From: Escherichia phage HY02
Sequence record: KM092515
Reading direction: 5' to 3' (one strand)
Length of the DNA stretch: 64,000 nucleotides
Positions 1-64,000 of the stretch are shown here, piece by piece. How positions within the stretch are numbered: the stretch's first letter is position 1; each line of letters opens with the position of its first letter. The translations under genes and the position numbers were made by a program. The notes under the pieces are model-generated. The model was not told where the DNA came from, did not search any database, and saw only the letters and a list, made by a program, of their open reading frames with translations.

Positions 1-25
1 AACAGTAAACTAAGAGGAAAGTATT

Positions 26-2392
26 ATGCGCATGGTAAATGACCACGCAGAAGTGATTAAGAGTTCAACTTCTTTAGAGACGTCTCAAGCACAGATTACA
101 ATGACACCTGAGATGTTCAGCCTTTTGAGTTCTGGTGTATATACCTTTAAAGAAAGGGCAGTGATTCGTGAACTGTCATGTAACGCAGTAGATGCTCAGA
201 AAGAAGCTGGAAAAGAGAACATCCCGTTCCATGTGCATTTACCTACTCGTTTTGAGCCTTACTTTGAAGTTCGTGATTTTGGAACTGGATTGACTCATGA
301 TAAAGTTATGAGTTTGTATCTAAACTACGGGGCTTCTACGAAGAATGACTCTAATGACTACATTGGTGCAATGGGTATCGGCTCAAAATCCCCATTTGCA
401 ATTGCTCAGTCATTCACAGTGTCTAGCTATGTTGACGGTGTTGTTAATAAGTACTCTGTTTATCTTGAGAATGGCATCCCTCAAGTAACTAAGCTGACAA
501 CTAACCCAACAAAAGAACCTAATGGTTTAGCTGTACGTGTGGCAGTTGCTGACCACCGTATCTCAAAGTTCTTTGAAGAAGCTGGGAATGTGTACTCATA
601 CTTCACTGTAAAACCAGAAAGTAATATTGAGTACGACGATGTATTAGCAGATATGAACGTCATTGCCCGTGAAGAAGGTGTTTATGATGCCATGATTCAT
701 AAGCAAAGCTGGCGTTCTAGTGGTAACAGGACAGAGTTTAATGTGGTGATGGGTAACATTGCCTACCCTGTTAATATGGAAGCATTACTTGGCGATGATT
801 TCTTCAAAGTATTGCCAGAATTTTTCCGTAGGAGCGTAGACCTTGTAAACATCTACATGCCTATTGGTTCAGTTGCTATTGCAGCTTCTCGTGAAGCATT
901 GCAGATGAATGACACGACAAAAAATGTTATCATTGAGGCTACTAAAAAGATAACTGAAGCCATTACAAAGGATGTTATCAAGAAAGTTAATAGCCAACCT
1001 ACACTCATGGATGCTGCACAGGCTTATGCTGAGTTACGTTTGAACTCACGAGAGATGTTTAATGCTGTGTGTCCAAAGCTAGAGTGGGGAGGCGTTAAGC
1101 TTGATTCTCTGGAAGAAGAATTGCTAAACATTCGTCGTGGGATTATCTACGCAGAAGACGGCTCAGTCATTTATGAACGTGACGGTAAAGGCAATATTAA
1201 GGTTGATAGGAACGGGAACAATATCCCTAAAGTAGATTATCTTTATAACCCAGTTGCTTATGTCAAGTTCAACTCTTTAGAGAGTAAGATTCGTGCAACA
1301 GCACTTTCCTACACTCAAGAGGCAAGTATGTTCAATATCTTTGGCGCAATGCGTAAAAGCCAAATTGAACAGTTTTTGTTCGTGATTAATGACCGTCGCA
1401 ATAAAAATGGTACTGAGAAGACTGTAGGCCGCAATCAGATTCTGCGTGGTGCATGTCGAGACTACGCCAGTGAGTCAAGTCTGTTTCACAGATATAATGG
1501 TATTGTGTTTGTATTCTCGACTGAAAAAGAGTTAGATGATTTAATCAATCTACACAAACTTGATAAAAGCTTGTTAAAGATTGTGAAGATGTCTGATAAG
1601 GAACATCACTATCAGCGTAAAGAAGCTGTAAGAGGTGTTGTAAAACTCTGGAAAGCTGTTCCAGCAGAAGGTGTAGCTTCCTATAAAGAGGTTTCAGAGG
1701 ACTTTGATACAATTGAAGAACCTCAGCTTTACATTAAGGCAGTTGGTGACACAGTTGATGGCGAATGTTTTTGCTCATCTCCAGAAGATGTGGCTAAGTC
1801 AGTTGCTAATGTTATAGGGAAGACAGTCTATGTTTTCCGAAAAGCAAATTGGAAAAAGATACCAGAAGACTGGATTGAAGTAGATGAGAAGCTCTTGAAC
1901 GACAGCTTAACTGATGTTCATTGGATTAATCATAACAGGTATATGACACGCATCTACATGAATGGTGTTCTTGACCTTACAAGTAGTTGGATTATTGCCA
2001 GAAACTTTACATTCAATAACAGGAAGATTTCTCGTGGCTATTGCTATTCACGAGATACTAGCAAAACTATCTTCCTAGAAGGTAATGAAGAGGCTGTAGA
2101 GGCTATGTTCGGTAAAATCCAGTATGTTGCTGCACCGTTTGCATACACTTACACTATTAGTAGATTGCAAACTTTGAAAGACTGCCTTGACAATGATACA
2201 AAGCTGTACAAGAAAATTAAGAAAGCTGGTGACCGCATGGTCATTAAGGTGACAAACTACCTTTCAAAAAGAAAACAAGAAAACTTCTTGCTTTCTCATT
2301 TAGATTGGAATAAAGTGTCACCCATCGAAGTGAGTAAGTTCTTAGGCTTTGATGTGAAGTGTGTTCCAGAAGGAACTACAGTTTACGATTAA
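26..2392 (+). CDS. rIIA: rIIA-like protein with N-terminal GHKL (Bergerat) ATPase motifs
   Basis: 788-aa ORF; N-box-like IRELSCNAVDA, G1-like DFGTG and G2-like GAMGIG near the N-terminus, as in the HATPase domain of phage rIIA; first gene of the + strand early block. Confidence 0.5.
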   Translation: MRMVNDHAEVIKSSTSLETSQAQITMTPEMFSLLSSGVYTFKERAVIRELSCNAVDAQKEAGKENIPFHVHLPTRFEPYFEVRDFGTGLTHDKVMSLYLNYGASTKNDSNDYIGAMGIGSKSPFAIAQSFTVSSYVDGVVNKYSVYLENGIPQVTKLTTNPTKEPNGLAVRVAVADHRISKFFEEAGNVYSYFTVKPESNIEYDDVLADMNVIAREEGVYDAMIHKQSWRSSGNRTEFNVVMGNIAYPVNMEALLGDDFFKVLPEFFRRSVDLVNIYMPIGSVAIAASREALQMNDTTKNVIIEATKKITEAITKDVIKKVNSQPTLMDAAQAYAELRLNSREMFNAVCPKLEWGGVKLDSLEEELLNIRRGIIYAEDGSVIYERDGKGNIKVDRNGNNIPKVDYLYNPVAYVKFNSLESKIRATALSYTQEASMFNIFGAMRKSQIEQFLFVINDRRNKNGTEKTVGRNQILRGACRDYASESSLFHRYNGIVFVFSTEKELDDLINLHKLDKSLLKIVKMSDKEHHYQRKEAVRGVVKLWKAVPAEGVASYKEVSEDFDTIEEPQLYIKAVGDTVDGECFCSSPEDVAKSVANVIGKTVYVFRKANWKKIPEDWIEVDEKLLNDSLTDVHWINHNRYMTRIYMNGVLDLTSSWIIARNFTFNNRKISRGYCYSRDTSKTIFLEGNEEAVEAMFGKIQYVAAPFAYTYTISRLQTLKDCLDNDTKLYKKIKKAGDRMVIKVTNYLSKRKQENFLLSHLDWNKVSPIEVSKFLGFDVKCVPEGTTVYD

Positions 2393-2471
2393 AGTGTTTG
2401 ACAAGGGGCTTCAAAGCCCCTTAGAATAGCCTTACAAAATGATTTATTAACTAACAAGAGAGAGTAATAAG

Positions 2472-3581
2472 ATGACTACTAAAACTAAAGCACAGATTGA
2501 CGCAGAAATTTACAAACTGGTTAAAGAAGGTAAGCTGACTAAAACAGCTATTGCACAGAAATTTAATACTTCAACCCGTTCAGTTGGTCGTGCTGTAGAG
2601 CGTCATGAAGCAACCTTAAAAGGGAATAAGAAGGCGACTTCTACACCAGCTACGAAAACTTTGAAGCAAGTTGCTAAGACCTTTAAGAAGAAAGCTGGCA
2701 AACCAGTTGAAAAGGCTGTTAAAGAGTCTGTACAGAAAGCTCCGGTGAATAAACTGCATGAAGCTATGCAGAAAGATGACAAGATTGAGTACATGATTAC
2801 TGGTGATTCTGTAATTATGACTTATGGTTCAGAATCTGAAATTGTTGAGTCTACTCATCCGAACTATCAAGAGATTGTAGTTCATGTTGTGAAAGGTGAG
2901 TTCAAGAAAGCATTTGAACTGATGAACATTCGTAAGTCTATCGAAAACTTCACTCAGGGTGCTATCACAATCAAAGGCGACAAGCTATTCTACGGTGCTG
3001 TTGAGATGCGTTCTACTCTGGTTGACCGTATTCTTCACATGATGAAAACTGGCGATAAAGGTTTTGAACGACTTGTAATGTTCTTCGAAAAACTGATGGA
3101 AAACCCATCTAAAGATTCTGTAGAACAACTTTGGGGATTTGTATCTCACCTTGATGTTGAAATTGATGAGGAAGGCTACATCATTGGTTGGAAGAAAGTC
3201 TCTACTTGTGAAGGTAAGCTGGTTGACTCCCACACCTACAAAGTTCCTAACGATTTGGGTAACATTGTAGAGATGCCACGTTGGATGGTTGATAATAACC
3301 GTAACGTGACTTGCTCTCAAGGTCTTCATGTTGGTGCTTGGGATTATGTTCGCAGCTTCTCAGGTGATACAATCCTGAAAGTTCGTGTCCACCCACGAGA
3401 TGTTGTATCTGTTCCAACTGATTACAACGATATGAAGATGCGTTCCTCTCGTTATGAAGTTGCAGCAATCGTTGATAATCAACGTAAAGTGCTGGAAGCA
3501 TGGGACGGTAAGACTGAAGCTTTGCATGTCATCGTTGGCACTGCTGGTGAACTTATCTCTCAACGTAAACGTGAAATCTAA
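2472..3581 (+). CDS. hypothetical protein (possible rIIB-like partner, by position only)
   Basis: 369-aa ORF directly downstream of the rIIA-like gene with RBS-like AAGAGAG upstream; no motif recognised. Confidence 0.3.
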   Translation: MTTKTKAQIDAEIYKLVKEGKLTKTAIAQKFNTSTRSVGRAVERHEATLKGNKKATSTPATKTLKQVAKTFKKKAGKPVEKAVKESVQKAPVNKLHEAMQKDDKIEYMITGDSVIMTYGSESEIVESTHPNYQEIVVHVVKGEFKKAFELMNIRKSIENFTQGAITIKGDKLFYGAVEMRSTLVDRILHMMKTGDKGFERLVMFFEKLMENPSKDSVEQLWGFVSHLDVEIDEEGYIIGWKKVSTCEGKLVDSHTYKVPNDLGNIVEMPRWMVDNNRNVTCSQGLHVGAWDYVRSFSGDTILKVRVHPRDVVSVPTDYNDMKMRSSRYEVAAIVDNQRKVLEAWDGKTEALHVIVGTAGELISQRKREI

Positions 3582-3597
3582 TAAGTAATTTCTTAAA

Positions 3598-3621
3598 AGG
3601 CTGCTTCGGCGGCCTTTTTTA
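3598..3621 (+). terminator. intrinsic terminator
   Basis: GC hairpin GGCTGC-TTCG-GCGGCC followed by TTTTTT. Confidence 0.6.
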
Positions 3622-3622
3622 T

Positions 3623-3650
3623 TTGTATTTTGTGCAGAGTGCTGTATAAT
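3623..3650 (+). promoter_or_regulatory. sigma70-like promoter
   Basis: TTGTAT, 16-bp spacer, TATAAT upstream of the SLT gene. Confidence 0.4.
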
Positions 3651-3681
3651 TGTTGTCACGATAAACTAAACAGGAGAACCA

Positions 3682-4230
3682 ATGAAGAAATTGATTCTAG
3701 GTTTGTGCTTAATGTTTACAGCACACTTATCTTATGCAGTTGACTGCCCAGAGCTATCAATTAGCCAAAAAGTGAACATGTTAAAAGCTTACCAGTATGG
3801 TGAGAATAACATGGGTAAAGGTTGGGGTATCACTCTAGCAGCTATAGCCTTACAAGAGTCAGAGTTAGGTCTGAAGGTAGAAAATAAAAAGACCCATGAC
3901 TACGGTATCTTCCAGAATCACTTGAAGACTGTTGTAAAGCGTAACAAAATTAGTCCTAATGTTGCTAAAAAGAAACTCTTAAAAGATTTTGACTATGCCG
4001 CAAAAGAAACACATAAAGAGCTTGAGTTTTGGACGAAGGTACATGGTCACCCAAAGTCAAAGAAGACTTTACAAAAAGTTTTAGCATCATATAATGCTGG
4101 GTATTCGTACAGAATCCCTAAAGCTAAGAAATACTCTCAAGATGTCTATAACAATATGAAAGTTATTGCTCAATGTGAATTTGCAACAAACATTTCTAAG
4201 GTAAACCATGAAAAAATTAAGAAAGTCTGA
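3682..4230 (+). CDS. secreted lytic transglycosylase (SLT domain)
   Basis: N-terminal signal peptide MKKLILGLCLMFTAHLSYA; SLT-like motifs QESELG (catalytic Glu-Ser), DYGIFQ and YNAGYSY. Confidence 0.55.
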   Translation: MKKLILGLCLMFTAHLSYAVDCPELSISQKVNMLKAYQYGENNMGKGWGITLAAIALQESELGLKVENKKTHDYGIFQNHLKTVVKRNKISPNVAKKKLLKDFDYAAKETHKELEFWTKVHGHPKSKKTLQKVLASYNAGYSYRIPKAKKYSQDVYNNMKVIAQCEFATNISKVNHEKIKKV

Positions 4231-4903
4231 TGAAGTCCTGTGTCATGCTTATGACTTACATCCTCATGAGTTAGGTCTTGATTCCTGTGTATGGACTCCA
4301 GAACAGTGCAGGGATTTTGAAGACACTGCAAGAGAAGTTGTATGTTCACTTGAAGAGTTCCACACATCAGAACCAATTGTGAACGTTGTGGACAAAGAGA
4401 CTGGACAAACTATAGGTGTAAGGCGTGATAGTTTAGTCATAGTCAATAAAGACCTTGTAGAAAAAGGTAACCTCATCTTAGCAGATATTGATGGCGTTCT
4501 TACAAATTTTAATCACGAAGATTGCTCAACGGAATTGACTGATGGGTCATTCTCACAGTACACTAATCTTCTTGACTCTGTAAGAGCAAAACCAACATAT
4601 GTTTTTAGTATTATTGATGCAATTGCTAATCATGCTGCCATTGGACTCTTGACAGCGAGAGGTGAATCTCAGAGAATACCTACTGAGATGTTTTTAAGGC
4701 ATAACATAGAGCATGATTACATGCTTTTTATGCGTGGTTTTGGAACTAACTCTATAAGTGCAGAAAGTTTAAAAGTGAGGATGATTCAGTCTTGCATTCT
4801 TCCTTATTTTAATATAGTATGCTTTATAGAAGATACAGAGAAGAATGTTCAGAAGGTAAACAGAATCCTTCCACACATTAAAACCATGTTAGTTAAACAT
4901 TGA
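4208..4903 (+). CDS. HAD-superfamily phosphatase-like protein
   Basis: motif I ADIDGVLTNF (DxDG[VT]L), motif II-like LLTARG and a downstream acidic ED; start uncertain because it overlaps the upstream gene. Confidence 0.4.
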   Translation: MKKLRKSDEVLCHAYDLHPHELGLDSCVWTPEQCRDFEDTAREVVCSLEEFHTSEPIVNVVDKETGQTIGVRRDSLVIVNKDLVEKGNLILADIDGVLTNFNHEDCSTELTDGSFSQYTNLLDSVRAKPTYVFSIIDAIANHAAIGLLTARGESQRIPTEMFLRHNIEHDYMLFMRGFGTNSISAESLKVRMIQSCILPYFNIVCFIEDTEKNVQKVNRILPHIKTMLVKH

Positions 4904-5379
4904 GAGAAGAACTTATGAACAATATCATTACGGTAGCACTGGACGATACGGCAAACAAATCTGAAGTAGTTCGTAAAATGATTCAAGGTAACTTTGAAGG
5001 TAAAATTTTCCGTGCTGTTAATGTAAAAGCTGATGGCAGCATTCGTGAATATCGTGCATTGTTGAATGTTAAGAAGCACGTAAAAGGTGCTGGTTCAACG
5101 ACTGCACACAAAGAAAACCTGATGACTATCTATGATATGGGTAAGGCTTCAGAGTTAGGTGCTGAGGGTATCGTTAAAGAAGGTGCTCCGTATCGCTCTT
5201 TCAATCTGGAAACTACTCTTATGCTTTCCTTTACAAGTGGCTCTAAAACAATCACTTATCTCTTTACTGATGCTGCAACGGTATCTGCTATTAAGGATAG
5301 CACTATCAAAGCTGGCGTAGTTGCTGCTGCAAAAGCCTCTTCGATGGCTGCGAATATCCTTGCTAAAGTCCTCGGTTAA
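4900..5379 (+). CDS. hypothetical protein
   Basis: 159-aa ORF ending just before an intrinsic terminator. Confidence 0.5.
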   Translation: MREELMNNIITVALDDTANKSEVVRKMIQGNFEGKIFRAVNVKADGSIREYRALLNVKKHVKGAGSTTAHKENLMTIYDMGKASELGAEGIVKEGAPYRSFNLETTLMLSFTSGSKTITYLFTDAATVSAIKDSTIKAGVVAAAKASSMAANILAKVLG

Positions 5380-5389
5380 GGTTAAGATA

Positions 5390-5414
5390 CAGGCTCCTTC
5401 GGGAGCCTTTTTCA
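5390..5414 (+). terminator. intrinsic terminator
   Basis: AGGCTCC-TTCG-GGAGCCT hairpin followed by TTTTTC. Confidence 0.7.
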
Positions 5415-5431
5415 TTTCAGGAGATTTCTAA

Positions 5432-5779
5432 ATGACATTTAAAGAGTTCTGTCAAGCCACTTTCATAATTGTTTTCTTAGTTGGGGCGGGTGTCTGGGGA
5501 GGATACTCTTACAGAGACTACCAAGTTGCTGAAGCTGAGTTAAGCAATGAGAAGCTAATAAGTGTTGCTAAAGATGCTTATCAGGAAGGATTAGTTACAC
5601 TGAGCACCAATTACAAAAATGATTTGAAAGATGTGCTTGCTAAGAATAAGCACACAAAAGAGGTACTAACATATGAAAAAACTAAGCCAGAGTTTTATAA
5701 TGTTTGTGTTACTGATAATTATGTCAGGGTGTTCAACGAACAAAGTGAGCAGTACATTCAAAAACTCCCAAGTAAGTGA
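5432..5779 (+). CDS. membrane protein, i-spanin-like (N-terminal TM helix, periplasmic helical domain)
   Basis: hydrophobic segment FIIVFLVGAGVWGGYSY then charged helical region; a lipoprotein ORF overlaps its 3' end in another frame. Confidence 0.4.
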   Translation: MTFKEFCQATFIIVFLVGAGVWGGYSYRDYQVAEAELSNEKLISVAKDAYQEGLVTLSTNYKNDLKDVLAKNKHTKEVLTYEKTKPEFYNVCVTDNYVRVFNEQSEQYIQKLPSK

Positions 5780-5942
5780 GAGTGATAAGTACACTCAAGA
5801 AGAATCACGGTATATCATCAAAGGCAACACAGGCAGTGATGTAGCAGCAGCACTTGAGTTCTACCGTGACGGCTTTTACCAGTGTACAATTAAAGCTAAT
5901 AACCTTATTGACATGATTTTATTAGGGAATAAGCAGCAATGA
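5673..5942 (+). CDS. putative lipoprotein, o-spanin-like
   Basis: signal peptide with lipobox IIMSGC; starts inside 5432..5779 in a different frame. Confidence 0.4.
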   Translation: MKKLSQSFIMFVLLIIMSGCSTNKVSSTFKNSQVSESDKYTQEESRYIIKGNTGSDVAAALEFYRDGFYQCTIKANNLIDMILLGNKQQ

Positions 5943-6208
5943 CAGAGAATCAAGACACTTTCTATGTAGAAGGTTACTTACTGTTACCACGACCAAAAGA
6001 AACTTATATGCGAATTGACTTCTTGCCAACCATTATGGATAATGTGATGTGTCATATCTTTATGCAAGGTGTCACAGCACAGCTTAAGCATGTTGGTAAA
6101 GAGTGCAAAATAAAGGTTGACACTCATCCAGAAATCAAAGAGAATCACTACACATGGTTCTTACCAGATTCTAAAGAAATCTTAGCAGTTCTTAAAACGA
6201 GGAAATGA
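5939..6208 (+). CDS. hypothetical protein
   Basis: 89-aa ORF, start overlaps upstream stop. Confidence 0.45.
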   Translation: MTENQDTFYVEGYLLLPRPKETYMRIDFLPTIMDNVMCHIFMQGVTAQLKHVGKECKIKVDTHPEIKENHYTWFLPDSKEILAVLKTRK

Positions 6209-6519
6209 TTATGCAATTCCAGCCAACAAATCGTGGATTTTCTTATGCAGAATTTAAAGATGCTAAAGGGGAAATTTGTACTTTACAAGAAAGTTCATCA
6301 TACGAACCATGTATCTGGTTAGGTGCTAAAGAGGTCTCTGTTCAGTACCTAGATAATGGCTGGAAAACACTTGATATACCAGCATTAGTTGGTAAAGATT
6401 TTGTAGGTAATCAAAGAATGAAGCTCAATCAAGAACAGGTAAAAGAGTTGTTGCCGTACCTCCAATACTTTGCTGAAAATGGTGAATTACCAACAGAGGA
6501 ACTTACAAATGCAGATTAA
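6205..6519 (+). CDS. hypothetical protein
   Basis: 104-aa ORF, start overlaps upstream stop. Confidence 0.45.
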   Translation: MIMQFQPTNRGFSYAEFKDAKGEICTLQESSSYEPCIWLGAKEVSVQYLDNGWKTLDIPALVGKDFVGNQRMKLNQEQVKELLPYLQYFAENGELPTEELTNAD

Positions 6520-6835
6520 TGGAAGAGACTTTGTAGCCGTTTACTACGAGAAAGGTAAAGAAGTTGGTGTAGCACAAGTATCTTATGGCAATGGTAAGTG
6601 GCTATATGGAACAATCGCAGTAGTAGGGACAAGAAGTGATACAAAAACTTTTAAAGATTGTGTTGACCTTCTTGAAGAATCCATCCAGAATCATTGGTGT
6701 CTGATATGGATGACTGATAACGAAGTGATGGAGCGTTTCAAAAAGATTGATATCAACATTGACAGTATCGAGCATGTTGATTTATATGAGCTAACTGAGA
6801 AGGTAAACTATGAAAGTAATACTAGCCAGAGATAA
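6509..6835 (+). CDS. hypothetical protein
   Basis: ORF track start is 6470; internal ATG at 6509 abuts the upstream stop and is the more likely start. Confidence 0.4.
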   Translation: MQINGRDFVAVYYEKGKEVGVAQVSYGNGKWLYGTIAVVGTRSDTKTFKDCVDLLEESIQNHWCLIWMTDNEVMERFKKIDINIDSIEHVDLYELTEKVNYESNTSQR

Positions 6836-7043
6836 AAAGACCCGTAAAATTGTAAGTTCAGCAGTATTCATAGGGAGAGATGAAGTCATCCCGTTTGCAG
6901 GAGAAGATGTGTTAACTTACAAGAAGGTGATGAAACGTGAGTTCAGTAACCGTTTCCGTGACTTCTTCTCTGAACCATTGGAAGACTTTAAAAGTCGTTG
7001 TGGTAAAGGCATCATCATTCAAGAGGCAATTATTCATGGCTGA
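6810..7043 (+). CDS. hypothetical protein
   Basis: 77-aa ORF in a chain of coupled small genes. Confidence 0.4.
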   Translation: MKVILARDKKTRKIVSSAVFIGRDEVIPFAGEDVLTYKKVMKREFSNRFRDFFSEPLEDFKSRCGKGIIIQEAIIHG

Positions 7044-7236
7044 CTTCTGCAAAGACTGTTCTATCGAAATGTTCGGACGTGATACAGGTGACTTAAAAGG
7101 TCTTATCACTGAAGATGACTTTAAAGCTGGCTATGCAATGCCAGTAATCTGTGAAGGTTGTGGGTGCATCTGGGTAGACCACGAAGGACAGCGTGTAAAA
7201 CCTTCAGAAGATAAAGAATCTTGGGAGAGATGTTAA
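7037..7236 (+). CDS. small Cys-rich protein (possible zinc-binding)
   Basis: MADFCKDCSIE...ICEGCGC; ORF track start 6937 overlaps the previous gene, ATG at 7037 preferred. Confidence 0.4.
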
Positions 7237-8022
7237 ATGGGTATTGTAAAAATCATCAATGGTGATATCTTTGCTGCATTTGATAAAGGTAAGTTTGACA
7301 TCATTGGTCATGGTTGTAACTGCATGAACCTAATGGGTGCAGGTATCGCTGACAAGATTTCTAAACTTTACCCAAAAGCATATGAGACCGATACAGAAGT
7401 TTATCTCTATGCAGGTGGTATAGGCCACAAACCCTGTGAGAATTTACTAGGTAATTTCTCTGTAGCACGTTTAAAACAAGGTCGTATAGCTAACCTTTAC
7501 ACTCAGCTTAAGACTGGTAAAGATGCCCGATACAGTGCTTTAGAGTCATCTTTGAAACAGCTTAACAGATACTGTGAAGTTAACCAGTTGAAGAAGGTTG
7601 GTCTACCTATGATTGGTGCAGGTATCGGTGGACTTGACCCTCAAGCTGTCACAGTTATCATCAATCAGGTGATGAAGAGTGTAGATGTTTATCTGTATGT
7701 CTATGAAGGCGAGATGTACCACAAGTTACGCTCAGGTTGGAAGAACTACTGTGAACCAGAATACTTTGCAGGTGTAGCAGTGTTCACGGATAACGCAGTT
7801 ACCCTCTTCAGACGAAGAAAAGGTAAGATACATCAAAGTAACCCTCCGGTTGAAAAGATGTCTCTAGGTAATGCTCTAGTTACCCACCTGTCGAAGAGCA
7901 ATCACAGAATGGCTGTGACATTTGGTAGTGATGCAGAAGCTTATATCTATGCAAGAACTGATGAGGATATCGAGGCAATCTTCTCTTCACCAGAAGTTAC
8001 CTTCTTAGACGCAAAGAACTAA
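7237..8022 (+). CDS. macro-domain (ADP-ribose binding/processing) protein
   Basis: N-terminal GDIF...DIIGHGCNCMNLMGAGIADKI and GLPMIGAGIGG loops resemble macro-domain glycine-rich motifs; C-terminal about 110 aa of unknown fold. Confidence 0.55.
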   Translation: MGIVKIINGDIFAAFDKGKFDIIGHGCNCMNLMGAGIADKISKLYPKAYETDTEVYLYAGGIGHKPCENLLGNFSVARLKQGRIANLYTQLKTGKDARYSALESSLKQLNRYCEVNQLKKVGLPMIGAGIGGLDPQAVTVIINQVMKSVDVYLYVYEGEMYHKLRSGWKNYCEPEYFAGVAVFTDNAVTLFRRRKGKIHQSNPPVEKMSLGNALVTHLSKSNHRMAVTFGSDAEAYIYARTDEDIEAIFSSPEVTFLDAKN

Positions 8023-8087
8023 GAAACTCTGTAGAATATTCACAATAGACTAAGCCTTTCTTATCTGGTAAATTTTTCAGGTAAGGG

Positions 8088-8277
8088 GGGCTTTTTCATT
8101 TCAGGATTGTGCAGGTATATTTCTATAGAGAAATCTGTAGAGAAAATTTTGAACTCCAAAGAGAAAATTCATTTTCAAACTGTGCAGGTAATCTCCAAAG
8201 GGCTTTTTCATTTTCAAAACGTGCAGACCCCGCTCAGGTCGGGCAAGAAAAATCATTTTAGAATCGTGCAGGTAGGT
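8088..8277. repeat. four direct copies of a roughly 22-bp motif TCATTTTCAAANNGTGCAGGTA
   Basis: GTGCAGGTA/GTGCAGACC at 8109, 8182, 8221 and 8266, each preceded by TTTTCATTTT. Confidence 0.6.
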
Positions 8278-8298
8278 TTTTATAGAGAGCCAGACCAA

Positions 8299-8329
8299 CC
8301 CCTCTCCCCCTCTTACTCCCCCTCTCCCC
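8299..8329 (-). repeat. C-rich tract; G-quadruplex-prone on the minus strand
   Basis: CCCCTCTCCCCCTCTTACTCCCCCTCTCCCC gives four G-runs of 4 or more on the complementary strand. Confidence 0.5.
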
Positions 8330-8451
8330 AAAAGTCAAGAGAAAAATTTGTAGCGGATTGAAAAATAATTCTTGATTTGTGTTCTGTTTTGTGGTAGTCG
8401 TGTGCGCCCGTTTCATTACAGTTTCGCCAAAGATATTTTTAAAATTTTTCT

Positions 8452-8480
8452 TGACTCTTTGAACGGGGTTATCTAGTATT
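8452..8480 (+). promoter_or_regulatory. sigma70-like promoter for the small-gene array
   Basis: TTGACT, 17-bp spacer, TAGTAT, immediately before the conserved leader. Confidence 0.4.
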
Positions 8481-8485
8481 TGCAT

Positions 8486-8542
8486 CAACGGGGAGGGAAT
8501 GACCTTCCCCACTAAATAAAGTCCTAAACTGGAGATTCAAAA
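8486..8542 (+). promoter_or_regulatory. conserved 5' leader (type A): stem-loop GGGGAGG-N8-CCTTCCCC, ACTAAATAAAGTCCTAAACTGGAGATTCAAAA, then ATG
   Basis: near-identical copies before ORFs at 8543, 10328, 11198, 12419, 12981, 13578 and 13907. Confidence 0.6.
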
Positions 8543-8923
8543 ATGAAATATCGTGCGCCTAAATTCATCAACAAAGACAACTTTCGTAGCGTACTGGAGA
8601 AGTCACTTGATGAAAATTTCAAAGGTAATGTGATTGTTGTTCACTCGTTCAATTTTAAGTATGATATCAACGGGAATAAAATTAACCATTACACGGCAAC
8701 CATGTTAGATGGTACTCTTTCAAGTGAAAAAACAATTCTACATGCACTTGCTGGGCGTGGTAAAAACCTGATAAGCTGCAATAAGAGACGTTATCAAGGT
8801 GGCGCATATGGTTATGATGATGCTGTTTACCATCTTGAAAATATGGGCTATTCAGTGGAGAAAGCTGGAGCGTCTCAAATAATTGGTAGTGATGGTTATG
8901 TGACAATATTCAAAATTAACTGA
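8543..8923 (+). CDS. hypothetical small early protein
   Basis: ORF preceded by conserved leader with GGAG RBS. Confidence 0.65.
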   Translation: MKYRAPKFINKDNFRSVLEKSLDENFKGNVIVVHSFNFKYDINGNKINHYTATMLDGTLSSEKTILHALAGRGKNLISCNKRRYQGGAYGYDDAVYHLENMGYSVEKAGASQIIGSDGYVTIFKIN

Positions 8924-8937
8924 TAAAGTACTTTACA

Positions 8938-8966
8938 GGGGGCTTATAGTTCGATAAAGTAAGCCC
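8938..8966 (+). other. conserved intergenic hairpin (type B) GGGGCTTA...TAAGCCCC
   Basis: GC-clamped hairpin followed by AGATAAAGAGCTTTACC, not U-rich; four copies with compensatory loop changes. Confidence 0.5.
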
Positions 8967-9011
8967 CAGATAAAGAGCTTTACCACTAAATCCTAAATTG
9001 GAGATTCAAAA

Positions 9012-9302
9012 ATGGCTATTATCAAAAACGTTGTAATTCCTGCAAAAACTCGTGATGACGCTCGCATTATGGCGAAAAAGTTAGGCGGGAAAGTGGTTGA
9101 CAACGGAAAACAATCTGCTGTAAGATGGGGTGTGAAGGCTGATAAACAGTTGAAGCTAAAAAATTCACCAATAAACCTTTTTGCATGTGTAAACACTATC
9201 GGGAAGACAAATGTATACACGAAAAAGGCATATATTAGACGCGTAGTCTTAACATCCCCCATTCGTACAATGAGAGGTTATGCAAAGCTGAAAATTAACT
9301 GA
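9012..9302 (+). CDS. hypothetical small early protein
   Basis: ORF preceded by CCTAAATTGGAGATTCAAAAATG. Confidence 0.6.
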   Translation: MAIIKNVVIPAKTRDDARIMAKKLGGKVVDNGKQSAVRWGVKADKQLKLKNSPINLFACVNTIGKTNVYTKKAYIRRVVLTSPIRTMRGYAKLKIN

Positions 9303-9316
9303 GAAAGTACTTTACA

Positions 9317-9346
9317 GGGGGCTTAAAAGTTGGTATCTTAAGCCCC
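9317..9346 (+). other. conserved intergenic hairpin (type B)
   Basis: GGGGCTTAA...TTAAGCCCC followed by AGATAAAGAGCTTTAC. Confidence 0.5.
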
Positions 9347-9387
9347 AGATAAAGAGCTTTACATAATCCTAAACTGGAGATTCAAAA

Positions 9388-9600
9388 ATGAACATTAATC
9401 AAAAACTGAAAACCGCCTCACAAGTCCTATTCACAGATGATGACTATTTCAATAAAGACCTCACAGGTTTGAAATCTCTTAAAGAGATTAAAGAGCGCAT
9501 GAAAATTTATGGAAAACCTCGGTTAGTTGGTGTATTCTCTAACTGTTATGTTTATCAGCTTAATGGTCATTACAATTTTACGATTACTATTTTATCCTAA
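9388..9600 (+). CDS. hypothetical small early protein
   Basis: ORF preceded by CCTAAACTGGAGATTCAAAAATG. Confidence 0.6.
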   Translation: MNINQKLKTASQVLFTDDDYFNKDLTGLKSLKEIKERMKIYGKPRLVGVFSNCYVYQLNGHYNFTITILS

Positions 9601-9615
9601 ACTGGAGATTCAAAA

Positions 9616-9912
9616 ATGAAATTATCAAATAAAGTCCGTGAAAACCTAAGCAAGTTACTCAACAAAATTGATTTTATCGAGACATCAAGGAATAGTCATG
9701 ATGTTATGGAATGGTTACACGGCAAAATAAAAGGCCGTCGTGTAGTGATTTGCTTATGGAATAGTTGCAGGGAGTATAAAAAACCTGTATTGCAAATTAA
9801 TGTTTATGATGATACTTATAAAAGCCCTGTTAAGTCTGAAAGTGATTTACTAGACTCTTATGAGATAACTGTAAATGGCAAAGTATCACGTAAAGAGGAA
9901 GCACTATGTTAA
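9616..9912 (+). CDS. hypothetical small early protein
   Basis: RBS motif CCTAAACTGGAGATTCAAAAATG overlaps the upstream stop codon. Confidence 0.6.
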   Translation: MKLSNKVRENLSKLLNKIDFIETSRNSHDVMEWLHGKIKGRRVVICLWNSCREYKKPVLQINVYDDTYKSPVKSESDLLDSYEITVNGKVSRKEEALC

Positions 9913-10238
9913 TGATGGGTATCACTGCAATCATCGCCATTATGGCACTATACAAGGCTTATAGCGCCTATAATCTGGCAAGTAAGGCAATCACCCAACA
10001 GGTTGATAATAGCCTTGTAATGAGCTTTCTAGAGCGTTTAAGCGATGAGCAAATAAAGCGGCTAGAAATGAGCTTCAGATTTAAATCGAGAACTTATCAA
10101 ATCAGCGACATTTTCAAAGATGATTTTCAGCTAGTGGATGATTATAATTCTCTGATAAATGCTTTAAATATCAGTGATTTAAAAGATTATCACGCTGTAA
10201 TTGTTCAAGAATTGAGCAAACGAAAACAAAACTGTTGA
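9906..10238 (+). CDS. hypothetical small early protein
   Basis: start overlaps upstream stop (translational coupling); no separate leader. Confidence 0.45.
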   Translation: MLMMGITAIIAIMALYKAYSAYNLASKAITQQVDNSLVMSFLERLSDEQIKRLEMSFRFKSRTYQISDIFKDDFQLVDDYNSLINALNISDLKDYHAVIVQELSKRKQNC

Positions 10239-10263
10239 CACTGATTTTTAGATAGATTAAATT
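10235..10263 (+). promoter_or_regulatory. sigma70-like early promoter
   Basis: TTGACA, 17-bp spacer, TAAATT; identical copy at 11104-11132. Confidence 0.5.
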
Positions 10264-10327
10264 ACACATCAACGGGGAGGCAATAACCTCCCTACTAAAT
10301 AAAGTCCTTAAACTAGGAGATTCAAAA

Positions 10328-10600
10328 ATGTATACTACTAACAACGGTCGTACTTTGAACGTAACACTGCGTCACTATGTGAATGGTGTAATGCACTTTG
10401 ATGATTTACAAGCTGAGCAACATATCTTAGATTGGCAAGTAGCAGGACTCCAAAAAACTGCTACAGGATACGGGAAAAAGATTCCAACTAGTTGGAAAGT
10501 ATACTATGAAGGACGTTTGCGCAGAATTTATCAAGATGTATGCAGTAATAGCGCATCAAGTTACATCATAGTAAAAGGTAAAAAACTGCATTTAGTATAA
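10328..10600 (+). CDS. hypothetical small early protein
   Basis: conserved type A leader upstream. Confidence 0.65.
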   Translation: MYTTNNGRTLNVTLRHYVNGVMHFDDLQAEQHILDWQVAGLQKTATGYGKKIPTSWKVYYEGRLRRIYQDVCSNSASSYIIVKGKKLHLV

Positions 10601-10612
10601 AGTACTTTACAA

Positions 10613-10641
10613 GGGGCTTATAGTTCGATAAAGTAAGCCCC
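10613..10641 (+). other. conserved intergenic hairpin (type B)
   Basis: GGGGCTTA...TAAGCCCC; near-identical to 8938-8966. Confidence 0.5.
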
Positions 10642-10685
10642 AGATAAAGAGCTTTACCACTAAATCCTAAATTGGAGATTCTAAA

Positions 10686-11090
10686 ATGACTATTAATAAT
10701 CGTGAGTTATCAATCTTAAAAGCACGTTTGACTGTCAACCGGATTAATGTTATTACATCATCAGCACCTGATGAGACATTGCACAATATTATCGGGAAGA
10801 TTCAAAGTGTTATCTTAGACGTTGAAAGTGTAAAAAACTCATTGGCTGACGTTGCAGCAGGTATCACGCTAGATGGTGCACAATATGAAATGGCAGACAT
10901 GTTAGGCAAATCAAAGGTAATGAATAAAGAGTTAGATTTGAAAATGTTTAGATTTGCTGTTAAAGTGTGGCTATCTGTCGAGTATGATGCTAATTTTGCA
11001 ATCGCTGATTTCTTTGCCACTTGGTTGCAACGTAATTTGGCAAATCATGATTTTCGTGATATCTGTGATGCAATTTATGCAGAACTCTGA
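10686..11090 (+). CDS. hypothetical small early protein
   Basis: preceded by CCTAAATTGGAGATTCTAAAATG. Confidence 0.6.
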   Translation: MTINNRELSILKARLTVNRINVITSSAPDETLHNIIGKIQSVILDVESVKNSLADVAAGITLDGAQYEMADMLGKSKVMNKELDLKMFRFAVKVWLSVEYDANFAIADFFATWLQRNLANHDFRDICDAIYAEL

Positions 11091-11103
11091 AAAAAAAAAA
11101 CTG

Positions 11104-11132
11104 TTGACACTGATTTTTAGATAGATTAAATT
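11104..11132 (+). promoter_or_regulatory. sigma70-like early promoter (duplicate of 10235-10263)
   Basis: TTGACACTGATTTTTAGATAGATTAAATT repeated verbatim. Confidence 0.5.
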
Positions 11133-11197
11133 ACACATCAACGGGGAGGGAATGACCTTCCCCACTAAGTAAAGTCCTTAAACTAGGAGATTCAAAA

Positions 11198-11401
11198 ATG
11201 GCTATTATTAACGGCTTAAACATTGAAACAACACACATCAAAGACATCAAAGTTGGTGATGTAGTCCTTTCCCACGGCGTAGAGAAAACTGTTACTGCAA
11301 AGGATATTAAAGAGGATTCTTTCATGGGTAGAACTCTCTTCGGTGATTCTTATTGCTTAGGTTATCTTGCAGTTTTAAAAGTTGTCAAAAATAATCGTTA
11401 A
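11198..11401 (+). CDS. hypothetical small early protein
   Basis: conserved type A leader upstream. Confidence 0.65.
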   Translation: MAIINGLNIETTHIKDIKVGDVVLSHGVEKTVTAKDIKEDSFMGRTLFGDSYCLGYLAVLKVVKNNR

Positions 11402-11413
11402 AGTACTTTACAA

Positions 11414-11442
11414 GGGGCTTAAAAGCTGATATCTTAAGCCCC
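11414..11442 (+). other. conserved intergenic hairpin (type B)
   Basis: GGGGCTTAA...CTTAAGCCCC. Confidence 0.5.
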
Positions 11443-11486
11443 AGATAAAGAGCTTTACCACTAAATCCTAAACTGGAGATTCAAAA

Positions 11487-12029
11487 ATGAAATGCTTTCA
11501 CGGTACTACTCAAGAAAACTTCATCAACCTGATTAATAACGGTGATAAACCATCAGGCGCATGGAATTGTTCGGATATGGACGGCAATTTTTACGTGTAT
11601 CCAGAAAATAAAATCTATGGCGACGATGAGGAAGAAATAGCATCAGAAGGTATCCAACAAGCTCTAGGAAATGCCACTATCACCGCAGCTTTCCAGATGA
11701 AAACCCAAAATATTGTTATCTTAGAACTAGATATTCCAGAGGATGAGCTAAATGATGATTATTCTTGTGATAATATGTCGAGTGTAGCAAGTTTTACAGA
11801 GTACTTTGATGTAAATTGGATTAAAAAGGTCTATACAACAGAGTTTAACGCTATGTATTCACCTTTTTGTCTTCCTTCATTGGATAACCCAAATTTAAAC
11901 TATCTTGATGAGTCTCTGGAGCTTCTCGCTAAAAGTGTTCAACATTCAGACAGTATTCAGGTTTTTTGTGACATCATGGATACACTGACAGGAAACATTG
12001 CAGAAGAGGATTTAAAGAGCTTTTTCTAA
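11487..12029 (+). CDS. hypothetical acidic early protein
   Basis: 180-aa ORF preceded by CCTAAACTGGAGATTCAAAAATG. Confidence 0.6.
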   Translation: MKCFHGTTQENFINLINNGDKPSGAWNCSDMDGNFYVYPENKIYGDDEEEIASEGIQQALGNATITAAFQMKTQNIVILELDIPEDELNDDYSCDNMSSVASFTEYFDVNWIKKVYTTEFNAMYSPFCLPSLDNPNLNYLDESLELLAKSVQHSDSIQVFCDIMDTLTGNIAEEDLKSFF

Positions 12030-12061
12030 AAACCTATGCAATCACCTTATAAACACTAATC

Positions 12062-12083
12062 AGCCCCTTGTAGGGGCTTTTAG
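12062..12083 (+). terminator. intrinsic terminator (weak U-tract)
   Basis: AGCCCC-TTGT-AGGGGCT followed by TTTAG. Confidence 0.45.
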
Positions 12084-12095
12084 AGGGCTTAAATC

Positions 12096-12329
12096 ATGTT
12101 GACAACCGTTTATCTCATCCTTTCTATTTGTAATGGTCATTCATGCGATTTTAAAGGGCTTGAGGAGTTTACAGGGAGTAAAGAAAATGCTATTCAAGTT
12201 TGCCAGATAGCAAGGCAAGACTATCCCGCCAGTGATGATATACAATGTTACTTTAAGACAGAAGATAGCGACGGCGTTTATTTTGATAGCGTCGATGGTC
12301 AATATGAAATTATCATTGAAAAAGACTAG
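12096..12329 (+). CDS. hypothetical protein
   Basis: 77-aa ORF; lacks the conserved leader and overlaps a TTGACA motif, so coding status is uncertain. Confidence 0.3.
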   Translation: MLTTVYLILSICNGHSCDFKGLEEFTGSKENAIQVCQIARQDYPASDDIQCYFKTEDSDGVYFDSVDGQYEIIIEKD

Positions 12330-12418
12330 ACAAGCCTGATAAAAATCTGTAAATTGTCAATCAACGGGGAGGGAATGAACTTCCCCACTAAACAAAGTCC
12401 TAAACTGGAGATTCAAAA

Positions 12419-12760
12419 ATGGCTTATGTAACCGTAATTACCGATAAAGCTGACTCATCTTGGTCAACTCAAGTCAGTGATAAGATGTCGCCTATGCAGT
12501 GCCTAAAATACTTTGAGCAGTGGAACAAAGGCGAGGATGTAAGCCCCTTTCAGGTAATGCAAATCATCCATACAGATAACGAAGGGAATAAAACTACCTT
12601 AAACAGTGAATACTACGCAAGCCGTTTTGAAACGAGAAGTAAAACAATGAAGATTTTACGTGAATCCGGCTATTCTCATATTGCCGCGCTAATCTGGGAT
12701 GACCTGCTAAAAAGCCAGCGTATCAGCTATGTAAAACCTGAAAAAATATTCATCAGTTAA
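12419..12760 (+). CDS. hypothetical small early protein
   Basis: conserved type A leader upstream. Confidence 0.65.
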   Translation: MAYVTVITDKADSSWSTQVSDKMSPMQCLKYFEQWNKGEDVSPFQVMQIIHTDNEGNKTTLNSEYYASRFETRSKTMKILRESGYSHIAALIWDDLLKSQRISYVKPEKIFIS

Positions 12761-12980
12761 TCAACAACTTACAAAAAACTTTTAAAAAAGTGTTGACAAC
12801 TCCCCTTGACATTGGTAACTTTGTTCGAGGGGGTTTATCTAAAAGGGATTAACTTAAAAGATTCTTTATAGATAAACTTAAAAAATTGCTTGCAATCAGC
12901 TATCAAAACAAGTAAATTACTAATCAACGGGAAGGCAATAACCTCCCCACTAAATAAAGTCCTAAACTGGAGATTCTAAA

Positions 12981-13511
12981 ATGAACAAATTTCAAGCTAT
13001 CAACTTCATTCGTTCAAATGCTGTAATGTCTAAGCCTGTTAAAGATACCTATGAATTTCGTTGCAATGGTGTACACTTTGCAACCATTACCAAATCAGAA
13101 AACGGGGCTTATTACGTCCATCGTCGTAATGTTTCCACCGTTGTAGTCTCTCACTTTATGCAAGCTGTCGCGGAACTTCTCCCGATGTTTTTAGGTCTTT
13201 ACTTAGATGATTGTAAAAACGTTCACAATCACGTTAAAAACCTTTTAAATGGTTATAAAATGGCTTATGAACGTTCTATCAAGTCCTTGAACAAGTTCTA
13301 TAAAGCACCTGTAAATACCGTTTCAATGGCCTACGGCATAGGTGGCTGGACTGTTAACCTTTCTCTAGTGGAAGAAATCGAGCTTTATGATTTACGTCCT
13401 AGCGGTTACTCTAAGACACTGGGAGAAGGTTTAACGTTCAATATCAAGAACTTAGAAAAAACTTTAAAAGATATTGAAAAAGACATTGACGAGACAATCA
13501 AAAATCTGTAA
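12981..13511 (+). CDS. hypothetical small early protein
   Basis: conserved type A leader upstream. Confidence 0.65.
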   Translation: MNKFQAINFIRSNAVMSKPVKDTYEFRCNGVHFATITKSENGAYYVHRRNVSTVVVSHFMQAVAELLPMFLGLYLDDCKNVHNHVKNLLNGYKMAYERSIKSLNKFYKAPVNTVSMAYGIGGWTVNLSLVEEIELYDLRPSGYSKTLGEGLTFNIKNLEKTLKDIEKDIDETIKNL

Positions 13512-13577
13512 ATTGTCAATCAACGGGGAGGGGATGACCTTCCCCACTAAATAAAGTCCTAAACTGGAGTTATCAAG

Positions 13578-13841
13578 ATGGAAAACGTAGAATTAACCAC
13601 ACTATTGCAAATTGCAACTGACAAAGAAGACGTAGCACTGTTTCACCGCATCGAAAGCGATTTGTTCAATGGTGAAATCATCAAAGAATCTTATGAAGTT
13701 GTCGGATTCAAAGATGGTAAAGCGTTTGGATTCTTTGACCTCGACAAAAGCAACGCGGTTATAAAATATGATGTTTTATCTTGTGAGATTCTTACAAAAT
13801 ACAACGAAAAAAGGCTTGCAACATACGCCAACATGCAGTAA
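13578..13841 (+). CDS. hypothetical small early protein
   Basis: type A leader with variant RBS CTGGAGTTATCAAGATG. Confidence 0.6.
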   Translation: MENVELTTLLQIATDKEDVALFHRIESDLFNGEIIKESYEVVGFKDGKAFGFFDLDKSNAVIKYDVLSCEILTKYNEKRLATYANMQ

Positions 13842-13906
13842 ATTACTAATCAACGGGGAGGGATGGCCTCCCTACTAAATAAAACCTTAAACTAGGAGAT
13901 TCTAAA

Positions 13907-14155
13907 ATGGCTACTATCCGCGCAACTGTTAACGAATTCGGCTTTTGCTCTCTGGATGTTAAATTTGACCTTGTAGGCACTGATAACGCCTTTGAGATGG
14001 TGAAAGGTCTTATCTGTCAGACCATCAAAGACTATAACCCTTCTGATGAGTTCTGGAAAGAAACAAAACAGGAAGTTCTTAAAGAGGGTTATTCTTATCA
14101 CTATTGGGGTGAAAAAATTGTCTCCCTGTACTACGACAAAGAAGGTACTAACTAA
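13907..14155 (+). CDS. hypothetical small early protein
   Basis: conserved type A leader upstream; last gene before the terminator. Confidence 0.6.
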   Translation: MATIRATVNEFGFCSLDVKFDLVGTDNAFEMVKGLICQTIKDYNPSDEFWKETKQEVLKEGYSYHYWGEKIVSLYYDKEGTN

Positions 14156-14195
14156 ACGCCGCAACGGGGCTAAATAGCCCCAGATACCTTTATAC

Positions 14196-14218
14196 AGCCC
14201 CTCACAGGGGCTTTTTTA
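14196..14218 (+). terminator. intrinsic terminator ending the early + strand block
   Basis: AGCCCCT-CACA-GGGGCT followed by TTTTTT; a second hairpin GGGGCTAAATAGCCCC lies at 14166-14181. Confidence 0.7.
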
Positions 14219-14219
14219 C

Positions 14220-15849
14220 GTCTATCCAATCCTTATACAATACCTTTCCTCACCTTTTCAGAATCTTATCAGACCTTAAAAGCAATAACTCTATAGTCTA
14301 CTCTATAGCCTTTTATCAAATCAACTTAAATATAAGCCAATAACCCCAGAAAGGGGATGGCCCATTTAAACGCTCTATAAAGCGCTATAACAGCCTTATC
14401 AACCTAACTTAAGGGATTGCATTAACTCACCCTTAAAAGCTCTTTACAGGGCTTTATAGAGGCTTAAAAGAATCTTATAAGGGTATAAGCTAATAGGTTG
14501 GCTAGTATCTTGTGAATAACTAAACAATCCCCTTGATAGTCACTAAAAAGTATGTTATAGGGGGCTATAAAGTTACTTCAAAGTTACGTGATAGATAGCT
14601 TAAAAGTTACGTAAATGCTAGCCCCCTTAACATTTTCTTAACAATTTCTTAACAATCCCCTACATAGTTATGCTTGTTAGAGACTTGTTAGCCCCTTGTT
14701 AAATCTCTGTTACAACCACGTAAAAGCCTTGTAAGAACCTTTGGCATAGCCTTAAAAGCCCCTGTAAAGCCCTATAAAGAGCTATCCATACAGTTGAGGG
14801 GTAAATACTAGGAAGAGGCTTAAAAGAACTTATAAGGGGCTATAGAGAGCTTTTAAGAGGCATGTTTAAGGAATCACTAAGAAATAAAGGGAACTATAAG
14901 AAAAGAGATAGTGACCATGTTAATAGCTTGTTAAAAAGATTAAACACTTGTTAGAAACTTGTTAATTATCTTAACAAAAATAACTCTTTAAAATTAACTT
15001 GTTAGCTCTTGTTAGTCATCTGTTAAGATTCTGTAAAGCCTATTCAGCACTTGTTAGAAAACTGTTACAGCCTTGTTAGTTCTGTTAAGAACCTGTTAAT
15101 ACCTTTGAAGAGTTGTTAAGAAGATGTGAGAACTGTTAAGAGATTGTTAAGGATATTTTAAAATTTTGCAAAGTACTTGTAAGGGAGCTGTTAAGGGCTA
15201 CCAAGCAGATATACATCTTCTACAGATATTTTTCAGTTCCTTCAAAGACCCTAAAAAATGACTTGATAGCCCTATTTTATAAAAATTTTAAAATTCTGAA
15301 TAATTACCTAGACAGTCTTTTAAAAATACAGGCATAAACAGGCTTATAAGATACCTTGTTAGTACCGTGTTAGACCTTGTGGGGTAAGGTCTGCAAAGAT
15401 ATTCCTGTTAAGTTTGTTAAAACAGTCTATATAGAGGCTTAGTATCCCCTAGTGAACACCTATAGAGGGTAACATAGCTAACCTAATGGGTTACTGTTAA
15501 GTAACACAGATAACCTAGAGATTAAGAGGTGTATAGGAGCTTCTAAGATGGTGTAGAGAGATGGTTAAGGTGATTGTATAGGTTGTTAAGAAGGCTTGTT
15601 AGAGGGCTTGTTAGAAGGGCTATACAGAGGGGCTATTAAGACCACTAGATAGATACTAAGATACTATATAGTACTATATAACTATATATAGAGAGTAAGC
15701 TTAAGAAGGTTGTTAAGAAGGGTAGATATTTTATTCACATATGATGGTGACCCAGAGGTTGGGACAACCGATAAAATTTTATAAAAAATATAAATTTCGT
15801 AAATTTTACTCAATAAAAAGCCCCCAATTAAGGAGGCTCTTAAGATATT
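14220..15849. repeat. ORF-free region with dense short direct repeats (CTTGTTAG / CTGTTAAG family) and an AT-rich CTATATA tract; candidate origin or regulatory hub
   Basis: no ORF over 1.6 kb; more than 25 copies of (C/G)TTGTTA(G/A) and CTGTTAAG, densest at 14930-15200; CTATATA three times at 15661-15695; recurring CTTAAAAG/CTTATAAG/CTATAAAG words at 14340-14870. Confidence 0.6.
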
Positions 15850-16443
15850 TTAAATCAGTGTTTCCAGAACTGTTTTTAATGATGACTTGGTTGTCTGATA
15901 AAAATGAGTGAATCCATTGTTGTTATCGAATATCTGCATCATGATATCATCTCCCTTGATTGGGTACACTCGGATATCATAGTGAAAACCATTAAAGACA
16001 CAAGAACCACTACAGAATGCTCTAAAGTCATCCACTGAGATATACTCTTCATGACCTGTGATTTTTATACAGACGCCTTTACTCGGCCTCTTAGGGTTGA
16101 TATCTTCCATCACAGACATACTCTGCCCACCAAGAGATACCATAGTGACTACTTTACGGTTCTTCTGTCTAAAGTACATCTTAACTTTCTGTAAAGTGTC
16201 TTCATAGAACGGATAAGACTTCTCTACAAAGATTCCTTCTAATGGCTCTTTACCGTTTACAATACCTCTGGTATGACGTACTGAGAAGATAAGTTGCTCT
16301 AGTATGTCAAGGCTTTCTTCGGATAGTGCTTCCCGAATATCATTCCAGTCAAGGACTAGATAGTTGCCTTCAACTTCTTTTAAGTTATCTTTTTCCATAT
16401 CTATCACACCATTATCGTAAAACTTGGTAATCTGGAACAGCAA
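15850..16443 (-). CDS. hypothetical protein
   Basis: 197-aa ORF at the 3' end of the - strand block. Confidence 0.5.
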   Translation of the reverse strand: MLFQITKFYDNGVIDMEKDNLKEVEGNYLVLDWNDIREALSEESLDILEQLIFSVRHTRGIVNGKEPLEGIFVEKSYPFYEDTLQKVKMYFRQKNRKVVTMVSLGGQSMSVMEDINPKRPSKGVCIKITGHEEYISVDDFRAFCSGSCVFNGFHYDIRVYPIKGDDIMMQIFDNNNGFTHFYQTTKSSLKTVLETLI

Positions 16444-16876
16444 ACTTGTTATCGTTGTTCTTAATGAGGTCTTCTTCTGTTACTAAGAATGTAAGACCAC
16501 ACAAGTGTGTATATCTGCTATCATACTCAAATATTTTAAGTAAGTATTTACCATCGTGATAAACAGATTCTACTACACCTTTTGCAACAATCTTTCCAGT
16601 CTTGAAGTCTTTAAGAGGGTATACGTTACCAACTTTAGGAACTGTTTTCATCTCAGGTTCTTTTAGCTTCTCACCAACTTCTACATCACCTAGTAAGTGA
16701 GAACTTTCAAAAGCTACATGTTGCATATAAGCCTCTGAGCATTCCCAGATAAAGCAACTTACAAGAGCCTTAGCAGCATGTCTTGAACAATTCAACTTAT
16801 CACAAATCTCTTTGTACATTTCATCTTTAGTTGAGTTGTTAAGCATTGCTTTTTGAACTACTTCTTTAATTTTCAT
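16412..16876 (-). CDS. hypothetical protein
   Basis: 154-aa ORF. Confidence 0.5.
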   Translation of the reverse strand: MKIKEVVQKAMLNNSTKDEMYKEICDKLNCSRHAAKALVSCFIWECSEAYMQHVAFESSHLLGDVEVGEKLKEPEMKTVPKVGNVYPLKDFKTGKIVAKGVVESVYHDGKYLLKIFEYDSRYTHLCGLTFLVTEEDLIKNNDNKFAVPDYQVLR

Positions 16877-16929
16877 TTCGCTACCTTCTAAGTTCCTACA
16901 AAGGGGCTATCAAGTAACCCCTCGAGTTA

Positions 16930-17154
16930 CTACTCAGACTTTTCAGTCTTCTTATCAGATTTCTTACTAGTCTTCTTCTCAGCTTTCTGCTCAGGTTCCT
17001 TCTCAGAAGTTGCCTTGATAACCGTATCAAGAAGCTCTGATAAGTCACTCTTCAGCAAAGTAACAGGCTGCTCATTGTAGAAGTTTTTGTCAAGATAAAC
17101 TTTAAATTCTTCTATAGAAGGGAATCCAAAAATTGGTACAGGTGTCTTAATCAT
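16930..17154 (-). CDS. hypothetical lysine-rich small protein
   Basis: 74-aa ORF with KK-rich C-terminus. Confidence 0.4.
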   Translation of the reverse strand: MIKTPVPIFGFPSIEEFKVYLDKNFYNEQPVTLLKSDLSELLDTVIKATSEKEPEQKAEKKTSKKSDKKTEKSE

Positions 17155-17230
17155 TACTTAGTTTCTCCATAGGCATCTTTTAAGATTGCCTTGTTAATCA
17201 TTTCAGCGATTGCAAAACGAACACATACAG

Positions 17231-17764
17231 CTATAATTGTAGGTTGCATTCTTTACTTACCTCTTCCAGTTTAACCTCAGAATCCTTAAGACGTTTCTTA
17301 TGAACTCTGAATCTCATTAGTGCGATGATGATACCAACTAAAGGAACAGCATACAAGTACCAAACATCATATACCTTTGCATTAATCTGTGTAATGGTTA
17401 AGTCTTGAGCTATGGAACTGATTGCTGATACTGCCAGTAATGTTGCTAGGAAAAATGCCAGTACCATAACAATACTTAAACAACCTCTGGCATGGTGTTC
17501 ATGCTTAATGCACTTATTCTTTTCGTCAACAACCCTGTTGTAGTCATTTGTAAAGTCTCTGTAGAAAGCTTTCAAGTATTCTTGACTGTAGCCTTCAAAG
17601 CAACCTGTACCGTACCAATAATCACCACCAAAATGTGCTATAATACCGGTATCTCCATTTGGTTTGGTTACTCTCAAAGAAGTATGATGACGAGTATCCT
17701 GATAATCTATTTTATATCTTTCTTCGTAAATCATTTTCCAACCCCTCTCAATCGTTTGTTCCAC
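17231..17764 (-). CDS. hypothetical membrane protein
   Basis: two hydrophobic segments (LSIVMVLAFFLATLLAVSAI, VPLVGIIIALM). Confidence 0.5.
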   Translation of the reverse strand: MEQTIERGWKMIYEERYKIDYQDTRHHTSLRVTKPNGDTGIIAHFGGDYWYGTGCFEGYSQEYLKAFYRDFTNDYNRVVDEKNKCIKHEHHARGCLSIVMVLAFFLATLLAVSAISSIAQDLTITQINAKVYDVWYLYAVPLVGIIIALMRFRVHKKRLKDSEVKLEEVSKECNLQL

Positions 17765-17964
17765 TCAAGGTCAACAAGTCTTTGTAGGACTTTACCTCTA
17801 GGTGTTACACCTTTTAAATCTGCATCGTAGCAACGGTAAAAGTCACCTTCAGCGTGTTTACCATAGCATTTTCTGATATTCTGACTTCTACGGTATTGTT
17901 CTAATAGAGACAGTCTGTAGTAATCTTCAACTGTAGTTAGTTTTTTCATTCTTTCACCACGCAT
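17731..17964 (-). CDS. hypothetical protein
   Basis: 77-aa ORF. Confidence 0.4.
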   Translation of the reverse strand: MRGERMKKLTTVEDYYRLSLLEQYRRSQNIRKCYGKHAEGDFYRCYDADLKGVTPRGKVLQRLVDLEWNKRLRGVGK

Positions 17965-18032
17965 CTTCTTAAGAAACTAAAAAGGGAACTACCTCTCGAT
18001 AGCTCCCATCATAGTTAACATTGTATATTCGG

Positions 18033-18614
18033 TCAAGAGTATTTTTTAGGCAGTAATGCGCTACGTTTGTTACTCTCTTCACTCAACAGTGCGATGAAGT
18101 CATCACCTTTGCCTTTCCACGGGCTGAATGAAGGGATATGTTCACGAATAGCCTCAATAACCGTCTTAAGTGCTGTATTTTTCATCCACCAATCAGAGTC
18201 TGCTGATGCCACTACGTAGTATCCACCTTCATCAGTCAGAATTGGCTCTGAGATACATGGTGAAATCAGAGTGGTGACGATTGAACCATTATTCATGTAG
18301 TATGTGCGCTTCATAACCTTTTCAAGAAGCTTGTGAAGGTCACCAAACAGTGTTACAAGCTCTTTATGGTCAATGTCTTTTTCGAGATTTGCTCGATACT
18401 TCAAAAGTGCAGCATCAACTTCTCTGTCATTAAACTTGAAGTACTGGACTTCCTCAACAAGACAAACACTGATGTTGTTGACATTCATAGTCAACTTGCA
18501 GACTTTTGCAGAAGAATTGATATTTGGTTGAAAAAGTGCAATACACCCTTCAATGTTTCCAAAATGTTGTACTAATGTCACTTGTGGAGTGATACTCTGT
18601 TGCTCTTCGGACAT
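18033..18614 (-). CDS. hypothetical protein
   Basis: 193-aa ORF. Confidence 0.5.
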   Translation of the reverse strand: MSEEQQSITPQVTLVQHFGNIEGCIALFQPNINSSAKVCKLTMNVNNISVCLVEEVQYFKFNDREVDAALLKYRANLEKDIDHKELVTLFGDLHKLLEKVMKRTYYMNNGSIVTTLISPCISEPILTDEGGYYVVASADSDWWMKNTALKTVIEAIREHIPSFSPWKGKGDDFIALLSEESNKRSALLPKKYS

Positions 18615-18958
18615 TACAGTTTCCTCATTAAATACTTTTTAAGTTGTGTGTTAGGTTTCTCAAAAACTTCTATAGAAGATATCTTGACAGACTCACCACG
18701 CATACCTGTATGTTTAAATATGTAATACTCTAACATCCCTATGTACTTTGCTGGTAAGTCATGTTTGACATACACTGTTACAGAATCTTCAAACTCAACA
18801 ACCTTTGTACCATCTTTGTAGTTGAACTCTTTAGGATGGTTGTAGTTGTCTATGTCATACATTAAAAAGAGTCTTTTACGTTGTAAGTCAAGCTTATTGG
18901 TTAAAGACTCTTTAATATCTGAGAAGTTTTTGTACACTGTGACATGGAGCTTACTCAT
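18614..18958 (-). CDS. hypothetical protein
   Basis: 114-aa ORF, coupled to neighbours. Confidence 0.5.
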   Translation of the reverse strand: MSKLHVTVYKNFSDIKESLTNKLDLQRKRLFLMYDIDNYNHPKEFNYKDGTKVVEFEDSVTVYVKHDLPAKYIGMLEYYIFKHTGMRGESVKISSIEVFEKPNTQLKKYLMRKL

Positions 18959-19244
18959 CGTTAAACTCTCTGACGAAGAAATAGTTGACTTTATTATTAC
19001 CTACCATAAGGTCAAAGCAGGTATTCTCAAAAGGTTTGTTGTAGGCATCGTATGAAGTGTACGTATCAGCTACTTGTTTAGTATTGAGCTTTTTACTTGA
19101 TGGGTTTAAGAGGCCACCATACAGCTTCTTGATAGCCTCTTCTACAACAGACCAGATGATTTCGTCAGTAATTTCTTCGTACAGGTCAAGTTCACGCTCT
19201 AGTGAGAAGTCACAAATAGGGAAGATAACCTGTACTTTGCTCAT
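18951..19244 (-). CDS. hypothetical protein
   Basis: 97-aa ORF. Confidence 0.5.
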   Translation of the reverse strand: MSKVQVIFPICDFSLERELDLYEEITDEIIWSVVEEAIKKLYGGLLNPSSKKLNTKQVADTYTSYDAYNKPFENTCFDLMVGNNKVNYFFVREFNDE

Positions 19245-19639
19245 TAACGAATAACCTGTGAAACTTGAATTGCTTCAGTTACAGACAAATCACCAACTTT
19301 CTCTTCTTTGATGAAAGTAAAGGTGAGTTCAACAGGTTCTTGCTCTTCTTGCTCAACTGGAATACCGTTAAGCTCATCAAAGATTGATTGGGTAGTCCAG
19401 TCTTCTCCACCATCTGGATAGTGGATGGCATAAAGAGGAAACTCTAAATTATACCAAGCAAAAACAGGGCAACCATCTGCATCATCTCGACATCTGTGGA
19501 GATATGTGTTTGTACCTTCAAAATGCAAATGGAGATTACCATTCTTCTCAAAGAGAAGAGCATCTTTCAGGTCTAGTTCCTCATTTTTGCTGTAACGGCT
19601 GACATCAACTTTAACGTGAATATGACTGTTATTATTCAT
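19244..19639 (-). CDS. hypothetical protein
   Basis: 131-aa ORF. Confidence 0.5.
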   Translation of the reverse strand: MNNNSHIHVKVDVSRYSKNEELDLKDALLFEKNGNLHLHFEGTNTYLHRCRDDADGCPVFAWYNLEFPLYAIHYPDGGEDWTTQSIFDELNGIPVEQEEQEPVELTFTFIKEEKVGDLSVTEAIQVSQVIR

Positions 19640-20030
19640 AAAAACCTCTCTCTGCTTGTTCGATTTTTGCTTTTAGAACTTCACACCGTTCAATGTGATA
19701 TCTGGCTTCATGTTCATGTGTCGCCAAAGTTCTTTCAAGAATGGTTTTATAGTAACCTGCAAGCTGACCTCTTGTCAATGGGTTCTCTGAAATAATATCG
19801 AGACCACTTTCACCCAGAGTATTAAACTGCCCATGTTCATTTACATGATAAGTCTCAAACTTGAATAAACCATTATTAGCAGCCTCAATAGGTGAGAGTT
19901 CAACCAACTCAACGGTGAACATTGTGTGCACCCTATCACCAACTGTAACAATGTTACTTCCAATGATACGTACAAGCGAACCATTACGAGTGTACTTAAA
20001 AGTCCCGAAGTCACTAGCCCAAAGCTTCAT
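19632..20030 (-). CDS. hypothetical protein
   Basis: 132-aa ORF. Confidence 0.5.
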   Translation of the reverse strand: MKLWASDFGTFKYTRNGSLVRIIGSNIVTVGDRVHTMFTVELVELSPIEAANNGLFKFETYHVNEHGQFNTLGESGLDIISENPLTRGQLAGYYKTILERTLATHEHEARYHIERCEVLKAKIEQAERGFYE

Positions 20031-20044
20031 AGTTTTCTCCTTAG

Positions 20045-20073
20045 AAAATAAAAAAGGCTCCAGAAGGAGCCTA
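20045..20073 (-). terminator. intrinsic terminator downstream of the endolysin gene
   Basis: AGGCTCC-AGAA-GGAGCCT hairpin with an A-run on the + strand (U-run on the - strand transcript). Confidence 0.6.
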
Positions 20074-20081
20074 TGAAGATA

Positions 20082-20546
20082 TTACTTTGGGTATACACTG
20101 TCAAGATAAATGTCAGCTTCCATTCTACGTCTGTTTTTCAGACCGTTTGAAGTGACCTTCTTACCTTTGACTGTAACCTTGTTCCACCACTGCATAGCTT
20201 CTGCACAACCCACCTTATTACCAGCATTGTGGCGCTTGATAAATGTAGAATCCTGCATAGCTGTGATACCGATGTTGTATGTTTCACTTACAAGTGCATC
20301 GAACTCATTCTGAGAAGTTGGAACCTTGATAGCTTTGTTCACTGCTGCAACAAACTTCTCAACATCTGCAAGAAGATACTGTTCAGCTTGTTCAGCAGTA
20401 ATTTTCATACCCATCTTAACAGGTTTTCCGTCAATACGGATTGTACCATACCCGATTGTCGGGATTCCGGCAGAGTCTTCGTAAGCCTCTAACTTCAGAC
20501 CTTCAAAGAACTTAATAGCTTCTAAACCTTTTCTTGAGAGTTGCAT
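20082..20546 (-). CDS. endolysin, T4-type lysozyme (GH24)
   Basis: N-terminal EGLKLEAYEDSAGIPTIGYG matches the T4 lysozyme catalytic-region pattern. Confidence 0.8.
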   Translation of the reverse strand: MQLSRKGLEAIKFFEGLKLEAYEDSAGIPTIGYGTIRIDGKPVKMGMKITAEQAEQYLLADVEKFVAAVNKAIKVPTSQNEFDALVSETYNIGITAMQDSTFIKRHNAGNKVGCAEAMQWWNKVTVKGKKVTSNGLKNRRRMEADIYLDSVYPK

Positions 20547-21679
20547 TATGCCTCCCCTGCTGGGTTAACAGTAACTGTTGCCGCATTAGATGTCACAGAG
20601 CCACCTGCACCAGTAACTACACAGGTGTATGCACCAGCATCAGCAGGGGCTGCTTTAGCTTTCGTGTAAGTTGCACCAGTTGCGCTAGGGATGTTCACAT
20701 TGTCTTTCTTCCATTGGTAACCTGTTGCACCTGTAGCCTCAACGCTCAGCGTCAAACTACTACCTTCGTTGACTGCTTGATTGGTTGGCTGCTTGGTAAT
20801 CACTGGTAGAGCGTTTACTACAACAGTCGCAGGGCTAGAAGTAACAGAACCACCTGCACCCGTTACAACGCAAGTGTATGAACCTGCATCTGCTGGCAGT
20901 GCGCCAGACTTGCTATAAGTAGCTTCTGTAGCTGAAGGGATGTCAGAGCCATCTTTTTTCCATTGGTAACCTGTTGCACCTGTTGCAGCCACTTCCAAGT
21001 TGATATTCCCACCCTCATTGATGGTCTGGCTAGAAGGTTGCTGTGTAATCACAGGTAGTGCATTAACAGTAACTGTTGCCGCGTCTGAAGTAACACTTGT
21101 CCCAGCCTCTCCAGATACAACACAAGTATATGAACCAGCATCGGCAGGTACTACAGATTGTTTTGTGTAAGTTGCAGAAGTGGCACTGGAGATGTCCTCA
21201 CCATCCTTCTTCCACTGATATCCAGTGGCGTTATTTGCGAGAACGCTTAGAGTGAGTGTACCACCCTCATTAACTGTTTGGTTTGTTGGTTGCTGAGTAA
21301 TTGCTGGTGGCTTAATTGCATCCTTCAGCTTAGCATTCAACATTGAGAACGGCTTAACTCTTGCCAACCATTCACAATACACTGTATCAACATCTTTACC
21401 ATTGATAATTGCATATTGTAAATCCATGAAGAAGTCAGAAGTTCTCATTTGAGCACCGACGCTGTAAAGCAAATCATCACTAAAAGGGACTTTATAGTCT
21501 GGTTTGTAGTCAAACTTCTCAACTTCTGCGATATCAGCTTCAGGCCAATATGAGCTATAGGTTAGTGGTAAAATAGCTTCTTGATATGTTCTAAAATCAT
21601 ATCTCTTACCAGCCTTTACGTTTGCAATGAAGCCCTTCACAAACTCTTTGAAGTCTGGGTAAGTCTTTGCTTTAATCAT
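20546..21679 (-). CDS. protein with three tandem Ig-like domains and an N-terminal domain shared with the upstream gene
   Basis: three repeats of roughly 90 aa (PVITQQP..Q.INEGG...L.V.ATGATGYQWKKDG.DI.SAT.ATY...AG.YTCVV.GAGGSVTS..ATV.VN). Confidence 0.6.
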   Translation of the reverse strand: MIKAKTYPDFKEFVKGFIANVKAGKRYDFRTYQEAILPLTYSSYWPEADIAEVEKFDYKPDYKVPFSDDLLYSVGAQMRTSDFFMDLQYAIINGKDVDTVYCEWLARVKPFSMLNAKLKDAIKPPAITQQPTNQTVNEGGTLTLSVLANNATGYQWKKDGEDISSATSATYTKQSVVPADAGSYTCVVSGEAGTSVTSDAATVTVNALPVITQQPSSQTINEGGNINLEVAATGATGYQWKKDGSDIPSATEATYSKSGALPADAGSYTCVVTGAGGSVTSSPATVVVNALPVITKQPTNQAVNEGSSLTLSVEATGATGYQWKKDNVNIPSATGATYTKAKAAPADAGAYTCVVTGAGGSVTSNAATVTVNPAGEA

Positions 21680-22047
21680 TTCTTTTTAGCCTCTAAATGT
21701 GCGTTTAGTCTAAAATAACCTTTATGATGTGAAGATACATCGCCAACAATAATACCTTTAATCTCATAACCCTTACCAATCACATATTGGATATCCATAA
21801 GAAATCTACCAAGACCAACAATATGAAACATTGGATATAATAGATTTTCAGAATCTGGAATGTGCATTTCAGGGTTGTAGGCAGGTTGTTCACTCGTTGG
21901 TGTGATATCTTCTTCAGGCCATTTACTTAGTCTCCATGTCAAAGGTGTTGGGATAACATCACTAAGATTGTACCTCTCACCCTTTTTCACAGAATTGATG
22001 TAGGATTGTAGGAAGCAGTAAAAGTCTTTTGCACTCTTAGCCTTCAT
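21676..22047 (-). CDS. hypothetical protein, paralogous to the N-terminal domain of 20546..21679
   Basis: shared pattern K.K....F..F....I..VK.G.RY...........L....WPE.DI in both N-termini. Confidence 0.5.
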   Translation of the reverse strand: MKAKSAKDFYCFLQSYINSVKKGERYNLSDVIPTPLTWRLSKWPEEDITPTSEQPAYNPEMHIPDSENLLYPMFHIVGLGRFLMDIQYVIGKGYEIKGIIVGDVSSHHKGYFRLNAHLEAKKK

Positions 22048-22056
22048 TAAATATCC

Positions 22057-22088
22057 TTATAAATAGTAAAAGGGGTAATAACCCCCCT
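22057..22088 (-). terminator. intrinsic terminator (- strand)
   Basis: GGGG-TAATAA-CCCC hairpin with A-run upstream on the + strand. Confidence 0.45.
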
Positions 22089-22096
22089 ATCTACAC

Positions 22097-22687
22097 TTAA
22101 GCTTTAGTCTTAAGTAGGTTCTTAAGTTTTTTGAGATTCATACTCTCATCGAACTTAAAACCAAATCCATTGACATAATCAATGAACTCGGATTTTTTAC
22201 TAAGTGATAGCGCATAATCCATATCAAAGTTGTTACTTGTTTCTGCGTCTGGACTAGAGTTCACATCAAATGAAATTTCTGTAGGCTCTTGCTTACTCTT
22301 TCTCATGTTATCAACTAATAAACAGGTATAGTTTGCTGGATAGAAGTTCACGCTCCCATCAACGTAACTGTACTTATTATTGTGGATAAGGTTGGAAAAT
22401 ACCTTAAGAAATGTTTCTGAGTCGTGGCATACAAGCTTGAATTGACTAGACTCTCCAAGAGCAACCAATGAGTACGGACTTTCACTATCAAAGTCATAGT
22501 TTGGATTCGATGCCGTCACTGTTACACGCATCAGGTTATTGGCGATAGTTTTCTGCTTAAAAGAATTTGGAACATAGTGAAGACCTCTGTCACACTGGTT
22601 AACTAGCTCTTTCAAGAGGTCATTTGCATATGGTGAATTAATTGATACAGAGCCATCACTATTGTAATTAAAAGTTACTGTTAACAT
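22097..22687 (-). CDS. hypothetical protein
   Basis: 196-aa ORF. Confidence 0.5.
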   Translation of the reverse strand: MLTVTFNYNSDGSVSINSPYANDLLKELVNQCDRGLHYVPNSFKQKTIANNLMRVTVTASNPNYDFDSESPYSLVALGESSQFKLVCHDSETFLKVFSNLIHNNKYSYVDGSVNFYPANYTCLLVDNMRKSKQEPTEISFDVNSSPDAETSNNFDMDYALSLSKKSEFIDYVNGFGFKFDESMNLKKLKNLLKTKA

Positions 22688-22914
22688 TTTTCAGTTCTCC
22701 TGCGATTTATAATTTTGCTGCAATAGAGAAACGAAGTAAACTCACTGGAAGAAACCATCAAGTGTTGTTCACTAGATTGAGCCATTGCCCTGAAATACAT
22801 TCCAGTCAAAGCATCATAGTGACTATTCTTTCCAATTGAGGTTATATAGCCATGACTCTTTGCAGTTTGATATAAATCTATAATATCTGCGATTTCTAAT
22901 TTGGAACTACACAT
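22681..22914 (-). CDS. hypothetical protein
   Basis: 77-aa ORF, first gene of the - strand block. Confidence 0.35.
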   Translation of the reverse strand: MCSSKLEIADIIDLYQTAKSHGYITSIGKNSHYDALTGMYFRAMAQSSEQHLMVSSSEFTSFLYCSKIINRRRTEKC

Positions 22915-23306
22915 AGATAATCCTCTTGTCTTCTGTAATTTTGAAAGAACAGGTACAGACCAATTTCAGAGGATGAATAGTAGAGTAACTCTACCCTTTT
23001 TGATTCCTTACAGTGATTGGTATTTTTACCTTTCTTCGGGTTATTTGATTTTCTCATTAAGTCTCCTTTGTAGAACAAGGCAGACCTACAGCTTTAAGTA
23101 AGATGGTACAGTAATCCATACAACAAGTCAAGAACTATTACAAGTTAAAAAAGTTGTTGACAAAGTACTTGACAAGGTGTAGGCTTATAAATACTTAGAA
23201 GATAACTTAAAAGGTTCCTCTAAAAAGGCTATTTAAACAGATATCTTTCTGGATATCTATCTTTTATCTTAAAAGCCTTTTAAGAGGTCTTATAAGAGGC
23301 ATACCA

Positions 23307-23678
23307 ATGAAAAACAGAACAAACAAAGGCCAGTTTAAAAAAGGCCAATCTGGAAACCCATCTGGAAGACCAAAAGGCTCTCGTAACAAAAGCTCACTTG
23401 TAAAAGCTCAACTGACCATTGATAATTCTGCTGAGTTTGCTGCAAAGCTGTTTGAGGCAATTGTTACAAGGGACGCTGCTAAGCTTGCAGAGTTCGGGTT
23501 AAACACAGACGACGTAACCATCAAGAGTATGATTGAGGTCGGTAAAACTATCTTTACTCACTCAGCAGGTGAGATGAAAGCACTTGCAGCAGACACTAAG
23601 AAGACTCCTGATAATGGTGGTCAACCACAGACAGATAACAAACCAACGTTCTCTGCTGTAGCGACTCTCAAAAAATAA
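23307..23678 (+). CDS. hypothetical protein with GNPSGRPKG motif
   Basis: N-terminal KKGQSGNPSGRPKGSRNK basic motif. Confidence 0.5.
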   Translation: MKNRTNKGQFKKGQSGNPSGRPKGSRNKSSLVKAQLTIDNSAEFAAKLFEAIVTRDAAKLAEFGLNTDDVTIKSMIEVGKTIFTHSAGEMKALAADTKKTPDNGGQPQTDNKPTFSAVATLKK

Positions 23679-23690
23679 TTTTAAAAGGTG

Positions 23691-23720
23691 TTGACAGACT
23701 ATACAAAGTTGCTCTAAAGT
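23691..23720 (+). promoter_or_regulatory. sigma70-like promoter upstream of the Ro60-like gene
   Basis: TTGACA, 18-bp spacer, TAAAGT. Confidence 0.4.
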
Positions 23721-23759
23721 CTGTCACATCAAACAACAAATGAGAGAAGAGAGTAAAAT

Positions 23760-25175
23760 ATGAGCGAGTTATTTAAACATGCGCACCTTCATGCAGGTCG
23801 AACTGAAAATGGTGCTGTAAACCATACTTCATCAATGTCTGCTCTGGTAGACTTCTACAAAGCCGCTGGTTCAAGCCGTAGCAATGTAGAAATCTTACCA
23901 GACCTGTTCTACAAAGCTTTGCGTGAGGATGTTGATGTTGCAGTTCGTATTTTACTGCATATGCGAGATGTACGAGAAGGTATGGGCGAGCGTAAAGCTT
24001 TCCGAACTGTTTTACTTCAAGCGATTGAAGATAAAGTTTTAGAACCTACACAGGTTCTTCGCATTATGGATAAGATTGTAGAACTTGGTCGTTTTGATGA
24101 CTTCAAAATCTTCGTAGGTACTCGTTTCGAGACAGATGCCTTCAAACATTTAGAAGCAGCATTACTAGACCCTGCAACAGCAGGTTTAGCAGCTAAGTGG
24201 TTACCACGAGTAAAACCACGCCACAAACAGTTTGTAAAACGTTTCTGCAAGTTTGCAAACTTAAGCGAGAAAGAGTACCGCACACTGTTATCTGCACTAT
24301 CTGATACAGTTGAACAAAAAATCTCTGCTAATGAGTTTGGTAAGATTGACTACAGTAAGATTCCTTCACTTGCTGCTGCACGTTACCAAAAGCTCTTTAA
24401 CCGCAAAGATGGAGAACGCTACAAAGCTTACATCGAGTCCTTATCAAAGGGTGAGGCTAAGATTAACGCTGGTGCTGTTTACCCATACGATGTGATTAAA
24501 TCTATTAAGTATGGTAATGCAGATGTTGCTAATGAGCAGTGGAAAGCACTTCCAAACTGGATGGCAGAAGGTGAAAACATCTTGTGTATGACTGATGTTT
24601 CAAGCTCAATGTCTTGGGTGAATCTTGGTTCAATCACTGCTCTGGATATTGGTGTATCACTTGCCTTGTATGTAGCAGAACGTAATACAGGTTGCTTTAA
24701 AGATGAGTTAATGGTTTATTCAACAAACCCTCATTTCATTGAACTGAGTGGTGATTTACGAAACCGTCATCGTCAGGTAATGCGTCATGTTGAATATGGT
24801 TCAACTAACTTACAAGCAGCTTTTGACCGTATTCTTGAGGTAGGCAAGAGAAACAACTTGACTCAGAAAGATATGCCAAGTAAGCTTATTATCTTCTCTG
24901 ATATGGAGTTTAATCAGGTTGATGGTGCAAATGGTCGTACAAACTTTGAAGCAATTCAGAGTAAGTACAAAAAAGCTGGATACGAAATGCCACAACTGGT
25001 ATTCTGGTACTTAGCAAACCGTAATGGTACTTGCGAAGTATCCGTTAAGGATAACGGTGTAGCAATGGTATCAGGGTTCTCTCCAGCAACTTTAAAAGCT
25101 CTGCTTGGTGGTGAGAAGTTTGACCCAATCAGCGTAATGCTTAAAGCAGTAATGATTGACCGTTATATCTGGTAA
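23760..25175 (+). CDS. rsr: Ro60/TROVE-like protein with C-terminal vWA domain (Rsr-like)
   Basis: vWA MIDAS motif DVSSSM (Ro60 has DVSASM); YPYDVIKSIKYG resembles Ro60 HPFHILIALETYK; FSDMEF resembles Ro60 FTDNET; C-terminal GFSPATLKAL resembles Ro60 GFDTGALDVI (from recalled Ro60 sequence, not a search). Confidence 0.65.
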   Translation: MSELFKHAHLHAGRTENGAVNHTSSMSALVDFYKAAGSSRSNVEILPDLFYKALREDVDVAVRILLHMRDVREGMGERKAFRTVLLQAIEDKVLEPTQVLRIMDKIVELGRFDDFKIFVGTRFETDAFKHLEAALLDPATAGLAAKWLPRVKPRHKQFVKRFCKFANLSEKEYRTLLSALSDTVEQKISANEFGKIDYSKIPSLAAARYQKLFNRKDGERYKAYIESLSKGEAKINAGAVYPYDVIKSIKYGNADVANEQWKALPNWMAEGENILCMTDVSSSMSWVNLGSITALDIGVSLALYVAERNTGCFKDELMVYSTNPHFIELSGDLRNRHRQVMRHVEYGSTNLQAAFDRILEVGKRNNLTQKDMPSKLIIFSDMEFNQVDGANGRTNFEAIQSKYKKAGYEMPQLVFWYLANRNGTCEVSVKDNGVAMVSGFSPATLKALLGGEKFDPISVMLKAVMIDRYIW

Positions 25176-25193
25176 AAAGTTTTAAAAAGGGTA

Positions 25194-25222
25194 TTGACAA
25201 TGTGTTTGATACCCTTTAATAT
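25194..25222 (+). promoter_or_regulatory. sigma70-like promoter upstream of the tRNA cluster
   Basis: TTGACA, 17-bp spacer, TAATAT; overlaps an inverted repeat AAGGGTAT...ATACCCTT. Confidence 0.5.
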
Positions 25223-25284
25223 GTTCTACATAGAAACGAAATGAGAGCTTTCCTAAGATACTGAAAAATATTTTAAAAAAGTTC

Positions 25285-25313
25285 TTGACAACCACTAAAA
25301 AATAATGTTAAAG
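25285..25313 (+). promoter_or_regulatory. sigma70-like promoter upstream of the tRNA cluster
   Basis: TTGACA, 17-bp spacer, TTAAAG. Confidence 0.4.
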
Positions 25314-25340
25314 TGGTTACATAGAGTTTGAAAAGTTTAT

Positions 25341-25417
25341 CTCTGTTTAGCTCAGCTTGGTAGAGCGTTCCGTTTGGGGCGGTAAGGCCGGAGGTTCAAG
25401 TCCTCCAACAGAGACCA
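25341..25417 (+). tRNA. tRNA-Pro (UGG)
   Basis: acceptor CTCTGTT/AACAGAG, T-arm GGAGG-TTCAAGT-CCTCC, encoded CCA; anticodon loop TTTGGGG. Confidence 0.55.
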
Positions 25418-25424
25418 AATTAAT

Positions 25425-25502
25425 GTTCCAGTAGACAAAATGGTATAGTCACCACTCTTTCAAAGTGGATATTTGAGGGTTCAAATCCATTCTGGAACGC
25501 CA
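25425..25502 (+). tRNA. tRNA-Glu (UUC)
   Basis: acceptor GTTCCAG/CTGGAAC, anticodon arm CCACT-CTTTCAA-AGTGG, TTCAAAT T-loop with imperfect T-stem. Confidence 0.5.
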
Positions 25503-25509
25503 GTTTTGA

Positions 25510-25582
25510 CAGAAGACCAATTACAGCAAACTTAATCTTATTCATCTGAAGGTAAATCGGACAAAGAAGAGATTTGGTCTGG
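25510..25582 (+). ncRNA. Y-RNA-like element 1 (stem-closed, no tRNA-like domain)
   Basis: 5' CAGAAGACC-AATT...ACAGCAAA and 3' ATTT-GGTCTGG can pair as a terminal stem. Confidence 0.4.
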
Positions 25583-25593
25583 TCATTAAGAAT

Positions 25594-25670
25594 TGCGGGT
25601 ATAGAGAAAGGGCGTCTCACATGTCTCATTAGCATGGTATCGGCAGGTTCGACTCCTGCACCCGCCTCCA
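25594..25670 (+). tRNA. tRNA with CAU anticodon (Met or Ile2), atypical D region
   Basis: T-arm GCAGG-TTCGACT-CCTGC, acceptor TGCGGGT/ACCCGCC with 1-72 mismatch, anticodon arm CATGT-CTCATTA-GCATG, encoded CCA. Confidence 0.4.
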
Positions 25671-25676
25671 ATTTTG

Positions 25677-25736
25677 CAGAAGACCGTATTCAGCAATAAA
25701 CTACTTTTTGCGGATAAAAGAAAAAACACGGTCTGG
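25677..25736 (+). ncRNA. Y-RNA-like element 2
   Basis: 5' CAGAAGACC-GTAT...TCAGCAA and 3' ACAC-GGTCTGG; stem bases co-vary relative to element 1. Confidence 0.4.
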
Positions 25737-25747
25737 CAACGTATTAA

Positions 25748-25821
25748 GGTTAGGAAGCACATGAGGTATGTGCGGTCGCCTGTTAAGCGAATGGCACAGG
25801 GTTCGAATCCCTGACTAACCG
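25748..25821 (+). tRNA. tRNA-Asn (GUU)
   Basis: acceptor GGTTAGG/ACTAACC, D-arm GCAC..GTGC, anticodon loop CTGTTAA, T-arm CAGGG-TTCGAAT-CCCTG. Confidence 0.6.
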
Positions 25822-25832
25822 CAAATTTAAAT

Positions 25833-25920
25833 GTGTCGTTATCCCGTAGATGGTAGCGGTGGGGACTGTAAATCCCTTGTCATTGAGACTCGGTAGGTTC
25901 GACTCCTACACGGCACACCA
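25833..25920 (+). tRNA. tRNA-Tyr (GUA), long variable arm
   Basis: acceptor GTGTCGT/ACGGCAC, anticodon arm GGGGA-CTGTAAA-TCCCT, T-arm GTAGG-TTCGACT-CCTAC, encoded CCA. Confidence 0.6.
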
Positions 25921-25981
25921 ATTTTGAGAGGGCTATTTAGCCCCTCCCTTAAAGGGTTCTTACGAGTATCCTTTAAAGGAG

Positions 25982-26054
25982 CAGAAGACCAAATACAGCA
26001 AGTTATTTAAAATTTCAAGCCAATTCAATTTTGAAAATTTAAAACTTGGTCTGG
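25982..26054 (+). ncRNA. Y-RNA-like element 3 (YrlB-like, no tRNA-like domain)
   Basis: 5' CAGAAGACC-AAAT...ACAGCAAG and 3' CTT-GGTCTGG; interior holds an AT-rich palindrome. Confidence 0.4.
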
Positions 26055-26067
26055 CTCAACAAATTTA

Positions 26068-26199
26068 CAGAAGACCGTTTACAGCAAAACTTAAACAATC
26101 TATTTCTCCGGTAAAGAAAAGGCGAAGGTTCGATTCCTTCACTCGGCAGATGTCGAGTTGGTGTAATGGTAGCACTTAAGATGATAAACAACGGTCTGG
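26068..26199 (+). ncRNA. Y-RNA-like element 4 (YrlA-like) with permuted tRNA-like domain
   Basis: terminal stem AGACCGTT/AACGGTCT; internally T-arm GAAGG-TTCGATT-CCTTC (26124-26140), acceptor-like helix ACTCGGC/GTCGAGT capped by AGAT (26141-26158), D-arm GTGT-AATGGTA-GCAC (26161-26175); T-arm precedes D-arm. Confidence 0.55.
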
Positions 26200-26204
26200 T
26201 AATT

Positions 26205-26339
26205 ATCTTTGTAGATAAGTTATTAAGCTTACCTGTGAGTATGCGACCACAAAGGTGAAAGGGTAAATTCTAGATTTAAACCCAAAAAGACACATCGCTA
26301 CAGACCTTAAGCAAGTCTGGGTAGCTTATCTACAAAGAT
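26205..26339 (+). repeat. structured element closed by a perfect 15-bp inverted repeat
   Basis: ATCTTTGTAGATAAG (26205-26219) and CTTATCTACAAAGAT (26325-26339) flank about 105 nt containing hairpin CAGAC-CTTAAGCAA-GTCTG. Confidence 0.5.
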
Positions 26340-26347
26340 AATTTAAT

Positions 26348-26423
26348 GGAAGTGTAGCAGAATGGTGATGCGGCAGACTTTTAATCTGACAGGCGATGGG
26401 TTCGAATCCCTCCACTTCTACCA
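26348..26423 (+). tRNA. tRNA-Lys (UUU)
   Basis: acceptor GGAAGTG/CACTTCT, anticodon stem CAGA/TCTG with loop CTTTTAA, encoded CCA; T-stem has two mismatches shared with the CUU paralogue. Confidence 0.5.
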
Positions 26424-26427
26424 ATAT

Positions 26428-26504
26428 GGTTCAGTCGCAGATAAGGTAATGCAAGGGTCTCATAAGCCCTATGAATGTGGGTTCGATTCCCATCTGAACC
26501 TCCA
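26428..26504 (+). tRNA. tRNA-Met (CAU)
   Basis: acceptor GGTTCAG/CTGAACC, anticodon arm AGGGT-CTCATAA-GCCCT, T-arm GTGGG-TTCGATT-CCCAT, encoded CCA. Confidence 0.65.
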
Positions 26505-26505
26505 A

Positions 26506-26581
26506 GCTGGTATAGTTAAGAAGGTTATAACACTCCCCTGATAAGGGAACATCGGTGGTTCGATTCCACCTACCAGTACCA
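26506..26581 (+). tRNA. tRNA-Ile (GAU)
   Basis: acceptor GCTGGTA/TACCAGT, D-arm GTTA..TAAC, anticodon loop CTGATAA, T-arm GGTGG-TTCGATT-CCACC, encoded CCA. Confidence 0.65.
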
Positions 26582-26596
26582 ATTTCAATAAAGTTG

Positions 26597-26625
26597 TTGA
26601 CATTGAGATGTGACTACTTTATAGT
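26597..26625 (+). promoter_or_regulatory. internal sigma70-like promoter within the tRNA cluster
   Basis: TTGACA, 17-bp spacer, TATAGT. Confidence 0.5.
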
Positions 26626-26828
26626 AACCTTAGTTTTCGTTGCGTAGCGTCTATTTTGCAAATTTAAAATAAATGCAAACGACAATGTTTTTCTGGCAGT
26701 AGCTTGATAGGCTAAACACCAGTGAGGTCTTCCAATCCCTCATCAAAGAATTTGGCGTACTCGCCCACGGTATGATTAATAAGGTGGGCATCTTTAAGGG
26801 CTTTCTAAGAGAGTCTTTAAAGATTAAT

Positions 26829-26905
26829 GCACCCTTAGTTCAATTGGATAGAGCAACGGTCTTCTAAATCGTTAGTTACAGGTTCGAATCCTGTAGGGTG
26901 TGCCA
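26829..26905 (+). tRNA. tRNA-Arg (UCU)
   Basis: acceptor GCACCCT/AGGGTGT, anticodon arm ACGGT-CTTCTAA-ATCGT, T-arm ACAGG-TTCGAAT-CCTGT, encoded CCA. Confidence 0.65.
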
Positions 26906-27047
26906 ATTAGTTAGCAGATTACTTAGACGACCTAAGCGGGTCTTCCTGTAGGGAGGTGGTCTGTATCTCATGTTTTCCAGAACATGTAAATAATCTGAGA
27001 AGGGGCTTTACAGTGTTGAGATAATACGGTAAGCTTCGAATTATAGT

Positions 27048-27130
27048 ATGGGACGATGTTAAGACTCTAAGGCATGAGCAACGGCCTCCAAAACCGTTTC
27101 AAAGGGGTTCAACTCCTCCGTCCCATGCCA
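27048..27130 (+). tRNA. tRNA-like gene, possibly Trp (CCA); oversized D region
   Basis: acceptor ATGGGAC/GTCCCAT, T-loop TTCAACT, anticodon-like loop CTCCAAA, encoded CCA; 83 nt and D-arm not foldable by eye. Confidence 0.35.
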
Positions 27131-27143
27131 AAGTCTTATTAGG

Positions 27144-27231
27144 GGTAGGTAGCGGCTAATGGTAGCCAAACTGTCTTGAAAACAGTTGCCACTGTAGAGA
27201 TACGGTGAGGGTTCGACTCCTTTACTTACCG
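27144..27231 (+). tRNA. tRNA-Ser (UGA), long variable arm
   Basis: acceptor GGTAGGT/ACTTACC, D-stem GGC/GCC, anticodon arm AACTGT-CTTGAAA-ACAGTT, T-loop TTCGACT. Confidence 0.55.
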
Positions 27232-27489
27232 CCTAATAAGATTTTAAAGCCAAGCTTCATTCGGATGTTGCTTTGGTATCCCTCGTGTATTGTCGTACAC
27301 ACTGATAAAACACCTAGTAGGTGTCACGGAGAAGAGATAATATCAAGCTCTCCAAAGGTTCTAGTCACCGGATTAAACAAGACTATGCAAAGGCCTTTTT
27401 AGGTCTTTTTAGAGGGCTTCTAAGGTTATTACGGCTTGTTGTGGAACCTTGTTGCTTAGGTTCTTAGAAGTTCTCTAAAAAGATTTAAT

Positions 27490-27567
27490 GGGAGATTGAC
27501 GGTAATTGGTAAACCTACCATCCTTAGAAGTTGGTGTTTGAGGGTTCGAATCCCTTGTCTCCCACCA
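27490..27567 (+). tRNA. tRNA with UAG anticodon (Leu-type) but short variable arm
   Basis: acceptor GGGAGAT/GTCTCCC, T-arm GAGGG-TTCGAAT-CCCTT, anticodon loop CTTAGAA, encoded CCA. Confidence 0.4.
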
Positions 27568-27574
27568 AATTAAT

Positions 27575-27650
27575 GCAGGTGTAGCAAAATGGTTATGCGG
27601 CTGACTCTTAATCAGTAAGACGATGGGTTCAATTCCCTCCACCTGTACCA
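27575..27650 (+). tRNA. tRNA-Lys (CUU)
   Basis: acceptor GCAGGTG/CACCTGT, anticodon stem CTGA/TCAG with loop CTCTTAA, encoded CCA; body paralogous to 26348-26423. Confidence 0.5.
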
Positions 27651-27656
27651 AACAAT

Positions 27657-27732
27657 GGGGTCATAGTTTATATGGTTAAAATTCGAGTTTTGCAAACTTG
27701 GGAACTGAGTTCAATTCTCAGTGACTCCACCA
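27657..27732 (+). tRNA. tRNA-Ala (UGC)
   Basis: acceptor GGGGTCA/TGACTCC, anticodon loop TTTGCAA, T-arm CTGAG-TTCAATT-CTCAG, encoded CCA. Confidence 0.6.
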
Positions 27733-27738
27733 ATTAGT

Positions 27739-27813
27739 GCATCCATAGTTTAAACGGGAAAATTACAGTCTTCCAAACTGAGGTTGAGGGTTCGATTCCC
27801 TCTGGATGCTCCA
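27739..27813 (+). tRNA. tRNA-Gly (UCC)
   Basis: acceptor GCATCCA/TGGATGC, anticodon stem CAGT/ACTG with loop CTTCCAA, T-arm GAGGG-TTCGATT-CCCTC, encoded CCA. Confidence 0.65.
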
Positions 27814-27820
27814 AATTAAT

Positions 27821-27896
27821 GCTCCTATCGTATAATTGGCTATTACGGTTGCCTTGTAAGCAACTTATCAGGGTTCGAATCCTTGTGGGAGCACCA
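27821..27896 (+). tRNA. tRNA-Thr (UGU)
   Basis: acceptor GCTCCTA/TGGGAGC, anticodon arm GTTGC-CTTGTAA-GCAAC, T-arm CAGGG-TTCGAAT-CCTTG, encoded CCA. Confidence 0.7.
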
Positions 27897-27993
27897 ATTT
27901 AGAGGTCAAGTGAAAGACCGCTTTGAGTCAACTGAAGACCGTAACAAATTCCACGGAGTTGAGTTAGCGGCACAACTTCAGACCTCTTTTCAC

Positions 27994-28068
27994 ACTCGCT
28001 TAGTTTATATGGTAAAACATCACCCTTACAAGATGAAGAAAAAGGTTCAAGTCCTTTAGTGAGTACCA
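27994..28068 (+). tRNA. tRNA-Val (UAC)
   Basis: acceptor ACTCGCT/AGTGAGT, anticodon loop CTTACAA, T-arm AAAGG-TTCAAGT-CCTTT, encoded CCA. Confidence 0.6.
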
Positions 28069-28069
28069 T

Positions 28070-28147
28070 GTTCCAGTATCCCAATTGGCAGAGGATGCAA
28101 GCTCAAACCTTGTACTAGTGACGGTTCGAATCCGTCTTGGAACACCA
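28070..28147 (+). tRNA. tRNA with CAA anticodon (Leu-type) but short variable arm
   Basis: acceptor GTTCCAG/TTGGAAC, anticodon arm GCAAG-CTCAAAC-CTTGT, T-arm GACGG-TTCGAAT-CCGTC, encoded CCA. Confidence 0.45.
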
Positions 28148-28152
28148 ATTTT

Positions 28153-28228
28153 GCAGGATTAGTTCAAATGGATAGAGCAACAGTCTACGAAGCTGTTAAT
28201 AGGGGTTCGAATCCCTTATCCTGCGCCA
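28153..28228 (+). tRNA. tRNA-Arg (ACG)
   Basis: acceptor GCAGGAT/ATCCTGC, anticodon arm ACAGT-CTACGAA-GCTGT, T-arm AGGGG-TTCGAAT-CCCTT, encoded CCA. Confidence 0.65.
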
Positions 28229-28247
28229 ATTTAAAGAGGCTATTTAA

Positions 28248-28805
28248 ATGAGATACTTGAAGTATGCTTCATGGATTTTCTTAGCTTTGCTAGAACCATT
28301 GGCAGCAATCTTAGCAGTTATCTTAGCACCTTTTGTAGTTCCATTTTACAGTGAGAAGAAAGGACACTTACCTTTTGGATTCAGATGGATGGAGACATAT
28401 GACAACCTGATTGATGGTGATGAAGGTCACGTTAAAAGATGGGCTAAGATTAGAAAGATTGGTAAGCTTGGTGTCTATTTGCAGAGAGTTGGATGGCTCT
28501 GGAGAAACAAAGCTTATAACTTCTCTTACCATGTGTTAGGAAGAGATGTAAAAGATGTTACTAAGTGGAAAGGTAATATCAACGTAAGTTCTGACCCTGA
28601 AGATAATCAGACAGGTTATCTCCTAATGTGGAACAGTAATGCTTGGGGATTATTCGCTTTTATCCCATCAATTAAAGTCTTTGGTAAACAATTCTACTGG
28701 AGAATTTATGTTGGATGGAAGCTAAAAAGTGTTGTCCCAGAAGAAAGAGCATTCTCAAGGGAAAGAGTTATGTTGGCATTCTTTATTCATCCACTGAGAA
28801 AGTAA
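28248..28805 (+). CDS. hypothetical membrane protein embedded in the tRNA cluster
   Basis: 185-aa ORF with N-terminal hydrophobic helix (IFLALLEPLAAILAVILAPFVVPF); lies between tRNA-Arg and tRNA-Gln. Confidence 0.5.
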   Translation: MRYLKYASWIFLALLEPLAAILAVILAPFVVPFYSEKKGHLPFGFRWMETYDNLIDGDEGHVKRWAKIRKIGKLGVYLQRVGWLWRNKAYNFSYHVLGRDVKDVTKWKGNINVSSDPEDNQTGYLLMWNSNAWGLFAFIPSIKVFGKQFYWRIYVGWKLKSVVPEERAFSRERVMLAFFIHPLRK

Positions 28806-28813
28806 AGATTTAA

Positions 28814-28889
28814 AGGGGATTAGTTTACAAGGTTAAAACCTCGGTCTTTGAAATCGAAGAAGTTGGTTCAATTCCAACATCCCCCGCCA
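28814..28889 (+). tRNA. tRNA-Gln (UUG)
   Basis: acceptor AGGGGAT/ATCCCCC with unpaired 1-72, D-arm GTTT..AAAC, anticodon arm TCGGT-CTTTGAA-ATCGA, T-arm GTTGG-TTCAATT-CCAAC, encoded CCA. Confidence 0.65.
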
Positions 28890-28891
28890 AT

Positions 28892-28970
28892 GCTCCATTA
28901 CTCCAATTGGCAGAGAGGCCAGACTTAAAATCTGTGTTATGTATCGGTTCGAATCCGATATGGAGTACCA
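28892..28970 (+). tRNA. tRNA with UAA anticodon (Leu-type), atypical architecture
   Basis: acceptor GCTCCAT/ATGGAGT (alternative TACTCCA/TGGAGTA), anticodon stem CAGA/TCTG with loop CTTAAAA, T-arm ATCGG-TTCGAAT-CCGAT, encoded CCA. Confidence 0.45.
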
Positions 28971-28975
28971 AATTT

Positions 28976-29051
28976 AGCGGTATAGCATAACTGGCAATGC
29001 AGCAGTCTCTGAAGCTGTCTTATTAAGGTTCAAATCCTTATGCCGCTGCCA
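28976..29051 (+). tRNA. tRNA-Gln (CUG)
   Basis: acceptor AGCGGTA/TGCCGCT (A1-U72), D-arm GCAT..ATGC, anticodon arm GCAGT-CTCTGAA-GCTGT, T-arm TAAGG-TTCAAAT-CCTTA, encoded CCA. Confidence 0.55.
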
Positions 29052-29082
29052 CTTCTAAGGATTCTTACGAGAGTCCTTAGAA

Positions 29083-29158
29083 GTGGCCTTATCATAAATG
29101 GTAATGACCCATGCTGTGAACATGGTCTATACGGGTTCAAATCCCGTAGGTCACCCCA
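29083..29158 (+). tRNA. tRNA-His (GUG)
   Basis: acceptor GTGGCCT/AGGTCAC, anticodon arm CCATG-CTGTGAA-CATGG, T-arm ACGGG-TTCAAAT-CCCGT, encoded CCA. Confidence 0.7.
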
Positions 29159-29163
29159 ATTTA

Positions 29164-29240
29164 TAGTCCAAGTAGCTTATATGGTTAAAGCGCGTGTCTG
29201 AAAAACATGAGAAGAGGGTTCAAATCCCACTGGACTACCA
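29164..29240 (+). tRNA. tRNA-Phe (GAA)
   Basis: acceptor TAGTCCA/TGGACTA, D-stem GCTT/AAGC, anticodon arm CGTGT-CTGAAAA-ACATG, TTCAAAT T-loop; spacing between acceptor and D-stem is non-canonical. Confidence 0.5.
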
Positions 29241-29256
29241 ATTTCAAAGGTGCTTA

Positions 29257-29991
29257 ATGAAAGAGATGACAGAACAAGGTAAGGAGATTTTTAATCTCTT
29301 AAAAACTGGTAAAGGGTTTTCTAACCCCCTTATTACTGGTGCAGCAGTTCTCGGTGGAACCGTAGCTGCCTCTACATCACTTGTAAGCTCTATTAGCTCT
29401 GTATCAGACCCTACAGTAAAGGATAAGCTTGTTGCTGCTGGACTTACAACAGTTCTGCTTAACAGCTTTACCACGAGTCTGACAAGCACTACATCAACTA
29501 CCAAAACACTAACAGATTACGGTCAAAAGTCCATTGATGAGTTTTCATCACGTATGCAGGTAGCAAAAGGTTACTCTAATGTTATGGGTGCAGCAGGTGA
29601 ACAAGTTGGCTGTACACCATTTAGTGGTATTATGGGTGTTGCTACAGAGTATGGTCAAAAAGCTATTGATACGATTAACAGTGCACTAGATAGTGTTAAT
29701 GGTGTGTTAAGTGACTTACAAGATGCTATTGACAAAGGTCTTGATACTATTTCTGATTTAGCTGAGCAAGCTGTTAGTAAGATTAATGAAGGTATTTCAA
29801 AAATTACAGCTTATGCAGATGAAGTTGTGCAGATGATTGAAGAAGAAGCTGCTCTTATTGCAGAGTACCTTAAAACGAATATCAATGGGTTCTTAGCAGG
29901 TATCTTACCAGACTGGTTTGATGATGCTTGTAAAACTGGTGTGATTGACACTATTGCAACACCAGAAATGAAGAACGCATTACAGAAATAA
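29257..29991 (+). CDS. hypothetical Ser/Thr-rich protein
   Basis: ORF track start 29194 overlaps tRNA-Phe; in-frame ATG at 29257 follows GGTGCTTA, the same context as the terminase start. Confidence 0.5.
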   Translation: MKEMTEQGKEIFNLLKTGKGFSNPLITGAAVLGGTVAASTSLVSSISSVSDPTVKDKLVAAGLTTVLLNSFTTSLTSTTSTTKTLTDYGQKSIDEFSSRMQVAKGYSNVMGAAGEQVGCTPFSGIMGVATEYGQKAIDTINSALDSVNGVLSDLQDAIDKGLDTISDLAEQAVSKINEGISKITAYADEVVQMIEEEAALIAEYLKTNINGFLAGILPDWFDDACKTGVIDTIATPEMKNALQK

Positions 29992-29992
29992 T

Positions 29993-30085
29993 GGAAGATT
30001 AACCCTAAAAGGTAAGGGAGCAGTTTGCTAAACTGCCAGTAGCTGAGAAATCGGTGTACCAGTTCAAGTCTGGTATCTTCCTCCA
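29993..30085 (+). tRNA. tRNA-Ser (GCU), long variable arm
   Basis: acceptor GGAAGAT/ATCTTCC, D-stem CCC/GGG, anticodon arm GCAGT-TTGCTAA-ACTGC, T-arm ACCAG-TTCAAGT-CTGGT, encoded CCA. Confidence 0.65.
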
Positions 30086-30089
30086 ATTT

Positions 30090-30165
30090 GAATCCGTGAC
30101 AGAAATGGCTATGTGCCTGTCTGCAAAACAGGTTTATAAGGGTTCGAGTCCCTTCGGATTCTCCA
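30090..30165 (+). tRNA. tRNA-Cys (GCA)
   Basis: acceptor GAATCCG/CGGATTC, anticodon arm CCTGT-CTGCAAA-ACAGG, T-arm AAGGG-TTCGAGT-CCCTT, encoded CCA. Confidence 0.65.
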
Positions 30166-30201
30166 AGTTATTTTACTCTCTCTCAATTAAAATAATAATA
30201 A

Positions 30202-30261
30202 TGCCCTGCTATAAGTATTCTTCCTTTCGCTACCGAAGAGTATTTTTAGACAGGGCTTTTT
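30202..30261 (+). terminator. compound hairpin terminator after the tRNA cluster
   Basis: outer stem GCCCTG/CAGGGC enclosing inner hairpin AGTATTCTTC...GAAGAGTATT, followed by TTTTTT. Confidence 0.5.
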
Positions 30262-30387
30262 TACAGAGTTATACTTTATAAGAAGCCTTATACAGTATGT
30301 CTCTGACGTACATTGTGGTTTCTCCTTGACGGTCTCTGTACCGTCTTTTTTAAGGGGGAACATGATTAATTATTTGGAGAAAACATA

Positions 30388-30588
30388 ATGAGCGAAAACA
30401 TCTATAAAGAACTTTATGAAGCTAATAAGAAGCTAGAATTTATGCAGAACACTATCATGGCAATTGCAGATAGATTGTCTGTAGCAACAGGTATTGATAT
30501 CAAAGAAGCCTCTATGGATGCACTTCTTGATGCTGTTGATGCAAAGTTCGAAGTTAAGAAAGAAGAGACTGCTACAGACTCTGAATAA
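30388..30588 (+). CDS. hypothetical small protein upstream of terminase
   Basis: 66-aa acidic ORF with RBS GGAGAAAA; position suggests a possible small terminase subunit but no motif supports it. Confidence 0.35.
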   Translation: MSENIYKELYEANKKLEFMQNTIMAIADRLSVATGIDIKEASMDALLDAVDAKFEVKKEETATDSE

Positions 30589-30609
30589 TTCTATTTGCGG
30601 AGGTGCTTA

Positions 30610-32211
30610 ATGGACTTAAACGCTATTAAGCAGAAGCGAGTGGAAGATGTTAGGAAAGTCCTAGCTGGAGAGTTGGGGCTTTCTGATGAAGTAAAAGAAA
30701 TTATTAAATCATTCGGTAAAGACCCCTCTAAATTCCTTCCAACTCAAATTCTGACTTTATTAAGATACACACCAGACCAAGTTAGACTTATCTTCAAATT
30801 AATGACTGATAAGAACTATGTAGCCCCTCAACCGGGTTCTCAAGAGGTGTTTTTAAATACTAATGCTGACTTGGTTTTATATGGTGGTGCTGCTGGTGCT
30901 GGTAAAACTGCTGCATTGTTAATGGACTCTTTAAGGTTTATTGAAGACCCTAACTATAATGCTGTATATTTCCGTCGAAATACAACACAGTTACAAGGTG
31001 GTTTATGGCCTGCTGCAAAGAAACTATTTGGTAAGTTTGGTGGGGTTCCTCACGAGCAGAAGATGACTATCACGTTCCCTTCTGGGGCAACTATTAAGTT
31101 CACCTACCTAGAACTTGAAAAGCACGCTGAAGGTCATCAGGGTATTGAATACTCAGCTATCTACTTTGACGAAGGTACACACTTCTCTGCTTCACAGATT
31201 TCATACCTACAGACCCGTCTACGTTCTGGTGCTGAAGGTGATTCATACATGAAGATTTCTATGAACCCAGATAGAGACCACTTCATTTATGATTGGGTAG
31301 AACCATTCTTAGATGAAGAAGGTTACCCAGACCCTGAGAAGTGCGGTCGTATTCGTTGGTATGTTATGAATGATGGTGTGATGGTTTCTGATTGGGAGAG
31401 AGACAAGATTCTTGAAATGTTCCCTCTTGAGATTCCTCAGACATACACCTTCATCTCTGGTACGATTGATGATAACCCAATTCTTGACTTCTTAGAACCT
31501 AAATATCGTGGTAAGTTGGAAAACAACACACCTGTAAACGTTGCAAGACTTCGTTTCGGTAACTGGAAGGCTCGTGCAGAAGGTTCAAACTATTGGCAAA
31601 GACAATGGTGTGAGATTGTTGATTCACTACCAGAAGATGTGTTTGATGTCAGAGCATGGGACTTAGCAGCAACTTTACCATCTGAAATTAACCCTAACCC
31701 AGACTGGACAGCGGGTGTTAAGATGGGTAAATCTAAAAAAGACGGTTGCTATTATATCATTGATGTAGTAAGATTTAGAGATAGACCCTCTGGAGTCGAA
31801 ACACAAATTAATTTGACTGCTGAAAGTGACGGTAAGCGAACTGGTATTTTTATCCCTCAAGACCCAGGCGCTGCTGGTAAATCCTATGCAACATCCCTCA
31901 TCAGGAAACTTGCCGAGAAAGGTTATCGCGCAAGAGCTAAACCAACAAATAAAGATAAAGTTACCCGCTTTGCGGGATTTTCTGCTGCTTCTGAAGCTGG
32001 ACTTGTAAAAGTCTTGAGAGGTAGTTGGAACGAAGCTTACTTTCAAGAACTTGAAGGCTTTTGTGGTGATGGTAAAACTAAAGATGACCAAGTGGATGCT
32101 ACCAGTGATGCTTTCAACAGTCTTAACGAAGTTAAATTATTCAAGCCACCATCAATGGGTGCTCACACAGACTTAGTGAGAGGAAACCCATATGAGGGGC
32201 TTAGACGTTGA
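30610..32211 (+). CDS. terL: terminase large subunit
   Basis: Walker A LYGGAAGAGKT near N-terminus; start at ATG 30610 after GGAGG RBS (ORF track start 30595). Confidence 0.85.
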   Translation: MDLNAIKQKRVEDVRKVLAGELGLSDEVKEIIKSFGKDPSKFLPTQILTLLRYTPDQVRLIFKLMTDKNYVAPQPGSQEVFLNTNADLVLYGGAAGAGKTAALLMDSLRFIEDPNYNAVYFRRNTTQLQGGLWPAAKKLFGKFGGVPHEQKMTITFPSGATIKFTYLELEKHAEGHQGIEYSAIYFDEGTHFSASQISYLQTRLRSGAEGDSYMKISMNPDRDHFIYDWVEPFLDEEGYPDPEKCGRIRWYVMNDGVMVSDWERDKILEMFPLEIPQTYTFISGTIDDNPILDFLEPKYRGKLENNTPVNVARLRFGNWKARAEGSNYWQRQWCEIVDSLPEDVFDVRAWDLAATLPSEINPNPDWTAGVKMGKSKKDGCYYIIDVVRFRDRPSGVETQINLTAESDGKRTGIFIPQDPGAAGKSYATSLIRKLAEKGYRARAKPTNKDKVTRFAGFSAASEAGLVKVLRGSWNEAYFQELEGFCGDGKTKDDQVDATSDAFNSLNEVKLFKPPSMGAHTDLVRGNPYEGLRR

Positions 32212-32227
32212 TAGCTAGGTGAGAAGA

Positions 32228-33694
32228 ATGGCAGAAATTACAGAAACACAAGAAAGCTTACCACCATTTAGAATGGGTGAAGTAGGTTCTTTGGGTCTGA
32301 AGGTTAAGAATGGTAGAATCTATGAAGAACCTCGTCAGGCACTAAGGTTCCCTGAAAGTATTAAAACTTTCCAATTAATGATGCGTGACCCTGCTGTAGC
32401 AGCATCTGTAAATATTATTAAGATGTTTGTCAGAAAAGTCAACTGGAGATTTGTACCTCCAAAGGGAAAAGAGCAAGACCCTAAAATGCTTGAAAGAGCA
32501 GACTTCTTTAATTCTTTAATGGATGACATGGAGCATGATTGGGCAGATTTTATTAACTCTGTAATGTCATTCTGCACTTATGGGTTCTGTGTTAACGAAA
32601 AGGTTTATAAGAAACGTCAGGGTAAAAAAGGAAAGTACCAGTCAAAATTTGATGATGGTCTAATTGGGTGGGCTAAATTACCAATCAGAAACCAGTCAAC
32701 ACTTGATAAGTGGTATTTTGACGAAGACTTTAGAAAAGTTACTGGTGTCAGACAAAATCTAAGAAATGTTTCACATATTGCTGGAGCAATTAATCTTGGA
32801 GAAAGACCACTAACAAGAAAACTCCCACGAGCTAAATTCATGCTGTTTAAGTATGATGATGAGTATGGTAACCCAGAAGGTCGTTCACCATTGCTTAATG
32901 CTTATGTACCGTGGAAGTATAAAGTACAGATTGAAGAGTATGAAGCTGTTGGTGTTTCAAGAGACTTAGTAGGTATGCCAAAGATTGGTTTACCACCAGA
33001 TTATCTGGATGAAAATGCAGAACCTGAAAAGAAAGCTTTCGTACAATACTGCAAAACTGTTGTTAATGATATGATTGCTAACGACAGAGCAGGTTTAATC
33101 TGGCCTAGATATATCGACCCAGATACTAAAGAGGATATTTTCGAGTTCTCATTAGTTTCTAGACAGGGTGCTAAAGCATATGACACAGGTTCTATCATTG
33201 ACAGATATTCTAAGCAGATTATGATGGCATTTATGTCAGATGTTCTTGCTATGGGTCAGTCAAAATACGGTTCATTCTCTCTTGCAGATTCTAAGACAAG
33301 CTTATTAGCAATGTCAGTAGATATTCTGCTGAAGCAAATTAAGAACGTAATTAACCGTGACTTAGTTGCACAGACTTATGCTCTTAATATGTGGGATGAT
33401 GAAGAACATGTACAAATCACATATGATGATATCGAAACTCCAGACCTTGAAGCAATTGGTTCTTATATTCAGAAGACTGTTGCAGTAGGTGCTTTGGAAG
33501 TTGACAAAGAGCTATCTAACAAACTTAGAGAGCATATTGGTCTTCCTCCTGCTGATGAGTCTCAGCCAGTATCTGAAAAGCTTTCTCCAAATAGCCAAAG
33601 CCGCTCAGGAGATGGTTATAAGACCGCTGGAGAAGGTACTGCAAAGACACCTTCAGCGAAAGACCCAAGCACAGCAAATAAGGCAAATAAATAA
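32228..33694 (+). CDS. portal protein
   Basis: roughly 490-aa ORF immediately after terminase; ATG 32228 preferred over the track GTG 32219. Confidence 0.65.
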   Translation: MAEITETQESLPPFRMGEVGSLGLKVKNGRIYEEPRQALRFPESIKTFQLMMRDPAVAASVNIIKMFVRKVNWRFVPPKGKEQDPKMLERADFFNSLMDDMEHDWADFINSVMSFCTYGFCVNEKVYKKRQGKKGKYQSKFDDGLIGWAKLPIRNQSTLDKWYFDEDFRKVTGVRQNLRNVSHIAGAINLGERPLTRKLPRAKFMLFKYDDEYGNPEGRSPLLNAYVPWKYKVQIEEYEAVGVSRDLVGMPKIGLPPDYLDENAEPEKKAFVQYCKTVVNDMIANDRAGLIWPRYIDPDTKEDIFEFSLVSRQGAKAYDTGSIIDRYSKQIMMAFMSDVLAMGQSKYGSFSLADSKTSLLAMSVDILLKQIKNVINRDLVAQTYALNMWDDEEHVQITYDDIETPDLEAIGSYIQKTVAVGALEVDKELSNKLREHIGLPPADESQPVSEKLSPNSQSRSGDGYKTAGEGTAKTPSAKDPSTANKANK

Positions 33695-34194
33695 TGGCTG
33701 AAGTTATCTCTATTTCAAATGCTACACGAGTGCATTCGTATAGGGGTGTCCTTATCATTACTGATAAGCTATCTGTAGAGGCTGGCTCAAGGGTCAGCCT
33801 TTCAGGTTATGTTAGTGATGGTGGAATCTCTGACGTTTTCACTATTTGCAGGTTACTTGATGCACCAATGAGTGGAAAACCGTTTATTTCAGGAATTTGT
33901 AGTGAAATTGTTAAAATTCCATTTGACAGTTCATGCCTTTTGGGTGTAAAGTTATATAATTGCGAGAATAAACGTATCAATGTTAATAGCATTGAAGCCG
34001 CTTTCATTACCCTCGATACTGCATTTCAATCTCCAATGACAGTTAATAAAGAAACAAACAGACTTGAATACATTTTTTCACAAAATGATTACAAAGTACT
34101 TGTCAAAGGCAAAGTATATGATATGATTGTAAATGTGGTAGATGAATCTGGTAACCATTCAACAGTCCTTAAACAAAAAGTAAGGTTTAATTAA
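33694..34194 (+). CDS. hypothetical protein
   Basis: 166-aa ORF between portal and protease. Confidence 0.45.
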   Translation: MAEVISISNATRVHSYRGVLIITDKLSVEAGSRVSLSGYVSDGGISDVFTICRLLDAPMSGKPFISGICSEIVKIPFDSSCLLGVKLYNCENKRINVNSIEAAFITLDTAFQSPMTVNKETNRLEYIFSQNDYKVLVKGKVYDMIVNVVDESGNHSTVLKQKVRFN

Positions 34195-34526
34195 TGGGAA
34201 CATTAACTATTGATGGTAAGAATAAAATCCTCGCCACGCTAACCCCAACGACTATTATTTTACACAATGTAGACCCAACGGCAGACCCTACAGCAAATAA
34301 GGTTACTCAGCCAGTGGCTATTTATTTTTCTGAACCGGATAATGGCTTAATTGCCTCAGAAGACACAGTTAACATTACTGTTCCAGCTTCTGCAACGGTC
34401 TCACACTATAGCTTGTGGGATGCTAACGATAAATGCGTGGCAACTGGTGCTCTTAGCAAACCTCAATTCTTTGCTGAAGAAGGTATCTATGTTATCTCTT
34501 CAGTCTCTGTAGATTTAAACAAATAG
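34194..34526 (+). CDS. hypothetical protein
   Basis: 110-aa ORF. Confidence 0.45.
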   Translation: MGTLTIDGKNKILATLTPTTIILHNVDPTADPTANKVTQPVAIYFSEPDNGLIASEDTVNITVPASATVSHYSLWDANDKCVATGALSKPQFFAEEGIYVISSVSVDLNK

Positions 34527-34537
34527 GGTGAGTAAAA

Positions 34538-35884
34538 ATGAGTTCGAATATCTTCAGACTTGCTGATAGATTATTCAACCAACCTTTACTAGCCACTGAA
34601 TCATTAGCTCACTCAGCAGCAACTTATGTGAATAACAGATTGCTGGGTGATGTCCAAGCAGCAGTAAACTTTGATAAACCCAAAGGTGAAGCAAGAAGTC
34701 TTTTAAAAGTAAAAGATGATATTGCTATTATCCCCATTATGGGTGGTTTAACCCATCGTATGACATTCATTGATGCAATGTGTACAGGTGGTTTAAGCTC
34801 TTATGAAGGTTTACGTAGAGGCTTTGACGAAGCTTTAGCAGATGAGTCAATCAAGACTATTGTTCTGCATATTGATTCCGGTGGTGGTGAAGCTTCAGGT
34901 TGCTTTGAATTAGCACGTCACATTATGGCTTCAAGAGGCCAAAAGAAAATTATTGCTTATGTAGATGAGTTCGCTTGTTCCGCTGCATATGCTCTTGCAT
35001 CTTCTGCTGAAGAAATTATTGCATCACCAGATGCAGATGTTGGTTCTATTGGTGTAATTATGGTTCATCAGGAATTAACTAAGGCATTTGAAAAGAATGG
35101 CGTAACAATTAACGTCATTAAAGCTGGTGAGTTTAAAGGTATGGGTTCACCATTCCAAGCACTCTCAGAAGAAAGCAAAGAAAGACTTCAAAAGAGAATT
35201 AATGATACCTACGCAACCTTTACAGGTTTTGTAGCTGAATCTCGTAATCTTTCTGAAGAAGCTGTAAAGAATACTGAGGCGAATGTTTATTCTGCTCAGG
35301 AAGCTCTTGAACTTGGTTTAATTAACTCAATCATGTCTCAAGATGATTTCTTAAATTACTTACAAGGTTCTGAAGAGGCTCCTGTAAGTTTAAACGTTAA
35401 CAATTCAGGTGAAGAAATGACTGAACAAGAAAAGCAAGAACTAGAAGCTTTGCGTCTTCAGGTTGCTCAAATGAAAGCTAAAGAACAGGAAGCTGCTTTG
35501 TCAGATTTGACTAATAAGATTTCTGCTTCTGCTGAAGCTTTTGGATTTGATGCAAAAGAAGCTGCAACGACTATTTTAGGTGCTGGTCTTGATAACCCTC
35601 TGAGTGTTCTGTTTATGAATGCTATGGAAGGTGCTAACCAGAAACTTAATGAAACTATCGCATCCCATGCTTCTGCAATGGAAGAAAAAGAATCAGAAAT
35701 TACCAAGCTGAAAGAAACTGCTGGTGCTGTTCTTGAACATTCCAACGCTATGGAAGAAGTGGGTAATGACGGCGAAGCTGATTTGGTTGAAGAAGAAAAA
35801 GAACCAGCTAAAAATGCTTCCGAAGACACTGCTGAACAACGCAAACTGGCTCTCCAGAATGCTCTAAAATCTCTTATCAAATAA
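34538..35884 (+). CDS. prohead protease (S49/ClpP-like) fused to scaffold-like helical domain
   Basis: IPIMGG...VLHIDSGGGEASG...VDEFACSAAYALASSAEEIIASPDADVGSIGV pattern typical of SppA-like peptidases; C-terminal third is Ala/Glu-rich. Confidence 0.7.
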   Translation: MSSNIFRLADRLFNQPLLATESLAHSAATYVNNRLLGDVQAAVNFDKPKGEARSLLKVKDDIAIIPIMGGLTHRMTFIDAMCTGGLSSYEGLRRGFDEALADESIKTIVLHIDSGGGEASGCFELARHIMASRGQKKIIAYVDEFACSAAYALASSAEEIIASPDADVGSIGVIMVHQELTKAFEKNGVTINVIKAGEFKGMGSPFQALSEESKERLQKRINDTYATFTGFVAESRNLSEEAVKNTEANVYSAQEALELGLINSIMSQDDFLNYLQGSEEAPVSLNVNNSGEEMTEQEKQELEALRLQVAQMKAKEQEAALSDLTNKISASAEAFGFDAKEAATTILGAGLDNPLSVLFMNAMEGANQKLNETIASHASAMEEKESEITKLKETAGAVLEHSNAMEEVGNDGEADLVEEEKEPAKNASEDTAEQRKLALQNALKSLIK

Positions 35885-35895
35885 GGAACACAATA

Positions 35896-36273
35896 ATGGC
35901 ATATCAAGGTTTTACTAAGTTAGGTAAAAGAGAACCTCTGAATGATATCATTCTTTGGGAACAGGTTACCCCAACAGGCCACTCTCGTAAAGAGTACACT
36001 CCAGTTGCTTCAACAGAATACCGTGTAGGTGAAGTTCTGAAAGCAGATGGTACTAAAGTTACAGCAGGGCAAGAAGCTCAGGCTGATTCAGTATGTATCG
36101 TTAACTTTTATGCAGACTCACAACTGTCTTATCATGGTCAGTTGAAAGTTGTTGGTATTTACCGTGACGCAGAACTAAAAGACCTGCTTACTCTTGAATC
36201 AGATGTTGATGCTGATGAAGTCAAGAAAGCTCTGGCTGCTAAAGGTATTGATTTCGTACCAACTGGCCTGTAA
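35896..36273 (+). CDS. hypothetical protein (possible head decoration protein, by position)
   Basis: 125-aa ORF directly upstream of the capsid gene. Confidence 0.35.
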   Translation: MAYQGFTKLGKREPLNDIILWEQVTPTGHSRKEYTPVASTEYRVGEVLKADGTKVTAGQEAQADSVCIVNFYADSQLSYHGQLKVVGIYRDAELKDLLTLESDVDADEVKKALAAKGIDFVPTGL

Positions 36274-36306
36274 TAACAATAATAAGACATTCTGGAGAAT
36301 TTTACA

Positions 36307-37413
36307 ATGTTGACTAATTCTGAAAAAAGCAGATTTTTCCTTGCTGACCTGACTGGTGAAGTCCAGTCTATCCCAAATACTTATGGGTATATTTCCAACT
36401 TAGGTCTGTTCCGTTCAGCACCAATCACCCAAACTACTTTCCTGATGGACTTAACTGATTGGGATGTTAGCTTGCTTGATGCGGTAGACCGTGATAGCCG
36501 TAAAGCAGAGACTAGCGCACCTGAACGTGTTCGTCAAATCAGCTTCCCAATGATGTACTTCAAAGAAGTTGAAAGCATTACTCCTGATGAGATTCAGGGT
36601 GTACGTCAGCCAGGCACTGCAAATGAACTGACTACTGAAGCTGTAGTACGTGCTAAGAAGCTGATGAAGATTCGTACCAAGTTCGATATTACTCGTGAGT
36701 TCCTGTTTATGCAAGCTCTGAAGGGTAAAGTTGTTGATGCTCGTGGTACTCTGTATGCTGACCTGTACAAGCAGTTCGACGTTGAGAAGAAGACTATTTA
36801 CTTCGACCTTGACAATCCTAATGCTGACATTGACGCTGCTATTGAAGAACTGCGTATGCACATGGAAGACGAAGCTAAGACTGGCACTGTAATCAACGGT
36901 GAAGAAATTCACGTAGTTGTTGACCGCTTATTCTTCAGCAAACTGGTTAAACATCCTAAGATTCGTGATGCTTATCTTGCACAGCAGACTCCGCTGGCTT
37001 GGCAACAGATTACTGGTTCTCTGAGAACTGGTGGCACTGACGGCGTTCAGGCTCATATGAACACCTTCTACTACGGTGGTGTTAAGTTTGTCCAGTACAA
37101 CGGTAAGTTCAAAGACAAGCGTGGTAAGGTTCACACTCTGGTGAGCATTGATAATGTAGCAGCAACTGTTGGTGTTGGTCATGCCTTCCCTAACGTATCT
37201 ATGCTGGGTGAAGCTAACAACATCTTCGAAGTGGCATATGGTCCATGTCCTAAGATGGGTTATGCAAATACACTTGGTCAGGAACTGTACGTATTCGAAT
37301 ACGAAAAAGACCGTGACGAAGGTATTGACTTCGAAGCTCACTCTTACATGCTGCCATACTGCACACGTCCTCAGTTGCTGGTAGACGTTCGTTCTGACGC
37401 TAAATCAAACTAA
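36307..37413 (+). CDS. major capsid protein
   Basis: 368-aa ORF after protease/scaffold with strong RBS and codon usage suggesting high expression; assigned by gene order. Confidence 0.6.
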   Translation: MLTNSEKSRFFLADLTGEVQSIPNTYGYISNLGLFRSAPITQTTFLMDLTDWDVSLLDAVDRDSRKAETSAPERVRQISFPMMYFKEVESITPDEIQGVRQPGTANELTTEAVVRAKKLMKIRTKFDITREFLFMQALKGKVVDARGTLYADLYKQFDVEKKTIYFDLDNPNADIDAAIEELRMHMEDEAKTGTVINGEEIHVVVDRLFFSKLVKHPKIRDAYLAQQTPLAWQQITGSLRTGGTDGVQAHMNTFYYGGVKFVQYNGKFKDKRGKVHTLVSIDNVAATVGVGHAFPNVSMLGEANNIFEVAYGPCPKMGYANTLGQELYVFEYEKDRDEGIDFEAHSYMLPYCTRPQLLVDVRSDAKSN

Positions 37414-37434
37414 TATTCTTAAGGAGGGTTATGA

Positions 37435-37884
37435 ATGTGCTATACAGGCGACCCAGCCAATAACCCTCTTGATAGAGTAAGAATCCTCTGCACAGACACT
37501 AATAATGATGAAATTCTTATTGAGCAGTCTGTGCTAGAGTGGTTCTATCTAGAATCTGGAAAGGATGAAAAGAAAGCAGCCATCAAAGCTCTTAAATATT
37601 TACTCTTTCAAGTAGCCAAGATGGGAGATGAGAAGGTTGGTGGTGTTTATTTACGTAACTCTTCCAGATTCAAATCTCTGAAAGCTGTTTATGACGACCT
37701 TGTTAAAAGCTCTGTTTCAGGACTACCCTATGCAGGTGGTATTAATCAGTGCGACATTGATATGCGTCGTCAGAATCCTTGCTCTGTCAAGAAATACACA
37801 GAATATGGTGATGCTGCCAGATACGAAGGCAGAGATTACTGCAACCGTGTTAATGGCGTATTTATTATCGAGCGAGATGAATAA
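37435..37884 (+). CDS. head-tail joining or completion protein (by position)
   Basis: 149-aa ORF with RBS AAGGAGGG. Confidence 0.4.
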   Translation: MCYTGDPANNPLDRVRILCTDTNNDEILIEQSVLEWFYLESGKDEKKAAIKALKYLLFQVAKMGDEKVGGVYLRNSSRFKSLKAVYDDLVKSSVSGLPYAGGINQCDIDMRRQNPCSVKKYTEYGDAARYEGRDYCNRVNGVFIIERDE

Positions 37885-38366
37885 TGGTTAAAAGGGTTAT
37901 TCACCCCGCTAGAGCAAAATTAGTCGGGGCTATGAAGAACTTGCAAACGGCTAATGCTCAAGTTGGGTATTTTCAAGAACAAGGTCAACATAGCTCTGGT
38001 TTTTCTTATCCTGCTTTAATGTATTTACAAGAAGTTATTGGGGTTCCTTCAGCTTCTGGTAAAGTATATCGTAGGTTGTTTGAAATCACTATGATGCTAA
38101 ACAAACAGACCTTGTTAGAGCAGACTAAGAAGAATCTATATAAGCAACTTAGCAGTCTCGACGTAGACCCTTCAAATACCTTAGAAGCATTTGCAAAGAA
38201 TGCTCAAAAGGCAATTAAAAGAGGTTTTGGTAATTCTGCTATCCTCCCTCCTAACGCACCTTCCACAGTCAAGAAAAAAGGCTTTAACGCACCTCTTGTT
38301 GAGACAGGTGACTTAAGGGATAACCTTGCTTATAAAATTTCTACTAAGAAGGGTATTAAAAAATGA
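37884..38366 (+). CDS. head-tail joining or completion protein (by position)
   Basis: 160-aa ORF, coupled. Confidence 0.4.
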   Translation: MVKRVIHPARAKLVGAMKNLQTANAQVGYFQEQGQHSSGFSYPALMYLQEVIGVPSASGKVYRRLFEITMMLNKQTLLEQTKKNLYKQLSSLDVDPSNTLEAFAKNAQKAIKRGFGNSAILPPNAPSTVKKKGFNAPLVETGDLRDNLAYKISTKKGIKK

Positions 38367-38764
38367 GGCTCTTAAACAGACACAGCTTTGTAGTAAAGCG
38401 TAAAGTCTCTGAAGACGGTTATTATAATGATGATGGTGATTGGGTAGCTTCACAAGATATTGTTGAGGTTAACTGTAAAGGCAATATCCAACCATATATC
38501 AAAGGTTCTGTAAAGAACGGTACGCAGATTGCTTTACCGGAAGGTATTAGGCTGACCGATACAAGAATCCTGTATACTACATATAAACTTAGAACTTCAG
38601 ATGATGTAGAGTGGAATGAGTCTGATATTGTTATGATTGATGGTCATGAGTATGAAGTATTTATGACTATGGATTGGTCACAGCAATTAGCTCATACATC
38701 CCATTATGAATATATCATTATTAGAAGGGATAAAATGAATGCAGTTAGAAACAGCAGAACTTGA
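38363..38764 (+). CDS. head-tail joining or completion protein (by position)
   Basis: 133-aa ORF, coupled. Confidence 0.4.
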   Translation: MRLLNRHSFVVKRKVSEDGYYNDDGDWVASQDIVEVNCKGNIQPYIKGSVKNGTQIALPEGIRLTDTRILYTTYKLRTSDDVEWNESDIVMIDGHEYEVFMTMDWSQQLAHTSHYEYIIIRRDKMNAVRNSRT

Positions 38765-39338
38765 AAAAGGTCTAGTTAGAACCTTAGTGGATGTTATTGG
38801 TCACAGATTAGCTCGTGATAAAAATAATAGACCAAACGTAATTAGAGCTTACCCTTCTGATAACTCAAATGACAAAGGTTTAAAACCTGACCAGCCATTT
38901 ATTACCGTATATTGTCAAGACGCTGCAACACCTTATGGTTGGGTTCTTGATAAATTTGTTGAGGACGATGTAGTTTGCTACAGAATTGCTTTTCAGATTC
39001 CAGTGTTAATTACGGTGAATGGTAAAGGTGCTCACAGTATTATGCTTGAGCTTAAACAACGATTAGAGATGAGTTCAGTCAGAGATTTAATCCTTGAAGA
39101 AACAGGGGCTACAGTACTAGACACTGGAGCAATCCCGAATGACTACACTTATCTCAATACAGATTTCGAAAATTCTGCACCTCTTGTTGTAACTCTTGTA
39201 AAAAACTCAGTCCTGAAAGATGAACGTGGAAGTATTATTGAGCGTGTCATTGTTGATGGTGAGTTAGTTTATGAAGAAGGACAAGAGCCACCAGAATATA
39301 TTATCCATCTAGATGTAGACTCCAAAGGGGTAAAATAA
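38739..39338 (+). CDS. tail completion protein (by position)
   Basis: 199-aa ORF immediately before the sheath gene. Confidence 0.4.
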   Translation: MQLETAELEKGLVRTLVDVIGHRLARDKNNRPNVIRAYPSDNSNDKGLKPDQPFITVYCQDAATPYGWVLDKFVEDDVVCYRIAFQIPVLITVNGKGAHSIMLELKQRLEMSSVRDLILEETGATVLDTGAIPNDYTYLNTDFENSAPLVVTLVKNSVLKDERGSIIERVIVDGELVYEEGQEPPEYIIHLDVDSKGVK

Positions 39339-40691
39339 ATGTGGAATCCAATTGTTAATGTAGATATTACATTGAACACCGCAGGAACTACAAGAGAAGG
39401 TTTTGGTTTGCCACTATTCTTAGCTTCAACAGATAACTTTGAAGAAAGAGTACGTGGTTACACTTCCTTAACTGAAGTTGCTGAAGATTTCGATGAAAAC
39501 TCTGCTGCATATAAGGCTGCTAAACAACTTTGGAGTCAGACTCCTAAAGTAACTCAGCTTTATATTGGTAGACGTGCTATGCAGTACACTGTATCAATTC
39601 CTGATGCCGTCACCGAAAGTACAGACTACTCAATTACTGTAGCTGCTGGCGGTGGAATCTCTCAACCATACCAGTACACAGCACAAGGTTCAGACACTGC
39701 TCAGACAGTGTTGCAACAGTTTAAAACACAGATTGAAGCTGACCCAACAATCAAAGATAAGGTTTCTGTGAACGTAACTGGTAGCAATGGTTCTGCCACA
39801 ATGATTATTACCAAAGCTGGTGATAATGACTTTGTGAAAGTAACAACTACAGCACAGACTGTGTATATTGCAAGTACAACTGCCGATACAGCATCAACTG
39901 CTCTGGCAGCCATTGAAGCTTATTCTACTGACTGGTATTTCATTGCAGTAGAAGACAGAACTCAACAGTTTGTCTTAGCAATGGCTTCTGAGATTCAGGC
40001 TCGTAAGAAAATCTTCTTTACAGCCAACTCCGATGTAACAGCACTACAAGGTACAGAGTTAGCCAGTGCAAATGATGTTCCAGCACAGCTTGCTAAGAGT
40101 ATGTATACTCGCACAGTTTGCTTGTGGCATCACACAGCGGCAGAAGATTATCCAGAGATGGCATATATTGCTTATGGTGCTCCATACGATGCAGGGTCAA
40201 TTGCTTGGGGTAATGCTCAGTTGACTGGTGTAGCTGCTTCTTTACAGCCAGCTAATAAGAGACCTCTGACAAGTATTCAGAAGTCAGCTTTAGATGTACG
40301 TCACTGTAACTTTATCGACCTTGATGGTGGTGTTCCAGTGGTTCGTCGAGGGATTACTTCTGGTGGGGAATGGATTGATATCGTCCGTGGTGTTGACTGG
40401 TTAGAATCAGACCTGAAAACTTCTCTGAGAGACTTGCTAATTAACCAGAAGGGTGGTAAGATTACTTATGATGATACTGGTATTACCCGTATTCGTCAAG
40501 TCATTGAAACCTCTCTGCAAAGAGCAGTCAACAGAAACTTCCTGTCATCTTACACAGTTAATGTTCCTAAAGCCTCTCAAGTTGCTTTGGCAGACAAGAA
40601 AGCTCGTATCCTGAAAGATGTTACCTTCGCAGGTATCTTAGCAGGGGCTATCTTGGATGTTGACTTGAAAGGTACAGTGGCTTACGAATAA
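39339..40691 (+). CDS. tail sheath protein
   Basis: 450-aa ORF followed by a small tube gene, chaperone pair and tape measure: contractile-tail gene order. Confidence 0.6.
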   Translation: MWNPIVNVDITLNTAGTTREGFGLPLFLASTDNFEERVRGYTSLTEVAEDFDENSAAYKAAKQLWSQTPKVTQLYIGRRAMQYTVSIPDAVTESTDYSITVAAGGGISQPYQYTAQGSDTAQTVLQQFKTQIEADPTIKDKVSVNVTGSNGSATMIITKAGDNDFVKVTTTAQTVYIASTTADTASTALAAIEAYSTDWYFIAVEDRTQQFVLAMASEIQARKKIFFTANSDVTALQGTELASANDVPAQLAKSMYTRTVCLWHHTAAEDYPEMAYIAYGAPYDAGSIAWGNAQLTGVAASLQPANKRPLTSIQKSALDVRHCNFIDLDGGVPVVRRGITSGGEWIDIVRGVDWLESDLKTSLRDLLINQKGGKITYDDTGITRIRQVIETSLQRAVNRNFLSSYTVNVPKASQVALADKKARILKDVTFAGILAGAILDVDLKGTVAYE

Positions 40692-40706
40692 TAGAGGTAA
40701 ATTGGA

Positions 40707-41153
40707 ATGGCTATGTATCAGCAATATTCCCCTAAAGACGTTGTATGTAGCTGGAATGGTATTGCCATTGAAGGCTTTGCCCCAGACTCATTTTTACGTC
40801 TACAGAGAACATCACCACTTGTGACACCAGTTGTTGGGGCAGGTGGTCAAGTTGCTCTGACAAGAAATGCAGATAAGACAGGTACTATTGAGATTGAGCT
40901 TATGCAGACTTCTCTCTCTAACCAGATGCTTTCTGCAATTCAAGCTAAACAAGACAATATGGAACTTGAAGAAGATATCTCTTCTAACTTCGTAATCTAC
41001 GACCCATCAGGCTCTGTTCTGGCAACTGGTATTAATGCTTGGTTGCAGGAATTACCACAGATTGAACTTGGTCGTGACCAGAACTCTAAAACTTGGATTT
41101 TTGGTTGTGAGAAGCTAGACTACACTTCAACAATTCCAGCGTCAAGTGTTTAA
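40707..41153 (+). CDS. tail tube protein
   Basis: 148-aa ORF after the sheath gene, followed by a strong terminator. Confidence 0.55.
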   Translation: MAMYQQYSPKDVVCSWNGIAIEGFAPDSFLRLQRTSPLVTPVVGAGGQVALTRNADKTGTIEIELMQTSLSNQMLSAIQAKQDNMELEEDISSNFVIYDPSGSVLATGINAWLQELPQIELGRDQNSKTWIFGCEKLDYTSTIPASSV

Positions 41154-41165
41154 TAAATCCTATAA

Positions 41166-41198
41166 GGGGGAGACTTTAAAAGGTCTTCCCCTTTTTTG
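41166..41198 (+). terminator. intrinsic terminator after sheath and tube genes
   Basis: GGGGGAGAC-loop-GTCTTCCCC followed by TTTTTTG. Confidence 0.75.
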
Positions 41199-41226
41199 TT
41201 TCTTTTAAAAGTATTAAGGAATCACA

Positions 41227-41625
41227 ATGAAAACAGAATCTAGAGTAATTAATGGTAAGAAAGTAAATATCGTTCTGCTTGGGGCAAGAGATGGTATTAA
41301 GATGTCTATGAAGTTGGGTAAAATTGTTGTTCCAACCTTTGCGCAGATGCTATCAAGTTTGACTGATAAAGATAAGAAAGAAGCTCCAATGGTCCCATTT
41401 AAAGAACTTGTTGAAGCTTGTTTTGACAGAATTGAAGAAATTAACCTTGAAGAAATGGCTACCCTGTTATTTCAAGGGGCAACTGTTGATGACTTCCCAC
41501 TTAATATTGACACACACTTCCAAGCAAACTACGGTGAGTTTATTGATTACTTAGCATTTGCGCTGGAGGCAAACTTCGGAAGTTTTTTCGAAGCAAGCAT
41601 TTTCAAAAGCCTAACTTCTCAGTAA
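41227..41625 (+). CDS. tail assembly chaperone
   Basis: 132-aa acidic ORF upstream of the tape measure gene. Confidence 0.5.
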   Translation: MKTESRVINGKKVNIVLLGARDGIKMSMKLGKIVVPTFAQMLSSLTDKDKKEAPMVPFKELVEACFDRIEEINLEEMATLLFQGATVDDFPLNIDTHFQANYGEFIDYLAFALEANFGSFFEASIFKSLTSQ

Positions 41626-41627
41626 AC

Positions 41628-41866
41628 ATGGGTAACACTCTACAGACACCACTAACTGATGCTGCTGTAGAGGCAACCTATGAAGAAGCAGACGAGATGA
41701 AATTTGTGCTTGCTATTTATGGTATGGAAGGGTGTAAAGAAACACTTGACCAACTCTTTGCTATGACATTCTCTGATTTATTATCATTGAGACAATTTCT
41801 TGAAATTCAGAGGTCGTATAAAGAGGAAATTGCTTACAACGAACTTAGAAGAGCAGGAAAAATGTA

Positions 41867-41867
<1 letters not shown>
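41628..41867 (+). CDS. tail assembly chaperone (second)
   Basis: 79-aa ORF between chaperone and tape measure. Confidence 0.45.
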
Positions 41868-47257
<5,390 letters not shown>

Positions 47258-47258
<1 letters not shown>

Positions 47259-48727
47259 TGGCAGGATTAACTACAACAGGATTACAAACTCTAAGATATC
47301 AGGAAATTTTTGATAATATTAAGTCACGACTTCTTAGAGATATTTCACCCAACCTTGACGCTTCTGAAGATAGCCAATTAGGACTCTTCCTAGCTTCAAT
47401 TGCAAGGTCTTTAGCAGATACTCATGAGATTCTATCAGAAATCTACGATGGGGGTACGATTGATAAGGCTGAAGGCTTTAACCTTGATGATATTACAGCT
47501 TTAAATGCGGTATACAGATATGTTGCTCAGGCAACAAGAGGTCAAGTTGAGTTTACTGGAATGACTGGTGCTACCATTCCTTCAACAACAAGATTAAGAA
47601 GTACTGCCGGAAACATCTTTTATCCAGTTAATAACATTACCCTTACTCCATCATATTGTGTTGAAGCTATCCTTGAAGTTAACTCTTTACGAACTGATGC
47701 AGATTATGTTATTATTATTGATAACGTCATTTTCTCATATAAACCAACCTCATTAGACACAATCACCACGCTGCTAACAAAATTAGCAGAAGCTATTAAT
47801 GGTGGTATTGTAGCAAAAGCAGAAGTCATTAATGATGGAGCCGCACTAAGAGTCTATAAAGACGAGGGTGATATCATTGCAAGAACAAACCCTATGGTTG
47901 TCACTGCAACAACGTTTCTAACCTTTACAAAAATTACAACTATTTCAGATGTAGTAGCTGAAGAGGTTGGTGCTACACCTGCTTTGGCTGGTACGCTTAT
48001 TGAGATTGAGACAACTGTTGATGGTCTTGACAGTATTTATAACAGGTATGACTTAACAACTGGTAGAAACGAAGAAACTGACACAGAACTTAGACAGAGA
48101 TATTTAGAATCTTTAGCAGTTACTGGTGTAGGGACTTTGGATGCAATTGTAGCTGCTGTTAAAAGAGTTCAAGGTGTCTCAGATGCTTCAGGTGTTGAAA
48201 ATGATACTGAAGAGACAAACTCAGAAGGTCTTCCACCAAAATCTTTTAAGATTGTTGTAGTTGGTGGTCAAAATGATAATGTTGCTCAAGCAATCTGGGA
48301 TACAAAACCTGCTGGTATTAGGGCTTATGGCTCAATTTTTGGTACAGCCCATGATTTAGGTGGTTTGGCACATAATATTTATTTTAGCAGACCAACACCA
48401 AAATACGCATTTGTTAAAGTCTCTTACTCTTTATATGATGAAGAAAGCTTGACAATCCCTGAAGAGGATATCAGAGACAGCATTGTACAAGGTATTAATG
48501 CTTATGGAAGAACTCTTAAGGTTGGTAATGATGTTATCCCTAACAGAATCTATGGATATATCTATGACGTGATTAAAGGTATTGAGATTAATGAGGTTAA
48601 AGTAGCCTTATCAAACAACCAATCAGTCCCACCTAGTGACGGGCAGTATACTACAGCAAGAATTACTGTTGACGGTGACCAATATACTGTTTGGGAAAGC
48701 AGCCAGTATACCATCACTAAGGAGTAA
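47258..48727 (+). CDS. baseplate J-like protein
   Basis: 489-aa ORF in P2-like V-W-J-I order. Confidence 0.45.
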
Positions 48728-48729
48728 TA

Positions 48730-49584
48730 ATGTTTGAAAAGATTGATAGTGTTTATTACAAAACACTTGATGAAAGGACTGTAACACAGTTTAAAGATAA
48801 ATTTATCTATACAAGTATCTTGAAAGCAATCACTGATGAATTACAAACTCTAGAGGATGTTTGCTGGCAGATGCACACAGAGAGAAATATCAGGACGTCA
48901 GTAGGCCAACAACTTGATAACATTGGCTCACTGATTAAAGTTCCTAGACCTTTAGGTGCAGATGATGAAACATATAGGGCTATGCTTTATATTCAAATCT
49001 TCCTAAGACGCTCTGACACCACCCCAACATTCTTGCAAAAAGCAATTATGACGCTATACGGTGCAACTTTCTCTCAGATTTTTGAGCATATTACTCCTAA
49101 GACTGGTGGTATCGTTATCCGTATCAACACTAGAAAAAGCGTTCTAGATGCTGCATATACACTATCAAAGATTTCTGCAACAACTACTGGCTCCGCTGTT
49201 ATCTTAAGAGATGTTACTTTAAATGGGACTGCTTGGACACCTGTAGAGGTTGCTGATTCATCACTTGCTATTGTTGATGATAAAGAGAACTGGTTTGTAA
49301 CTGATGCTAACAGGGGTCTTGTCACAAATAACACTGGTGGCTCTCTGGAGTCCAACTTAGTAGGTAGTCTTGCAGATGCTGGTGTTATTGATGGTTACTT
49401 TAGGGTTGACAGAACAGCAAACTCACAGAGTGATGATTATATGACTGTAGATAGGTCCAATAATAGTGGCTATTTCATCGTTGGTAAAGAAGCTATTGCA
49501 GGTGGTGCATATGGAATCATGGCTGAGGTTGCACAAATTGTCAAAGGCAGAAAAGATAAATCACAACAAGAAGGAAATTCTTAA
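48730..49584 (+). CDS. baseplate or tail-fibre attachment protein (gpI-like, by position)
   Basis: 284-aa ORF between J-like and fibre genes. Confidence 0.4.
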
Positions 49585-49886
49585 TGGCAGTTTTAAATTG
49601 GTCTACAAATGAAGTAGATACTGATGGTAACCAGTTAAAAGTTTTACCACCACCGGAAGTTCAAGAGACAGGTCTTTTAAAGGGTGAACCTATGGGTAGA
49701 CAGTGGTTCAACTATATTATCAACTACCTGCTTAATAAAGTAAACGGCACTGTTGGTGAAGTTCGCTCATATGCAACTCAGCAACCAGATTTAGTAGCCA
49801 ATGGCTGGAAACTAATTAAGTCTGAGACAGGGACTGCAACAACAAGTACAAAGAACCTTTACACATATGAATATGTAGGAGCTTAA
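49584..49886 (+). CDS. hypothetical tail-associated protein
   Basis: 100-aa ORF. Confidence 0.4.
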
Positions 49887-49888
49887 TA

Positions 49889-51064
49889 ATGGCAGTCGGT
49901 GAAATTCAAATTAGTGCCTTGCCACAAGCGACATTACCTGTTGATTTAAGTGATATCTTCCATCTTAAGCAAGGTGTTGAGGATAAAAGATGTACGCTTG
50001 AACAGTTGTTAGCACCTCACGCATCTTTGAGGAATAATCCTCATGGTGTAACCAAATCACAAGTGGGTCTTGATAATGTTATTAACTCTCTTCAATTAGT
50101 TGCAGCTAATAACTTGTCAGACATTGTGAATGTTGCTGAGGCAAGAGCAAATCTACAAATTATGTCGTCAGAGGAAGTGAATAACTTAATTCAGCAACAT
50201 ATTGACGACAAAAGTAACCCACACAATACAACGAAAGCACAGGTCGGTTTAAGTAATGTTCAGAACTGGACAACATCTAATCTGTACAATGAAGATGCTG
50301 ATAAGTACGCCACCGCGAGAGCAGTGAATAATTTATACAAAGCTATTCAAGCATCATATCCAGTAGGGACTATTCATCTATCTGTTAACTCTGCCAACCC
50401 ATCCACTTACTTGCTTTGTGGAGGTACTTGGGAGTTAGTTTCTAAAGGTAGAGCACTAGTTGGTTACGATACAGATTCTAGACCTGTTGGTTCAATGTTT
50501 GGTTCTCAGACTGTAGCATTAACGAATAATAATTTACCAGCACACACACACTCTATCTATCTAACAGGTGGTGGTCATACACACTCTGCAAGTGTATCTA
50601 TCTCTAGTTTTGATTATGGTTCAAAGAGTACATCAACTTTTGACTACGGTACAAAAACGACTAATAGTGCTGGTGCTCATACTCACACGTTTAGTGGTAC
50701 AACAAGTAATGCTGGTAACCACAACCACAGAGTACCTATGAGGGGTAATGATAGGGGTGGTACAAATGCTATTACTGCATCTGCTGATGCTGGTGCTGGT
50801 AATGCTATGTATACTGATTTAGCTGGTGCTCACACCCATAGCTTCTCAGGCACAACTGCATCATCTGGTGCTCATAGCCATACTCTTGCAATTGGTGCTC
50901 ACAGCCACACTGTTAATATTGGTTCACACAGTCATACGGGCACTGTTACTGTTTCTAGCTCTGAGCATACACACTCAGGGACATCTGGTTCTGTTGGTGG
51001 TGGTCAAGCTTTCAGTGTTGAGCAGCCATCTTTTGTAGTATATGTGTGGCAGAGAACAGCTTAA
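49889..51064 (+). CDS. tail fibre protein with C-terminal HxH repeats
   Basis: C-terminal AHTHS, GHTHSAS, AHTHTFSG, NHNHRV, AHTHSFSG, AHSHTLAIGAHSHTVNIGSHSHTG, EHTHSG repeats as in metal-binding fibre tips. Confidence 0.7.
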   Translation: MAVGEIQISALPQATLPVDLSDIFHLKQGVEDKRCTLEQLLAPHASLRNNPHGVTKSQVGLDNVINSLQLVAANNLSDIVNVAEARANLQIMSSEEVNNLIQQHIDDKSNPHNTTKAQVGLSNVQNWTTSNLYNEDADKYATARAVNNLYKAIQASYPVGTIHLSVNSANPSTYLLCGGTWELVSKGRALVGYDTDSRPVGSMFGSQTVALTNNNLPAHTHSIYLTGGGHTHSASVSISSFDYGSKSTSTFDYGTKTTNSAGAHTHTFSGTTSNAGNHNHRVPMRGNDRGGTNAITASADAGAGNAMYTDLAGAHTHSFSGTTASSGAHSHTLAIGAHSHTVNIGSHSHTGTVTVSSSEHTHSGTSGSVGGGQAFSVEQPSFVVYVWQRTA

Positions 51065-51073
51065 TTTCTTTAC

Positions 51074-51095
51074 AGGGGCTTTGTAGCCCCTTTTA
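51074..51095 (+). terminator. intrinsic terminator (weak U-tract)
   Basis: AGGGGCT-TTGT-AGCCCCT followed by TTTTAAG. Confidence 0.5.
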
Positions 51096-51110
51096 AGAGG
51101 AAAATTTATA

Positions 51111-53654
51111 ATGGCAGATTACAAATTGAGTCAATTAAACTCAATCGACACAATTCGTTCAGAAGACCTATTGCACATCAGAGTTAAGAAAAGACCTGAA
51201 ATGCTGGGTGATGAAGACCGTAGAATGACCTATCAAGACTTCTTAGCTTCCTTCAAACTAGAAAGGTTTGTTCAGATTGCTGGGAGTACTATGACGGGAG
51301 ACTTAGGTATTGTCAAGTTACTTTACGGTGGCAAGGCTGTATTTGACCCTACAGGCTCTTCTGAGATTACTATTGGGGATATTTTAAAGACTTTTAAAAT
51401 TAACTCAAATGGTCTTAAACTCACTATTGCAGATGCCACAAGGTCGGCAACTGTTTATCATACTTTGAATAAACCAAGTCCTAATGAACTTGGCATGAGA
51501 ACTAATGAAGAGAATGATGCAAGATATGCAAGGCTTGCTGTTACAAATAACTTCAGTATTAGGCAAGCAATTATAACTGATGGTGAGCAGTTAACTCTTA
51601 AGAAGGCAACCAATGCAGGTGCTTCATATATTCAAGGTAGAGATGCTAATAACCAGCAAACTTGGTATGTTGGACAGGGAAATGCAAACAGTACTAATGT
51701 TTATTTGTACAATCATGCTACTGGTGCAATGTTGACCCTTGATGCAACAGCAGCATTTAACAAGTCACTTAGAATCACTGGTCAAGTTCAACCTTCGGAT
51801 TTCTCTAACTTAGATGCTAGGTACTTCACTCAGACAGTCGCTAATCAGAGATTTGCACAGTTAGCTGCTAATAATAATTTTACTGGAACAAACACGTTTA
51901 GTAGAAACCTACTTATCATCAGTGACAGTGCTGCTTTAAGGTTGAAAAATGCAACAGCTAGCTCACTATTCATTCAGGGTGTTGACTCCCAGAATACTAA
52001 CAGGTGGTATGTAGGAAACGGGGATAACACAGCCTCTGTGCTGCTACACAACTATGTACACGGCTCAAATATCAGGCTTGATAATGGTTATATCTCAGTC
52101 AACCAGAACTTCAGAATCACTGGTCAAGTTCAACCTTCAGATTGGGCTAACATTGACTCTAGATATATTCCAGCAGCTACTTTGAATAATCTTGCTAAGA
52201 TTAATGCTAAGAATACTTTTTCTCAAGGTCAGATTATTAAGGTTGACGGAGAGGTTATTAGACTTCAGGGGGTAAATGATACTGGTGGTTTGTTCTTGCA
52301 AGGTTATACTTCTGATGGTACTAAGAAGTGGTTTATGGGTACTAATGCTTCAGGCAACTTTACTATCAGGGAGATGGTGTTAGGTACTGAACTGTCTCTT
52401 AGAGAGAACTATATCCAGTTCAATAAGAATGTAACAATTAATGGGCAGGTTCAACCACAAGATTGGGCTAACATTGATGGGAGATACTACAACAAATCAT
52501 CTGCTGATAGTAGATATCTGAGGGTAAGAAGCACTAACTTTAACACTAGTAATGTGGAGAAATGGGCTAAGATTGCAACTGTTACTATGCGGCAGGCAAC
52601 ATCGACAGCGGTAATTGAGTTGTTTGGTGGGTCTGGGTTCAACTATGGTGCATATAACCAAGCATGTAAAACAGAGATTGTTATTAGAGCAGGGAATAAT
52701 AGTCCAAAAGGCTTAAATGTTGTTGCATGGAAAAACTCACCGAATGGTGTTGTGATGGAAATTGGGCATGTTAATACATCTGGTGATAATTATGACATCT
52801 ACTTAAAAGCTGGTCCCTACCAAAATGCTACGACAGCTAGGGTTCAGTCATCATCTAATGCAACAGTGCAGTTGTTTGAGACTCCAGAGACATCTGACAG
52901 TGCTCCATCTGGCTATGTTGCTGGGACAATTGCTTATTATTATACTAGTCTCTTGAAACCAACCCCTTCAGATATTGGTGCATACACTAAAGCAGAGACT
53001 GACCAGAAGATTGCAGATGCAATTAGTGACTCTACAGACCTGAATAAAATCTATCCAGTAGGTATTGTGACGTGGTTTAACAGTAATGTCAACCCAAACA
53101 CAGCACTTCCTGGGTTAACTTGGACGTACCTGAATAATGGTGTTGGTAGAACTATTAGAATTGCAGCAGCAAACGGTTCAGATGTTGCTACAACTGGTGG
53201 TTCAGACTCTGTAACGTTGTCTGTTGGTAACTTACCTTCACACACGCACAGCTTCTCTGCTACTACTTCATCATTTGACTATGGTACTAAGACTTCTAGC
53301 ACAACTGGTAACCACAACCACAACAGAGGTACTATGGAGATTACTGGTTCATTTGGTTACTTCAGAAGTGACGCTAGTAGCTTCTACACAGCAAGTGGTG
53401 CATTCTACCTCGGTAGTCAGGCAGGTTCTAAAGGGTATACTGGTAACAACTTTACTAATGGTATCCCTGTCAACTTCAACGCATCAAGAAACTGGTCTGG
53501 TGTAACGAATACAACAGGTAACCACAGCCACACTGTTGGTATTGGTGCTCACAGCCACACAGTTAGCGGTAACACAGGTGGTACTGGTTCTGGTTCAGCA
53601 TTTAGTGTTACTAACCAGTTCTATAAGTTAATGGCTTGGGTAAGAACTGCTTAA
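51111..53654 (+). CDS. long tail fibre protein with internal repeats and HxH tip
   Basis: three repeats of roughly 100 aa each carrying ITGQVQPSD(F/W)(S/A)N(L/I)D.RY; C-terminal HTHSFSA, NHNHNRG, NHSHTVGIGAHSHTVSG. Confidence 0.7.
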   Translation: MADYKLSQLNSIDTIRSEDLLHIRVKKRPEMLGDEDRRMTYQDFLASFKLERFVQIAGSTMTGDLGIVKLLYGGKAVFDPTGSSEITIGDILKTFKINSNGLKLTIADATRSATVYHTLNKPSPNELGMRTNEENDARYARLAVTNNFSIRQAIITDGEQLTLKKATNAGASYIQGRDANNQQTWYVGQGNANSTNVYLYNHATGAMLTLDATAAFNKSLRITGQVQPSDFSNLDARYFTQTVANQRFAQLAANNNFTGTNTFSRNLLIISDSAALRLKNATASSLFIQGVDSQNTNRWYVGNGDNTASVLLHNYVHGSNIRLDNGYISVNQNFRITGQVQPSDWANIDSRYIPAATLNNLAKINAKNTFSQGQIIKVDGEVIRLQGVNDTGGLFLQGYTSDGTKKWFMGTNASGNFTIREMVLGTELSLRENYIQFNKNVTINGQVQPQDWANIDGRYYNKSSADSRYLRVRSTNFNTSNVEKWAKIATVTMRQATSTAVIELFGGSGFNYGAYNQACKTEIVIRAGNNSPKGLNVVAWKNSPNGVVMEIGHVNTSGDNYDIYLKAGPYQNATTARVQSSSNATVQLFETPETSDSAPSGYVAGTIAYYYTSLLKPTPSDIGAYTKAETDQKIADAISDSTDLNKIYPVGIVTWFNSNVNPNTALPGLTWTYLNNGVGRTIRIAAANGSDVATTGGSDSVTLSVGNLPSHTHSFSATTSSFDYGTKTSSTTGNHNHNRGTMEITGSFGYFRSDASSFYTASGAFYLGSQAGSKGYTGNNFTNGIPVNFNASRNWSGVTNTTGNHSHTVGIGAHSHTVSGNTGGTGSGSAFSVTNQFYKLMAWVRTA

Positions 53655-53662
53655 TCCCTTGT

Positions 53663-53691
53663 TGACTGATTGTTAAGATGGTGTTAATATT
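53663..53691 (+). promoter_or_regulatory. sigma70-like promoter for the two small membrane-protein genes
   Basis: TTGACT, 17-bp spacer, TAATAT. Confidence 0.45.
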
Positions 53692-53733
53692 CTTTATGGG
53701 TATTCTCACCATCTTGGCTGATGAGGTGATTAA

Positions 53734-53931
53734 ATGCCTACAATCCTAGCAATTCTTCTAAAAAATCTAGGTAGCTTCTTCTGGAAACTCATTTTATCCC
53801 TTCTAAGTGAATACATGATTGAGAAAGTGTTCTTTAAGCTTGCAAGATATCTTGCGAGTAAGACAGACACACCTATTGATGATGAGTTCGTAGATAACTT
53901 AGAAAAAGCTTTTAAGGGGGAGAATAAATGA
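53734..53931 (+). CDS. small membrane protein (holin-like candidate)
   Basis: 65-aa ORF with N-terminal hydrophobic helix and charged C-terminus. Confidence 0.4.
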   Translation: MPTILAILLKNLGSFFWKLILSLLSEYMIEKVFFKLARYLASKTDTPIDDEFVDNLEKAFKGENK

Positions 53932-54299
53932 AGTGGCTAGAGGAAGCTTTTAAAAATAATATTGGTGCAATTGTAGTTGGTATTTTTAGTGTTATTGGGA
54001 TGTATACCACCATGCAAGTTTCGGATGGTAAGCAAGAGGTGTCTATCACAACAAAATTACAGCAGCTAGATAATTACAGTAAATCTAATTACTCAGCTAT
54101 TCGTGATTTACAGTCTGACATGAGATTGCTTCAGTTAGGGATGGAGAACCAGAAAGTTCAGTTAGAGAATGTTAAGGGTGAGAACGCAAAACTTACTAAA
54201 ACTCTTGATAAATTCTCTGACAGTGTGAACAATCTGGCTCAATCAGTATCAGCCTTGCAAGCTATTACTGAAAAGAACACAAAGAATACTGAAAAATAA
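53928..54299 (+). CDS. membrane-anchored coiled-coil protein (spanin or holin-regulator candidate)
   Basis: TM helix IGAIVVGIFSVIGMY followed by heptad-rich domain. Confidence 0.4.
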   Translation: MKWLEEAFKNNIGAIVVGIFSVIGMYTTMQVSDGKQEVSITTKLQQLDNYSKSNYSAIRDLQSDMRLLQLGMENQKVQLENVKGENAKLTKTLDKFSDSVNNLAQSVSALQAITEKNTKNTEK

Positions 54300-54305
54300 A
54301 ATTTA

Positions 54306-54337
54306 AGGCTCCCGTAAAAAGGAGCCTTTTTGTTTTA
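54306..54337 (+). terminator. intrinsic terminator closing the late + strand module
   Basis: AGGCTCC-CGTAAAAA-GGAGCCT followed by TTTTTGTTTT. Confidence 0.7.
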
Positions 54338-55234
54338 CTTACCTACTGATAAAGGTGCTTCAATCTTTCCTGCATGTTGGTAGTTGCTAATGCCACCAAT
54401 AAAATCACTTGCAGTGAGATGTTTTAAGTCACTTAAAGTGTTAAGTGGTAAGCCAATCTCAAAAGTTGGTGCATGGAAATCTTCATTGTTCATCAGTTCA
54501 TAAACCTGCTTCATATGGTTATGATAAATCTGAGTATCTCCAAAGACACCTATCAAGTACCGTGGAGTGTATCCAGTCATCTTACAAAGAACTTCCAGAA
54601 TAAAGCCATAAGATGCAATGTTAAAGGGAAGTCCTAAAAAGGTGTCTACAGAACGCTGATACCATTGTAAGTCAACTTCACCCTCATTAGTGATATAAAT
54701 CTGAAACAGAACATGACAAGGTGCTAAAGCCATTGAGTTAGCTGCAATATCTGCTGCATTCCAAGCATTAACAAGCATGTAACGGTTTGTGATATCACCT
54801 TTCATCTTCGTTACTAAGGTTTCTAACTGGTCTACAACACAACCATTATGACCTTCAAAGTTTCTCCACTGAACCCCGTAGATTCTACCACCTGCATCCT
54901 CTAACCAGTCTTGTTCAGAGGAATAATTAGAGCTTAACCAGCGTTTAAAATCATCTGACCAGATAGTCCAGCGTTCCCCGTCATTTTCACCCCAAGTACG
55001 GTAACGAAGTTCACCAAGCTTATTCTCGCCATTCAGGAACCATAAAGCTTCTCCGATAACTTGCCTTGTAAACACCTGTTTAGATGTTAAGAGTGGGAAA
55101 CCAGTACGCATATCAAAACGAAACTGAGGTGGAGCAAATGCAGAGATAACGTCTCCAGTTCGTGTAGTACGCAGTTCACCAACGGATAAAACATGGTTCA
55201 GGATATTTTTGTAACTCAAATCTGCTTGTGACAT
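54335..55234 (-). CDS. thyA: thymidylate synthase
   Basis: ALAPCH active-site Cys motif, LGLPFNIASY and DTQIYHNH motifs. Confidence 0.9.
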   Translation of the reverse strand: MSQADLSYKNILNHVLSVGELRTTRTGDVISAFAPPQFRFDMRTGFPLLTSKQVFTRQVIGEALWFLNGENKLGELRYRTWGENDGERWTIWSDDFKRWLSSNYSSEQDWLEDAGGRIYGVQWRNFEGHNGCVVDQLETLVTKMKGDITNRYMLVNAWNAADIAANSMALAPCHVLFQIYITNEGEVDLQWYQRSVDTFLGLPFNIASYGFILEVLCKMTGYTPRYLIGVFGDTQIYHNHMKQVYELMNNEDFHAPTFEIGLPLNTLSDLKHLTASDFIGGISNYQHAGKIEAPLSVGK

Positions 55235-55235
55235 A

Positions 55236-55781
55236 TCAAAAGTGTCCTTTTACTTGTGGAACATAAATTTCAAAGGTTGCTTTACCATCATCCGATGGCC
55301 TTGACTGTACCTTTGCAAATACACGGCTATCATACAGCTTATCGAAGAAGTTTTCAAAAGGTAAATACACAGTGGCCTCTTCAGTAACTTTATGGAAAAC
55401 TGTATGGAAAACTACACCAGCATACGGCAAAGCATTGACAAGAACACCTGCACCACCAATTACAAAGACATCTTCATCAATAGAGCTATCAAGATACTTC
55501 AAAAATGCTCCAAAGGACTCTTTACTAGCTTTAGCATACACTACATCATCTTTGTCAAAGTCTATACCCAAATATGGAACAGAGTTCGTTAAGACGAGGT
55601 TTGTACGTTCTGGTAATGGTTTACTACCCAGAGTCTTAAAAGTCTCATTACCCATCACTACTAAATTATCTTTAGTGAGCCTCTTGAACTCTTGCATATC
55701 CTGTTTATGTCGAGGCCACGGCATACCAGTTAGAGTACCAAACTCCCCATTTTCACCACTTGCAAAGATTAATTTAATCAT
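55236..55781 (-). CDS. folA: dihydrofolate reductase
   Basis: GMPW, VVMGNETF and PLPERTNLVLT motifs matching the DHFR core. Confidence 0.85.
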   Translation of the reverse strand: MIKLIFASGENGEFGTLTGMPWPRHKQDMQEFKRLTKDNLVVMGNETFKTLGSKPLPERTNLVLTNSVPYLGIDFDKDDVVYAKASKESFGAFLKYLDSSIDEDVFVIGGAGVLVNALPYAGVVFHTVFHKVTEEATVYLPFENFFDKLYDSRVFAKVQSRPSDDGKATFEIYVPQVKGHF

Positions 55782-56038
55782 TTTGTAAATCCTCTCTTAA
55801 TGAACCAGTTGATGACATTCTTCACAGCTTTATTACTATGGTAGATTAAGTGTGGTGTTGGTTGGTATGAACCATAAGCCCAGAAAGCAATGATTTCATT
55901 ACACCCTGTGCATCGGGTACTTTCTTCAGCAATATGACCGTTGACTATTTCACTTACCTCACCTTGTAAGTCTGTACACCCACAATGTGGACAACGGATA
56001 GGTGTTCCATCAGACTCATAGCAGTGTTCAATTTTCAT
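55778..56038 (-). CDS. zinc-ribbon protein
   Basis: CPHCGC...CTGCNE paired Cys motifs in 86 aa. Confidence 0.5.
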   Translation of the reverse strand: MKIEHCYESDGTPIRCPHCGCTDLQGEVSEIVNGHIAEESTRCTGCNEIIAFWAYGSYQPTPHLIYHSNKAVKNVINWFIKRGFTK

Positions 56039-56554
56039 TTATTTAACCTCAAAAACTGGTTCAAGAACCAATATAAAATCTACACAGTCATCTTCTTCAT
56101 CCAGAATACCATCAAAGTTCTTAGGAACGAAGTCGAAGAGGCTCATAACAAAGCAGTCAGAAGTAACCCTGATAGTTCCTCCCATATTCTCTACAGTCAA
56201 CACTGTACGACTTTCTTTTACCTCTCTCAGAAGATTACTCACAAAGTCATCTAAGAAGTACTTCATCAGTGACTTAAAGCCTTTAGGGTAATCTGTACCA
56301 GAGTATGTTTCAATTTGAGGTACAAGCTTAACATTTATACTGGTCTTTGTTAAGAATGTGCTAGAGAACATGCTATCAGGTAACTTACAAACAGTCTTTC
56401 CAGTACCTTCATGTTCAATCTCAACAAAACCAGCTTCGTCGCCACATGTAACTATTTTAAAAGATGCTTCATTCTCATACTGTGAAGCCATAAACTTTTT
56501 AAGCATTTCCTTAAGGAAATCTGCATGAGCATCTTGTAAGTAGATATCAATCAT
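56039..56554 (-). CDS. hypothetical protein
   Basis: 171-aa ORF. Confidence 0.5.
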   Translation of the reverse strand: MIDIYLQDAHADFLKEMLKKFMASQYENEASFKIVTCGDEAGFVEIEHEGTGKTVCKLPDSMFSSTFLTKTSINVKLVPQIETYSGTDYPKGFKSLMKYFLDDFVSNLLREVKESRTVLTVENMGGTIRVTSDCFVMSLFDFVPKNFDGILDEEDDCVDFILVLEPVFEVK

Positions 56555-56567
56555 AGTTAATTACCTA

Positions 56568-56927
56568 TTATGGGAACAGACACTTGATGTCATCATTTTT
56601 GAAAACGAAACTTGTGTAGTTGTGACCGTCAACATCCAACCAAACAGCCTGAACATCCACACCATCAAGATTGTGGTAAAGTTCTTTGATGAAGTGGTCT
56701 TTCACAATCTGGCTGCTAGTTGTTTCCAGCTTAATATTTGAGATTGCTGAACCTACAGCCATATAACCCATGACACGTTTCTTCTCAGTATGCTTAATCT
56801 TACCATCTTTGTAAGCCATAATGAGATTGGAGAGAATCTTTACACCATAATACTTTTCAAGGTGAGTAGGTGCACCATAAAAGCCTAATGCGAAGTTTTC
56901 AGAGTGGATAATGTTTTCACGTTTCAT
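56568..56927 (-). CDS. hypothetical protein
   Basis: 119-aa ORF. Confidence 0.5.
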   Translation of the reverse strand: MKRENIIHSENFALGFYGAPTHLEKYYGVKILSNLIMAYKDGKIKHTEKKRVMGYMAVGSAISNIKLETTSSQIVKDHFIKELYHNLDGVDVQAVWLDVDGHNYTSFVFKNDDIKCLFP

Positions 56928-56928
56928 A

Positions 56929-57258
56929 TTAATCTGCCAACCTTAAATTAAAATTAACACCAAATTTTTCACATACTTCCAACATAAACTCAAGAGAAAC
57001 ATTACCAGTGAGATTGATTATGTTGGATACACGAGCCTGAGAGATACCACAAATCTTAGCAACTTGCTCTTGAGAGAGACCTCTGGATTTAATCTCTCTC
57101 TTAAAACGATGTGCAACGAAGTCTCTCATTTCGTCTACATCCATCGGACAAATATAACTCTCCATTTCAGCCTCTCTGTCAGCCTCCCAATCATCTTGTG
57201 GAGCATAAGGGTCAAAAGCTTCATTCATCTTTCTTCTTCCGTTTGCGTGAAGTGTCAA
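56929..57258 (-). CDS. helix-turn-helix (XRE-family-like) transcriptional regulator
   Basis: LSQEQVAKICGISQARVSNII pattern typical of the XRE HTH. Confidence 0.6.
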   Translation of the reverse strand: MTLHANGRRKMNEAFDPYAPQDDWEADREAEMESYICPMDVDEMRDFVAHRFKREIKSRGLSQEQVAKICGISQARVSNIINLTGNVSLEFMLEVCEKFGVNFNLRLAD

Positions 57259-57433
57259 TCAATGAATCTATGTTTGTAGCCCGAACCTTTTCACGTTCAT
57301 CGTTAAGATAATCGTCAAGAACCTTTTCAATCTGTGAATCATCTTTACAGATGACTGTAAAAACTGTAAAGCCGTCTGTATCGTCAATTATCTTACCATA
57401 ACCGCTTCTGGGATGTAACTTTTTAAGAGCCAT
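57221..57433 (-). CDS. hypothetical protein
   Basis: 70-aa ORF. Confidence 0.4.
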   Translation of the reverse strand: MALKKLHPRSGYGKIIDDTDGFTVFTVICKDDSQIEKVLDDYLNDEREKVRATNIDSLIDTSRKRKKKDE

Positions 57434-57434
57434 A

Positions 57435-57818
57435 TCAAATACCTGTGCAGCTTCTGTTTTCTAAGAAATACTCAACACCATACATAGCTTTTTGCATCAA
57501 ATCTTCTTTAAACTGGATACGATGGTTGAGCATAGCCTGTACATCAATACCATCAGGGTGCTTTTCTTTAATATTTGCAGATTGCAGGAAATACTCTGCA
57601 AGAACACGATACTGATAGTCAGTTACTTTATCAGTCATCTCTGTTAAAGACTCTTCAGAGATTGGTTTAAGTAACTCACCATTAGCCAAAGCAACACCTT
57701 TAACAATCTGACAAGTGTCTTCTGGAACACCTGATAAGTCCACATTTGGAAGTTCTGTTGCATTGACTGGTAAATTCATTGCCATAACCATTGTAGCGGC
57801 TAATAAAATCTTTTTCAT
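57435..57818 (-). CDS. secreted or periplasmic protein
   Basis: signal peptide MKKILLAATMVMAMNLPVNA. Confidence 0.5.
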   Translation of the reverse strand: MKKILLAATMVMAMNLPVNATELPNVDLSGVPEDTCQIVKGVALANGELLKPISEESLTEMTDKVTDYQYRVLAEYFLQSANIKEKHPDGIDVQAMLNHRIQFKEDLMQKAMYGVEYFLENRSCTGI

Positions 57819-58029
57819 AATGACCTCAAAGTTATATTAAATTTTGTATTACATTGAGTATAAAAATAAGCTATAACACCTGACTTGTCAACAGATTTTA
57901 TAGCTTATTTGGCAGATTTTTTATAAGGCTACTGCCATCCTTCCATACCTAACCCAACCAGACCTAACCCCACCGAACCAAACCTTACCTTACTTCACCC
58001 TACCTTATTAAAAGACCCTCTTAAAGACC

Positions 58030-58057
58030 TTTTAAAAAGGAGCCTCCGAAGAGGCTA
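58030..58057 (-). terminator. intrinsic terminator (- strand)
   Basis: AGCCTC-CGAA-GAGGCT hairpin with A-run on the + strand just downstream of gene 58068..58508. Confidence 0.55.
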
Positions 58058-58067
58058 CCTAGTCAAC

Positions 58068-58508
58068 TTAGAAAGGTTTTCTACGTTGCTTGTTAATGTT
58101 AGCTTTCATAGCAGCTAAATGGTTTTGCTGTTCAATCAGTCGTGAACGTTCTTGATGACTAAGTGCCATAGTGTTCACATTCTCAATCGCTTGAGTGGCT
58201 TGCTTTAAAGCACGACCAATCTTACCAGACATTTTACGTTTTGCAATAGTTGCTTGATGCTTAGGTTCAACCACACGATAACCAACACCCATTGAAGCAA
58301 CCAGATAAATCTTCTCTTCTTTAAGAAGCTTTTCAATAAACTTCTCAAGTCGGTTTAGACGTGTAAGTGCATAAGCCTTCATTTCATCTTCGTACTTAAC
58401 AATGTCACCTTGATAAGTTGGCTTCACAATACCTAAGAAGGTATCCATCTCAGAGTGTGATACAGTGTCACCGTAACTAAACTTTGCTGCTAATGCTTTT
58501 GTATTCAT
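58068..58508 (-). CDS. hypothetical protein
   Basis: 146-aa ORF. Confidence 0.5.
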   Translation of the reverse strand: MNTKALAAKFSYGDTVSHSEMDTFLGIVKPTYQGDIVKYEDEMKAYALTRLNRLEKFIEKLLKEEKIYLVASMGVGYRVVEPKHQATIAKRKMSGKIGRALKQATQAIENVNTMALSHQERSRLIEQQNHLAAMKANINKQRRKPF

Positions 58509-58510
58509 AA

Positions 58511-59116
<606 letters not shown>

Positions 59117-59492
59117 TTAGTTGATTGTTAAGTTGTTTGTAAAGAACCCTCAACAGAAGACTCTTTAGAAACTTGGTAGATTTTTAACGTGGCTACTACC
59201 ATCCACCCATGCTTTACCGTACCTGACAGTACAACACTTCAACTTACCCAACCACACCTTACCTTATTAAAAGACCCTCTTAAAGACCTTTTAGAAAGGT
59301 AAGTCTCATTTTAATGTAGCTGAGACTAACTACCCACACCAAACCATAGCATACATCGCATTACCGGACAGAGCCATACTTTACCAGACATCACTTAAAA
59401 ACCCTCTTAGAAGACTCTTAAGTGATGCTGGTGAGTACCCGTCGGTTTATGCTGCTCAGTATACTCACCAAATTTTCTATGTCAACAACTTT

Positions 59493-60593
59493 TTATTCGT
59501 AATCTCGAATAACTAACCCAACAGGGAACTGTAAAGAACCCTTACGAGTCATCTTCTGGAACTGAACCGTTAAAGGCTTCCCGATAAACTCTTCAGGATG
59601 CTCAGCAAGATACTGTTTCTTCTCGTGTGTAGTTTTCCATGAGACATCTACAAAGACGTTAGGAAGAGTCTCTACAACGAACTTGCCATGACCACGTTTA
59701 TCGGTCTTTACACCAGTCACTTTAAACTCTTCAGTGTGCATCTTCTTGTGCTTAATCAAGAAGTATGAACGGTGACAACACTCATAGAAGGAGTCTTCAG
59801 AGATTGAACGGTACATTGCACCTTCAAACTTAGCTTCAACCCACTTATCATGAGCTTCATCGAATTCTTCCCAAGAATTTACACGACGAGACTTAACAGG
59901 AACAACTTTACAGCCGTCTCTAAAGTCATTCAATGGTGAAGTCTCAATAATATCTCTACGCTCAGGCCACGTCTTAGTGCTGTCACAGATATCGTACCAG
60001 TAGAACTGGAGTAGATGTCGGTCTGGATTGTCAGCATTCTTAATCATAGACACAATATCTTCTAAGTCCCAACCATGAGCATAAATCTCACCATCAAAGT
60101 CTTCGACTTGTGGATGTAATTTAAGCAACAAAAGCAAATCTGGGATTAGTTCTGCTGGGACGTTGTAAACAGTATTCTCACGAGAATAAGCCGTGAAACT
60201 AACTGAATCAGCGTCTCTTGAAATTCTACAACGAACTCCATCAAGTTTTGGTTGAGCATCAGCAGGGAACTTCAGATACTTTGCATGACTAACCTTTGCA
60301 GCATCATGAGCAAGCTGTACACCTACCTTCTCAGTATTCTGTGCAGACTCTTTTGTGTAAGCATAACCTTTGCGGTCAACTTGCTTTTTATACTTTGCAG
60401 CAACTTCAAAGAGAGCTTGCTGTTCAGCGTTACGCTCATTCTTTTTACCGATGTTCTTAGGCTCTGCTGTATACTCTTCAAACATCATCTTGCCATTTTC
60501 TTTGCCATACGTGGTAACAACTTTGTCACCTACAGCAACACATGACCAGACGTTAAAAGAGCCATCTTTATTTTGTTTGTACAGTGTTGTCAT
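59493..60593 (-). CDS. lig: ATP-dependent DNA ligase
   Basis: adenylation motif I KLDGVR (KxDG) in a 366-aa ORF. Confidence 0.75.
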   Translation of the reverse strand: MTTLYKQNKDGSFNVWSCVAVGDKVVTTYGKENGKMMFEEYTAEPKNIGKKNERNAEQQALFEVAAKYKKQVDRKGYAYTKESAQNTEKVGVQLAHDAAKVSHAKYLKFPADAQPKLDGVRCRISRDADSVSFTAYSRENTVYNVPAELIPDLLLLLKLHPQVEDFDGEIYAHGWDLEDIVSMIKNADNPDRHLLQFYWYDICDSTKTWPERRDIIETSPLNDFRDGCKVVPVKSRRVNSWEEFDEAHDKWVEAKFEGAMYRSISEDSFYECCHRSYFLIKHKKMHTEEFKVTGVKTDKRGHGKFVVETLPNVFVDVSWKTTHEKKQYLAEHPEEFIGKPLTVQFQKMTRKGSLQFPVGLVIRDYE

Positions 60594-60796
60594 TTTCTCT
60601 TACCACCAATTTCTACGTCGATAACCTGAACATCACCAGCAACATCAAACTTATGAATGATGCTTTCCACAGTGTAAGTACAACCATCAATGCGAACCAA
60701 CTCACCTTCTCGTGGGATGATGGGATTACGTTGAGCTACGGTTGTAGTGGAGTGAACAACATCATAACAGTAGATATAGTTTACTAGGACTTCCAT
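60590..60796 (-). CDS. hypothetical protein
   Basis: 68-aa ORF coupled to ligase. Confidence 0.4.
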   Translation of the reverse strand: MEVLVNYIYCYDVVHSTTTVAQRNPIIPREGELVRIDGCTYTVESIIHKFDVAGDVQVIDVEIGGKRK

Positions 60797-60805
60797 ATCT
60801 TTTCC

Positions 60806-61024
60806 TTAAAATGATAAGTTAATGCTAATACGTTCACCCTTAAGGACTCCTGTACGGTCTCTTGCAATCTTACCGTCAACGATAATGATATGCGCAAACT
60901 TTAAAGACTCACTATTAAAACCTTTTACGAACTTACTAGGCATTACCACAATACACATCTCCTGAATCAACTCTGGAGTATAGCAATTGTCGTGAAGTTG
61001 CTGAATAACGTCTGAAAGTTTCAT
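60806..61024 (-). CDS. hypothetical protein
   Basis: 72-aa ORF. Confidence 0.4.
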   Translation of the reverse strand: MKLSDVIQQLHDNCYTPELIQEMCIVVMPSKFVKGFNSESLKFAHIIIVDGKIARDRTGVLKGERISINLSF

Positions 61025-61075
61025 ATAACCTCCTATATAAGATATTGTATAAGGTACTCTTCCCTGAGCACCTTG

Positions 61076-61609
61076 TCAAGATAGTTTTGCAAACTCTCCG
61101 TGGAGTTTTATAGCAGCTTCACAGTAAGCTTTGTGGGCTTCTTCAGGTGTGTCATGATAACCTAAAAACATCTTCTTACCTCTATAACTTATCTGTGCGA
61201 CCCACTTACCAGACTTCTTCTTAAGACTTACACCCTTGTACCCAGATTTATTGGTGACTAGCTTACCTTTATTCCAAGCACTTTGAAAGTCATCTGCTTC
61301 CCTTAAGTTTACAATCCTGTTGTCAAGTGAGTCTCCGTTGATGTGGTCAATGATACCTTTTGGCATCTTGCCATACACGTAAAGCCATGCGAGTCTGTGT
61401 GCTTTATGTGCTTTCTTGTCAAAATAGATACTAATCTGTTTATGACCACTTGAATCAGTCTGGATATTACCTGCCACCTTTCCTGCATAATTACTGTTAA
61501 AAACACTAACAGCTCTTGATTTACCTTCTCTACGAAGCCAAGTAAAGACCCCTGTTTCGGGGTCATAGTGTAGCAGCTCCTTTAAACGTTTTTGTAAAAT
61601 AAAATCCAT
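61076..61609 (-). CDS. HNH homing endonuclease with AP2 DNA-binding domain
   Basis: HNH motif HINGDSLDNRIVNLR; AP2-like SGYKGVS...GKWVAQI...LGYHDTPEEAHKAY. Confidence 0.8.
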   Translation of the reverse strand: MDFILQKRLKELLHYDPETGVFTWLRREGKSRAVSVFNSNYAGKVAGNIQTDSSGHKQISIYFDKKAHKAHRLAWLYVYGKMPKGIIDHINGDSLDNRIVNLREADDFQSAWNKGKLVTNKSGYKGVSLKKKSGKWVAQISYRGKKMFLGYHDTPEEAHKAYCEAAIKLHGEFAKLS

Positions 61610-61612
61610 TAA

Positions 61613-63940
61613 TCAATGTACCTCATACCAGCTCTTACCAACCTTTGCTGTACCAGTTACAAGTGTTTCTTTCCTCAAACCTAAGTTTTTTGAAGCTTGC
61701 CCATACATCCAGTCAGCAATTGCTTTCATATCATGTGTCATACCCTCTGGGCATTCCCAACTATTTTCGTCGTGATATGCCAGAAGTAACCTTGCTCCGA
61801 TAGCTGGTTTTCGAGCATTCAGTTTTGTCAGGCCATCTTCACAGGCTTTTCTTGCTGCTAGGTTGATGGCTTCATTCTGAATCTGTGCTTCCGAACTCAT
61901 CAGGAGGTAGTTCAGTAGTTTATGTGGAGATTTGCACCATATCCATGCTCCAGCGACCCTGATATAACCACCTTTAGCAATTGAAGAGTTCTTCCCAAAA
62001 ACCTCTTCCAGAGCCTTTTTAGACGCCTTAAAATCAGCTTCTAAGCTATCAAGTAACTTCTTAATCTTTGGCAGACGCATATAGTAAGTTTGTTTCGTCA
62101 ATGCACCTTCTTCCGTAGATGATGCCTTGATAGTTTTTGCAAACTTCTCATCTCCGGCTCCAAATAACAGGGCGTAGATGCCATTTTTGCTCTTCTTACG
62201 ACCTTTTGTAATCTCGTGAAGAAGTTCCTCATCCTGTGTCTCCCTGCAACGAACAATATCCTCTTCTTTGTTAAGACCAAAGTAAATACTGTTCAGTGTA
62301 TGCGCATCAGTCCCCGTGTAGACTTCATAGAGGTCATTTTCAGCATCATAGCGCAGATACTTGTCAGTTTCTGGGTTAAGATACTTGTCAAGATGCTTAC
62401 AGTAGTATCTACCATCATCTTGCTTAGTGAACTCTACTGACTCTTTACCTTCAGTTACTGCTTTAGTGAAGTCTTTATCACCCATAAAGTTACACAGTAA
62501 AACAAGCTGTGCAGAGTTCTGGTCAACTGAAACGATATTAGTACCTTCCTCACAAATCCAAACTTCCCTCATAGGTGCTCCATAGACAGCAGCACCAGAC
62601 GGTACGTTTACAATACCATATTGTGTCATACGTCCAGTTGAAGTACCAAACACCATTGCACCAGCACTAAGGCGACCATCAGGACGAATCTGGTTCAACC
62701 AACCTTTTTCATCATCTTTTGAGTTCTCAATAGTTCTGCGTCGGTGCATCAAAGTATAGTACTTAGCAATCTTCTGTCCAAGCTCACCTTCAATCGTATC
62801 ATAAGATGATTCAGTAAGTTTTGGTGAAGTCCTAATCAGACAAGGTTCAAGTAAGTCTGTGTACTTCTTAACAGACCAGTTATGCTCTATGTACTGTACA
62901 CCTTCATGCTCAACATAACTCAAACCACACCGTTCCACCATCTCATCCCACTTAGGATGTTTTGTAATCATCTTTTTATTGTCTTTGAAACGACAAACTT
63001 TGACAGGGCGACCATCTGAGTCTTTCTTGTAGTTCCAGTCATCTGGAATCCAACCAACTGATTTCAAGTAGTCTTTAACAACTGCTACCTGAGTCATACG
63101 AGAAACTTCAAACTCGATTGGTGTATATGGTGCATCAATCAAACCTGTGTAGCGACTTGACTCAAGCTCAAAGTGGTTAACAACATGGCTGTTATAGTAC
63201 TTCACAGTTTTAACTGTTTTTACTGGCTTCCAGTCTTTGCATTTCTTACCAATCTTTGCGTTCAACTCATTGCAAATTGCACGAGCATCCTTCATTGCTA
63301 CAAAGCCTTCCTTGTACTCTTCACCAGTTACAGAGTTGGTTGGTGTATAGCAATTCCGCTTTTCAATGTTAAAAATCTTTGTAGTTGGCTTACCAAATGG
63401 CTTGATTTCATATGTCTGCATCTCACCATTACGTACCTGCTGACGATACTTTGTCTTAGGATACTTGGTAATTCTCTTCAGTCCATCTGCATGACCAAAT
63501 GCTTCAACATACTCATTCCAAGCTTTTGCAAACTCTTCTCCAGTGACTTTACCTTTAGTCTTAATAGTTGGAGGGAGATGTGGTTCCACTTCTGAAGCAA
63601 GCTCATTAGTCAACTTGTCAAGTTCCTTTACATGGAACTCCATAAGCTCTTTATCAGCCTTCCAACCATTGATAGCTTGTTGACTCATCCAGAAAGATGT
63701 TTCTTTAGCTCGCATGTAGGTTTCATAAGTATCTATGCCACACTTCTTTAGCTTCAGATATTCATTATCCAATGCACGTTTAGTTTTGGCGTTAATACGG
63801 ATATCTTCCACAACACGAGTGAAGATTTCTGCATTCCACACACCCCAATGTTCAATCTCTGGTTTACGAACACCAACACGAGCACCCCATGCTGCCAAGC
63901 CATGAGCACCTTTATAGCCTTTTGGAGTTGGTCTATCCAT
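61613..63940 (-). CDS. DNA polymerase, family A
   Basis: motif A-like VSVDQNSAQL, motif B-like RKKSKNGIYALLFG, motif C LLAYHDE; 775 aa, start near the window edge. Confidence 0.8.
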   Translation of the reverse strand: MDRPTPKGYKGAHGLAAWGARVGVRKPEIEHWGVWNAEIFTRVVEDIRINAKTKRALDNEYLKLKKCGIDTYETYMRAKETSFWMSQQAINGWKADKELMEFHVKELDKLTNELASEVEPHLPPTIKTKGKVTGEEFAKAWNEYVEAFGHADGLKRITKYPKTKYRQQVRNGEMQTYEIKPFGKPTTKIFNIEKRNCYTPTNSVTGEEYKEGFVAMKDARAICNELNAKIGKKCKDWKPVKTVKTVKYYNSHVVNHFELESSRYTGLIDAPYTPIEFEVSRMTQVAVVKDYLKSVGWIPDDWNYKKDSDGRPVKVCRFKDNKKMITKHPKWDEMVERCGLSYVEHEGVQYIEHNWSVKKYTDLLEPCLIRTSPKLTESSYDTIEGELGQKIAKYYTLMHRRRTIENSKDDEKGWLNQIRPDGRLSAGAMVFGTSTGRMTQYGIVNVPSGAAVYGAPMREVWICEEGTNIVSVDQNSAQLVLLCNFMGDKDFTKAVTEGKESVEFTKQDDGRYYCKHLDKYLNPETDKYLRYDAENDLYEVYTGTDAHTLNSIYFGLNKEEDIVRCRETQDEELLHEITKGRKKSKNGIYALLFGAGDEKFAKTIKASSTEEGALTKQTYYMRLPKIKKLLDSLEADFKASKKALEEVFGKNSSIAKGGYIRVAGAWIWCKSPHKLLNYLLMSSEAQIQNEAINLAARKACEDGLTKLNARKPAIGARLLLAYHDENSWECPEGMTHDMKAIADWMYGQASKNLGLRKETLVTGTAKVGKSWYEVH

Positions 63941-64000
63941 CCATTGAACACGAGACTGAATAAGAGAATCCTGAAAGAAATTACTCCACGGCTTACACTT

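Follow-up and report, generated by a model that had tools for sequence, protein, structure and literature searches.

A Felixounavirus tRNA cluster whose non-tRNA stretches may encode conserved structured RNAs, among them tmRNA-like and Y-RNA-like candidates

Layout of the tRNA cluster

The window analysed here, a stretch of 64,000 nucleotides from Escherichia phage HY02 (KM092515), is 97% identical to Felixounavirus genomes and represents the tRNA cluster of these Felix-O1-like phages, with 25 tRNAs called by ARAGORN. A promoter-like site precedes the cluster and no plus-strand terminator was found inside it, hence the whole cluster should be transcribed as one or two long precursors. A gene for a Ro60-like protein lies upstream.

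23760..25175, plus strand: Ro60-like protein gene (context), Pfam DUF2828 and DUF7788, PHROG 850 'RNA-binding protein'
25285..25314, plus strand: promoter-like site ahead of the tRNA cluster, TTGACA-18-TAAAGT with TG upstream, 10/12 match

The original prediction had singled out palindromic hairpins and four ORF-free gaps between the tRNAs as possible processing sites or additional small RNAs. The gaps (1 to 4) agree with the tRNA boundaries given by ARAGORN, and the small inverted repeats quoted for them are found there. "ORF-free" is right in so far as no overlapping ORF is conserved, but mechanical ORFs of 30-65 aa do overlap the gaps. Several GenBank records annotate hypothetical proteins at these places, and ORFs of 46-65 aa overlap gaps 1, 3 and 4, as would be expected if the gaps contained small protein-coding genes. 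However, neither strand has a frame that is open throughout the gap-1 family, the 46-aa minus-strand translation lacks a conserved counterpart, the relatives of gap 3 carry indels of 1, 2, 4 and 5 nt, which are not multiples of 3, and one ORF begins within tRNA-Ser. Protein-coding genes are thus the least credible of the explanations considered here.

A family of hairpins on the plus strand

All three predicted hairpins are present, hairpin 1 at 25948-25979 (predicted to end at 25980), hairpin 2 at 26790-26824 and hairpin 3 at 29048-29087, and their predicted coordinates were correct within 1-2 nt. Two further hairpins accompany them. Here and below, z-scores of hairpins compare the RNAfold energy with that of dinucleotide shuffles.

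25925..25947, plus strand: hairpin 0, short and G+C-rich, 3' of tRNA-Tyr, -11.6 kcal/mol, z = -3.4
about 25946..25981, plus strand: hairpin 1, UACG apex, -14.8 kcal/mol, z = -3.5
27398..27489, plus strand: hairpin 4, 26-bp outer stem, -37.7 kcal/mol, z = -7.1
29048..29087, plus strand: hairpin 3, 18-bp stem, -30.4 kcal/mol, z = -9.2

The stems of hairpins 1 to 3 measure 15-18 bp and are closed by a UACG tetraloop (hairpins 1 and 3) or a UAA triloop (hairpin 2). The 11-12 nt TTCTTACGAG / CTAAGAGAG loops that the hairpins had been thought to share are mostly base-paired; what they have in common is a paired apex, YU-UACG-AG, which also occurs in the tRNA clusters of an Erwinia and a Yersinia phage. 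Hairpin 4 is a fourth, longer member of this sequence family and ends 1 nt ahead of tRNA-Leu. In the stem of hairpin 3 the CCA end of tRNA-Gln is base-paired to the start of tRNA-His, and the lower part of this stem has two mismatches in most relatives. Hairpin 0 is kept in relatives and is not followed by a U tract. The hairpins are located at the 3' edge of non-tRNA modules, and when all inverted repeats in the 64-kb window are ranked, hairpin 4 is 2nd, hairpin 3 6th and hairpin 2 20th. In relatives, HNH ORFs are inserted close to the hairpins.

The hairpins are conserved, with exchanges of G-C/G·U/A-U and U-A/G-C across relatives; in hairpin 1 a single pair varies between G-C, G·U and A-U, and in hairpin 4 two pairs are altered on both sides among the variants. 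Their G·U pairs make plus-strand RNA the better, or the only good, folding form of the hairpins. Hairpin 2 reaches -16.0 kcal/mol (z = -4.0, RNAfold) on the plus strand and only -4.1 kcal/mol (z = -0.06) on the minus strand, where hairpin 4 falls to -24.6 kcal/mol.

These observations bear on the idea that the palindromes act as DNA, as recombination junctions or protein-binding sites that shuffle tRNA and homing-endonuclease cassettes. Alternative cassettes do adjoin the hairpins: hairpin 2 is followed either by tRNA-Arg or by a D-armless tRNA-like element, two alternative sequences occur downstream of hairpin 4, tRNA-Asp is present or absent beside hairpins 0 and 1, and HNH ORFs lie nearby in relatives. 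Against this, hairpins 2 and 4 depend on G·U pairs, which become C·A on the other strand, so that most of their stability is lost there. The substitutions pass through G·U intermediates, and the hairpins occur only on the transcribed strand of the cluster. We consider a DNA-level role very improbable.

A predicted tmRNA-like RNA in gap 1

Gap 1 (26582-26828) is predicted to encode a widespread, unannotated RNA that corresponds to the tag-coding part of tmRNA, without the tRNA part.

26597..26625, plus strand: sigma-70-type promoter of the tmRNA-like RNA, TTGACA-17-TATAGT, 11/12 match
26632..26824, plus strand: tmRNA-like RNA of ~190 nt with 5' end AGUUUUCGU, resume codon, tag frame and helices
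26675-26704, plus strand: tag frame ANDNVFLAVA, ten codons, GCA resume codon
26693-26696 / 26719-26722, plus strand: helix CUGG / CCAG
26705-26710, plus strand: stop codons after the tag, within the loop of a helix
26723-26742, plus strand: internal hairpin
26756-26761 / 26769-26774, plus strand: helix
26790-26824, plus strand: terminal helix, identical with hairpin 2

The promoter is the best-scoring site in 25200-30300, and promoter-like hexamers lie directly 5' of GUUUUCG in other families (by eye). A hairpin sits just 5' of the GCA resume codon. At a lowered threshold ARAGORN recognises the resume consensus and tag, and alignment to the tmRNA models of Rfam covers the resume region, though below cut-off (12-29 bits vs cut-offs of 47); with the permuted-tmRNA model, posterior probabilities are high for AUAAAUGCAAACGA.AA.GUUU. 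No Rfam family matches the RNA, and neither an acceptor stem, a T arm nor CCA, that is a tRNA-like domain in cis, was found in it. Hairpin 2 had been taken for an independent spacer element; it appears instead to be the 3' terminal helix of this RNA, and its place is taken by a longer helix, ..UAAGAGCA...UGCUCUUU.., in further lineages and families.

Relatives of the gap-1 RNA are present in 626 phage records, spread over at least 7 groups of phages (Ounavirinae, Ackermannviridae, Drexlerviridae-like Klebsiella phages, SSU5-like phage-plasmids, HK620, Schitoviridae and Roufvirus) and in 411/5426 E. coli genomes, and in none of these 626 records or 411 genomes is the element annotated. The HK620 homologue is placed between pR' and tR', the Pollock version forms a ~290-nt unit with its own terminator at the end, and no tRNA adjoins either. 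Eighteen distinct tags follow the pattern AN[DE]xx[FYV]L[AM][VA]A. Codon differences, synonymous versus non-synonymous, stand at 263/440 in the tag frame, while the two remaining frames give 17/632 and 40/560; the alignment behind these counts was partly collected with patterns that fix some codon positions and so inflate the apparent constraint outside codons 1-6. Variation in codons 1-3 is confined to the third position, TGA, TAA and TAG each occur at codon 11, and three helices show compensatory changes. Ahead of the frame, the two lineages that were read have an in-frame stop and no ATG, GTG or TTG. Since the substitution pattern is of the translated type, we take the frame to be decoded by a route of the trans-translation type; we know of no mechanism that translates a tag frame without a tRNA-like domain in cis.

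A decaying ssrA fragment captured from bacteria, hitch-hiking as a functionless pseudogene with tRNA cassettes, would also lack the tRNA-like domain and score far under the Rfam tmRNA cut-offs. The element is often found near tRNA-Arg(UCU) or other tRNAs, a deletion has removed 16 nt of the upstream hairpin region in the Felixounavirus version compared with other families, and the loss of 1 nt in Shy, a close relative, disrupts the tag frame. Against decay, at least 7 phage groups retain the length, the helices and the 10-codon frame with its stop, the changes across these groups are compensatory and synonymous, and in several families the conserved 5' end AGUUUUCGU directly follows promoter-like hexamers (by eye). 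E. coli ssrA is absent among the blastn matches, hence the copies are not recent captures. A pseudogene therefore seems improbable to us, and a conserved tmRNA-like RNA remains the preferred reading of gap 1.

Candidate Y-RNA-like RNAs downstream of a Ro60-like gene

Four copies of a common RNA scaffold, a count that exceeds every one of 100 shuffles, lie in the cluster.

25508..25584, plus strand: scaffold RNA A (context), GAC-AGA-AGACCAA-UUACAGCAA ... UUGGUCU-G-GUC
25675..25738, plus strand: scaffold RNA B (context), UGC-AGA-AGACCGU-AUUCAGCAA ... ACGGUCU-G-GCA
25980..26056, plus strand: scaffold RNA C, AGC-AGA-AGACCAA-AUACAGCAA ... UUGGUCU-G-GCU
26066..26201, plus strand: scaffold RNA D; its tRNA-like domain comprises a T arm (26126-26142), a closed acceptor-like stem of 7 bp (26143-26164) and a D arm (26167-26181)

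This ACAGCAA scaffold has a 3-bp outer helix and a 7-bp helix, separated by an internal loop A-N-A/R, and a single-stranded stretch, WUWCAGCAA. In segments cut by hand, 98% of the cells pair, compared with 17-43% when the partner is slid, and 7/10 pairs are altered on both sides across three phage groups. The minimum free energy fold of RNA D is a cloverleaf with a partial Rfam tRNA match; 95.3% of its cells pair, and three acceptor-stem pairs are altered on both sides among 13 variants. The tRNA-like module is missing from the other three copies. No Rfam Y-RNA family is among the matches of the scaffold RNAs, and the Ro-binding motif GNCGAAN0-1G is absent from them. We nevertheless interpret 25980-26201, which holds two of the four copies, as encoding Y-RNA-like RNAs, with RNA D predicted to have YrlA topology.

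The upstream protein has a conserved DVSGSM (DxSxS) motif. TROVE is not among its Pfam matches, but the best 9 Foldseek PDB matches of its AF2 model (pLDDT 84.9) are all Ro60/TROVE structures and span its full length (E 1e-7 to 4e-6, TMq 0.47-0.66). Yersinia phage P778 has the same order of gene and then RNAs, as does a 143-kb phage contig; at least the contig also has the mimics of T arm, closed stem and D arm. Because of this synteny, the Ro60-like protein probably has the scaffold RNAs as its RNA partners.

Further modules between the tRNAs

26201..26344, plus strand: long hairpin RNA ahead of tRNA-Lys, 24-bp outer stem, -46.0 kcal/mol, z = -5.8
26906..27047, plus strand: conserved gap-2 RNA, -39.9 kcal/mol (-22.3 on the minus strand)
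27048..27130, plus strand: atypical tRNA-Trp (CCA), 3-bp D stem and 14-nt D loop, read from sequence
27234..27397, plus strand: small gap-3 hairpins, GUGUAUUGUCGUACACAC, CACCUAGUAGGUG and others, present and conserved
27897..27993, plus strand: gap-4 RNA closed by AGAGGUC/GACCUCU, -29.9 kcal/mol, z = -3.6

The outer stem of the long hairpin RNA is retained with different sequence in one relative (L024, by eye), the otherwise alignable copies being near-identical. In gap 2, 3/910 cells are non-canonical and no double changes occur among 24 variants (at least 87% identical); gap 4 shows no covariation among 18 variants (at least 92% identical). ARAGORN does not call the atypical tRNA-Trp, and Rfam gives it only 23 bits, to tRNA-Sec. 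A Yersinia phage has a homologue, the anticodon stem changes from ACGG/CCGU to UAAG/CUUA in L049, and L019 and L028 have a standard tRNA-Trp in its place.

The simplest alternative is that the gaps are ordinary precursor spacer, discarded after transcription, and the hairpins only RNase III or RNase E signals that separate tRNAs. Hairpin 3 suits this well, lying exactly between two tRNAs with the tRNA-Gln CCA and the first bases of tRNA-His in its arms; stems of 18-26 bp are suitable for RNase III, as in T7 and rRNA processing, a cluster without an internal plus-strand terminator would yield one or two long precursors, and gaps 2-4 show no covariation in variants that have diverged little. However, gap 1 has its own near-consensus promoter, a codon-like substitution pattern and an RNA common to unrelated phages that have no adjacent tRNA (such as HK620 and Pollock), hairpin 2 belongs to a larger conserved RNA, and the scaffold RNAs covary across genera. 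Discarded spacer is therefore unlikely as a general explanation, even if it is less so than the other alternatives. A role as processing site is plausible solely for hairpin 3, perhaps also for hairpin 4.

Proposed explanation

We favour the reading in which the non-tRNA stretches of the cluster are not inert and represent conserved, structured RNA genes on the plus strand, tmRNA-like and Y-like RNAs among them, with the hairpins as terminal stems, and we give this explanation as a whole a probability of roughly 0.6. The structured RNAs would be co-transcribed with the tRNAs from the promoter-like site at 25285 and the internal site at 26597, and be freed once RNase P and 3'-trimming enzymes excise the adjacent tRNAs. 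The long recurring hairpins would form the terminal stems of RNA modules: hairpin 4 would close the gap-3 RNA, hairpins 0 and 1 would precede the Y-like RNAs, and hairpin 3 would stand alone and zip tRNA-Gln, at its 3' end, to the 5' end of tRNA-His. The hairpins would probably serve to halt 3' exonucleases a few bases before the next tRNA, and stems of 18-26 bp may also provide an RNase III site. The tRNA-like partner of the tag frame might be supplied in trans, by host tmRNA/SmpB or another RNA. The original prediction is thus supported in part. Additional small RNAs gain comparative evidence from the gap-1 RNA with its promoter, the Y-RNA-like RNAs and the uncalled tRNA-Trp, whereas the shared loop and hairpin 2 as spacer do not stand.

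Comparison with known systems

The tRNA cluster of phage T4, which is unrelated to Felixounavirus, produces stable non-tRNA small RNAs (species 1 and 2 / band C and D) that are co-transcribed with the tRNAs and released by tRNA-processing enzymes; no tag frame and no connection with Ro60 are known for these. RNase III hairpins with imperfect stems of about 20 bp separate units in T7 early/late transcripts and rRNA operons. The internal mismatch pair of hairpin 3 in most relatives is reminiscent of the T7 sites. In contrast, hairpins 1-3 share a UACG-capped apex across genera, which RNase III does not need. Scaffold RNAs A and B resemble Dictyostelium Class I RNAs (RF01414) in a short terminal stem followed by CUUACAGCAA. 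They score 19.7-24.4 bits, under the 41.5-bit cut-off, and Class I RNAs belong to a eukaryotic lineage; we regard the likeness as chance convergence of a short motif.

The gap-1 RNA resembles one-piece and two-piece permuted tmRNA (SsrA) in its GCA resume codon after AUAAAU with a hairpin upstream, in a 10-residue tag AN[DE]xx[FY]LAVA close to E. coli ANDENYALAA (24/33 nt are common to the E. coli tag and one family member, by our own count), and in stop codons within a helix loop with structured helices further downstream. Unlike tmRNA, it lacks acceptor stem, T arm and CCA, starts at its own promoter just ahead of the tag region, can end in its own terminator, has a tag ending in AVA or MAA rather than LAA, and resides on phages, prophages and phage-plasmids of Enterobacterales instead of the chromosome beside smpB.

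The Ro60-like protein differs from Ro60/Rsr in being Pfam DUF2828/DUF7788. The scaffold RNAs differ from Y RNAs in that they are embedded in a tRNA operon, lack the tRNA-like module in 3/4 copies, and have the A-N-A/R loop and the single-stranded WUWCAGCAA instead of GNCGAAN0-1G / CGAA. Like Y RNAs and YrlA, they are small and encoded about 1 kb or less from a Ro60-fold gene, on its strand, and their 5' and 3' ends form a paired stem that contains an internal loop. Thermus phage phiLo is known to have a Ro60 with Y-like RNAs, Yrl1/2, beside it (PMC12135203). Taking YrlA-type RNAs as defined by Chen et al. 2014 (PMC4201824), RNA D has T arm, closed 'acceptor' stem-loop and D arm in YrlA order, plus a variable arm; in one lineage CCA is encoded in the acceptor loop, and the acceptor stem measures 7 bp, as in the RNase-P-cleaved YrlA of M. 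smegmatis.

The tRNA cluster and its hairpins

HY02 is a Felix-O1-like phage (Felixounavirus, Ounavirinae), and the stretch considered here is its tRNA gene cluster, which over 4.9 kb is 96-97% identical to the E. coli phages Shy, VpaE1 and many others. ARAGORN identified 25 tRNAs between 25341 and 30165, all on the plus strand. The cluster is a mosaic of cassettes. It includes an atypical tRNA-Trp. In one lineage the entire anticodon stem of this tRNA is exchanged for other, compensating bases; in two relatives a standard tRNA-Trp and an HNH-type ORF stand in its place. Intrinsic terminators (a G+C-rich stem followed by a U tract) were not found on the plus strand at any hairpin or elsewhere in the cluster. 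The two best sigma-70-like sites in 25200-30300 and the atypical tRNA are:

25285-25314, plus strand: sigma-70-like site TTGACA-18-TAAAGT, just 5' of the first tRNA
26597-26625, plus strand: sigma-70-like site TTGACA-17-TATAGT, an 11/12 match, within gap 1 (26582-26828)
27048-27130, plus strand: tRNA-Trp(CCA) with an odd D arm, missed by ARAGORN

Several further peculiarities of the cluster were observed. Compared with Shy and VpaE1, HY02 lacks the tRNA-Asp(GTC) after tRNA-Tyr (at 25920-25921) and an element of ~63 nt between tRNA-Asn and tRNA-Tyr (25822-25833). Position -1 of tRNA-His (29082-29158), opposite C73, is A and not G, and the Shy record marks its own copy as a pseudo-tRNA. Two protein genes, 28248-28805 and 29194-29991, lie inside the cluster and belong to DUF7338 and DUF7217. 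Cys-rich HNH-type ORFs are inserted beside alternative tRNAs in the clusters of the related loci L019 and L028 (in both ~390-770 nt past hairpin 2) and in that of L032.

The original prediction had placed three hairpins and four ORF-free gaps between these tRNAs, and all of them were recovered within 1-2 nt. The loops that it described are mostly paired: the stems reach 15-18 bp and are capped by UACG in hairpins 1 (25946-25981) and 3 (29048-29087) or by UAA in hairpin 2 (26790-26824). A fourth, longer member of the same sequence family, hairpin 4 (27398-27489), ends 1 nt 5' of tRNA-Leu. Stem lengths are 15-16 bp for hairpins 1 and 2, 18 bp for hairpin 3 and 26 bp for hairpin 4, and all four are far more stable than shuffled sequence (z = -3.5 to -9.2). 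Conservation in related genomes had been named as a check, and the hairpins are indeed retained in ~20-25 related loci with changes that keep the pairing (G-C / G·U / A-U in hairpin 1; C-G to U·G and G·U to G-C in hairpin 2; U-A to G-C in hairpin 4). The perfect 18-bp stem of hairpin 3 in HY02 has two mismatches in most relatives. Hairpins with the apex YU-UACG-AG are also present among the tRNA genes of an Erwinia Kolesnikvirus and of a Yersinia phage.

Some of these features would also be explained if the palindromes were junctions at the DNA level. Hairpins 2 and 4 rely on G·U pairs, and hairpin 2 has a folding energy of -16.0 kcal/mol on the plus strand and -4.1 on the other; this loss of stability favors an RNA of the transcribed strand and speaks against a DNA palindrome. 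Within the 64-kb window there is no REP- or MITE-like dispersal: the hairpin family and the scaffold motif described below are confined to the tRNA cluster, and the heptamer TTACGAG is not enriched across the whole window (8 observed, 7.8 expected). A second, unrelated inverted-repeat family of 23-39 nt (AAAGTACTTTACARGGGGCTTAA / TTAAGCCCCAGATAAAGAGCTTT) has four copies, at 8908-8998, 9304-9360, 10598-10656 and 11399-11457.

The processing of the tRNAs would also release the RNAs lying between them. Each terminal hairpin stops 1-6 nt short of the next tRNA and may protect the RNA 5' of it against 3' exonucleases or act as a site for RNase III, whose processing sites consist of about two turns of double-stranded RNA between functional units. 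A pure processing spacer would explain some of what is seen here. The hairpin at 26201-26344, gap 2 (26906-27047), the first part of gap 3 (27232-27489) and gap 4 (27897-27993) are conserved and fold better than shuffles; in these stretches the relatives are 87-97% identical, too close for covariation analysis.

Y-RNA-like RNAs beside a Ro60-like gene

Four elements, RNAs A to D (25508-25584, 25675-25738, 25980-26056 and 26066-26201), share the scaffold CAGAAGACC-N5-CAGCAA ... GGUCUGG, all within the cluster, and four copies exceed the count in any of 100 shuffles. In the predicted fold an outer helix of 3 bp leads through an AGA/G internal loop to a helix of 7 bp, and WUWCAGCAA is single-stranded. 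When scaffolds from HY02, Yersinia phage P778 and a 143-kb phage contig were compared, using segments cut out by hand, 98% of the cells paired and 7 of the 10 pairs changed on both sides. In IMG/VR the exact motif matches 119 stretches, with the paired 3' partner in Felixounavirus contigs only. Neither ribozymes nor Y-RNA families are among the Rfam matches in the region. A weak match to the Rfam model of Dictyostelium Class I RNA, at 19.7 bits for RNA A (25515-25581) and 24.4 bits for RNA B (25682-25735), is explained by a short terminal stem with UUACAGCAA after it, which both have.

Upstream of these RNAs lies a protein gene:

23760-25175, plus strand: Ro60-like ORF of 471 aa (DUF2828/DUF7788), ending 330 nt 5' of the first scaffold RNA

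The AF2 model of this ORF (pTM 0.86) agrees with the HEAT-repeat ring and the C-terminal vWA domain with MIDAS motif of Ro60. Its nine best PDB matches in Foldseek are all Ro60/TROVE proteins aligned at full length, one phage Ro60 included; full-length matches include 2i91, 9kop, 9l5y, 2nvo and 1yvp. The motif DVSGSM is invariant across 32 homologues. At the sequence level Pfam assigns DUF2828 and DUF7788 only and not TROVE, phmmer returned nothing at E<=1 against the PDB sequences, and a literature search on DUF2828 found nothing relevant. In Yersinia phage P778 and the 143-kb contig the same gene likewise precedes scaffold RNAs, alike in architecture but with different helix sequences; 3' of the gene there is a promoter-like site in one and tRNAs in the other. 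In Vibrio phage phi-pp2 no non-coding stretch adjoins the Ro60-like gene.

Y RNAs of the YrlA type are encoded at most ~4 kb from a Ro60 orthologue on the same strand, have a tRNA-like module defined by the order T arm, closed 'AS' stem-loop and D arm, and carry a GNCGAAN0-1G (CGAA) motif near the 5' end (PMC4201824). The HY02 arrangement agrees with the first of these features, since the Ro60-fold ORF ends at 25175 and RNAs A to D occupy 25508-26201 on the same strand; the order is the same in P778 and the 143-kb contig. RNA D (26066-26201, plus strand) has the module, with a T arm, a tetraloop-closed 7-bp stem and a D arm. Both arms are invariant and the AS stem covaries, with three versions of its sequence in 13 variants, every one paired. 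Depending on the lineage its loop is AGAU, UACG or GCCAAACA, and one lineage has CCA in the loop. The 143-kb contig has two more such T arm, closed-stem and D arm mimics. The CGAA motif is absent from the scaffold RNAs, whose 5' strand has the sequence NNC-AGA-AGACC (CAGAAG) or, for the Yersinia phage, GC-ACA-GGACU, and because of this absence we file RNAs A to D as a Y-RNA-like variant and not as YrlA. The scaffold RNAs may bind the Ro60-like protein. With this gene and its scaffold RNAs, Ro60/Y-RNA systems would reach Felix-O1-like phages and others by way of a protein family catalogued as DUF2828. Felix-O1-like phages are in wide use for typing and therapy.

A tmRNA-like RNA in gap 1

The predicted gap-1 RNA (26632-26824) begins with AGUUUUCGU immediately 3' of the 11/12 promoter. 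Hairpin 2 forms its 3' helix and stands where other Ounavirinae lineages and other families have a longer terminal helix; the Pollock version is a unit of ~290 nt with its own terminator at the end. By blastn the core is shared, at 70-80% identity, with phages unrelated to Felixounavirus: Kuttervirus, Taipeivirus, Klebsiella siphoviruses of 45-50 kb, Roufvirus, N4-like phages including Pollockvirus, SSU5-like phage-plasmids, and HK620, in which its place is between pR'/qut and the late terminator. The family comprises 626 phage records and is present in 411 of 5426 complete E. coli genomes (~8%), in lambdoid prophages (the Q-S interval in the one inspected) and on plasmids of ~110 kb. The records list a spurious small ORF or 'none' as the feature at these sites. 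In the loci tested the element falls outside every Rfam family (nothing at E<=0.01 for HK620, Pollock, the E. coli prophage and the SSU5-like locus), and a literature search for phage tmRNA-like or ssrA-like RNAs found no description. Scanning species-representative genomes with the tag pattern gave only 4 true matches, all in Enterobacterales, and one chance match.

Some neighborhoods of the element have features of their own. In two Kuttervirus loci (L005 and L006, locus positions 600-2500) it sits within ~2 kb without annotated genes that holds several T-arm-like elements, including a mini tRNA-like structure without anticodon arm ~140 nt upstream. At ~1.3 kb from the element in the Taipeivirus locus (L003), locus positions 2896-3110 match the Rfam family of the enterobacterial sRNA STnc100 above threshold (51.6 bits). 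In the Klebsiella phages L004 and L007 a gene for a TnpB-type RNA-guided endonuclease (locus ~2400-3100) lies ~0.9 kb downstream, separated by a capsid or tail gene, and is probably unrelated.

The RNA contains a short reading frame:

26675-26710, plus strand: tag frame GCA AAC GAC AAU GUU UUU CUG GCA GUA GCU UGA UAG, preceded by AUAAAU and encoding ANDNVFLAVA

As in tmRNA, the frame has neither start codon nor Shine-Dalgarno sequence; it opens with a resume codon, and a stop follows its hydrophobic, Ala-rich tail. An in-frame UAG lies upstream, and in the two lineages read no ATG, GTG or TTG occurs between it and the tag frame. ARAGORN recognizes the resume consensus and the tag, and the Rfam permuted-tmRNA model aligns the tag stretch at high posterior probability with a total score far under the cut-off. 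All 18 distinct tag versions fit AN[DE]xx[FYV]L[AM][VA]A; codons 1-3 vary in third positions only and codon 11 is any of the three stop codons. Pairwise codon differences are synonymous in 263/703 cases in the tag frame versus 17/649 and 40/600 in the other two frames, in a sample partly gathered with patterns that fix some positions, because of which the evidence is strongest for codons 1-6. Small-protein genes in the gaps would explain some features; in the gap-1 family there is no conserved ORF on either strand. A minus-strand ORF of 46 aa was rejected, as were a normal start codon and the other reading frames. In Shy a one-base deletion in a T run changes the tag to ANDNVFWQ*, either a homopolymer sequencing error or a broken copy.

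RNAalifold predicts three helices with compensatory changes in the family, a helix with the stop codons in its loop, a hairpin and a CGYACU/GGURUG helix; an H-type pseudoknot with a GCCC/GGGC stem was recognized by eye only. In tmRNA the 5' and 3' ends form a tRNA-like domain of acceptor stem with G3·U70, T arm and CCA end. Such a domain was not detected in cis, neither by ARAGORN at normal thresholds, which finds no tmRNA in the window or in loci L003-L007, nor by the Rfam tmRNA and permuted-tmRNA models. Direct reading of the compact HK620 and Pollock units revealed no T arm, and the ZCKp20p version is likewise without a tRNA-like domain. Scores against RF00023 and RF04321 are 12-29 bits and do not reach the gathering cut-off of 47. 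ARAGORN calls at lowered thresholds take in parts of neighboring tRNAs or of a tRNA mimic. This applies also to the 'permuted tmRNA' called in the related locus L024, stitched from the mimic, tRNA-Lys and the tag, which we rejected as a single gene because three tRNAs and a promoter intervene. A relic of ssrA would explain some of these properties. From the comparative data we conclude that the gap-1 element is most plausibly a real, selected, tmRNA-derived RNA without the tRNA half.

The hairpin of this RNA at 26723-26742 has a loop (GAGGUCUUCCAAUCCCUC) similar to the anticodon arm of the tRNA-Arg(UCU) next to it (26855-26871, ACGGUCUUCUAAAUCGU). In many relatives (L014, L018, L019, L020, L026, L028, L029, L032, L036 and L037) the slot of this tRNA (26829-26905) holds a D-armless tRNA-like gene, for which ARAGORN gives no call. 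The UCU anticodon arm is retained, with covariation in the anticodon stem (G-C / U-A), and the acceptor stem with G3·U70 and A73-CCA has the alanine identity set. Such a gene may encode a recoding tRNA or, beside the tag RNA, an acceptor module of the tmRNA type.

Discussion

Conserved plus-strand RNA structures are demonstrated here at the level of predicted folds, with covariation in hairpin 4, the gap-1 RNA and the scaffold RNAs, together with a promoter-like site, a tag frame under apparent selection and a neighboring gene with predicted Ro60 fold. These data support the earlier suggestion of additional small RNAs in the region. As judged from sequence, it holds two unannotated RNA systems, the tag RNA and the Y-RNA-like RNAs, in places where present annotation is blank or shows spurious small ORFs. 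Cross-family conservation, strand asymmetry and codon pattern are not jointly explained by processing spacer, ssrA relic, DNA junctions or small-protein genes, each taken by itself.

A lead on how the gap-1 RNA might act comes from its invariant 5' end, AGUUUUCGU(UG), whose complement stands in E. coli ssrA at nt 94-106 (ACGACGAAAACU, host tag codons 2-6). The duplex has 9-11 bp and -12 to -14 kcal/mol in 6 of 7 family members; this consistent site comes from the 5' 14 nt only, and full-length RNAduplex comparison of the family with ssrA was uninformative. A reaction resembling trans-translation may make use of the tag frame, the tRNA-like partner being provided in trans. We give a chance of roughly one in eight to the proposal that the gap-1 RNA is a free-standing, phage-borne tag template, a new component of trans-translation working with host tmRNA-SmpB. 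If so, an RNA docked at nt 94-106 would mask the host reading frame and offer its own instead, and the tag put on rescued proteins, in infected or lysogenic cells, would be the one specified by the phage (...LAVA or ...LMAA). Alternatively, such a template would allow trans-translation to continue once defense nucleases had cleaved the host template.

tmRNA is thought to require its own tRNA half for delivery of the reading frame. The gap-1 family, with members in ~8% of complete E. coli genomes and in enterobacterial phages, prophages and phage-plasmids by the hundreds, appears to carry a selected tag frame without this half, which would point either to a novel template route into ribosome rescue or to phage manipulation of rescue. 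The tag of E. coli tmRNA is ANDENYALAA, and that of the gap-1 RNA is ANDNVFLAVA.

Follow-up and report, generated by a model that had tools for sequence, protein, structure and literature searches.

YrlA RNAs, and their proximity to Ro60 genes, were defined by Chen et al. 2014 (PMC4201824). They are bound by Ro60 in vivo, contain pseudouridine-55 and dihydrouridine, and serve as substrates of tRNA enzymes. In the Thermus phage phiLo, the phage's own Ro60 has been shown to bind the two Yrl RNAs encoded beside its gene and to form a RYPER-like complex with the host PNPase (PMC12135203; the text of that paper leaves YrlA unmentioned and refers to tRNA only in passing). In phage Bas63, the gene for the Ro60-like protein gp130 lies directly upstream of tRNAs, and gp130 counteracts the Ppl defence (a 2024 preprint on PhageMaP, PMC11482910). 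When gp130 was supplied alone, on a plasmid or in T7, plaquing on Ppl was rescued without the Felixounavirus RNAs (PMC11482910). Hence, the RNAs are not needed for this one known phenotype.

We examined 64,000 nucleotides of Escherichia phage HY02 (sequence record KM092515), referred to below as the window. We read 26066-26202 on the plus strand, with a probability of about 80%, as a non-coding YrlA-class Y RNA (E4), one of four paralogs (E1-E4) probably partnering a Ro60-like protein. The features on which this reading is based are collected in Table 1.

Table 1. Positions of the features in the window. CM R1 is a covariance model built from E4's own family; it spans 26066-26202.
Feature	Position	Strand	Basis or detail
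Ro60-fold protein gene, 471 aa, HEAT-repeat ring and vWA domain	23760-25175	+	Pfam, AF2, Foldseek
Sigma-70-like promoter match TTGACA-17-TAATAT	25194-25222	+	consensus scan
Sigma-70-like promoter match TTGACA-18-TAAAGT	25285-25314	+	consensus scan
E1, putative short Y-like RNA (YrlB-like, without tRNA module)	25508-25585	+	motif searches, fold, CM R1 36.5 bits
E2, putative short Y-like RNA	25675-25739	+	motif searches, CM R1 40.7 bits
E3, putative short Y-like RNA with internal AU-rich hairpin	25980-26056	+	motif searches, fold
E4, putative tRNA-like Y RNA (YrlA class), outer helix included	26066-26202	+	CM R1, alignments A1/A4
E4, 5' half of recognition module	26066-26087	+	outer helix UAC 26066-26068, loop AGA 26069-26071
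E4, 5' helix strand AGACCGU(U) = AGACCGTT	26072-26079	+	sequence
E4, single-stranded (U)UACAGCAA after 5' helix strand	up to 26087	+	sequence
E4, anticodon-arm-like hairpin UUUCU-CCGGUAA-AGAAA, equivalent to YrlA 'V' stem-loop	26103-26119	+	Rfam tRNA model
E4, 'variable loop' AGGC, 4 nt, after anticodon-like hairpin	to 26123	+	
E4, T arm GAAGG-UUCGAUU-CCUUC	26124-26140	+	sequence, RNAalifold
E4, sealed acceptor helix: ACUCGGC (3' strand), AGAU tetraloop, GUCGAGU (5' strand)	26141-26158	+	
E4, U8-G9 linker ('TG' at tRNA positions 8-9)	26159-26160	+	
E4, D arm GUGU-AAUGGUA-GCAC	26161-26175	+	A14, G18, G19 and A21 equivalents all present
E4, 3' helix strand (A)ACGGUCU = AACGGTCT	26190-26197	+	sequence
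E4, 3' end of module	G 26198, outer helix GUA 26199-26201	+	
X, structured RNA of ~145 nt next to E4	26200-26345	+	MFE -46 kcal/mol

The 471-aa protein was assigned to Pfam DUF2828 (2.7e-29) and DUF7788 (1.7e-43). These were its only Pfam matches at E<=0.01, with none to TROVE, and its PHROG was 850, 'RNA-binding protein'. An AF2 model of the protein (pLDDT 87, pTM 0.87) was compared with the PDB by Foldseek. The ten best matches were all full-length Ro60 (probability 1.0, E 1e-8 to 1e-6, TM <=0.65), with that of phage phiLo among them, and the lower matches were isolated vWA domains only. The likeness to Ro60 was seen by fold comparison only, as phmmer of the protein against the PDB gave nothing at E<=1. 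By genus, position and fold, the ORF is a presumed homolog of Bas63 gp130: Bas63, a Felixounavirus, belongs to the same genus as HY02, and the gp130 gene takes the same position before the tRNAs and encodes the same Ro60-like fold. By analogy, we presume this protein to be the partner of the E1-E4 RNAs. Since it is not a Pfam TROVE protein, its mode of RNA binding may differ from that of Ro60. The DUF2828/DUF7788 branch was found in >700 sequenced phages. The papers that matched DUF2828 in a literature search concern plants. The DUF2828 family is also eukaryotic.

E4 starts 891 nt past the stop codon of the Ro60-fold gene, on the same strand. The tRNA array begins ~170 nt after this gene and holds 25 tRNAs in 4.8 kb. 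Both promoter matches of Table 1 lie between the gene and the first tRNA, and the next strong match (26597-26625) is past tRNA-Ile. Promoter matches in the region were no more numerous than expected from shuffled sequence, so that 25194-25314 is only suggestive as the likely start of the array's first transcription unit, which holds E1-E4. At the gathering threshold, Rfam returned only tRNAs in the window. The tRNA-Asp that precedes E3 in most relatives is missing from the window, tRNA content varies among relatives, and in some of them HNH homing endonuclease genes are inserted nearby.

The T arm, the acceptor-like hairpin ACTCGGC-AGAT-GTCGAGT and the D arm are all present in the sequence as the original prediction had them. 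Its terminal stem was right for the 5' strand; the 3' strand, which it put at 26189-26196, actually lies one nucleotide further on (Table 1). Outside this stem, beyond an AGA/G internal loop, 26066-26068 and 26199-26201 form an outer 3-bp helix. It may be noted that the outer helix was absent from that prediction, as were the hairpin at 26103-26119, the three upstream paralogs and the upstream Ro60-fold gene.

RNA folding bore out the proposed arrangement, single-sequence RNAfold giving the terminal stem and the T, acceptor and D helices; the folding energy of the single sequence was unremarkable (z = -1.85). The same four elements were returned independently by RNAalifold from 16 distinct homologs representing three Ounavirinae genera. 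In these homologs 97.6% of the alignment cells were paired, compared with ~45% when the partners were slid, and the observed covariation score was reached by none of 500 shuffles. Among 14 far more diverged members of the E4 family, double-sided changes occurred at 24 of the 31 pairs, 97.8% of the cells were paired (~42% when slid) and the score was again reached in 0/500 shuffles, for an alignment that was fitted to the model and is thus biased toward the structure. Each of the distant members, when folded singly, adopted the same architecture.

The terminal 7-8-bp helix and the 3-bp outer helix were 100% paired and covarying, and the 'V' or anticodon-like hairpin was 87% paired across the family. 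For the T stem, three of five pairs showed double changes in the 14-member set, with CAUGG/CCAUG, GUCGG/CCGGC and GUAGG/CCUAC as variants in distant members. All seven pairs of the acceptor helix showed double-sided changes in the same set (98.7% paired); within Ounavirinae three of the seven vary, with 100% paired. The D arm is invariant within Ounavirinae save for loop position 20, and in distant members it reads GCUC-AGGGGUA-GAGC or GUUU-AAAUGGGA-AAAC. Compensatory changes are abundant across related phages both in the terminal stem and in the tRNA-like helices, where the original prediction had asked for them. The single-sequence MFE fold also contained a second helix (CTTAA/TTAAG), which was rejected: its pairing is lost in Suspvirus and one Felixounavirus, and Mooglevirus has a deletion there. 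Judged from the alignments, this region is a large internal loop outside the conserved structure.

We also considered whether the region is coding. The overlapping ORFs (at E3, E4 and X) are only <=50 aa and mostly have TTG or GTG starts, and homologs carry indels that are not multiples of three, together with the compensatory helix substitutions; a coding function was rejected. In the annotations inspected, those of Felix O1-type phages, the RNAs are either unannotated or lie under spurious small 'hypothetical protein' ORFs.

A functionless, decayed remnant, either two tRNA pseudogene fragments or debris left by a homing endonuclease, would fit the HNH genes near the locus in some relatives and the variable tRNA content. 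Against it, compensatory changes maintain every helix, the element occurs in 251 records, and E4 is still recognisable beside partner proteins of 30-50% identity. Moreover, the identity of the E4 insert to HY02's own tRNAs (0.67-0.80) is only at the background among those tRNAs themselves (mean 0.63, max 0.82). A pair of tRNA pseudogenes, which the original prediction had named as the finding that would overturn it, thus agrees neither with the compensatory changes nor with this level of identity, and we give the remnant a very small probability. For the same reason of background identity, a recent origin of E4 from one of the phage's own tRNAs was rejected.

ARAGORN found the 25 tRNAs of the window, none of them at 26066-26202, in agreement with the claim that this is not a normal tRNA gene. 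The Rfam tRNA model matched E4 partially, at 22 bits (gathering score 29), aligning the anticodon arm, the variable loop and the T arm. When the insert was rejoined in tRNA order, ARAGORN called a 71-nt tRNA-Thr(GGU), and un-permuted inserts gave a tRNA call in 8 of 11 E4 relatives. The anticodons of the un-permuted relatives differ (GGU, AUG, UCA, GCU, GUU). The anticodon-like loop is CU-NNN-AA in many relatives, with NNN unconserved, and has 6 nt in FelixO1-type sequences. It had been proposed that the long terminal stem takes the place of the anticodon stem. The tRNA-like module held up and the replacement did not, as an anticodon-arm-like hairpin is retained; consequently, the insert is a complete tRNA cloverleaf, circularly permuted at the junction of the D arm and the anticodon arm, and its acceptor ends are sealed by a tetraloop. 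The Levitt pair (15-48) would be A-C or A-A in Felixounavirus, and hence the tertiary fold of tRNA is not guaranteed.

Permuted tRNA genes of the red alga Cyanidioschyzon merolae give functional tRNAs through a circular intermediate and have conserved anticodons. As in these genes, the 3' part of the cloverleaf is encoded before the 5' part in E4; unlike them, E4 has a sealed acceptor, an unconserved anticodon and an extra, predicted protein-binding module. E4 could in principle be such a gene, its transcript forming a circle that is cut open in the acceptor stem and so yields a functional tRNA, as the ARAGORN calls for E4 and its relatives might suggest. However, the anticodon varies among close relatives, position 33 of the window's E4 is C, and the loop has 6 nt in many Felixounavirus sequences. 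The acceptor is sealed by 2-9 nt and has neither a discriminator base nor CCA, and if the D arm and the anticodon arm were joined, the core of the tRNA would still contain the ~50-nt terminal module. The same terminal module occurs in RNAs that have no tRNA part. We therefore consider a true permuted tRNA gene to be scarcely probable.

The terminal module is common to E1-E4. It comprises a covarying 3-bp outer helix, the asymmetric AGA/G internal loop, the 7-bp helix AGACCNN/NNGGUCU and, directly following the 5' strand of this helix, a single-stranded U-N-CAGCAA. The layouts of the three short elements are GAC / AGA / AGACCAA + UUACAGCAA ... UUGGUCU / G / GUC for E1, UGC / AGA / AGACCGU + AUUCAGCAA ... 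ACGGUCU / G / GCA for E2, and AGC / AGA / AGACCAA + AUACAGCAA ... UUGGUCU / G / GCU for E3. E4 is the only one of the four with a tRNA cloverleaf inside the module. A search for GACC-NNN-TACAGCAA gave three exact copies and one with 1 mismatch, marking four elements within 0.7 kb and occurring nowhere else in the 64 kb at <=1 mismatch; GGTCTGG was over-represented too. In 68 distinct elements from Ounavirinae loci, AGA, AGACC and CAGCAA are invariant, and covariation is seen in the outer 3 bp and in the inner 2 bp. The helix bases covary between paralogs and among orthologs alike; in E2, the outer helix shows a compensatory change between genomes, UGC/GCA against UAC/GUA. E1 keeps its position at all Ounavirinae loci examined. 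In distant phages the helix sequence is wholly different and CAGCAA is kept.

Element X, next to E4, has a covarying closing stem of >18 bp, with compensatory changes between the Felixounavirus and the Susp- and Mooglevirus loci, and an internal hairpin AGAC-CUUAAGCAA-GUCU-GG. It was without an Rfam match in a permissive scan. X may be a fifth, degenerate Y-like member, and its membership in the system is uncertain.

RNAs consisting of such a helix followed by CAGCAA adjoin the Ro60-like gene in ~13 of the divergent phage lineages sampled. These are Felixounavirus, Suspvirus, Mooglevirus, the enterobacterial lineages L039, L040 and L041 (Yersinia phage vB_YenM_P778), Klebsiella KP13-16-like phages (~150 kb), Vibrio phi-pp2, a contig with a 40%-identical protein, AT-rich jumbo contigs, Listeria LMTA-34, Campylobacter CP81, mycobacteriophage LeBron and Sinorhizobium phiM19. 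Wherever found, the elements are on the strand of the gene, mostly ~0.05-2.7 kb from it; those of phi-pp2 are ~6 kb away, within a tRNA array. In LMTA-34 all three CAGCAA in 7.4 kb (both strands) belong to these elements. In one further sampled lineage, L046, no element was obvious up to 8 kb from the gene. Across the phage collection, 251 records contain the E3/E4 region and 249 the protein at >=80% identity. E4-type elements could be recognised even in phages whose partner protein is just 30-50% identical.

This linkage bears on two other readings. E4 could be a stand-alone tRNA-shaped decoy or sponge, titrating for example a tRNA-targeting defence nuclease of the host or a tRNA-binding sensor, with the shared stem serving for stability only. 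The cloverleaf is indeed complete and conserved while the anticodon is not, gp130 acts against Ppl without the RNAs, and phage tRNA arrays have been linked to the evasion of tRNA-targeting defences, according to work quoted in PMC11482910. Such a decoy leaves unexplained, however, why the invariant module is present in three paralogs without a tRNA part, and why it tracks the Ro60-like gene across phyla. In addition, without a conserved anticodon E4 cannot act as a decoy for anticodon-specific nucleases. We regard this reading as improbable.

Alternatively, the elements could serve to process or punctuate the tRNA operon, functionally untied to the Ro60-like protein; cleavage by RNase P, Z, E or III would then be guided, or a polycistronic tRNA precursor stabilised, by the stem-loops and the tRNA-like decoy. 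In Felixounavirus and several other phages they lie between tRNA genes, a few nucleotides from tRNA ends, and the YrlA of M. smegmatis is an RNase P substrate (PMC4201824). In LeBron, by contrast, three elements follow straight after the gene and no annotated tRNA lies within ~3 kb of it, and the Listeria, Campylobacter and Klebsiella phages have tandem arrays abutting the gene, not elements scattered in a tRNA array. In the window itself, the elements are confined to the first 0.9 kb of the 4.8-kb, 25-tRNA array. The invariant single-stranded CAGCAA and the AGA/G loop look more like the site of a particular protein than like a general signal for nucleases. Punctuation of the operon is, in our estimate, quite improbable.

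If E1-E4 are indeed Y RNAs of the Ro60-like protein, they would be co-transcribed with the tRNAs of the array and freed by processing of the flanking tRNAs. The phage Ro60-like ring might then dock onto the bulged helix with CAGCAA, and the variable interior would serve as an effector module. In E4, this module would be a tRNA mimic that recruits or sequesters a tRNA-recognising host factor, possibly a modification, processing or repair enzyme, or a nuclease. E4 might thereby hold the factor on the Ro60-like protein, or control access to that protein, and the resulting RNP could influence RNA metabolism or host defence in the infected cell. For E1-E4, we infer expression, RNA ends, protein binding, effector and phenotype from characterised Ro60-Y RNA particles.

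Felix O1-type phages, of which hundreds of genomes have been sequenced, are classics of phage typing and therapy. For these, the published guess that gp130 of Bas63 has Y RNAs is turned into concrete candidates, with CAGCAA, the AGA/G loop and the tRNA module as mutational targets. Ro60-Y RNA biology would be extended to a large protein branch that searches by TROVE annotation would likely miss, and a simple signature would become available for the partner RNAs in >700 phage genomes. E4 also shows that the tRNA-like module may consist of a whole cloverleaf with its parts circularly permuted.

The short phage elements also resemble the dictyostelid Class I RNAs (RF01414). Both groups are short (42-65 nt for Class I, ~45-80 nt for the short phage elements) and have a 6-7-bp end-joining stem starting with G or A, a conserved single-stranded (CC)UUACAGCAA straight after the 5' strand, and a 3' end ...C-UG(U). 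ACAGCAA is common to both; in Class I RNAs the motif at this place is 11 nt long and the 3' end is CUGU. RF01414 was the top Rfam match for the six short elements scored from three distant phage loci, at 19.6-26.8 bits (gathering 41.5), and E3 matched it weakly, at 15.2 bits. On a wider and tentative reading, the DUF2828/DUF7788 branch as a whole would have its cognate Y RNAs in the RNAs with the helix, (U)UACAGCAA and C-UG, and the Class I RNAs would be the eukaryotic counterpart of these RNAs; we think this unlikely. The Class I RNAs would, on that joint reading, be Y-like RNAs of a DUF2828-type Ro60 paralog. They are abundant, developmentally regulated and orphan as to mechanism, and a shared protein partner, if true, would suggest one. 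Four Class I RNA-binding proteins were reportedly described by Avesson et al. in 2011. The Class I RNAs are eukaryotic, have their own DUSE promoter and are reported to be unique to Dictyostelia, and their known binder is the RRM protein Rnp1A (PMC7919456).

In literature searches, we found no description of the phage RNAs reported here; the 22 phages of Chen et al. 2014 may include DUF2828-type ones, e.g. cluster-L-type mycobacteriophages. The authors of PMC11482910 anticipated Y RNAs in the tRNA region of Bas63, suggesting that some might be found among its annotated tRNA genes, and singled out none; the HY02 candidates are unannotated and lie between tRNA genes. Like HY02, phiLo encodes Y-like RNAs (Yrl1 and Yrl2) beside the gene for a phage Ro60 ring, and in phiLo binding has been shown. 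Unlike HY02, phiRo60 of phiLo is a TROVE-type Ro60, a CGAA motif is present, and both RNAs are upstream of the gene.

Compared with YrlA itself, E4 departs in several respects. The YrlA motif GNCGAAN0-1G was not found in 26066-26202, and U-N-CAGCAA stands in its place after the bulged helix. In the RF02553 alignment of one E4 relative, ACAGCAAAU was placed over acggCgaAU. E4 itself gave no match to RF02553 at E<=10. With the full model, relatives of E4 scored 42.1, 40.9, 39.8 and 39.7 bits (E 7e-8 to 2e-5), and no family member reached the gathering score of 69 bits; this threshold is narrow, as a genuine YrlA, that of mycobacteriophage Bxz1, scored 32.5 bits when used as a control. The partner of YrlA is a TROVE Ro60, whereas the presumed partner of E4 is a DUF2828/DUF7788 protein. 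Unlike YrlA, E4 has a 'V' arm resembling an anticodon arm, its whole insert passes as a tRNA once un-permuted, and the E-type RNAs are embedded in a tRNA array in four or five copies. The label 'YrlA-like' of the original prediction accordingly stands for order, location and the RF02553 matches of the relatives, and does not extend to the CGAA motif, the gathering score or a TROVE partner.

The likenesses concern the organisation of the RNA and of its locus. In both YrlA and E4, the recognition region at the 5' end is followed by the V stem-loop and the T arm, then by the closed acceptor-like stem-loop and the D arm, and the 3' end pairs back with the 5' end. The V stem-loop is the less conserved part and occurs in many YrlA RNAs. 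Both lie within ~4 kb of a Ro60-type gene, on the same strand. Just as the YrlA of Salmonella is joined by the shorter YrlB, E4 is joined by shorter paralogs with a common binding-region module. From its sequence and the modelled fold of its presumed partner, we classify E4 as a putative YrlA-class Y RNA of a divergent Ro60 family.

The region of E4, a permuted tRNA-like RNA, was present in 251 phage records (79–99% identity). A1, an alignment of 16 distinct sequences, covers Felixounavirus, Suspvirus-like and Mooglevirus-like genomes. In it the T and D arms were nearly invariant; the acceptor-like hairpin was rewritten in each genus with its helix kept (ACUCGGC/GUCGAGU, ACACGU/GCGUGU, ACCCUUC/GAAGGGU). 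RNAalifold independently recovered the terminal stem and the T, acceptor and D helices from A1, and added a 3-bp outer helix (UAC/GUA) beyond an asymmetric AGA/G loop. With the full structure specified by hand, 97.6% of cells in A1 were paired compared with ~45% in slid controls, and the covariation score was reached by 0 of 500 shuffles. Alignment with related phages thus revealed compensatory changes in the helices of E4.

The terminal stem strands, T arm, acceptor-like helix and D arm of the original prediction were all found in the sequence, the 3' stem strand lying one base higher than had been given, and single-sequence folding gave the same helices. Since the fold energy was only modestly better than that of shuffles (z = −1.85), the case for the structure rests on the comparative data. 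An extra MFE helix, CTTAA/TTAAG, was dropped because it is not conserved among homologs. ARAGORN made no tRNA call at E4, and Rfam gave no match there at gathering threshold.

The anticodon arm had been thought to be replaced. This was contradicted by a hairpin, followed by AGGC, that stands 5' of the T arm; in the Rfam tRNA model the segment from hairpin to T arm corresponds to anticodon arm, variable loop and T arm. E4 was un-permuted in silico in the order 5' acceptor strand, U8-G9, D arm, N26, hairpin, AGGC, T arm and 3' acceptor strand, and the product (70 nt) was called tRNA-Thr(GGU) by ARAGORN. Un-permuted family members were also called as tRNAs (8 of 11), with the anticodons GGU, AUG, UCA, GCU and GUU. 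As the anticodons differ while most members pass as tRNA, what is conserved is the shape, not the decoding identity. Position 33 is C in the window and the loop is of 6 nt in many Felixounavirus sequences, both of which argue against a decoding role. A degraded tRNA pseudogene pair had been named as an alternative, but the identity of E4 to the phage's own tRNAs was at background level, which excludes a recent origin of this kind.

The 5' part of E4 recurs in the window, in the shorter paralogs E1–E3. All four elements follow the layout NNC-AGA-AGACC-NN-U-N-CAGCAA ... NN-GGUCU-G-GNN, and the tRNA-like insert is confined to E4. In 68 distinct copies from Ounavirinae loci, AGA, AGACC/GGUCU, the lone G and CAGCAA were invariant. 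The outer 3 bp covaried (UGC/GCA, UAC/GUA, GAC/GUC, AGC/GCU, with G-U intermediates), as did the inner 2 bp of the main helix.

Features of the E4 locus and elements near the Ro60-fold gene in other phages
Feature	Position	Strand	Ro60-fold protein	Description
Ro60-fold ORF	23760-25175	+		Pfam, PHROGs, AF2 model, PDB structure matches
E1	25508-25585	+		motif searches, reading of sequence
E2	25675-25739	+		motif searches, reading of sequence
E3	25980-26056	+		motif searches, reading of sequence
E4	26066-26202	+		motif searches, reading of sequence
Terminal stem, 5' strand	26072-26079	+		AGACCGTT
Anticodon-arm-like hairpin	26103-26119	+		UUUCU-CCGGUAA-AGAAA
T arm	26124-26140	+		GAAGG-TTCGATT-CCTTC
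Acceptor-like helix, closed	26141-26158	+		ACTCGGC-AGAT-GTCGAGT
Linker to D arm	26159-26160	+		TG
D arm	26161-26175	+		GTGT-AATGGTA-GCAC
Terminal stem, 3' strand	26190-26197	+		AACGGTCT
Related enterobacterial phage L040		gene's	56%	full E4 homolog (74 bits), shorter members
~150-kb phages L043, L044, L045, Klebsiella KP13-16		gene's	46-51%	elements
Vibrio phi-pp2	~6 kb upstream of gene	gene's	46%	elements in tRNA array
Sinorhizobium phiM19	1.3-2.7 kb upstream	gene's	38%	two module elements, separate YrlA-core match
Campylobacter CP81	directly before gene	gene's	36%	two elements
Mycobacteriophage LeBron	directly after gene	gene's	31%	three tandem elements
Listeria LMTA-34	directly before gene	gene's	29%	three elements
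AT-rich jumbo contigs L035, L037, L038	~0.1-0.3 kb upstream	gene's	29%	three elements, after four tRNAs
Short helix + UACAGCAA + C-UG elements	L043 9552-9690; L045 9534-9670; L049 2623-2767			best match RF01414

The window genome is a Felixounavirus (Felix O1-like), with ~97% identity to numerous phages of E. coli and Salmonella. ARAGORN found 25 tRNA genes in an array on the + strand (25341-30165), and E4 lies in its 427-nt gap between the end of tRNA-Tyr (25920) and the start of tRNA-Lys (26348). tRNA-Asp, which most relatives (for example FelixO1, H12, Moogle) carry between tRNA-Tyr and E3, is absent from window 25921-25979; other relatives have HNH homing-endonuclease genes inserted in this region, at differing sites. 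The order DUF5681, Ro60-fold gene, tRNA array with Y-like RNAs, DUF7217 and terminase (window 23307-23678, 29194-29991; L039-L041) persists in relatives whose Ro60-fold protein shows only 53-63% identity.

The E4–tRNA-Lys interval also holds element X (26200-26345, +), a conserved structured RNA of ~145 nt without an Rfam match, whose 5' end abuts the outer helix of E4. Its closing stem exceeds 18 bp, with compensatory changes between genera, and its internal hairpin AGAC-CUUAAGCAA-GUCU-GG resembles a degenerate module copy. Among the GenBank relatives whose annotation was inspected, none had E1–E4-type elements annotated as RNA, and some had small hypothetical ORFs there. In L001 (PP952733), 5148-5385 is homologous to window ~26030-26270, and the 'hypothetical protein' genes CDS0024 and CDS0025 lie over E3, E4 and X. 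Such small CDSs are probably mis-annotated non-coding RNA.

The Ro60-fold ORF ends ~170 nt before the first tRNA. Pfam assigned DUF2828 and DUF7788 to it and found no TROVE match; PHROGs labels it 'RNA-binding protein', and a sequence search of its product against the PDB gave no match. An AF2 model built from 35 homologs was confident (pLDDT 87, pTM 0.87). Its ten best PDB structure matches were all full-length Ro60 (Xenopus and human Ro60, D. radiodurans Rsr, Thermus phage phiLo Ro60; probability 1.0, TM up to 0.65), followed by a sharp drop to isolated vWA domains. Since the matches are Ro60 and then vWA only, and Pfam finds no TROVE domain, the product as modelled is a Ro60-fold ring overlooked by TROVE-based annotation. 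By tblastn the family was found in 708 phage records, its mycobacteriophage members being annotated 'Ro-like RNA binding protein'. The papers that a text search for DUF2828 retrieved deal with plant genes, so the family also occurs in eukaryotes.

Progressively more distant loci were scanned with R1, a covariance model of E4, and with a custom search for a helix strand that precedes CAGCAA and has its partner 15-175 nt downstream. The L040 homolog showed many compensatory changes (T stem CAUGG/CCAUG; terminal helix AGACUCU/AGAGUCU). Among the ~150-kb phages, L043, L045 and KP13-16 each have 3-5 elements in tandem, no more than 100-200 nt beyond the gene, and in L044 there are two, located 0.3-1.1 kb downstream; complete T/acceptor/D inserts occur in some elements of this group. 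No tRNA is annotated within ~3 kb of the LeBron gene; the LMTA-34 elements hold the only CAGCAA in 7.4 kb on both strands; and one phiM19 module element was also matched by R1. One sampled lineage, L046, had no obvious element. Across lineages the helix sequence varies freely and the single-stranded CAGCAA stays the same; after the 3' strand there is usually a G (UG or AG). Among diverse tRNA-like members, 24 of 31 pairs showed double-sided changes and 97.8% of cells were paired compared with ~42% when slid; this alignment was fitted to the model, and each sequence alone still folds to the same layout. The linkage of gene and RNA across phyla is regarded as established, together with the structure, covariation and paralogy of the RNAs and the Ro60 fold of their neighbour.

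Other features were noted at these loci. In L049 (LMTA-34), a ROOL RNA match (1428-1979; 88.5 bits, gathering 99) lies ~1 kb upstream of the Ro-like gene and an RtcB 'tRNA splicing ligase' gene (5808-7019) ~1.3 kb downstream, an arrangement that recalls the bacterial rsr-yrlBA-rtcBA operon. In L051 (KP13-16), a tmRNA match (5390-5465; 31.6 bits, gathering 47, E 3e-9) spans model 1-374 with a large internal gap; it follows closely on the Y-like RNA array, within the tRNA array, and may be another tRNA-like RNA. Odd tRNA calls occur near the Ro60-fold gene (L043 5817-5891, 7231-7305; L052 6593-6668): a 2-nt 'anticodon', a suppressor-like CUA 'tRNA-Pyl', and 'tRNA-TERM' as annotated in phiM19. 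L045, a ~143 kb phage with the Ro60-fold gene, has an IS605 OrfB/Cas12f-like TnpB gene in its tRNA region (13393-14652).

Sigma-70-like matches, not above chance, were present at 25194 and 25285, in the interval from the Ro60-fold gene to the first tRNA; the next strong one is at 26597, 3' of tRNA-Ile. With such sites on both sides and no terminator predicted between 25285 and 26597, E1–E4 would share a transcript with the first eight tRNAs and then be released by tRNA processing. Directly 3' of the Ro60-fold gene, a 12-bp hairpin (25186-25217) shares bases with the -35 and spacer of the first site and could be a combined terminator and promoter. We infer expression, protein binding and an effector role for the tRNA mimic. 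In the Felixounavirus Bas63, gp130, structurally Ro60-like and directly upstream of tRNAs, was reported in the PhageMaP preprint to counter Ppl defence (PMC11482910). Its authors suggested that Y RNAs might be among the annotated tRNA genes of this phage. As gp130 alone protects T7 from Ppl (PMC11482910), the RNAs are not required for that phenotype.

Short elements without the tRNA-like insert, in three distant phages, had as best Rfam match the full Dicty_Class_I_RNA model (RF01414), at 25.0, 24.9, 26.8, 26.3, 23.1 and 19.6 bits, all below the 41.5-bit gathering score; for E3 (25987-26053) it was among weak matches (15.2 bits, also below 41.5). Class I RNAs are 42-65 nt long with a short terminal stem and 3' CUGU, and are reported as unique to Dictyostelia (PMC7919456); their 11-nt motif directly 3' of the 5' strand is CCUUACAGCAA in the Rfam consensus. 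The Listeria-phage elements read G-helix-UAACAGCAAUUA...helix-C-UGU. Stem, motif position and 3' CUG(U) are thus alike, but Class I RNAs are eukaryotic and the phage elements all score below gathering. A relation, suggested by sequence likeness, is a lead and not a finding.

Against the YrlA model (RF02553, gathering score 69 bits), a genuine YrlA beside the TROVE Ro60 (gp220) of mycobacteriophage Bxz1, used as positive control, scored only 32.5 bits, so the model is narrow. E4 gave no match at E<=10. Diverged relatives matched over the full model (L043 42.1, L045 40.9, LeBron 39.8, a Klebsiella phage 39.7 bits; E 7e-8 to 2e-5). The chain from E4 through R1 and these relatives to RF02553 supports the YrlA-like reading, with E4 as a putative YrlA-class RNA, although E4 falls outside strict membership on gathering score and the GNCGAA motif. 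The RF02553 alignment, which places phage ACAGCAAAU over YrlA acggCgaAU, suggests that CAGCAA may be the positional counterpart of the Ro60-contact motif. In Salmonella, YrlA is tRNA-like and YrlB is shorter with the same Rsr-binding region (PMC4201824), much as E4 is accompanied by E1–E3 with their common module. Chen et al. (2014) described YrlA RNAs in 254 bacteria and 22 phages, picked by TROVE annotation (PMC4201824), and phiLo Ro60 binds two adjacent Yrl RNAs and host PNPase (PMC12135203). The kind of RNA is a known one, the Y RNA; new to the system seen here are another protein branch, another recognition motif, multiple copies in a tRNA array and a fully permuted cloverleaf.

Follow-up and report, generated by a model that had tools for sequence, protein, structure and literature searches.

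Phage tRNA clusters are usually annotated as tRNA genes separated by spacers or by spurious small ORFs, as in Felix O1 and wV8. The cluster of phage T4 also yields the species 1 and 2 RNAs (RNA C and D), which are stable, are released by host processing enzymes and have no known function; of the two, species 1 serves as an RNase III substrate in vitro. The classical requirement of E. coli RNase III is about two turns of near-perfect duplex. T4 is not known to have a Ro60-like gene.

Three further systems described in the literature bear on the locus presented here. Close to their 5' end, YrlA RNAs have the motif GNCGAAN0-1G (Chen et al. 2014, PMC4201824). For the Felixounavirus Bas63, a preprint independently reports that the protein gp130 resembles Ro60, has its gene upstream of the tRNA genes and acts against the ppl defence (10.1101/2024.10.10.617714); on whether Y RNAs could be among the annotated tRNAs it offers only speculation (10.1101/2024.10.10.617714). 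The Class I RNAs of Dictyostelids start with AAG, form a 6-bp stem of variable sequence, carry CCUUACAGCAA and end in CUGU (PMC7919456). Their discoverers found them in no other organism (PMC7919456).

We analysed a stretch of 64,000 nt from Escherichia phage HY02 (record KM092515), which as a whole is called the window below. The phage is a Felixounavirus: ~300 Ounavirinae phage genomes match the region, the nearest being Felix O1, wV8 and the relatives of VpaE1, all Felixounavirus. A cluster of 25 tRNAs spans 25341-30165, all on the + strand, and contains an element, at 26201-26343, whose immediate neighbours are a small RNA that we call the C RNA upstream and tRNA-Lys downstream. Comparative evidence indicates that this apparent spacer is a selected RNA fold in three genera, whose members are used in therapy and typing and infect E. 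coli, Salmonella, Shigella and Citrobacter. The element lies within an apparent RNP locus, consisting of a Ro60-fold protein and at least four partner-like RNAs.

Inverted repeat and predicted fold

An exact 15-bp inverted repeat, with ATCTTTGTAGATAAG at 26205-26219 on the + strand and its reverse complement at 26325-26339, encloses 105 nt (26220-26324), in which the hairpin CAGAC-CTTAAGCAA-GTCTG is found at 26301-26319. The first-pass annotation of this DNA had reported a perfect 15-bp repeat, an interior of about 105 nt and the inner hairpin, and all three were confirmed. Each arm is present once, with no other exact copy in the 64-kb window. With one mismatch the repeat grows to 22 nt at 95% complementarity (26201-26222 / 26322-26343), and as RNA, counting G·U, the closing helix has 24 base pairs. 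Chance is an improbable source of the repeat: when the window was dinucleotide-shuffled 100 times, only 2 of the resulting sequences held any perfectly inverted 15-mer within 150 nt. The predicted folding energy of the 143-nt RNA (26201-26343) was −45.5 kcal/mol, compared with −24.0 ± 3.5 kcal/mol for shuffled sequences (z = −6.1), a value that none of 200 shuffles equalled. Its minimum-energy fold is a four-way junction of helices P1-P4 (Table 1).

Table 1. Coordinates of the parts of the element and of neighbouring features of the window
Feature	Position	Strand	Remarks
Gene for 471-aa DUF2828+DUF7788 protein, Ro60 (TROVE+vWA) fold	23760-25175	+	~1 kb upstream of the element
Two sigma-70-like promoters	25194-25222, 25285-25314	+	Upstream of the element
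Three RNAs of the neighbouring family	25514-25581, 25681-25735, 25986-26053	+	Among tRNAs; weak RF01414 matches
C RNA, AGACCG-UUUACAGCAA...CGGUCUG	26072-26198	+	Fourth family member; 3' end abuts P1
P1, 5' strand (closing helix)	26201-26224	+	Holds 15-nt arm 26205-26219; minimum-energy fold
P2 hairpin	26229-26258	+	Minimum-energy fold; types 1 and 2 hard to align
P3 hairpin, loop UUCUAGA	26261-26283	+	GAUUCUAGAUU invariant across types 1 and 2
J3/4, single-stranded linker	26284-26300	+	C-N-CUA kept immediately 5' of P4
P4 hairpin, CAGAC-CUUAAGCAA-GUCUG	26301-26319	+	Apparent degenerate version of the terminal stem/AGCAA module found in the neighbouring RNAs
P1, 3' strand	26320-26343	+	Ends 4 nt short of tRNA-Lys (26348)
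tRNA-Lys(UUU)	26348-26423	+	Directly downstream of the element
Possible paralogue hairpin, 26-bp stem	27399-27488	+	z = −5.7; ends 1 nt before tRNA-Leu (27490)

Two types of the element in three genera

Sequences with at least 95% identity to the element, which we call type 1, occurred in ~188 phage records, Felix O1-like. Type 2 has equal length and architecture and takes the place of type 1 between the upstream small RNA and tRNA-Lys; its carriers include some Felixounavirus (pSJ21, fKMPT1, CRP22, SPJ41 and JLBYU32), Mooglevirus (Sf19, Mordin, Michonne and Silverhawkium) and Suspvirus (SUSP2 and mistaenkt). The interiors of the two types are only about half identical. The element was always at the same position, and no empty site was found among ~260 relatives. 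The protein encoded upstream is 97% identical between type 1 and type 2 phages, the flanking RNAs are nearly identical, and the boundaries of the type 1/type 2 mosaic are sharp and lie at the base of the repeat. From these near-identical surroundings we infer that recombination has swapped the two types, its breakpoints falling at the foot of P1. The two types appear functionally interchangeable, as judged from this pattern; element type did not co-segregate with protein variant.

With the pattern TTCTAGATT...CTACARACC, no third type was found in IMG/VR, nor among the metagenome matches listed, types 1 and 2 alone being seen in both. A stem-only pattern, TCTTTGYAG...CTRCAAAGR, proved unspecific in IMG/VR; ~119 loci were returned, four of them genuine.

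Across genera, type 2 is 90.7% identical in the element itself, compared with 86.4% and 80.5% in the two small RNAs upstream, B and C, and 97.4% in tRNA-Lys. Three of its unpaired stretches, CGUCCCAUGAGUGCCGA, GCAUGAUUCUAGAUUAGCUUA and CCCUUUAGCAAGG, are invariant over the three genera.

Selection on RNA structure

A joint alignment (A4) of 23 distinct sequences, covering both types, was scored against a structure that we specified as P1, the tip of P3, and P4. Standard pairs filled 97.5% of its pair cells, compared with 27–47% when the partners were slid by 1–3 columns, and the covariation score was matched by none of 500 shuffles. Five pairs were changed on both sides (5:149, 13:141, 20:134, 25:129 and 110:126). 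P1, with 24 pairs, was 98.3% paired, with four double-sided changes and one paired indel; type 2 lacks both partners of pair 16:138. At columns 110:126, in P4, G-C becomes A-U, and the P4 stem CAGACC/GGUCUG reads CAAACC/GGUUUG in Moogle- and Suspviruses. RNAalifold, given type 2 alone, predicted the same architecture, again with five pairs changed on both sides. The lower stem of P3 covaries at three pairs in type 2. The loop of P2 shares UGAGU..GC.GA between the types, and support for a P2 counterpart in type 2 is weak. The independent evolutionary events behind these counts are few, because only two types plus minor variants exist. The covariation support is convincing for P1, P3 and P4 in this alignment and thin for P2.

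The pairing is also strand-specific. Pairs 18:136, 19:135, 21:133, 24:130, 73:83 and 76:80 of A4 include G·U, in whose place the opposite strand would have A·C mismatches, and a covariance model built from A4 scored 139.8 bits on the + strand of the window and 37.7 bits on the − strand. Taken together, these comparisons show selection for an RNA fold, formed on the tRNA (+) strand and kept in three genera, with loops constrained in sequence. The initial suggestion of a structured ncRNA or a processing site thus gains support from a four-helix architecture kept with compensatory changes and strand-specific G·U pairs. Comparative genomics, which had been proposed as a check, came out in its favour, with two diverged versions in three genera, a deletion matched on both strands and an identity within type 2 above that of the flanking small RNAs. 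A chance palindrome, as an account of the repeat, was rejected on the shuffles and the comparative pairing evidence.

No Rfam family matched the element at either gathering or permissive thresholds. The element is thus absent from Rfam, and in the genomes it is unannotated or mis-annotated as an ORF. An opposite-strand ORF that runs across the C RNA and the element is annotated as a hypothetical protein in Felix O1 (ORF94, AF320576 24573-24803) and wV8 (gp48, gene 48), and its counterpart in the window is 26039-26295 (−); no ORF of at least 60 aa overlaps the element in the window.

Transcription and the surrounding cluster

On the + strand, no promoter-like or terminator-like site was found from the two sigma-70-like promoters to the element. 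The first promoter-like site 3' of the element is weak (9/12) and lies within tRNA genes at 26487-26516; a strong site (11/12) first follows at 26597. Terminator-like sites were not found on the + strand between the 25194/25285 promoters and 26597. With no promoter or terminator intervening, the element is most likely co-transcribed with tRNA-Pro through tRNA-Ile, and most likely belongs to one early polycistronic tRNA/small-RNA unit.

Several other features of the cluster were noted. At 25920-25921, between tRNA-Tyr and the spacer that follows, this phage has no tRNA-Asp gene, unlike most relatives; some relatives have an HNH homing endonuclease gene inserted just 5' of tRNA-Asp. The 62 nt before the B RNA (25921-25982) contain two hairpins, GAGAGGGCUAUUUAGCCCCUC and CUUAAAGGGUUCUUACGAGUAUCCUUUAAAGG, and show ~95% identity between genera, above that of the small RNAs downstream. 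A weak tRNA-like match (tRNA-Sec model, 23 bits) at 27050-27124 was uncalled by ARAGORN; relatives annotate a tRNA or pseudo-tRNA nearby. A near-perfect 18-bp hairpin with a 4-nt loop, at 29048-29087, fills the gap between tRNA-Gln and tRNA-His and overlaps both tRNA ends.

A Ro60-like protein and its neighbouring RNAs

The 471-aa protein encoded upstream (PHROG 850, 'RNA-binding protein') is a homologue of Bas63 gp130. We modelled it with AlphaFold from an alignment of 29 homologues (pLDDT 81.8), a single-sequence model with a pLDDT of 44 having been discarded. In a Foldseek search of the PDB, the top 11 matches were all Ro60/TROVE proteins, matched over the full length (E = 2.5e-9 to 1.7e-7, TM 0.5–0.64); they include Xenopus Ro60, Deinococcus Rsr and the Ro60 of Thermus phage phiLo. 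The model has a TROVE ring and a vWA domain with a MIDAS-like motif, DVSSSM. There was no TROVE match for this protein at the sequence level, and a profile search of PDB sequences missed Ro60, which the fold search alone found.

Four RNAs between this gene and the element share a layout: an (A/U)AG-stem of variable sequence, then U(A/U)CAGCAA, a variable module and a closing stem-CUG. The C RNA also has tRNA-like parts in an order permuted as in YrlA, namely the T arm GAAGGUUCGAUUCCUUC, then an acceptor-like hairpin, then the D arm GUUGGUGUAAUGGUAGCAC; it gave a partial tRNA match of 22 bits and no match to RF02553. The same layout was found beside DUF2828 genes in phage contigs whose proteins are 39–48% identical, with stems that covary freely. 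In 76 distant DUF2828 loci, strict matches to the layout numbered 71 on the strand of the gene and 2 on the opposite strand, and 38 of the 76 loci had them. Several distant family members have tRNA-like arms (e.g. in L173 from ~5424, L162 from ~3791 and L145 from ~319). None of the distant family matches (loci L139-L214) reached an Rfam threshold.

Like the Dictyostelid Class I RNAs (RF01414), the four neighbouring RNAs have the (A)AG start, a short variable stem, UUACAGCAA beside the 5' strand, a variable middle and the CUG(U) end. By these shared features, the phage RNA family appears to be a counterpart of the Dictyostelid Class I RNAs.

Two other places in the window were considered in this connection. 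A strict-motif match at 48645-48689 lies within a coding region and was dismissed as chance. The hairpin GACC-TAAGCG-GGTC, earlier placed at 26925-26940 and described as related to P4, does exist, with its true position at 26929-26942, 2–4 nt away. In the minimum-energy fold of its spacer this stretch pairs otherwise, as AGACGACC...GGUGGUCUG. The segment 26918-26964, AGACGACC-UAAGCGGG...GGUGGUCUG, which includes it, has AG...CUG ends and is without CAGCAA; it is a possible degenerate member of the neighbouring-RNA family.

Proposed processing of the transcript

The hairpin that precedes tRNA-Leu (Table 1) has arms, AUCUUUnUAGA / UCUAnAAAGAU, related to those of the element, and the same UUUAAU-GG junction to the tRNA. 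It is conserved, with G·U pairs possible on the + strand only and one compensatory change, and its apical loop, UUGUUGCUU(A), is kept across genera. That loop (UUGCUUA) is complementary to the P4 loop UAAGCAA, over 7 nt here and 5 nt in type 2 phages; it is also complementary to the AGCAA of the partner-RNA motif. The presence of a second hairpin with related arms and junction speaks for the involvement of such helices in precursor maturation.

RNase III acts on near-uninterrupted duplex of ~20 bp or more; P1 offers 22 Watson-Crick pairs with one G·U, 24 bp in all, and its length is retained in type 2. By this measure P1 is a likely substrate of RNase III. Given the length of the helix, P1 would be cut by the host RNase III or would at minimum act as an exonuclease barrier. 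RNase P would cut 4 nt downstream of P1, at tRNA-Lys. The two cuts would excise the domain and split the block of Ro60-partner-like RNAs from the tRNA-Lys/Met/Ile block, and the excised domain would last as a stable small RNA. It would be more than waste, because its inner hairpins and loops are conserved beyond the needs of a spacer. Our preferred reading, to which we give about an even chance, is that a stable, structured RNA is processed out of the transcript, serves at the same time as a processing or insulating module, and may have ties to a Ro60-like RNP.

Part of this evidence would also suit a pure processing spacer, with the helix as a signal for RNase III or a barrier to exonucleases and the excised piece degraded and without function. 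The near-perfect helix keeps its length of 22–24 bp even through the paired deletion, and a hairpin with related arms stands at the same junction before tRNA-Leu. The interiors of the two types also differ strongly amid neighbouring genes of 97% identity; such divergence suggests that the interior is interchangeable. A bare RNase III site, however, has no need of three conserved inner hairpins. Nor would it call for the unpaired stretches that type 2 keeps invariant over three genera, for a P3 loop and P4 hairpin common to both types, or for an identity higher than that of the flanking small RNAs. We consider a functionless spacer rather unlikely.

P4 and the known RNA classes

With its flanks, P4 reads CUAC-AGACC-UUAAGCAA-GUCUGG-GUAG; the terminal module of the C RNA reads UUAC-AGA-AGACCG-UUUACAGCAA...CGGUCUGG-UAA. 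P4 thus resembles the C RNA module minus its middle, and an origin by duplication is plausible from this likeness. The first-pass annotation had remarked that the hairpin echoes 'Y-RNA-like ends'. The match between P4 with its flanks and the C RNA bears out the echo, and the ends themselves find a basis in the Ro60-fold gene upstream and in the RNA family that travels with it. In the preferred reading, of a processed stable RNA, P4 would descend from the module at the ends of the neighbouring RNAs, in which case contacts between the domain and the Ro60-like protein, or the RNAs of that protein, may persist.

A stronger version of this idea makes the element a fifth partner RNA of the Ro60-like protein, a Y-RNA analogue in which P4 would bind the protein and P2 and P3 would serve as effector arms. 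The gene lies close by, its Bas63 homologue counters ppl according to the preprint, P4 with its flanks comes close to the module that ends the four neighbouring RNAs, and in distant phages the strict matches above place this module alongside the gene. The details of P4 speak against it. The U(A/U)CAGCAA motif is absent from P4, which has UUAAGCAA in type 1 and UUUAGCAA in type 2; the loop letters are AAGCAA or UAGCAA where the family has CAGCAA, and the C is absent in 23 of 23 sequences. Type 1 fits the AG...CUG signature (AGAC/GUCU, then G), and type 2 has the pair changed (AAACC/GGUUU, then G). The stem is internal rather than at the RNA termini, and it has no variable module, closing straight after AGCAA. 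A strict scan for the family motif did not report the element.

The wider searches also count against a fifth partner. Searched with the covariance model of the element, the 76 distant loci that encode a DUF2828 protein yielded no homologue, and minimal AGCAA hairpins near DUF2828 genes in distant phages were not enriched (55 on the + strand, 44 on the − strand). One candidate homologue, a CAGCAA-hairpin spacer of locus L139, was rejected for its different architecture. Between 25960 and 26347, no match to RF02553 (YrlA; gathering threshold 69 bits) was found even at E ≤ 10 with permissive filters, and the sole match in the tRNA cluster scored 17.3 bits, over tRNA-His/Phe. The element lacks GNCGAAN0-1G, even the string CGAA being missing from 26201-26343, and neither ARAGORN nor the Rfam tRNA model found tRNA-like T or D arms there. 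The loop of P3, UUCUAGA, is only loosely T-loop-like and is without a GG D-loop partner. With the tested YrlA features and the hallmarks of the Class I-like family lacking, we file the element as neither a Y RNA nor a Class I-like RNA. With the element type also uncoupled from the protein variant, a fifth partner RNA seems unlikely.

A broader possibility, which we likewise regard as doubtful, is that the element is a component or regulator of an undescribed phage RNP made up of the Ro60-fold protein and a battery of small RNAs, modulated by the P4 loop or by the loop of 27399-27488. If that were true, the P4 loop UAAGCAA or the loop UUGCUUA would be a decoy or competitor for the protein, or would pair with the AGCAA of a partner. 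The small RNAs of this battery have the architecture and the UUACAGCAA...CUG signature of Class I RNAs, until now regarded as unique to social amoebae.

Explanations other than RNA

At the level of DNA, a terminal inverted repeat around ~100 bp, with sharp mosaic boundaries at its base and a second inverted repeat of similar arms 1.2 kb away, might be a mobile element of the miniature inverted-repeat kind, or else a palindrome that binds a protein or forms a cruciform. The element is, however, single-copy in the window and has neither an empty site among the relatives nor a target-site duplication or other flanking direct repeat. Its arms tolerate G·U, equivalent to A·C mismatches in DNA, and its interior is likewise conserved and structured. 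We hold a DNA-level feature to be highly improbable. An opposite-strand protein-coding gene, as in the GenBank annotations of 76–85 aa ORFs in some type 1 phages, is scarcely credible, since the frame is shortened to 30 aa here by a 1-nt indel, is missing from all type 2 phages and crosses the tRNA-like C RNA, so that the ORF94/gp48 annotation is probably spurious. Even together, the DNA-level and coding explanations have very little in their favour.

Comparison with known systems

The main surprise lies in the surroundings, where a phage Ro60-like protein stands with Class I-like partner RNAs. The RNA family connects these phage RNAs with the Dictyostelid Class I RNAs. A full inventory of the RNAs of the locus is needed to explain both the ppl counter-defence and the maturation of phage tRNAs.

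Compared with the Class I-like RNAs themselves, the element has in P4 a shortened version of their signature, AGAC-CUUAAGCAA-GUCUG. Its motif differs from theirs in lying in a closed 9-nt loop, buried in a larger fold, and RF01414 does not match it.

The comparison with Y RNAs (YrlA, RF02553, bound by Ro60 or Rsr) is likewise mixed. Like them, the element is small and structured, has its 5' and 3' ends in a long closing helix, and lies on the same strand near a Ro60-fold gene, beside a tRNA-like RNA (the C RNA). It differs from them in lacking GNCGAAN0-1G, a T/D arm and an RF02553 match, and the protein is of the DUF2828+DUF7788 kind, without a TROVE domain recognizable in sequence.

In kind, by analogy, the element resembles the known stable RNAs of phage tRNA clusters and the RNase III hairpins. 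Like the species 1 and 2 RNAs of the T4 cluster, going by their general description, it is a non-tRNA RNA of ~140 nt that is apparently co-transcribed with tRNAs. With the RNase III hairpins of the T7 early region and the rRNA operon stems it shares about two turns of near-uninterrupted duplex placed between RNAs of a polycistronic transcript. Those hairpins are typically simple, often with an internal loop, whereas the helix of the element caps a three-hairpin junction with constrained loops.

Follow-up and report, generated by a model that had tools for sequence, protein, structure and literature searches.

Among Felix O1-like phages, fibres have been described for Bas63 (Escherichia phage JohannRWettstein), where they were seen as cryo-EM density and where tips resembling T4 gp37 were described in 2025 in Sci Adv (PMC12609058). 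That study describes exactly the fibre architecture which we propose for HY02, including the baseplate-binding domain of the short tail fibre (STF) and a platform trimer acting as the adaptor that carries the long tail fibre (LTF). Mass spectrometry has identified the fibre proteins in the virions of several relatives, namely Gp83 of wV8 (PMC2674420), gp77 and, at 9% coverage, gp76 of Felix O1 (PMC3185647), gp74/gp75 of VpaE1, for which LPS is the receptor (PMC4690856), and gp52/gp53 of Sf14 (PMC11821841). For HY02 itself, the literature searched named no receptor.

The fibre locus of phage HY02

The window analysed here comprises 64,000 nucleotides of Escherichia phage HY02 (record KM092515). 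The annotated tail fibre protein of this phage (Felixounavirus) and the 847-aa protein of the window are 100% identical, and a sequence search returned 241 phage records matching the region, nearly throughout from Felixounavirus. The genes for wedge proteins are followed by those for a 100-aa platform protein, the short fibre and the long fibre, then by two small open reading frames and, on the opposite strand, td/frd. The order of the open reading frames in the fibre region agrees with wV8, JN01 and Bas63. An earlier note on this DNA had proposed two tail-fibre genes. Both are present (Table 1) and are syntenic orthologues of the known pairs Bas63 gp26/gp27 and wV8 gp82/gp83.

The STF matches the tail fibre profile phrog_2097 (E = 3.6e-138) and Pfam Gp10_C (E = 4e-18); it is 99.5% identical to its counterpart in vB_EcoM_H12, 98.5% to wV8 gp82 and 75% to Bas63 gp26. 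The LTF matches the tail fibre profile phrog_4277 (E = 0) and is 72.6% identical to wV8 gp83 and, over aa 1-475, 61% to Bas63 gp27. With phmmer against the PDB the upstream 100-aa frame matches over residues 1-100 the Bas63 chain 9NDY_S, "LTF platform protein (gp025)" (E = 1.9e-57). The element of wV8 equivalent to the hairpin between the fibre genes is annotated as a rho-independent terminator. Domain and family profile searches of the adjacent open reading frames examined gave no match to a chaperone family.

We suggest, with a probability of about 0.9, that the region encodes two fibres by which a Felix O1-like myophage recognizes its host, with tips of the gp37 type and a PF20744 shaft in the LTF. 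The histidine-rich tips and the three-fold shaft repeat of HY02 are real and have already been described for close relatives.

Table 1. Features of the HY02 fibre region (nucleotide positions in the window; aa, residues of the respective protein)
Feature	Position	Strand	Basis
LTF-platform protein, 100 aa, Bas63 gp25 orthologue	49584..49886	+	phrog_4141; phmmer against PDB
Short tail fibre (STF), 391 aa	49889..51064	+	ORF; orthologue of Bas63 gp26, wV8 gp82, Felix O1 gp76
STF putative N-terminal baseplate-binding region, aa 1-45, E-D-K-R-C-T at aa 31-36	49889..50023	+	strongly conserved, 58 homologues
STF predicted collar, first part, aa ~145-215	50321..50533	+	aligns with 2XGF residues 17-~90 and T4 gp10 C-terminal domain
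STF predicted ascending needle strands, aa 216-280, HxH at aa 219/230/264/278	50534..50728	+	motifs, 2XGF alignment
STF predicted head, aa ~281-314, HxH-free, hypervariable	50729..50830	+	alignment variability; position matches gp37 head
STF predicted descending needle strands, aa 315-365, HxH at aa 315/329/338/347/360	50831..50983	+	motifs, 2XGF alignment
STF predicted C-terminal strand back to collar, aa 366-391, ...GGGQAFSVEQPSFVVYVWQRTA	50984..51061	+	conserved G370, Y385, W387, R389
GC-rich hairpin followed by UUUU, between the fibre genes	51074..51094	+	sequence; fold -16.8 kcal/mol, z = -3.5
Long tail fibre (LTF), 847 aa	51111..53654	+	ORF; orthologue of wV8 gp83, Felix O1 gp77, Bas63 gp27
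LTF putative N-terminal baseplate-binding and proximal region, aa 1-135, E-D-R-R-M-T at aa 35-40	51111..51515	+	homologue conservation
LTF shaft repeat 1, aa 136-242, ending ITGQVQPSDFSNLDARY	51516..51836	+	PF20744, E = 4.2e-23, 81.6 bits
LTF shaft repeat 2, aa 243-355, ending ITGQVQPSDWANIDSRY	51837..52175	+	PF20744, E = 1.2e-20, 73.7 bits
LTF shaft repeat 3, aa ~349/356-463, ending INGQVQPQDWANIDGRY	52176..52499	+	PF20744, E = 4.2e-11, 43.2 bits
LTF predicted middle beta-domain, aa ~476-612	52536..52946	+	T-even gp37 similarity; AF2 pLDDT 70-85
LTF predicted collar, first part, aa ~645-706	53043..53228	+	paralogous to STF aa 157-215
LTF predicted ascending needle, aa 707-737, HxH at aa 711/735	53229..53321	+	His invariant, 50 homologues
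LTF predicted head, aa 738-804, large type paired with 4-HxH needle	53322..53522	+	homologue comparison
LTF predicted descending needle, aa 805-817, HxH at aa 805/814	53523..53561	+	aligned with two gp37 HxH; invariant, 50 homologues
LTF predicted C-terminal return strand to collar, aa 818-847, ...SAFSVTNQFYKLMAWVRTA	53562..53651	+	invariant among homologues; aligned to STF C-terminus

Histidine-rich tips of both fibres

The STF carries nine HxH motifs, which hold 18 of its 24 histidines, and the LTF carries four (positions in Table 1). Shuffling gave expected counts of 1.4 and 0.21, respectively, and not one of 10,000 shuffles reached the observed number in either protein. STF aa 145-362 align with residues 17-227 of the T4 gp37 tip chain in 2XGF (E = 9.1e-27). 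Six STF motifs correspond column for column to six of the seven HxH motifs of T4 gp37, another is shifted by two residues, and two more are extra. For LTF aa 705-826 the match is weaker (E = 5.6e-7) with three of the four motifs aligned exactly. The tips of the STF and the LTF are themselves paralogues (E = 9e-16), and the motif FDYGTK is common to the T4 gp37 tip and the HY02 tip alignment.

Conservation in the tips is highest at the histidines of the HxH motifs. Among 58 STF homologues, down to 39% identity, four of them (H230, H232, H347, H349) never vary and five others (H219, H278, H280, H315, H317) are at least 90% conserved; all eight needle histidines of the LTF are invariant in 50 homologues. 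These alignments support homology of the HxH clusters of both fibres with the needle that binds iron in the T4 gp37 tip; the earlier note had pointed to known fibre tips in which such repeats coordinate metal ions along a trimeric beta-structure. By this homology the HY02 fibres would form trimers and bind metal; for the motifs at STF aa 219 and 360 and LTF aa 711, which have no counterpart in T4 gp37, metal binding would be an extrapolation.

The block between the HxH clusters of the STF is the most variable and indel-rich part of the alignment of the 58 homologues. The AF2 monomer of the STF (mean pLDDT 65) consists of strands, a low-confidence head, further strands and a terminal strand. 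Its pLDDT is 85-89 in the first part of the collar, below 50 at aa 283-311 and 80-86 in the strand at aa 381-389; beta strands are predicted for aa 222-272. For the LTF pLDDT is below 50 over aa 616-847. A Foldseek search with the low-confidence STF model did not recover 2XGF, the best matches (E ~0.06) being pore proteins with long beta-hairpins. The variable block between the HxH clusters, the conserved C-terminal strand, paralogous between both fibres, and the AF2 strand order, at low model confidence, would fit a chain that folds back. The statement that both fibres end in HxH repeats holds for the linear sequence but probably not for the physical tip: if the chain doubles back, as the homology to T4 gp37 suggests, the tip would be the HxH-poor segment between the clusters. 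By the same homology the receptor-binding part would be this head, and not the HxH repeats or the C-terminus; the STF head is presumed to be the distal end that contacts the receptor. In the LTF the first part of the collar is 99% conserved among homologues and scores 26.6 bits with Gp10_C, just below the cut-off of 27 bits. The large head type of the HY02 LTF is present in 59 of 120 homologues, and this head is 60-64% identical to those of the Sf13, Sf14 and Sf17 fibres.

One could argue that the STF is instead a baseplate-bound element similar to gp10 or gp12, which serves late irreversible binding, which would leave the 847-aa protein as the one true searching fibre. Gp10_C is indeed its sole Pfam match, it also matches T4 gp10 chains (E ~3e-6), and the Bas63 STF attaches directly to a wedge protein and not to the fibre platform (PMC12609058). 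Further, any role of a short fibre in Felixounavirus is unexplored according to the BASEL paper. However, the match to the gp37 tip is far stronger than that to gp10, the orthologue in Bas63 and Sf14 is a 430 Angstrom fibre which runs along the sheath like the long fibre and is not folded beneath the baseplate (PMC12609058, PMC11821841), and the STF has a hypervariable head of its own. In our view such a restricted role of the STF is therefore unlikely, and we favour two host-recognition fibres.

Shaft repeats and mosaicism of the long fibre

The whole LTF matches PF20744 in three stretches (181 bits, E = 3.6e-54), and each repeat searched alone exceeds the curated cut-off of 21.7 bits. The units of about 110 aa (aa 136-242, 243-355 and 349-463) are pairwise 36-46% identical. 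Their conserved motif begins at aa 222, 336 and 443, with a spacing of 114 and 107 aa, and at the DNA level a conserved core of 77 nt recurs at 51747, 52089 and 52410. Thus, the three internal repeats noticed earlier are well founded. From the pattern given for them, beginning ITGQVQPSD, the third copy departs at two positions, as it reads INGQVQPQD. Repeat 1 is modelled by AF2 with seven strands (pLDDT 72-86), and repeat 2 matches the pyramid domain of T7 gp17 (4A0T, 7BOZ; E ~1e-6). The profile matches support an assignment of the three repeats as shaft modules of the PF20744 type, similar to the pyramid of T7 gp17. The earlier note had left the choice between a modular duplication of a receptor-binding or of a shaft unit. 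The shaft unit is what the matches suggest, and the duplication is not a recent one: the triplication is position-specific, and it is ancient, since the Ounavirinae long fibres among the matches listed have three copies per record. C-terminal to the repeats, the middle domain resembles, at 37-47% identity, part of T-even gp37 (T2, RB49 and others) and of the ST64B Sb24 and SSU5 fibres.

The long fibre is a mosaic. Clustering of 113 fibres at 85% identity gave 11, 17 and 24 alleles for the three repeat cores versus 12 for the tip, in 63 distinct combinations. The core of repeat 3 is the most variable, and the connectors between the cores are conserved. The N-terminal region (aa 1-135) forms a single cluster at 85%, with 84-98% mean identity across homologues. 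The head allele of HY02 is linked to the recorded host O157:H7: 10 records carry it with 98.8% identity or more, and the recorded host of each is E. coli O157:H7 or ATCC 35150. The repeat-2 allele recurs, with 95% identity or more, in phages whose recorded hosts are E. coli O103, O121, O145 and O157 and Salmonella.

The repeat cores match the tip in diversity while their connectors stay constant, a variability which the Bas63 authors called unexpected, and the sheath on which these domains rest is nearly invariant (PMC12609058). The cores might therefore be lateral glycan-binding sites and the LTF a multivalent receptor binder in which the repeats are more than a spacer. If so, the fibre would read the LPS/O-antigen layer along its length by low-affinity surfaces, and the gp37-like head would only give the final specificity. 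Against this, the repeat-2 allele is shared across hosts and therefore does not track the host, whereas the head allele tracks O157:H7; moreover, in T7 gp17 the tip domain and not the pyramid domain binds the receptor (PMC11821841, citing Garcia-Doval and van Raaij 2012). We regard glycan-binding repeats as quite improbable and take the head as the likely recognition site. Finally, the idea that the HxH clusters are mere compositional low complexity (Gly/Ser/Thr/His-rich) with no metal role and the repeats chance similarity can draw on the biased composition of the tips (phmmer bias term of 31.6 in the STF match to 2XGF), but is effectively refuted by the conservation pattern, with histidines as invariant columns amid varying neighbours. 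HxH counts beyond all shuffles, alignment with motifs that bind iron in the crystal structure (2XGF; PMC12609058 and its reference 48), and repeats that independently pass the Pfam threshold also speak against it.

Proposed fibre assembly and comparison with known systems

We suggest that the two fibres are built as follows. Each fibre protein would assemble as a homotrimer, with six copies of each trimer on the baseplate, as in Bas63 and Sf14. From the same two phages we expect the N-terminus of the STF to bind a wedge protein and the LTF to stand on a trimeric platform made from the 100-aa frame just upstream. The LTF shaft would consist of three pyramid-type beta-modules, joined by conserved helix-turn connectors (GQVQPSDxxNxDxRY), and then the gp37-like middle domain. 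At the tip, following T4 gp37, beta strands could run outward from the collar to a small variable head and back to end in the collar. With the chain running out and back in a trimer, the needle would therefore be a six-stranded bundle. Each HxH motif, contributed by three chains, may place six histidines round one metal ion (Fe2+ in T4), which predicts up to nine stacked ions in the STF and up to four in the LTF. Such ions would make the needle more rigid and fix its register. Contact with the receptor, for this phage group probably LPS as homologues and literature suggest, would be made by the variable head between the HxH clusters. Head and module cores are swapped between phages as cassettes.

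Bas63 is of the same genus and shares the gene order, the platform protein, the three GQVQP repeats and, as predicted for HY02, collar-needle-head tips with HxH motifs on both fibres (PMC12609058). However, its STF has 7 HxH motifs versus 9 in HY02, and its LTF has 6 with a smaller head versus 4 with a head of ~65 aa. Further, a shorter, unrelated module in Bas63 gp27 replaces the T-even gp37-like middle domain. Since middle domain and tip type differ, the Bas63 model is not fully transferable to the HY02 LTF. The Bas63 paper counts five beta-helix domains, compared with three sequence repeats in HY02; with its N-terminal beta block and middle domain added, the HY02 LTF might also reach five, judging from the AF2 secondary structure.

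Sf14 (Mooglevirus) belongs to another genus and has lower overall identity. It has a similar pair of fibres of 391 and ~790 aa, reported as 430 and 630 Angstrom, with T7 gp17-like domains in the long fibre and a Cys versus Met pair of N-terminal motifs (PMC11821841). Its short fibre carries EDRKCT at the same position as the HY02 STF motif, and EDRKMT of gp53 matches the LTF motif. The LTF head is of the same type as in HY02 and 60% identical; the Sf14 paper, however, places the gp37/C24-like domain mid-fibre and not at a fold-back tip (PMC11821841).

The T7 gp17 fibre (PDB 4A0T; PF20744, gp37_trimer) has one pyramid copy followed by a beta-sandwich tip domain, whereas the HY02 LTF has three tandem copies with conserved connectors between them and a tip of the gp37 type. 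With the T4 gp37 tip (PDB 2XGF; Bartual et al. 2010) the HY02 tips would share the arrangement of collar, HxH needle and head, but T4 has 7 HxH motifs against 9 in the STF and 4 in the LTF, and the heads are unrelated in sequence. Finally, T4 builds its fibre from four proteins (gp34-37) with the help of chaperones, whereas in HY02 a single polypeptide makes up each whole fibre.

Fibre genes and their surroundings

Both open reading frames which an earlier note had read as tail-fibre genes lie where it had placed them, on the plus strand, and code for a short (STF) and a long (LTF) tail fibre. Tail-fibre annotation is already present in GenBank, and the 847 aa protein agrees at every residue (100% identity) with the one annotated as tail fibre in Escherichia phage HY02. 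Matches to the region occur in 241 phage records, nearly all of them from Felix O1-like myophages of E. coli, Salmonella or Shigella. Phages wV8, JN01 and Bas63 share the gene order, which runs from two wedge proteins through a 100 aa open reading frame, STF, LTF and two small open reading frames to thymidylate synthase and DHFR on the opposite strand. We searched the PDB for the solved Bas63 fibre chain, but only the platform protein was matched and no fibre chain of 9NDY; the 100 aa protein corresponds to the chain "LTF platform protein gp025" of this Bas63 baseplate structure (E = 1.9e-57).

Identity of the STF to its counterparts in wV8 and several O157 phages is 98.5–99.5%, and to gp26 of Bas63 it is 75%. 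Over its full length the LTF reaches at most about 79% identity to any other LTF. BLASTP against the Bas63 LTF printed the N-terminal alignment alone, yet C-terminal likeness is still visible in the Bas63 sequence. Near their N-termini the two fibres carry the motifs EDKRCT and EDRRMT, repeating the difference between cysteine and methionine in phage Sf14, which its authors tie to different baseplate attachment partners (PMC11821841).

Several smaller features surround the genes (see table). The STF contains a two-copy motif; in the homologue P0171 additional copies are present as an insertion, so the copy number is variable. Between the fibre genes we found by eye and by folding a GC-rich hairpin followed by UUUU (−16.8 kcal/mol, z = −3.5). 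A consensus terminator scan made no call at this hairpin; its counterpart in wV8 is annotated as a terminator. In the minimum-energy fold its flanks pair with the ribosome-binding site of the LTF gene, through which the hairpin may attenuate LTF expression. Directly 3′ to the LTF stop codon lies a stronger hairpin (−28.2 kcal/mol, z = −5.5), whose stability was reached by none of 200 shuffled sequences; it lacks a U tract and overlaps a promoter-like site with an extended −10 TG. The two small open reading frames are conserved genus-wide, the larger being annotated as holin in JN01. Among the scanned adjacent open reading frames no match to a fibre-chaperone family was found. The window also encodes a cluster of 25 tRNA genes. 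Large tRNA clusters are typical of Felix O1-like genomes, with 22–23 genes reported for Felix O1 and wV8.

Coordinates of the fibre genes and associated features
Feature	Position	Strand	Remark
tRNA cluster	25341-30165	+	25 genes
Baseplate spike	46216-46839	+	207 aa; HTH at aa 188-190
STF	49889-51064	+	391 aa
STF N-terminal motif	49979-49996	+	EDKRCT
STF two-copy motif	50036-50269	+	NPHxxTKxQVGLxNVxN at aa 50 and 110
Inter-fibre hairpin	51074-51094	+	GC-rich, UUUU
LTF	51111-53654	+	847 aa
LTF N-terminal motif	51213-51230	+	EDRRMT
LTF repeat DNA cores	at 51747, 52089, 52410		77 nt each
LTF middle domain	52536-52946	+	aa 476-612
HY02-type LTF head	53322-53561	+	
Post-LTF hairpin	53655-53733	+	no U tract
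Promoter-like site	53662-53690		extended -10 TG
Small open reading frame	53734-53931	+	65 aa
Small open reading frame	53928-54299	+	123 aa

HxH motifs and the gp37-like tips

The density of HxH motifs in both fibres, which had been claimed from the sequence alone, is borne out by counting. The STF has nine (aa 219, 230, 264, 278, 315, 329, 338, 347 and 360) and the LTF four (aa 711, 735, 805 and 814); residue shuffles contain on average 1.4 and 0.21 motifs, respectively, and the observed counts were reached in none of 10,000 shuffles. STF residues 145–362 align with the crystal structure of the receptor-binding tip of T4 gp37 (2XGF, E = 9.1e-27). Six of the seven T4 motifs fall column for column on those at 264, 278, 315, 329, 338 and 347; the seventh is two residues off the motif at 230, and those at 219 and 360 are extra. 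The LTF also matches 2XGF (E = 5.6e-7, with the motifs at 735, 805 and 814 aligned), and the two tips are paralogous (E = 9e-16). Among 58 STF homologues, down to 39% identity, H230, H232, H347 and H349 are invariant and H219, H278, H280, H315 and H317 at least 90% conserved; variability and gaps in the alignment are greatest between the two HxH clusters. All eight needle histidines of the LTF are invariant among 50 homologues.

In T4 gp37 the chain goes outward, builds a head and returns, one iron ion being bound per HxH triplet (PMC12609058 and its reference 48). By analogy, the same pattern in both HY02 fibres implies that the receptor-binding heads would be formed by STF residues ~281–314 and LTF residues ~738–804, between the HxH clusters, and that the C-terminus of either chain would lie back in the collar. 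The earlier statement that the fibres end in HxH repeats is thus correct as to the clusters but probably not as to the tip, because by homology to gp37 the chain would fold back, with an HxH-poor head at the physical end. Trimerization and metal binding of the HY02 tips are predicted from the homologues.

The AF2 monomer model of the STF (mean pLDDT 65) has strands at 222–272, a low-confidence segment at 283–311, strands at 317–365 and a terminal strand at 381–389, an order which fits the fold-back topology; a Foldseek search with this model did not return 2XGF among its matches.

The baseplate spike is a third HxH protein of the tail module. Its single HTH occupies the positions of H188/H190 in the Bas63 spike, proposed to bind iron in the piercing apex (PMC12609058).

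Shaft repeats and mosaicism of the long fibre

The three repeats that had been noticed in the LTF are indeed tandem units (aa 136–242, 243–355 and 349–463; 36–46% pairwise identity) with conserved 77 nt DNA cores. The motif proposed for them closes all three units, although the third copy deviates and reads INGQVQPQDWANIDGRY. Pfam family PF20744 (gp37_trimer) covers three stretches (E = 3.6e-54), and each unit, tested alone, scores above the curated threshold. AF2 is confident in the three repeats and residues 480–610 only, and models each unit as a beta block of seven strands, after which short helices fall on a conserved PSDxxNxDxRY connector; six D/N-x-R-Y/F motifs are found at the connectors. 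With Foldseek the whole chain gave tiny TM scores, and only the domain-level matches (T7 gp17, Mu gp49, WceF stalk) are usable.

A recent duplication was rejected, since the cores are only 29–41% identical and repeats 1 and 2 are closer to the same-position repeat of other phages than to one another. With tblastn there are three copies per record among the listed Felixounavirus and Mooglevirus long fibres, and three GQVQP anchors are present in 114 of the 120 close homologues. The triplication is thus an old, fixed component of the shaft.

In 40 aa windows most blocks of the HY02 LTF are matched at 95–100% in another fibre and none below 85%. Mean identity across homologues in such windows nonetheless falls to 27–61% within the repeat cores and, in the head, to about 50%. 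When 113 fibres were clustered at 85% identity, the N-terminus had one allele, the repeat cores 11, 17 and 24, the middle domain five and the tip 12. These occur in 63 combinations; that of HY02 is unique within the set. The tips fall into two classes, one with four HxH motifs and a gap of ~70 aa (59 proteins including HY02 and wV8), the other with six motifs and a gap of 34–48 aa (61 proteins including Bas63).

Ten records contain a head with at least 98.8% identity to that of HY02, and all ten come from phages recorded on E. coli O157:H7 or ATCC 35150, whereas the HY02 repeat-2 allele recurs at 95% identity or more among phages whose recorded hosts are O103, O121, O145, O157 and Salmonella. 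This distribution speaks for the head rather than the shaft as the determinant of specificity. HY02-type heads also occur in two ~170 kb E. coli phages, vB_EcoM-ZQ3 and CJY920 (MW630116.1 and PQ349265.1; 90% and 73% identity), suggesting that tip cassettes may be exchanged between unrelated phage groups.

The middle domain is 37–47% identical to a portion of T-even gp37 (tblastn) and is homologous also to fibres of ST64B and SSU5. A PDB match to the adenovirus fibre knob was insignificant (E = 0.58) and was rejected; tblastn led instead to the T-even gp37 shafts.

Comparison with published fibres

The observation on the HY02 fibres is real and their reading as fibres with gp37-like tips correct; the biology involved is ordinary and has been published before. 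Homology to T4 gp37 was reported for both Felix O1 fibres in 2010 (PMC3185647) and for VpaE1 in 2015 (PMC4690856), and for wV8 a patchwork pattern of conservation in the long fibre had been described in 2009 (PMC2674420). Cryo-EM of Sf14 (PMC11821841) and Bas63 (PMC12609058) in 2025 revealed two fibres, 430 and 630 Angstrom long, that lie folded along the sheath. According to the Bas63 paper, the tips of both fibres consist of collar, needle and head and carry HxH motifs, and the LTF has repeated beta-helix domains whose variability was unexpected. Given the GenBank annotation, the gp37 homology and the Bas63 structure, the finding was already known; with HxH needle and repeated shaft domains both in that structure, its discovery value is small.

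Of practical value is the domain map of the HY02 LTF, which places cassette boundaries at the conserved connectors (GQVQP...D.RY) and identifies a head allele common only to phages recorded on O157:H7. It could help in designing chimeric fibres with which to engineer the host range of Felix O1-like biocontrol phages. Five beta-helix domains were counted in the Bas63 LTF (PMC12609058), which we infer to be the three repeats, an N-terminal beta block (aa ~70–116) and the middle domain. At the position of the latter, Bas63 has a shorter, different module, and therefore the published fibre model leaves that part of HY02 uncovered. HY02 differs from Bas63 in the number of HxH motifs (nine in the STF and four in the LTF versus seven and six), the type of head and the middle module, and in nothing else.
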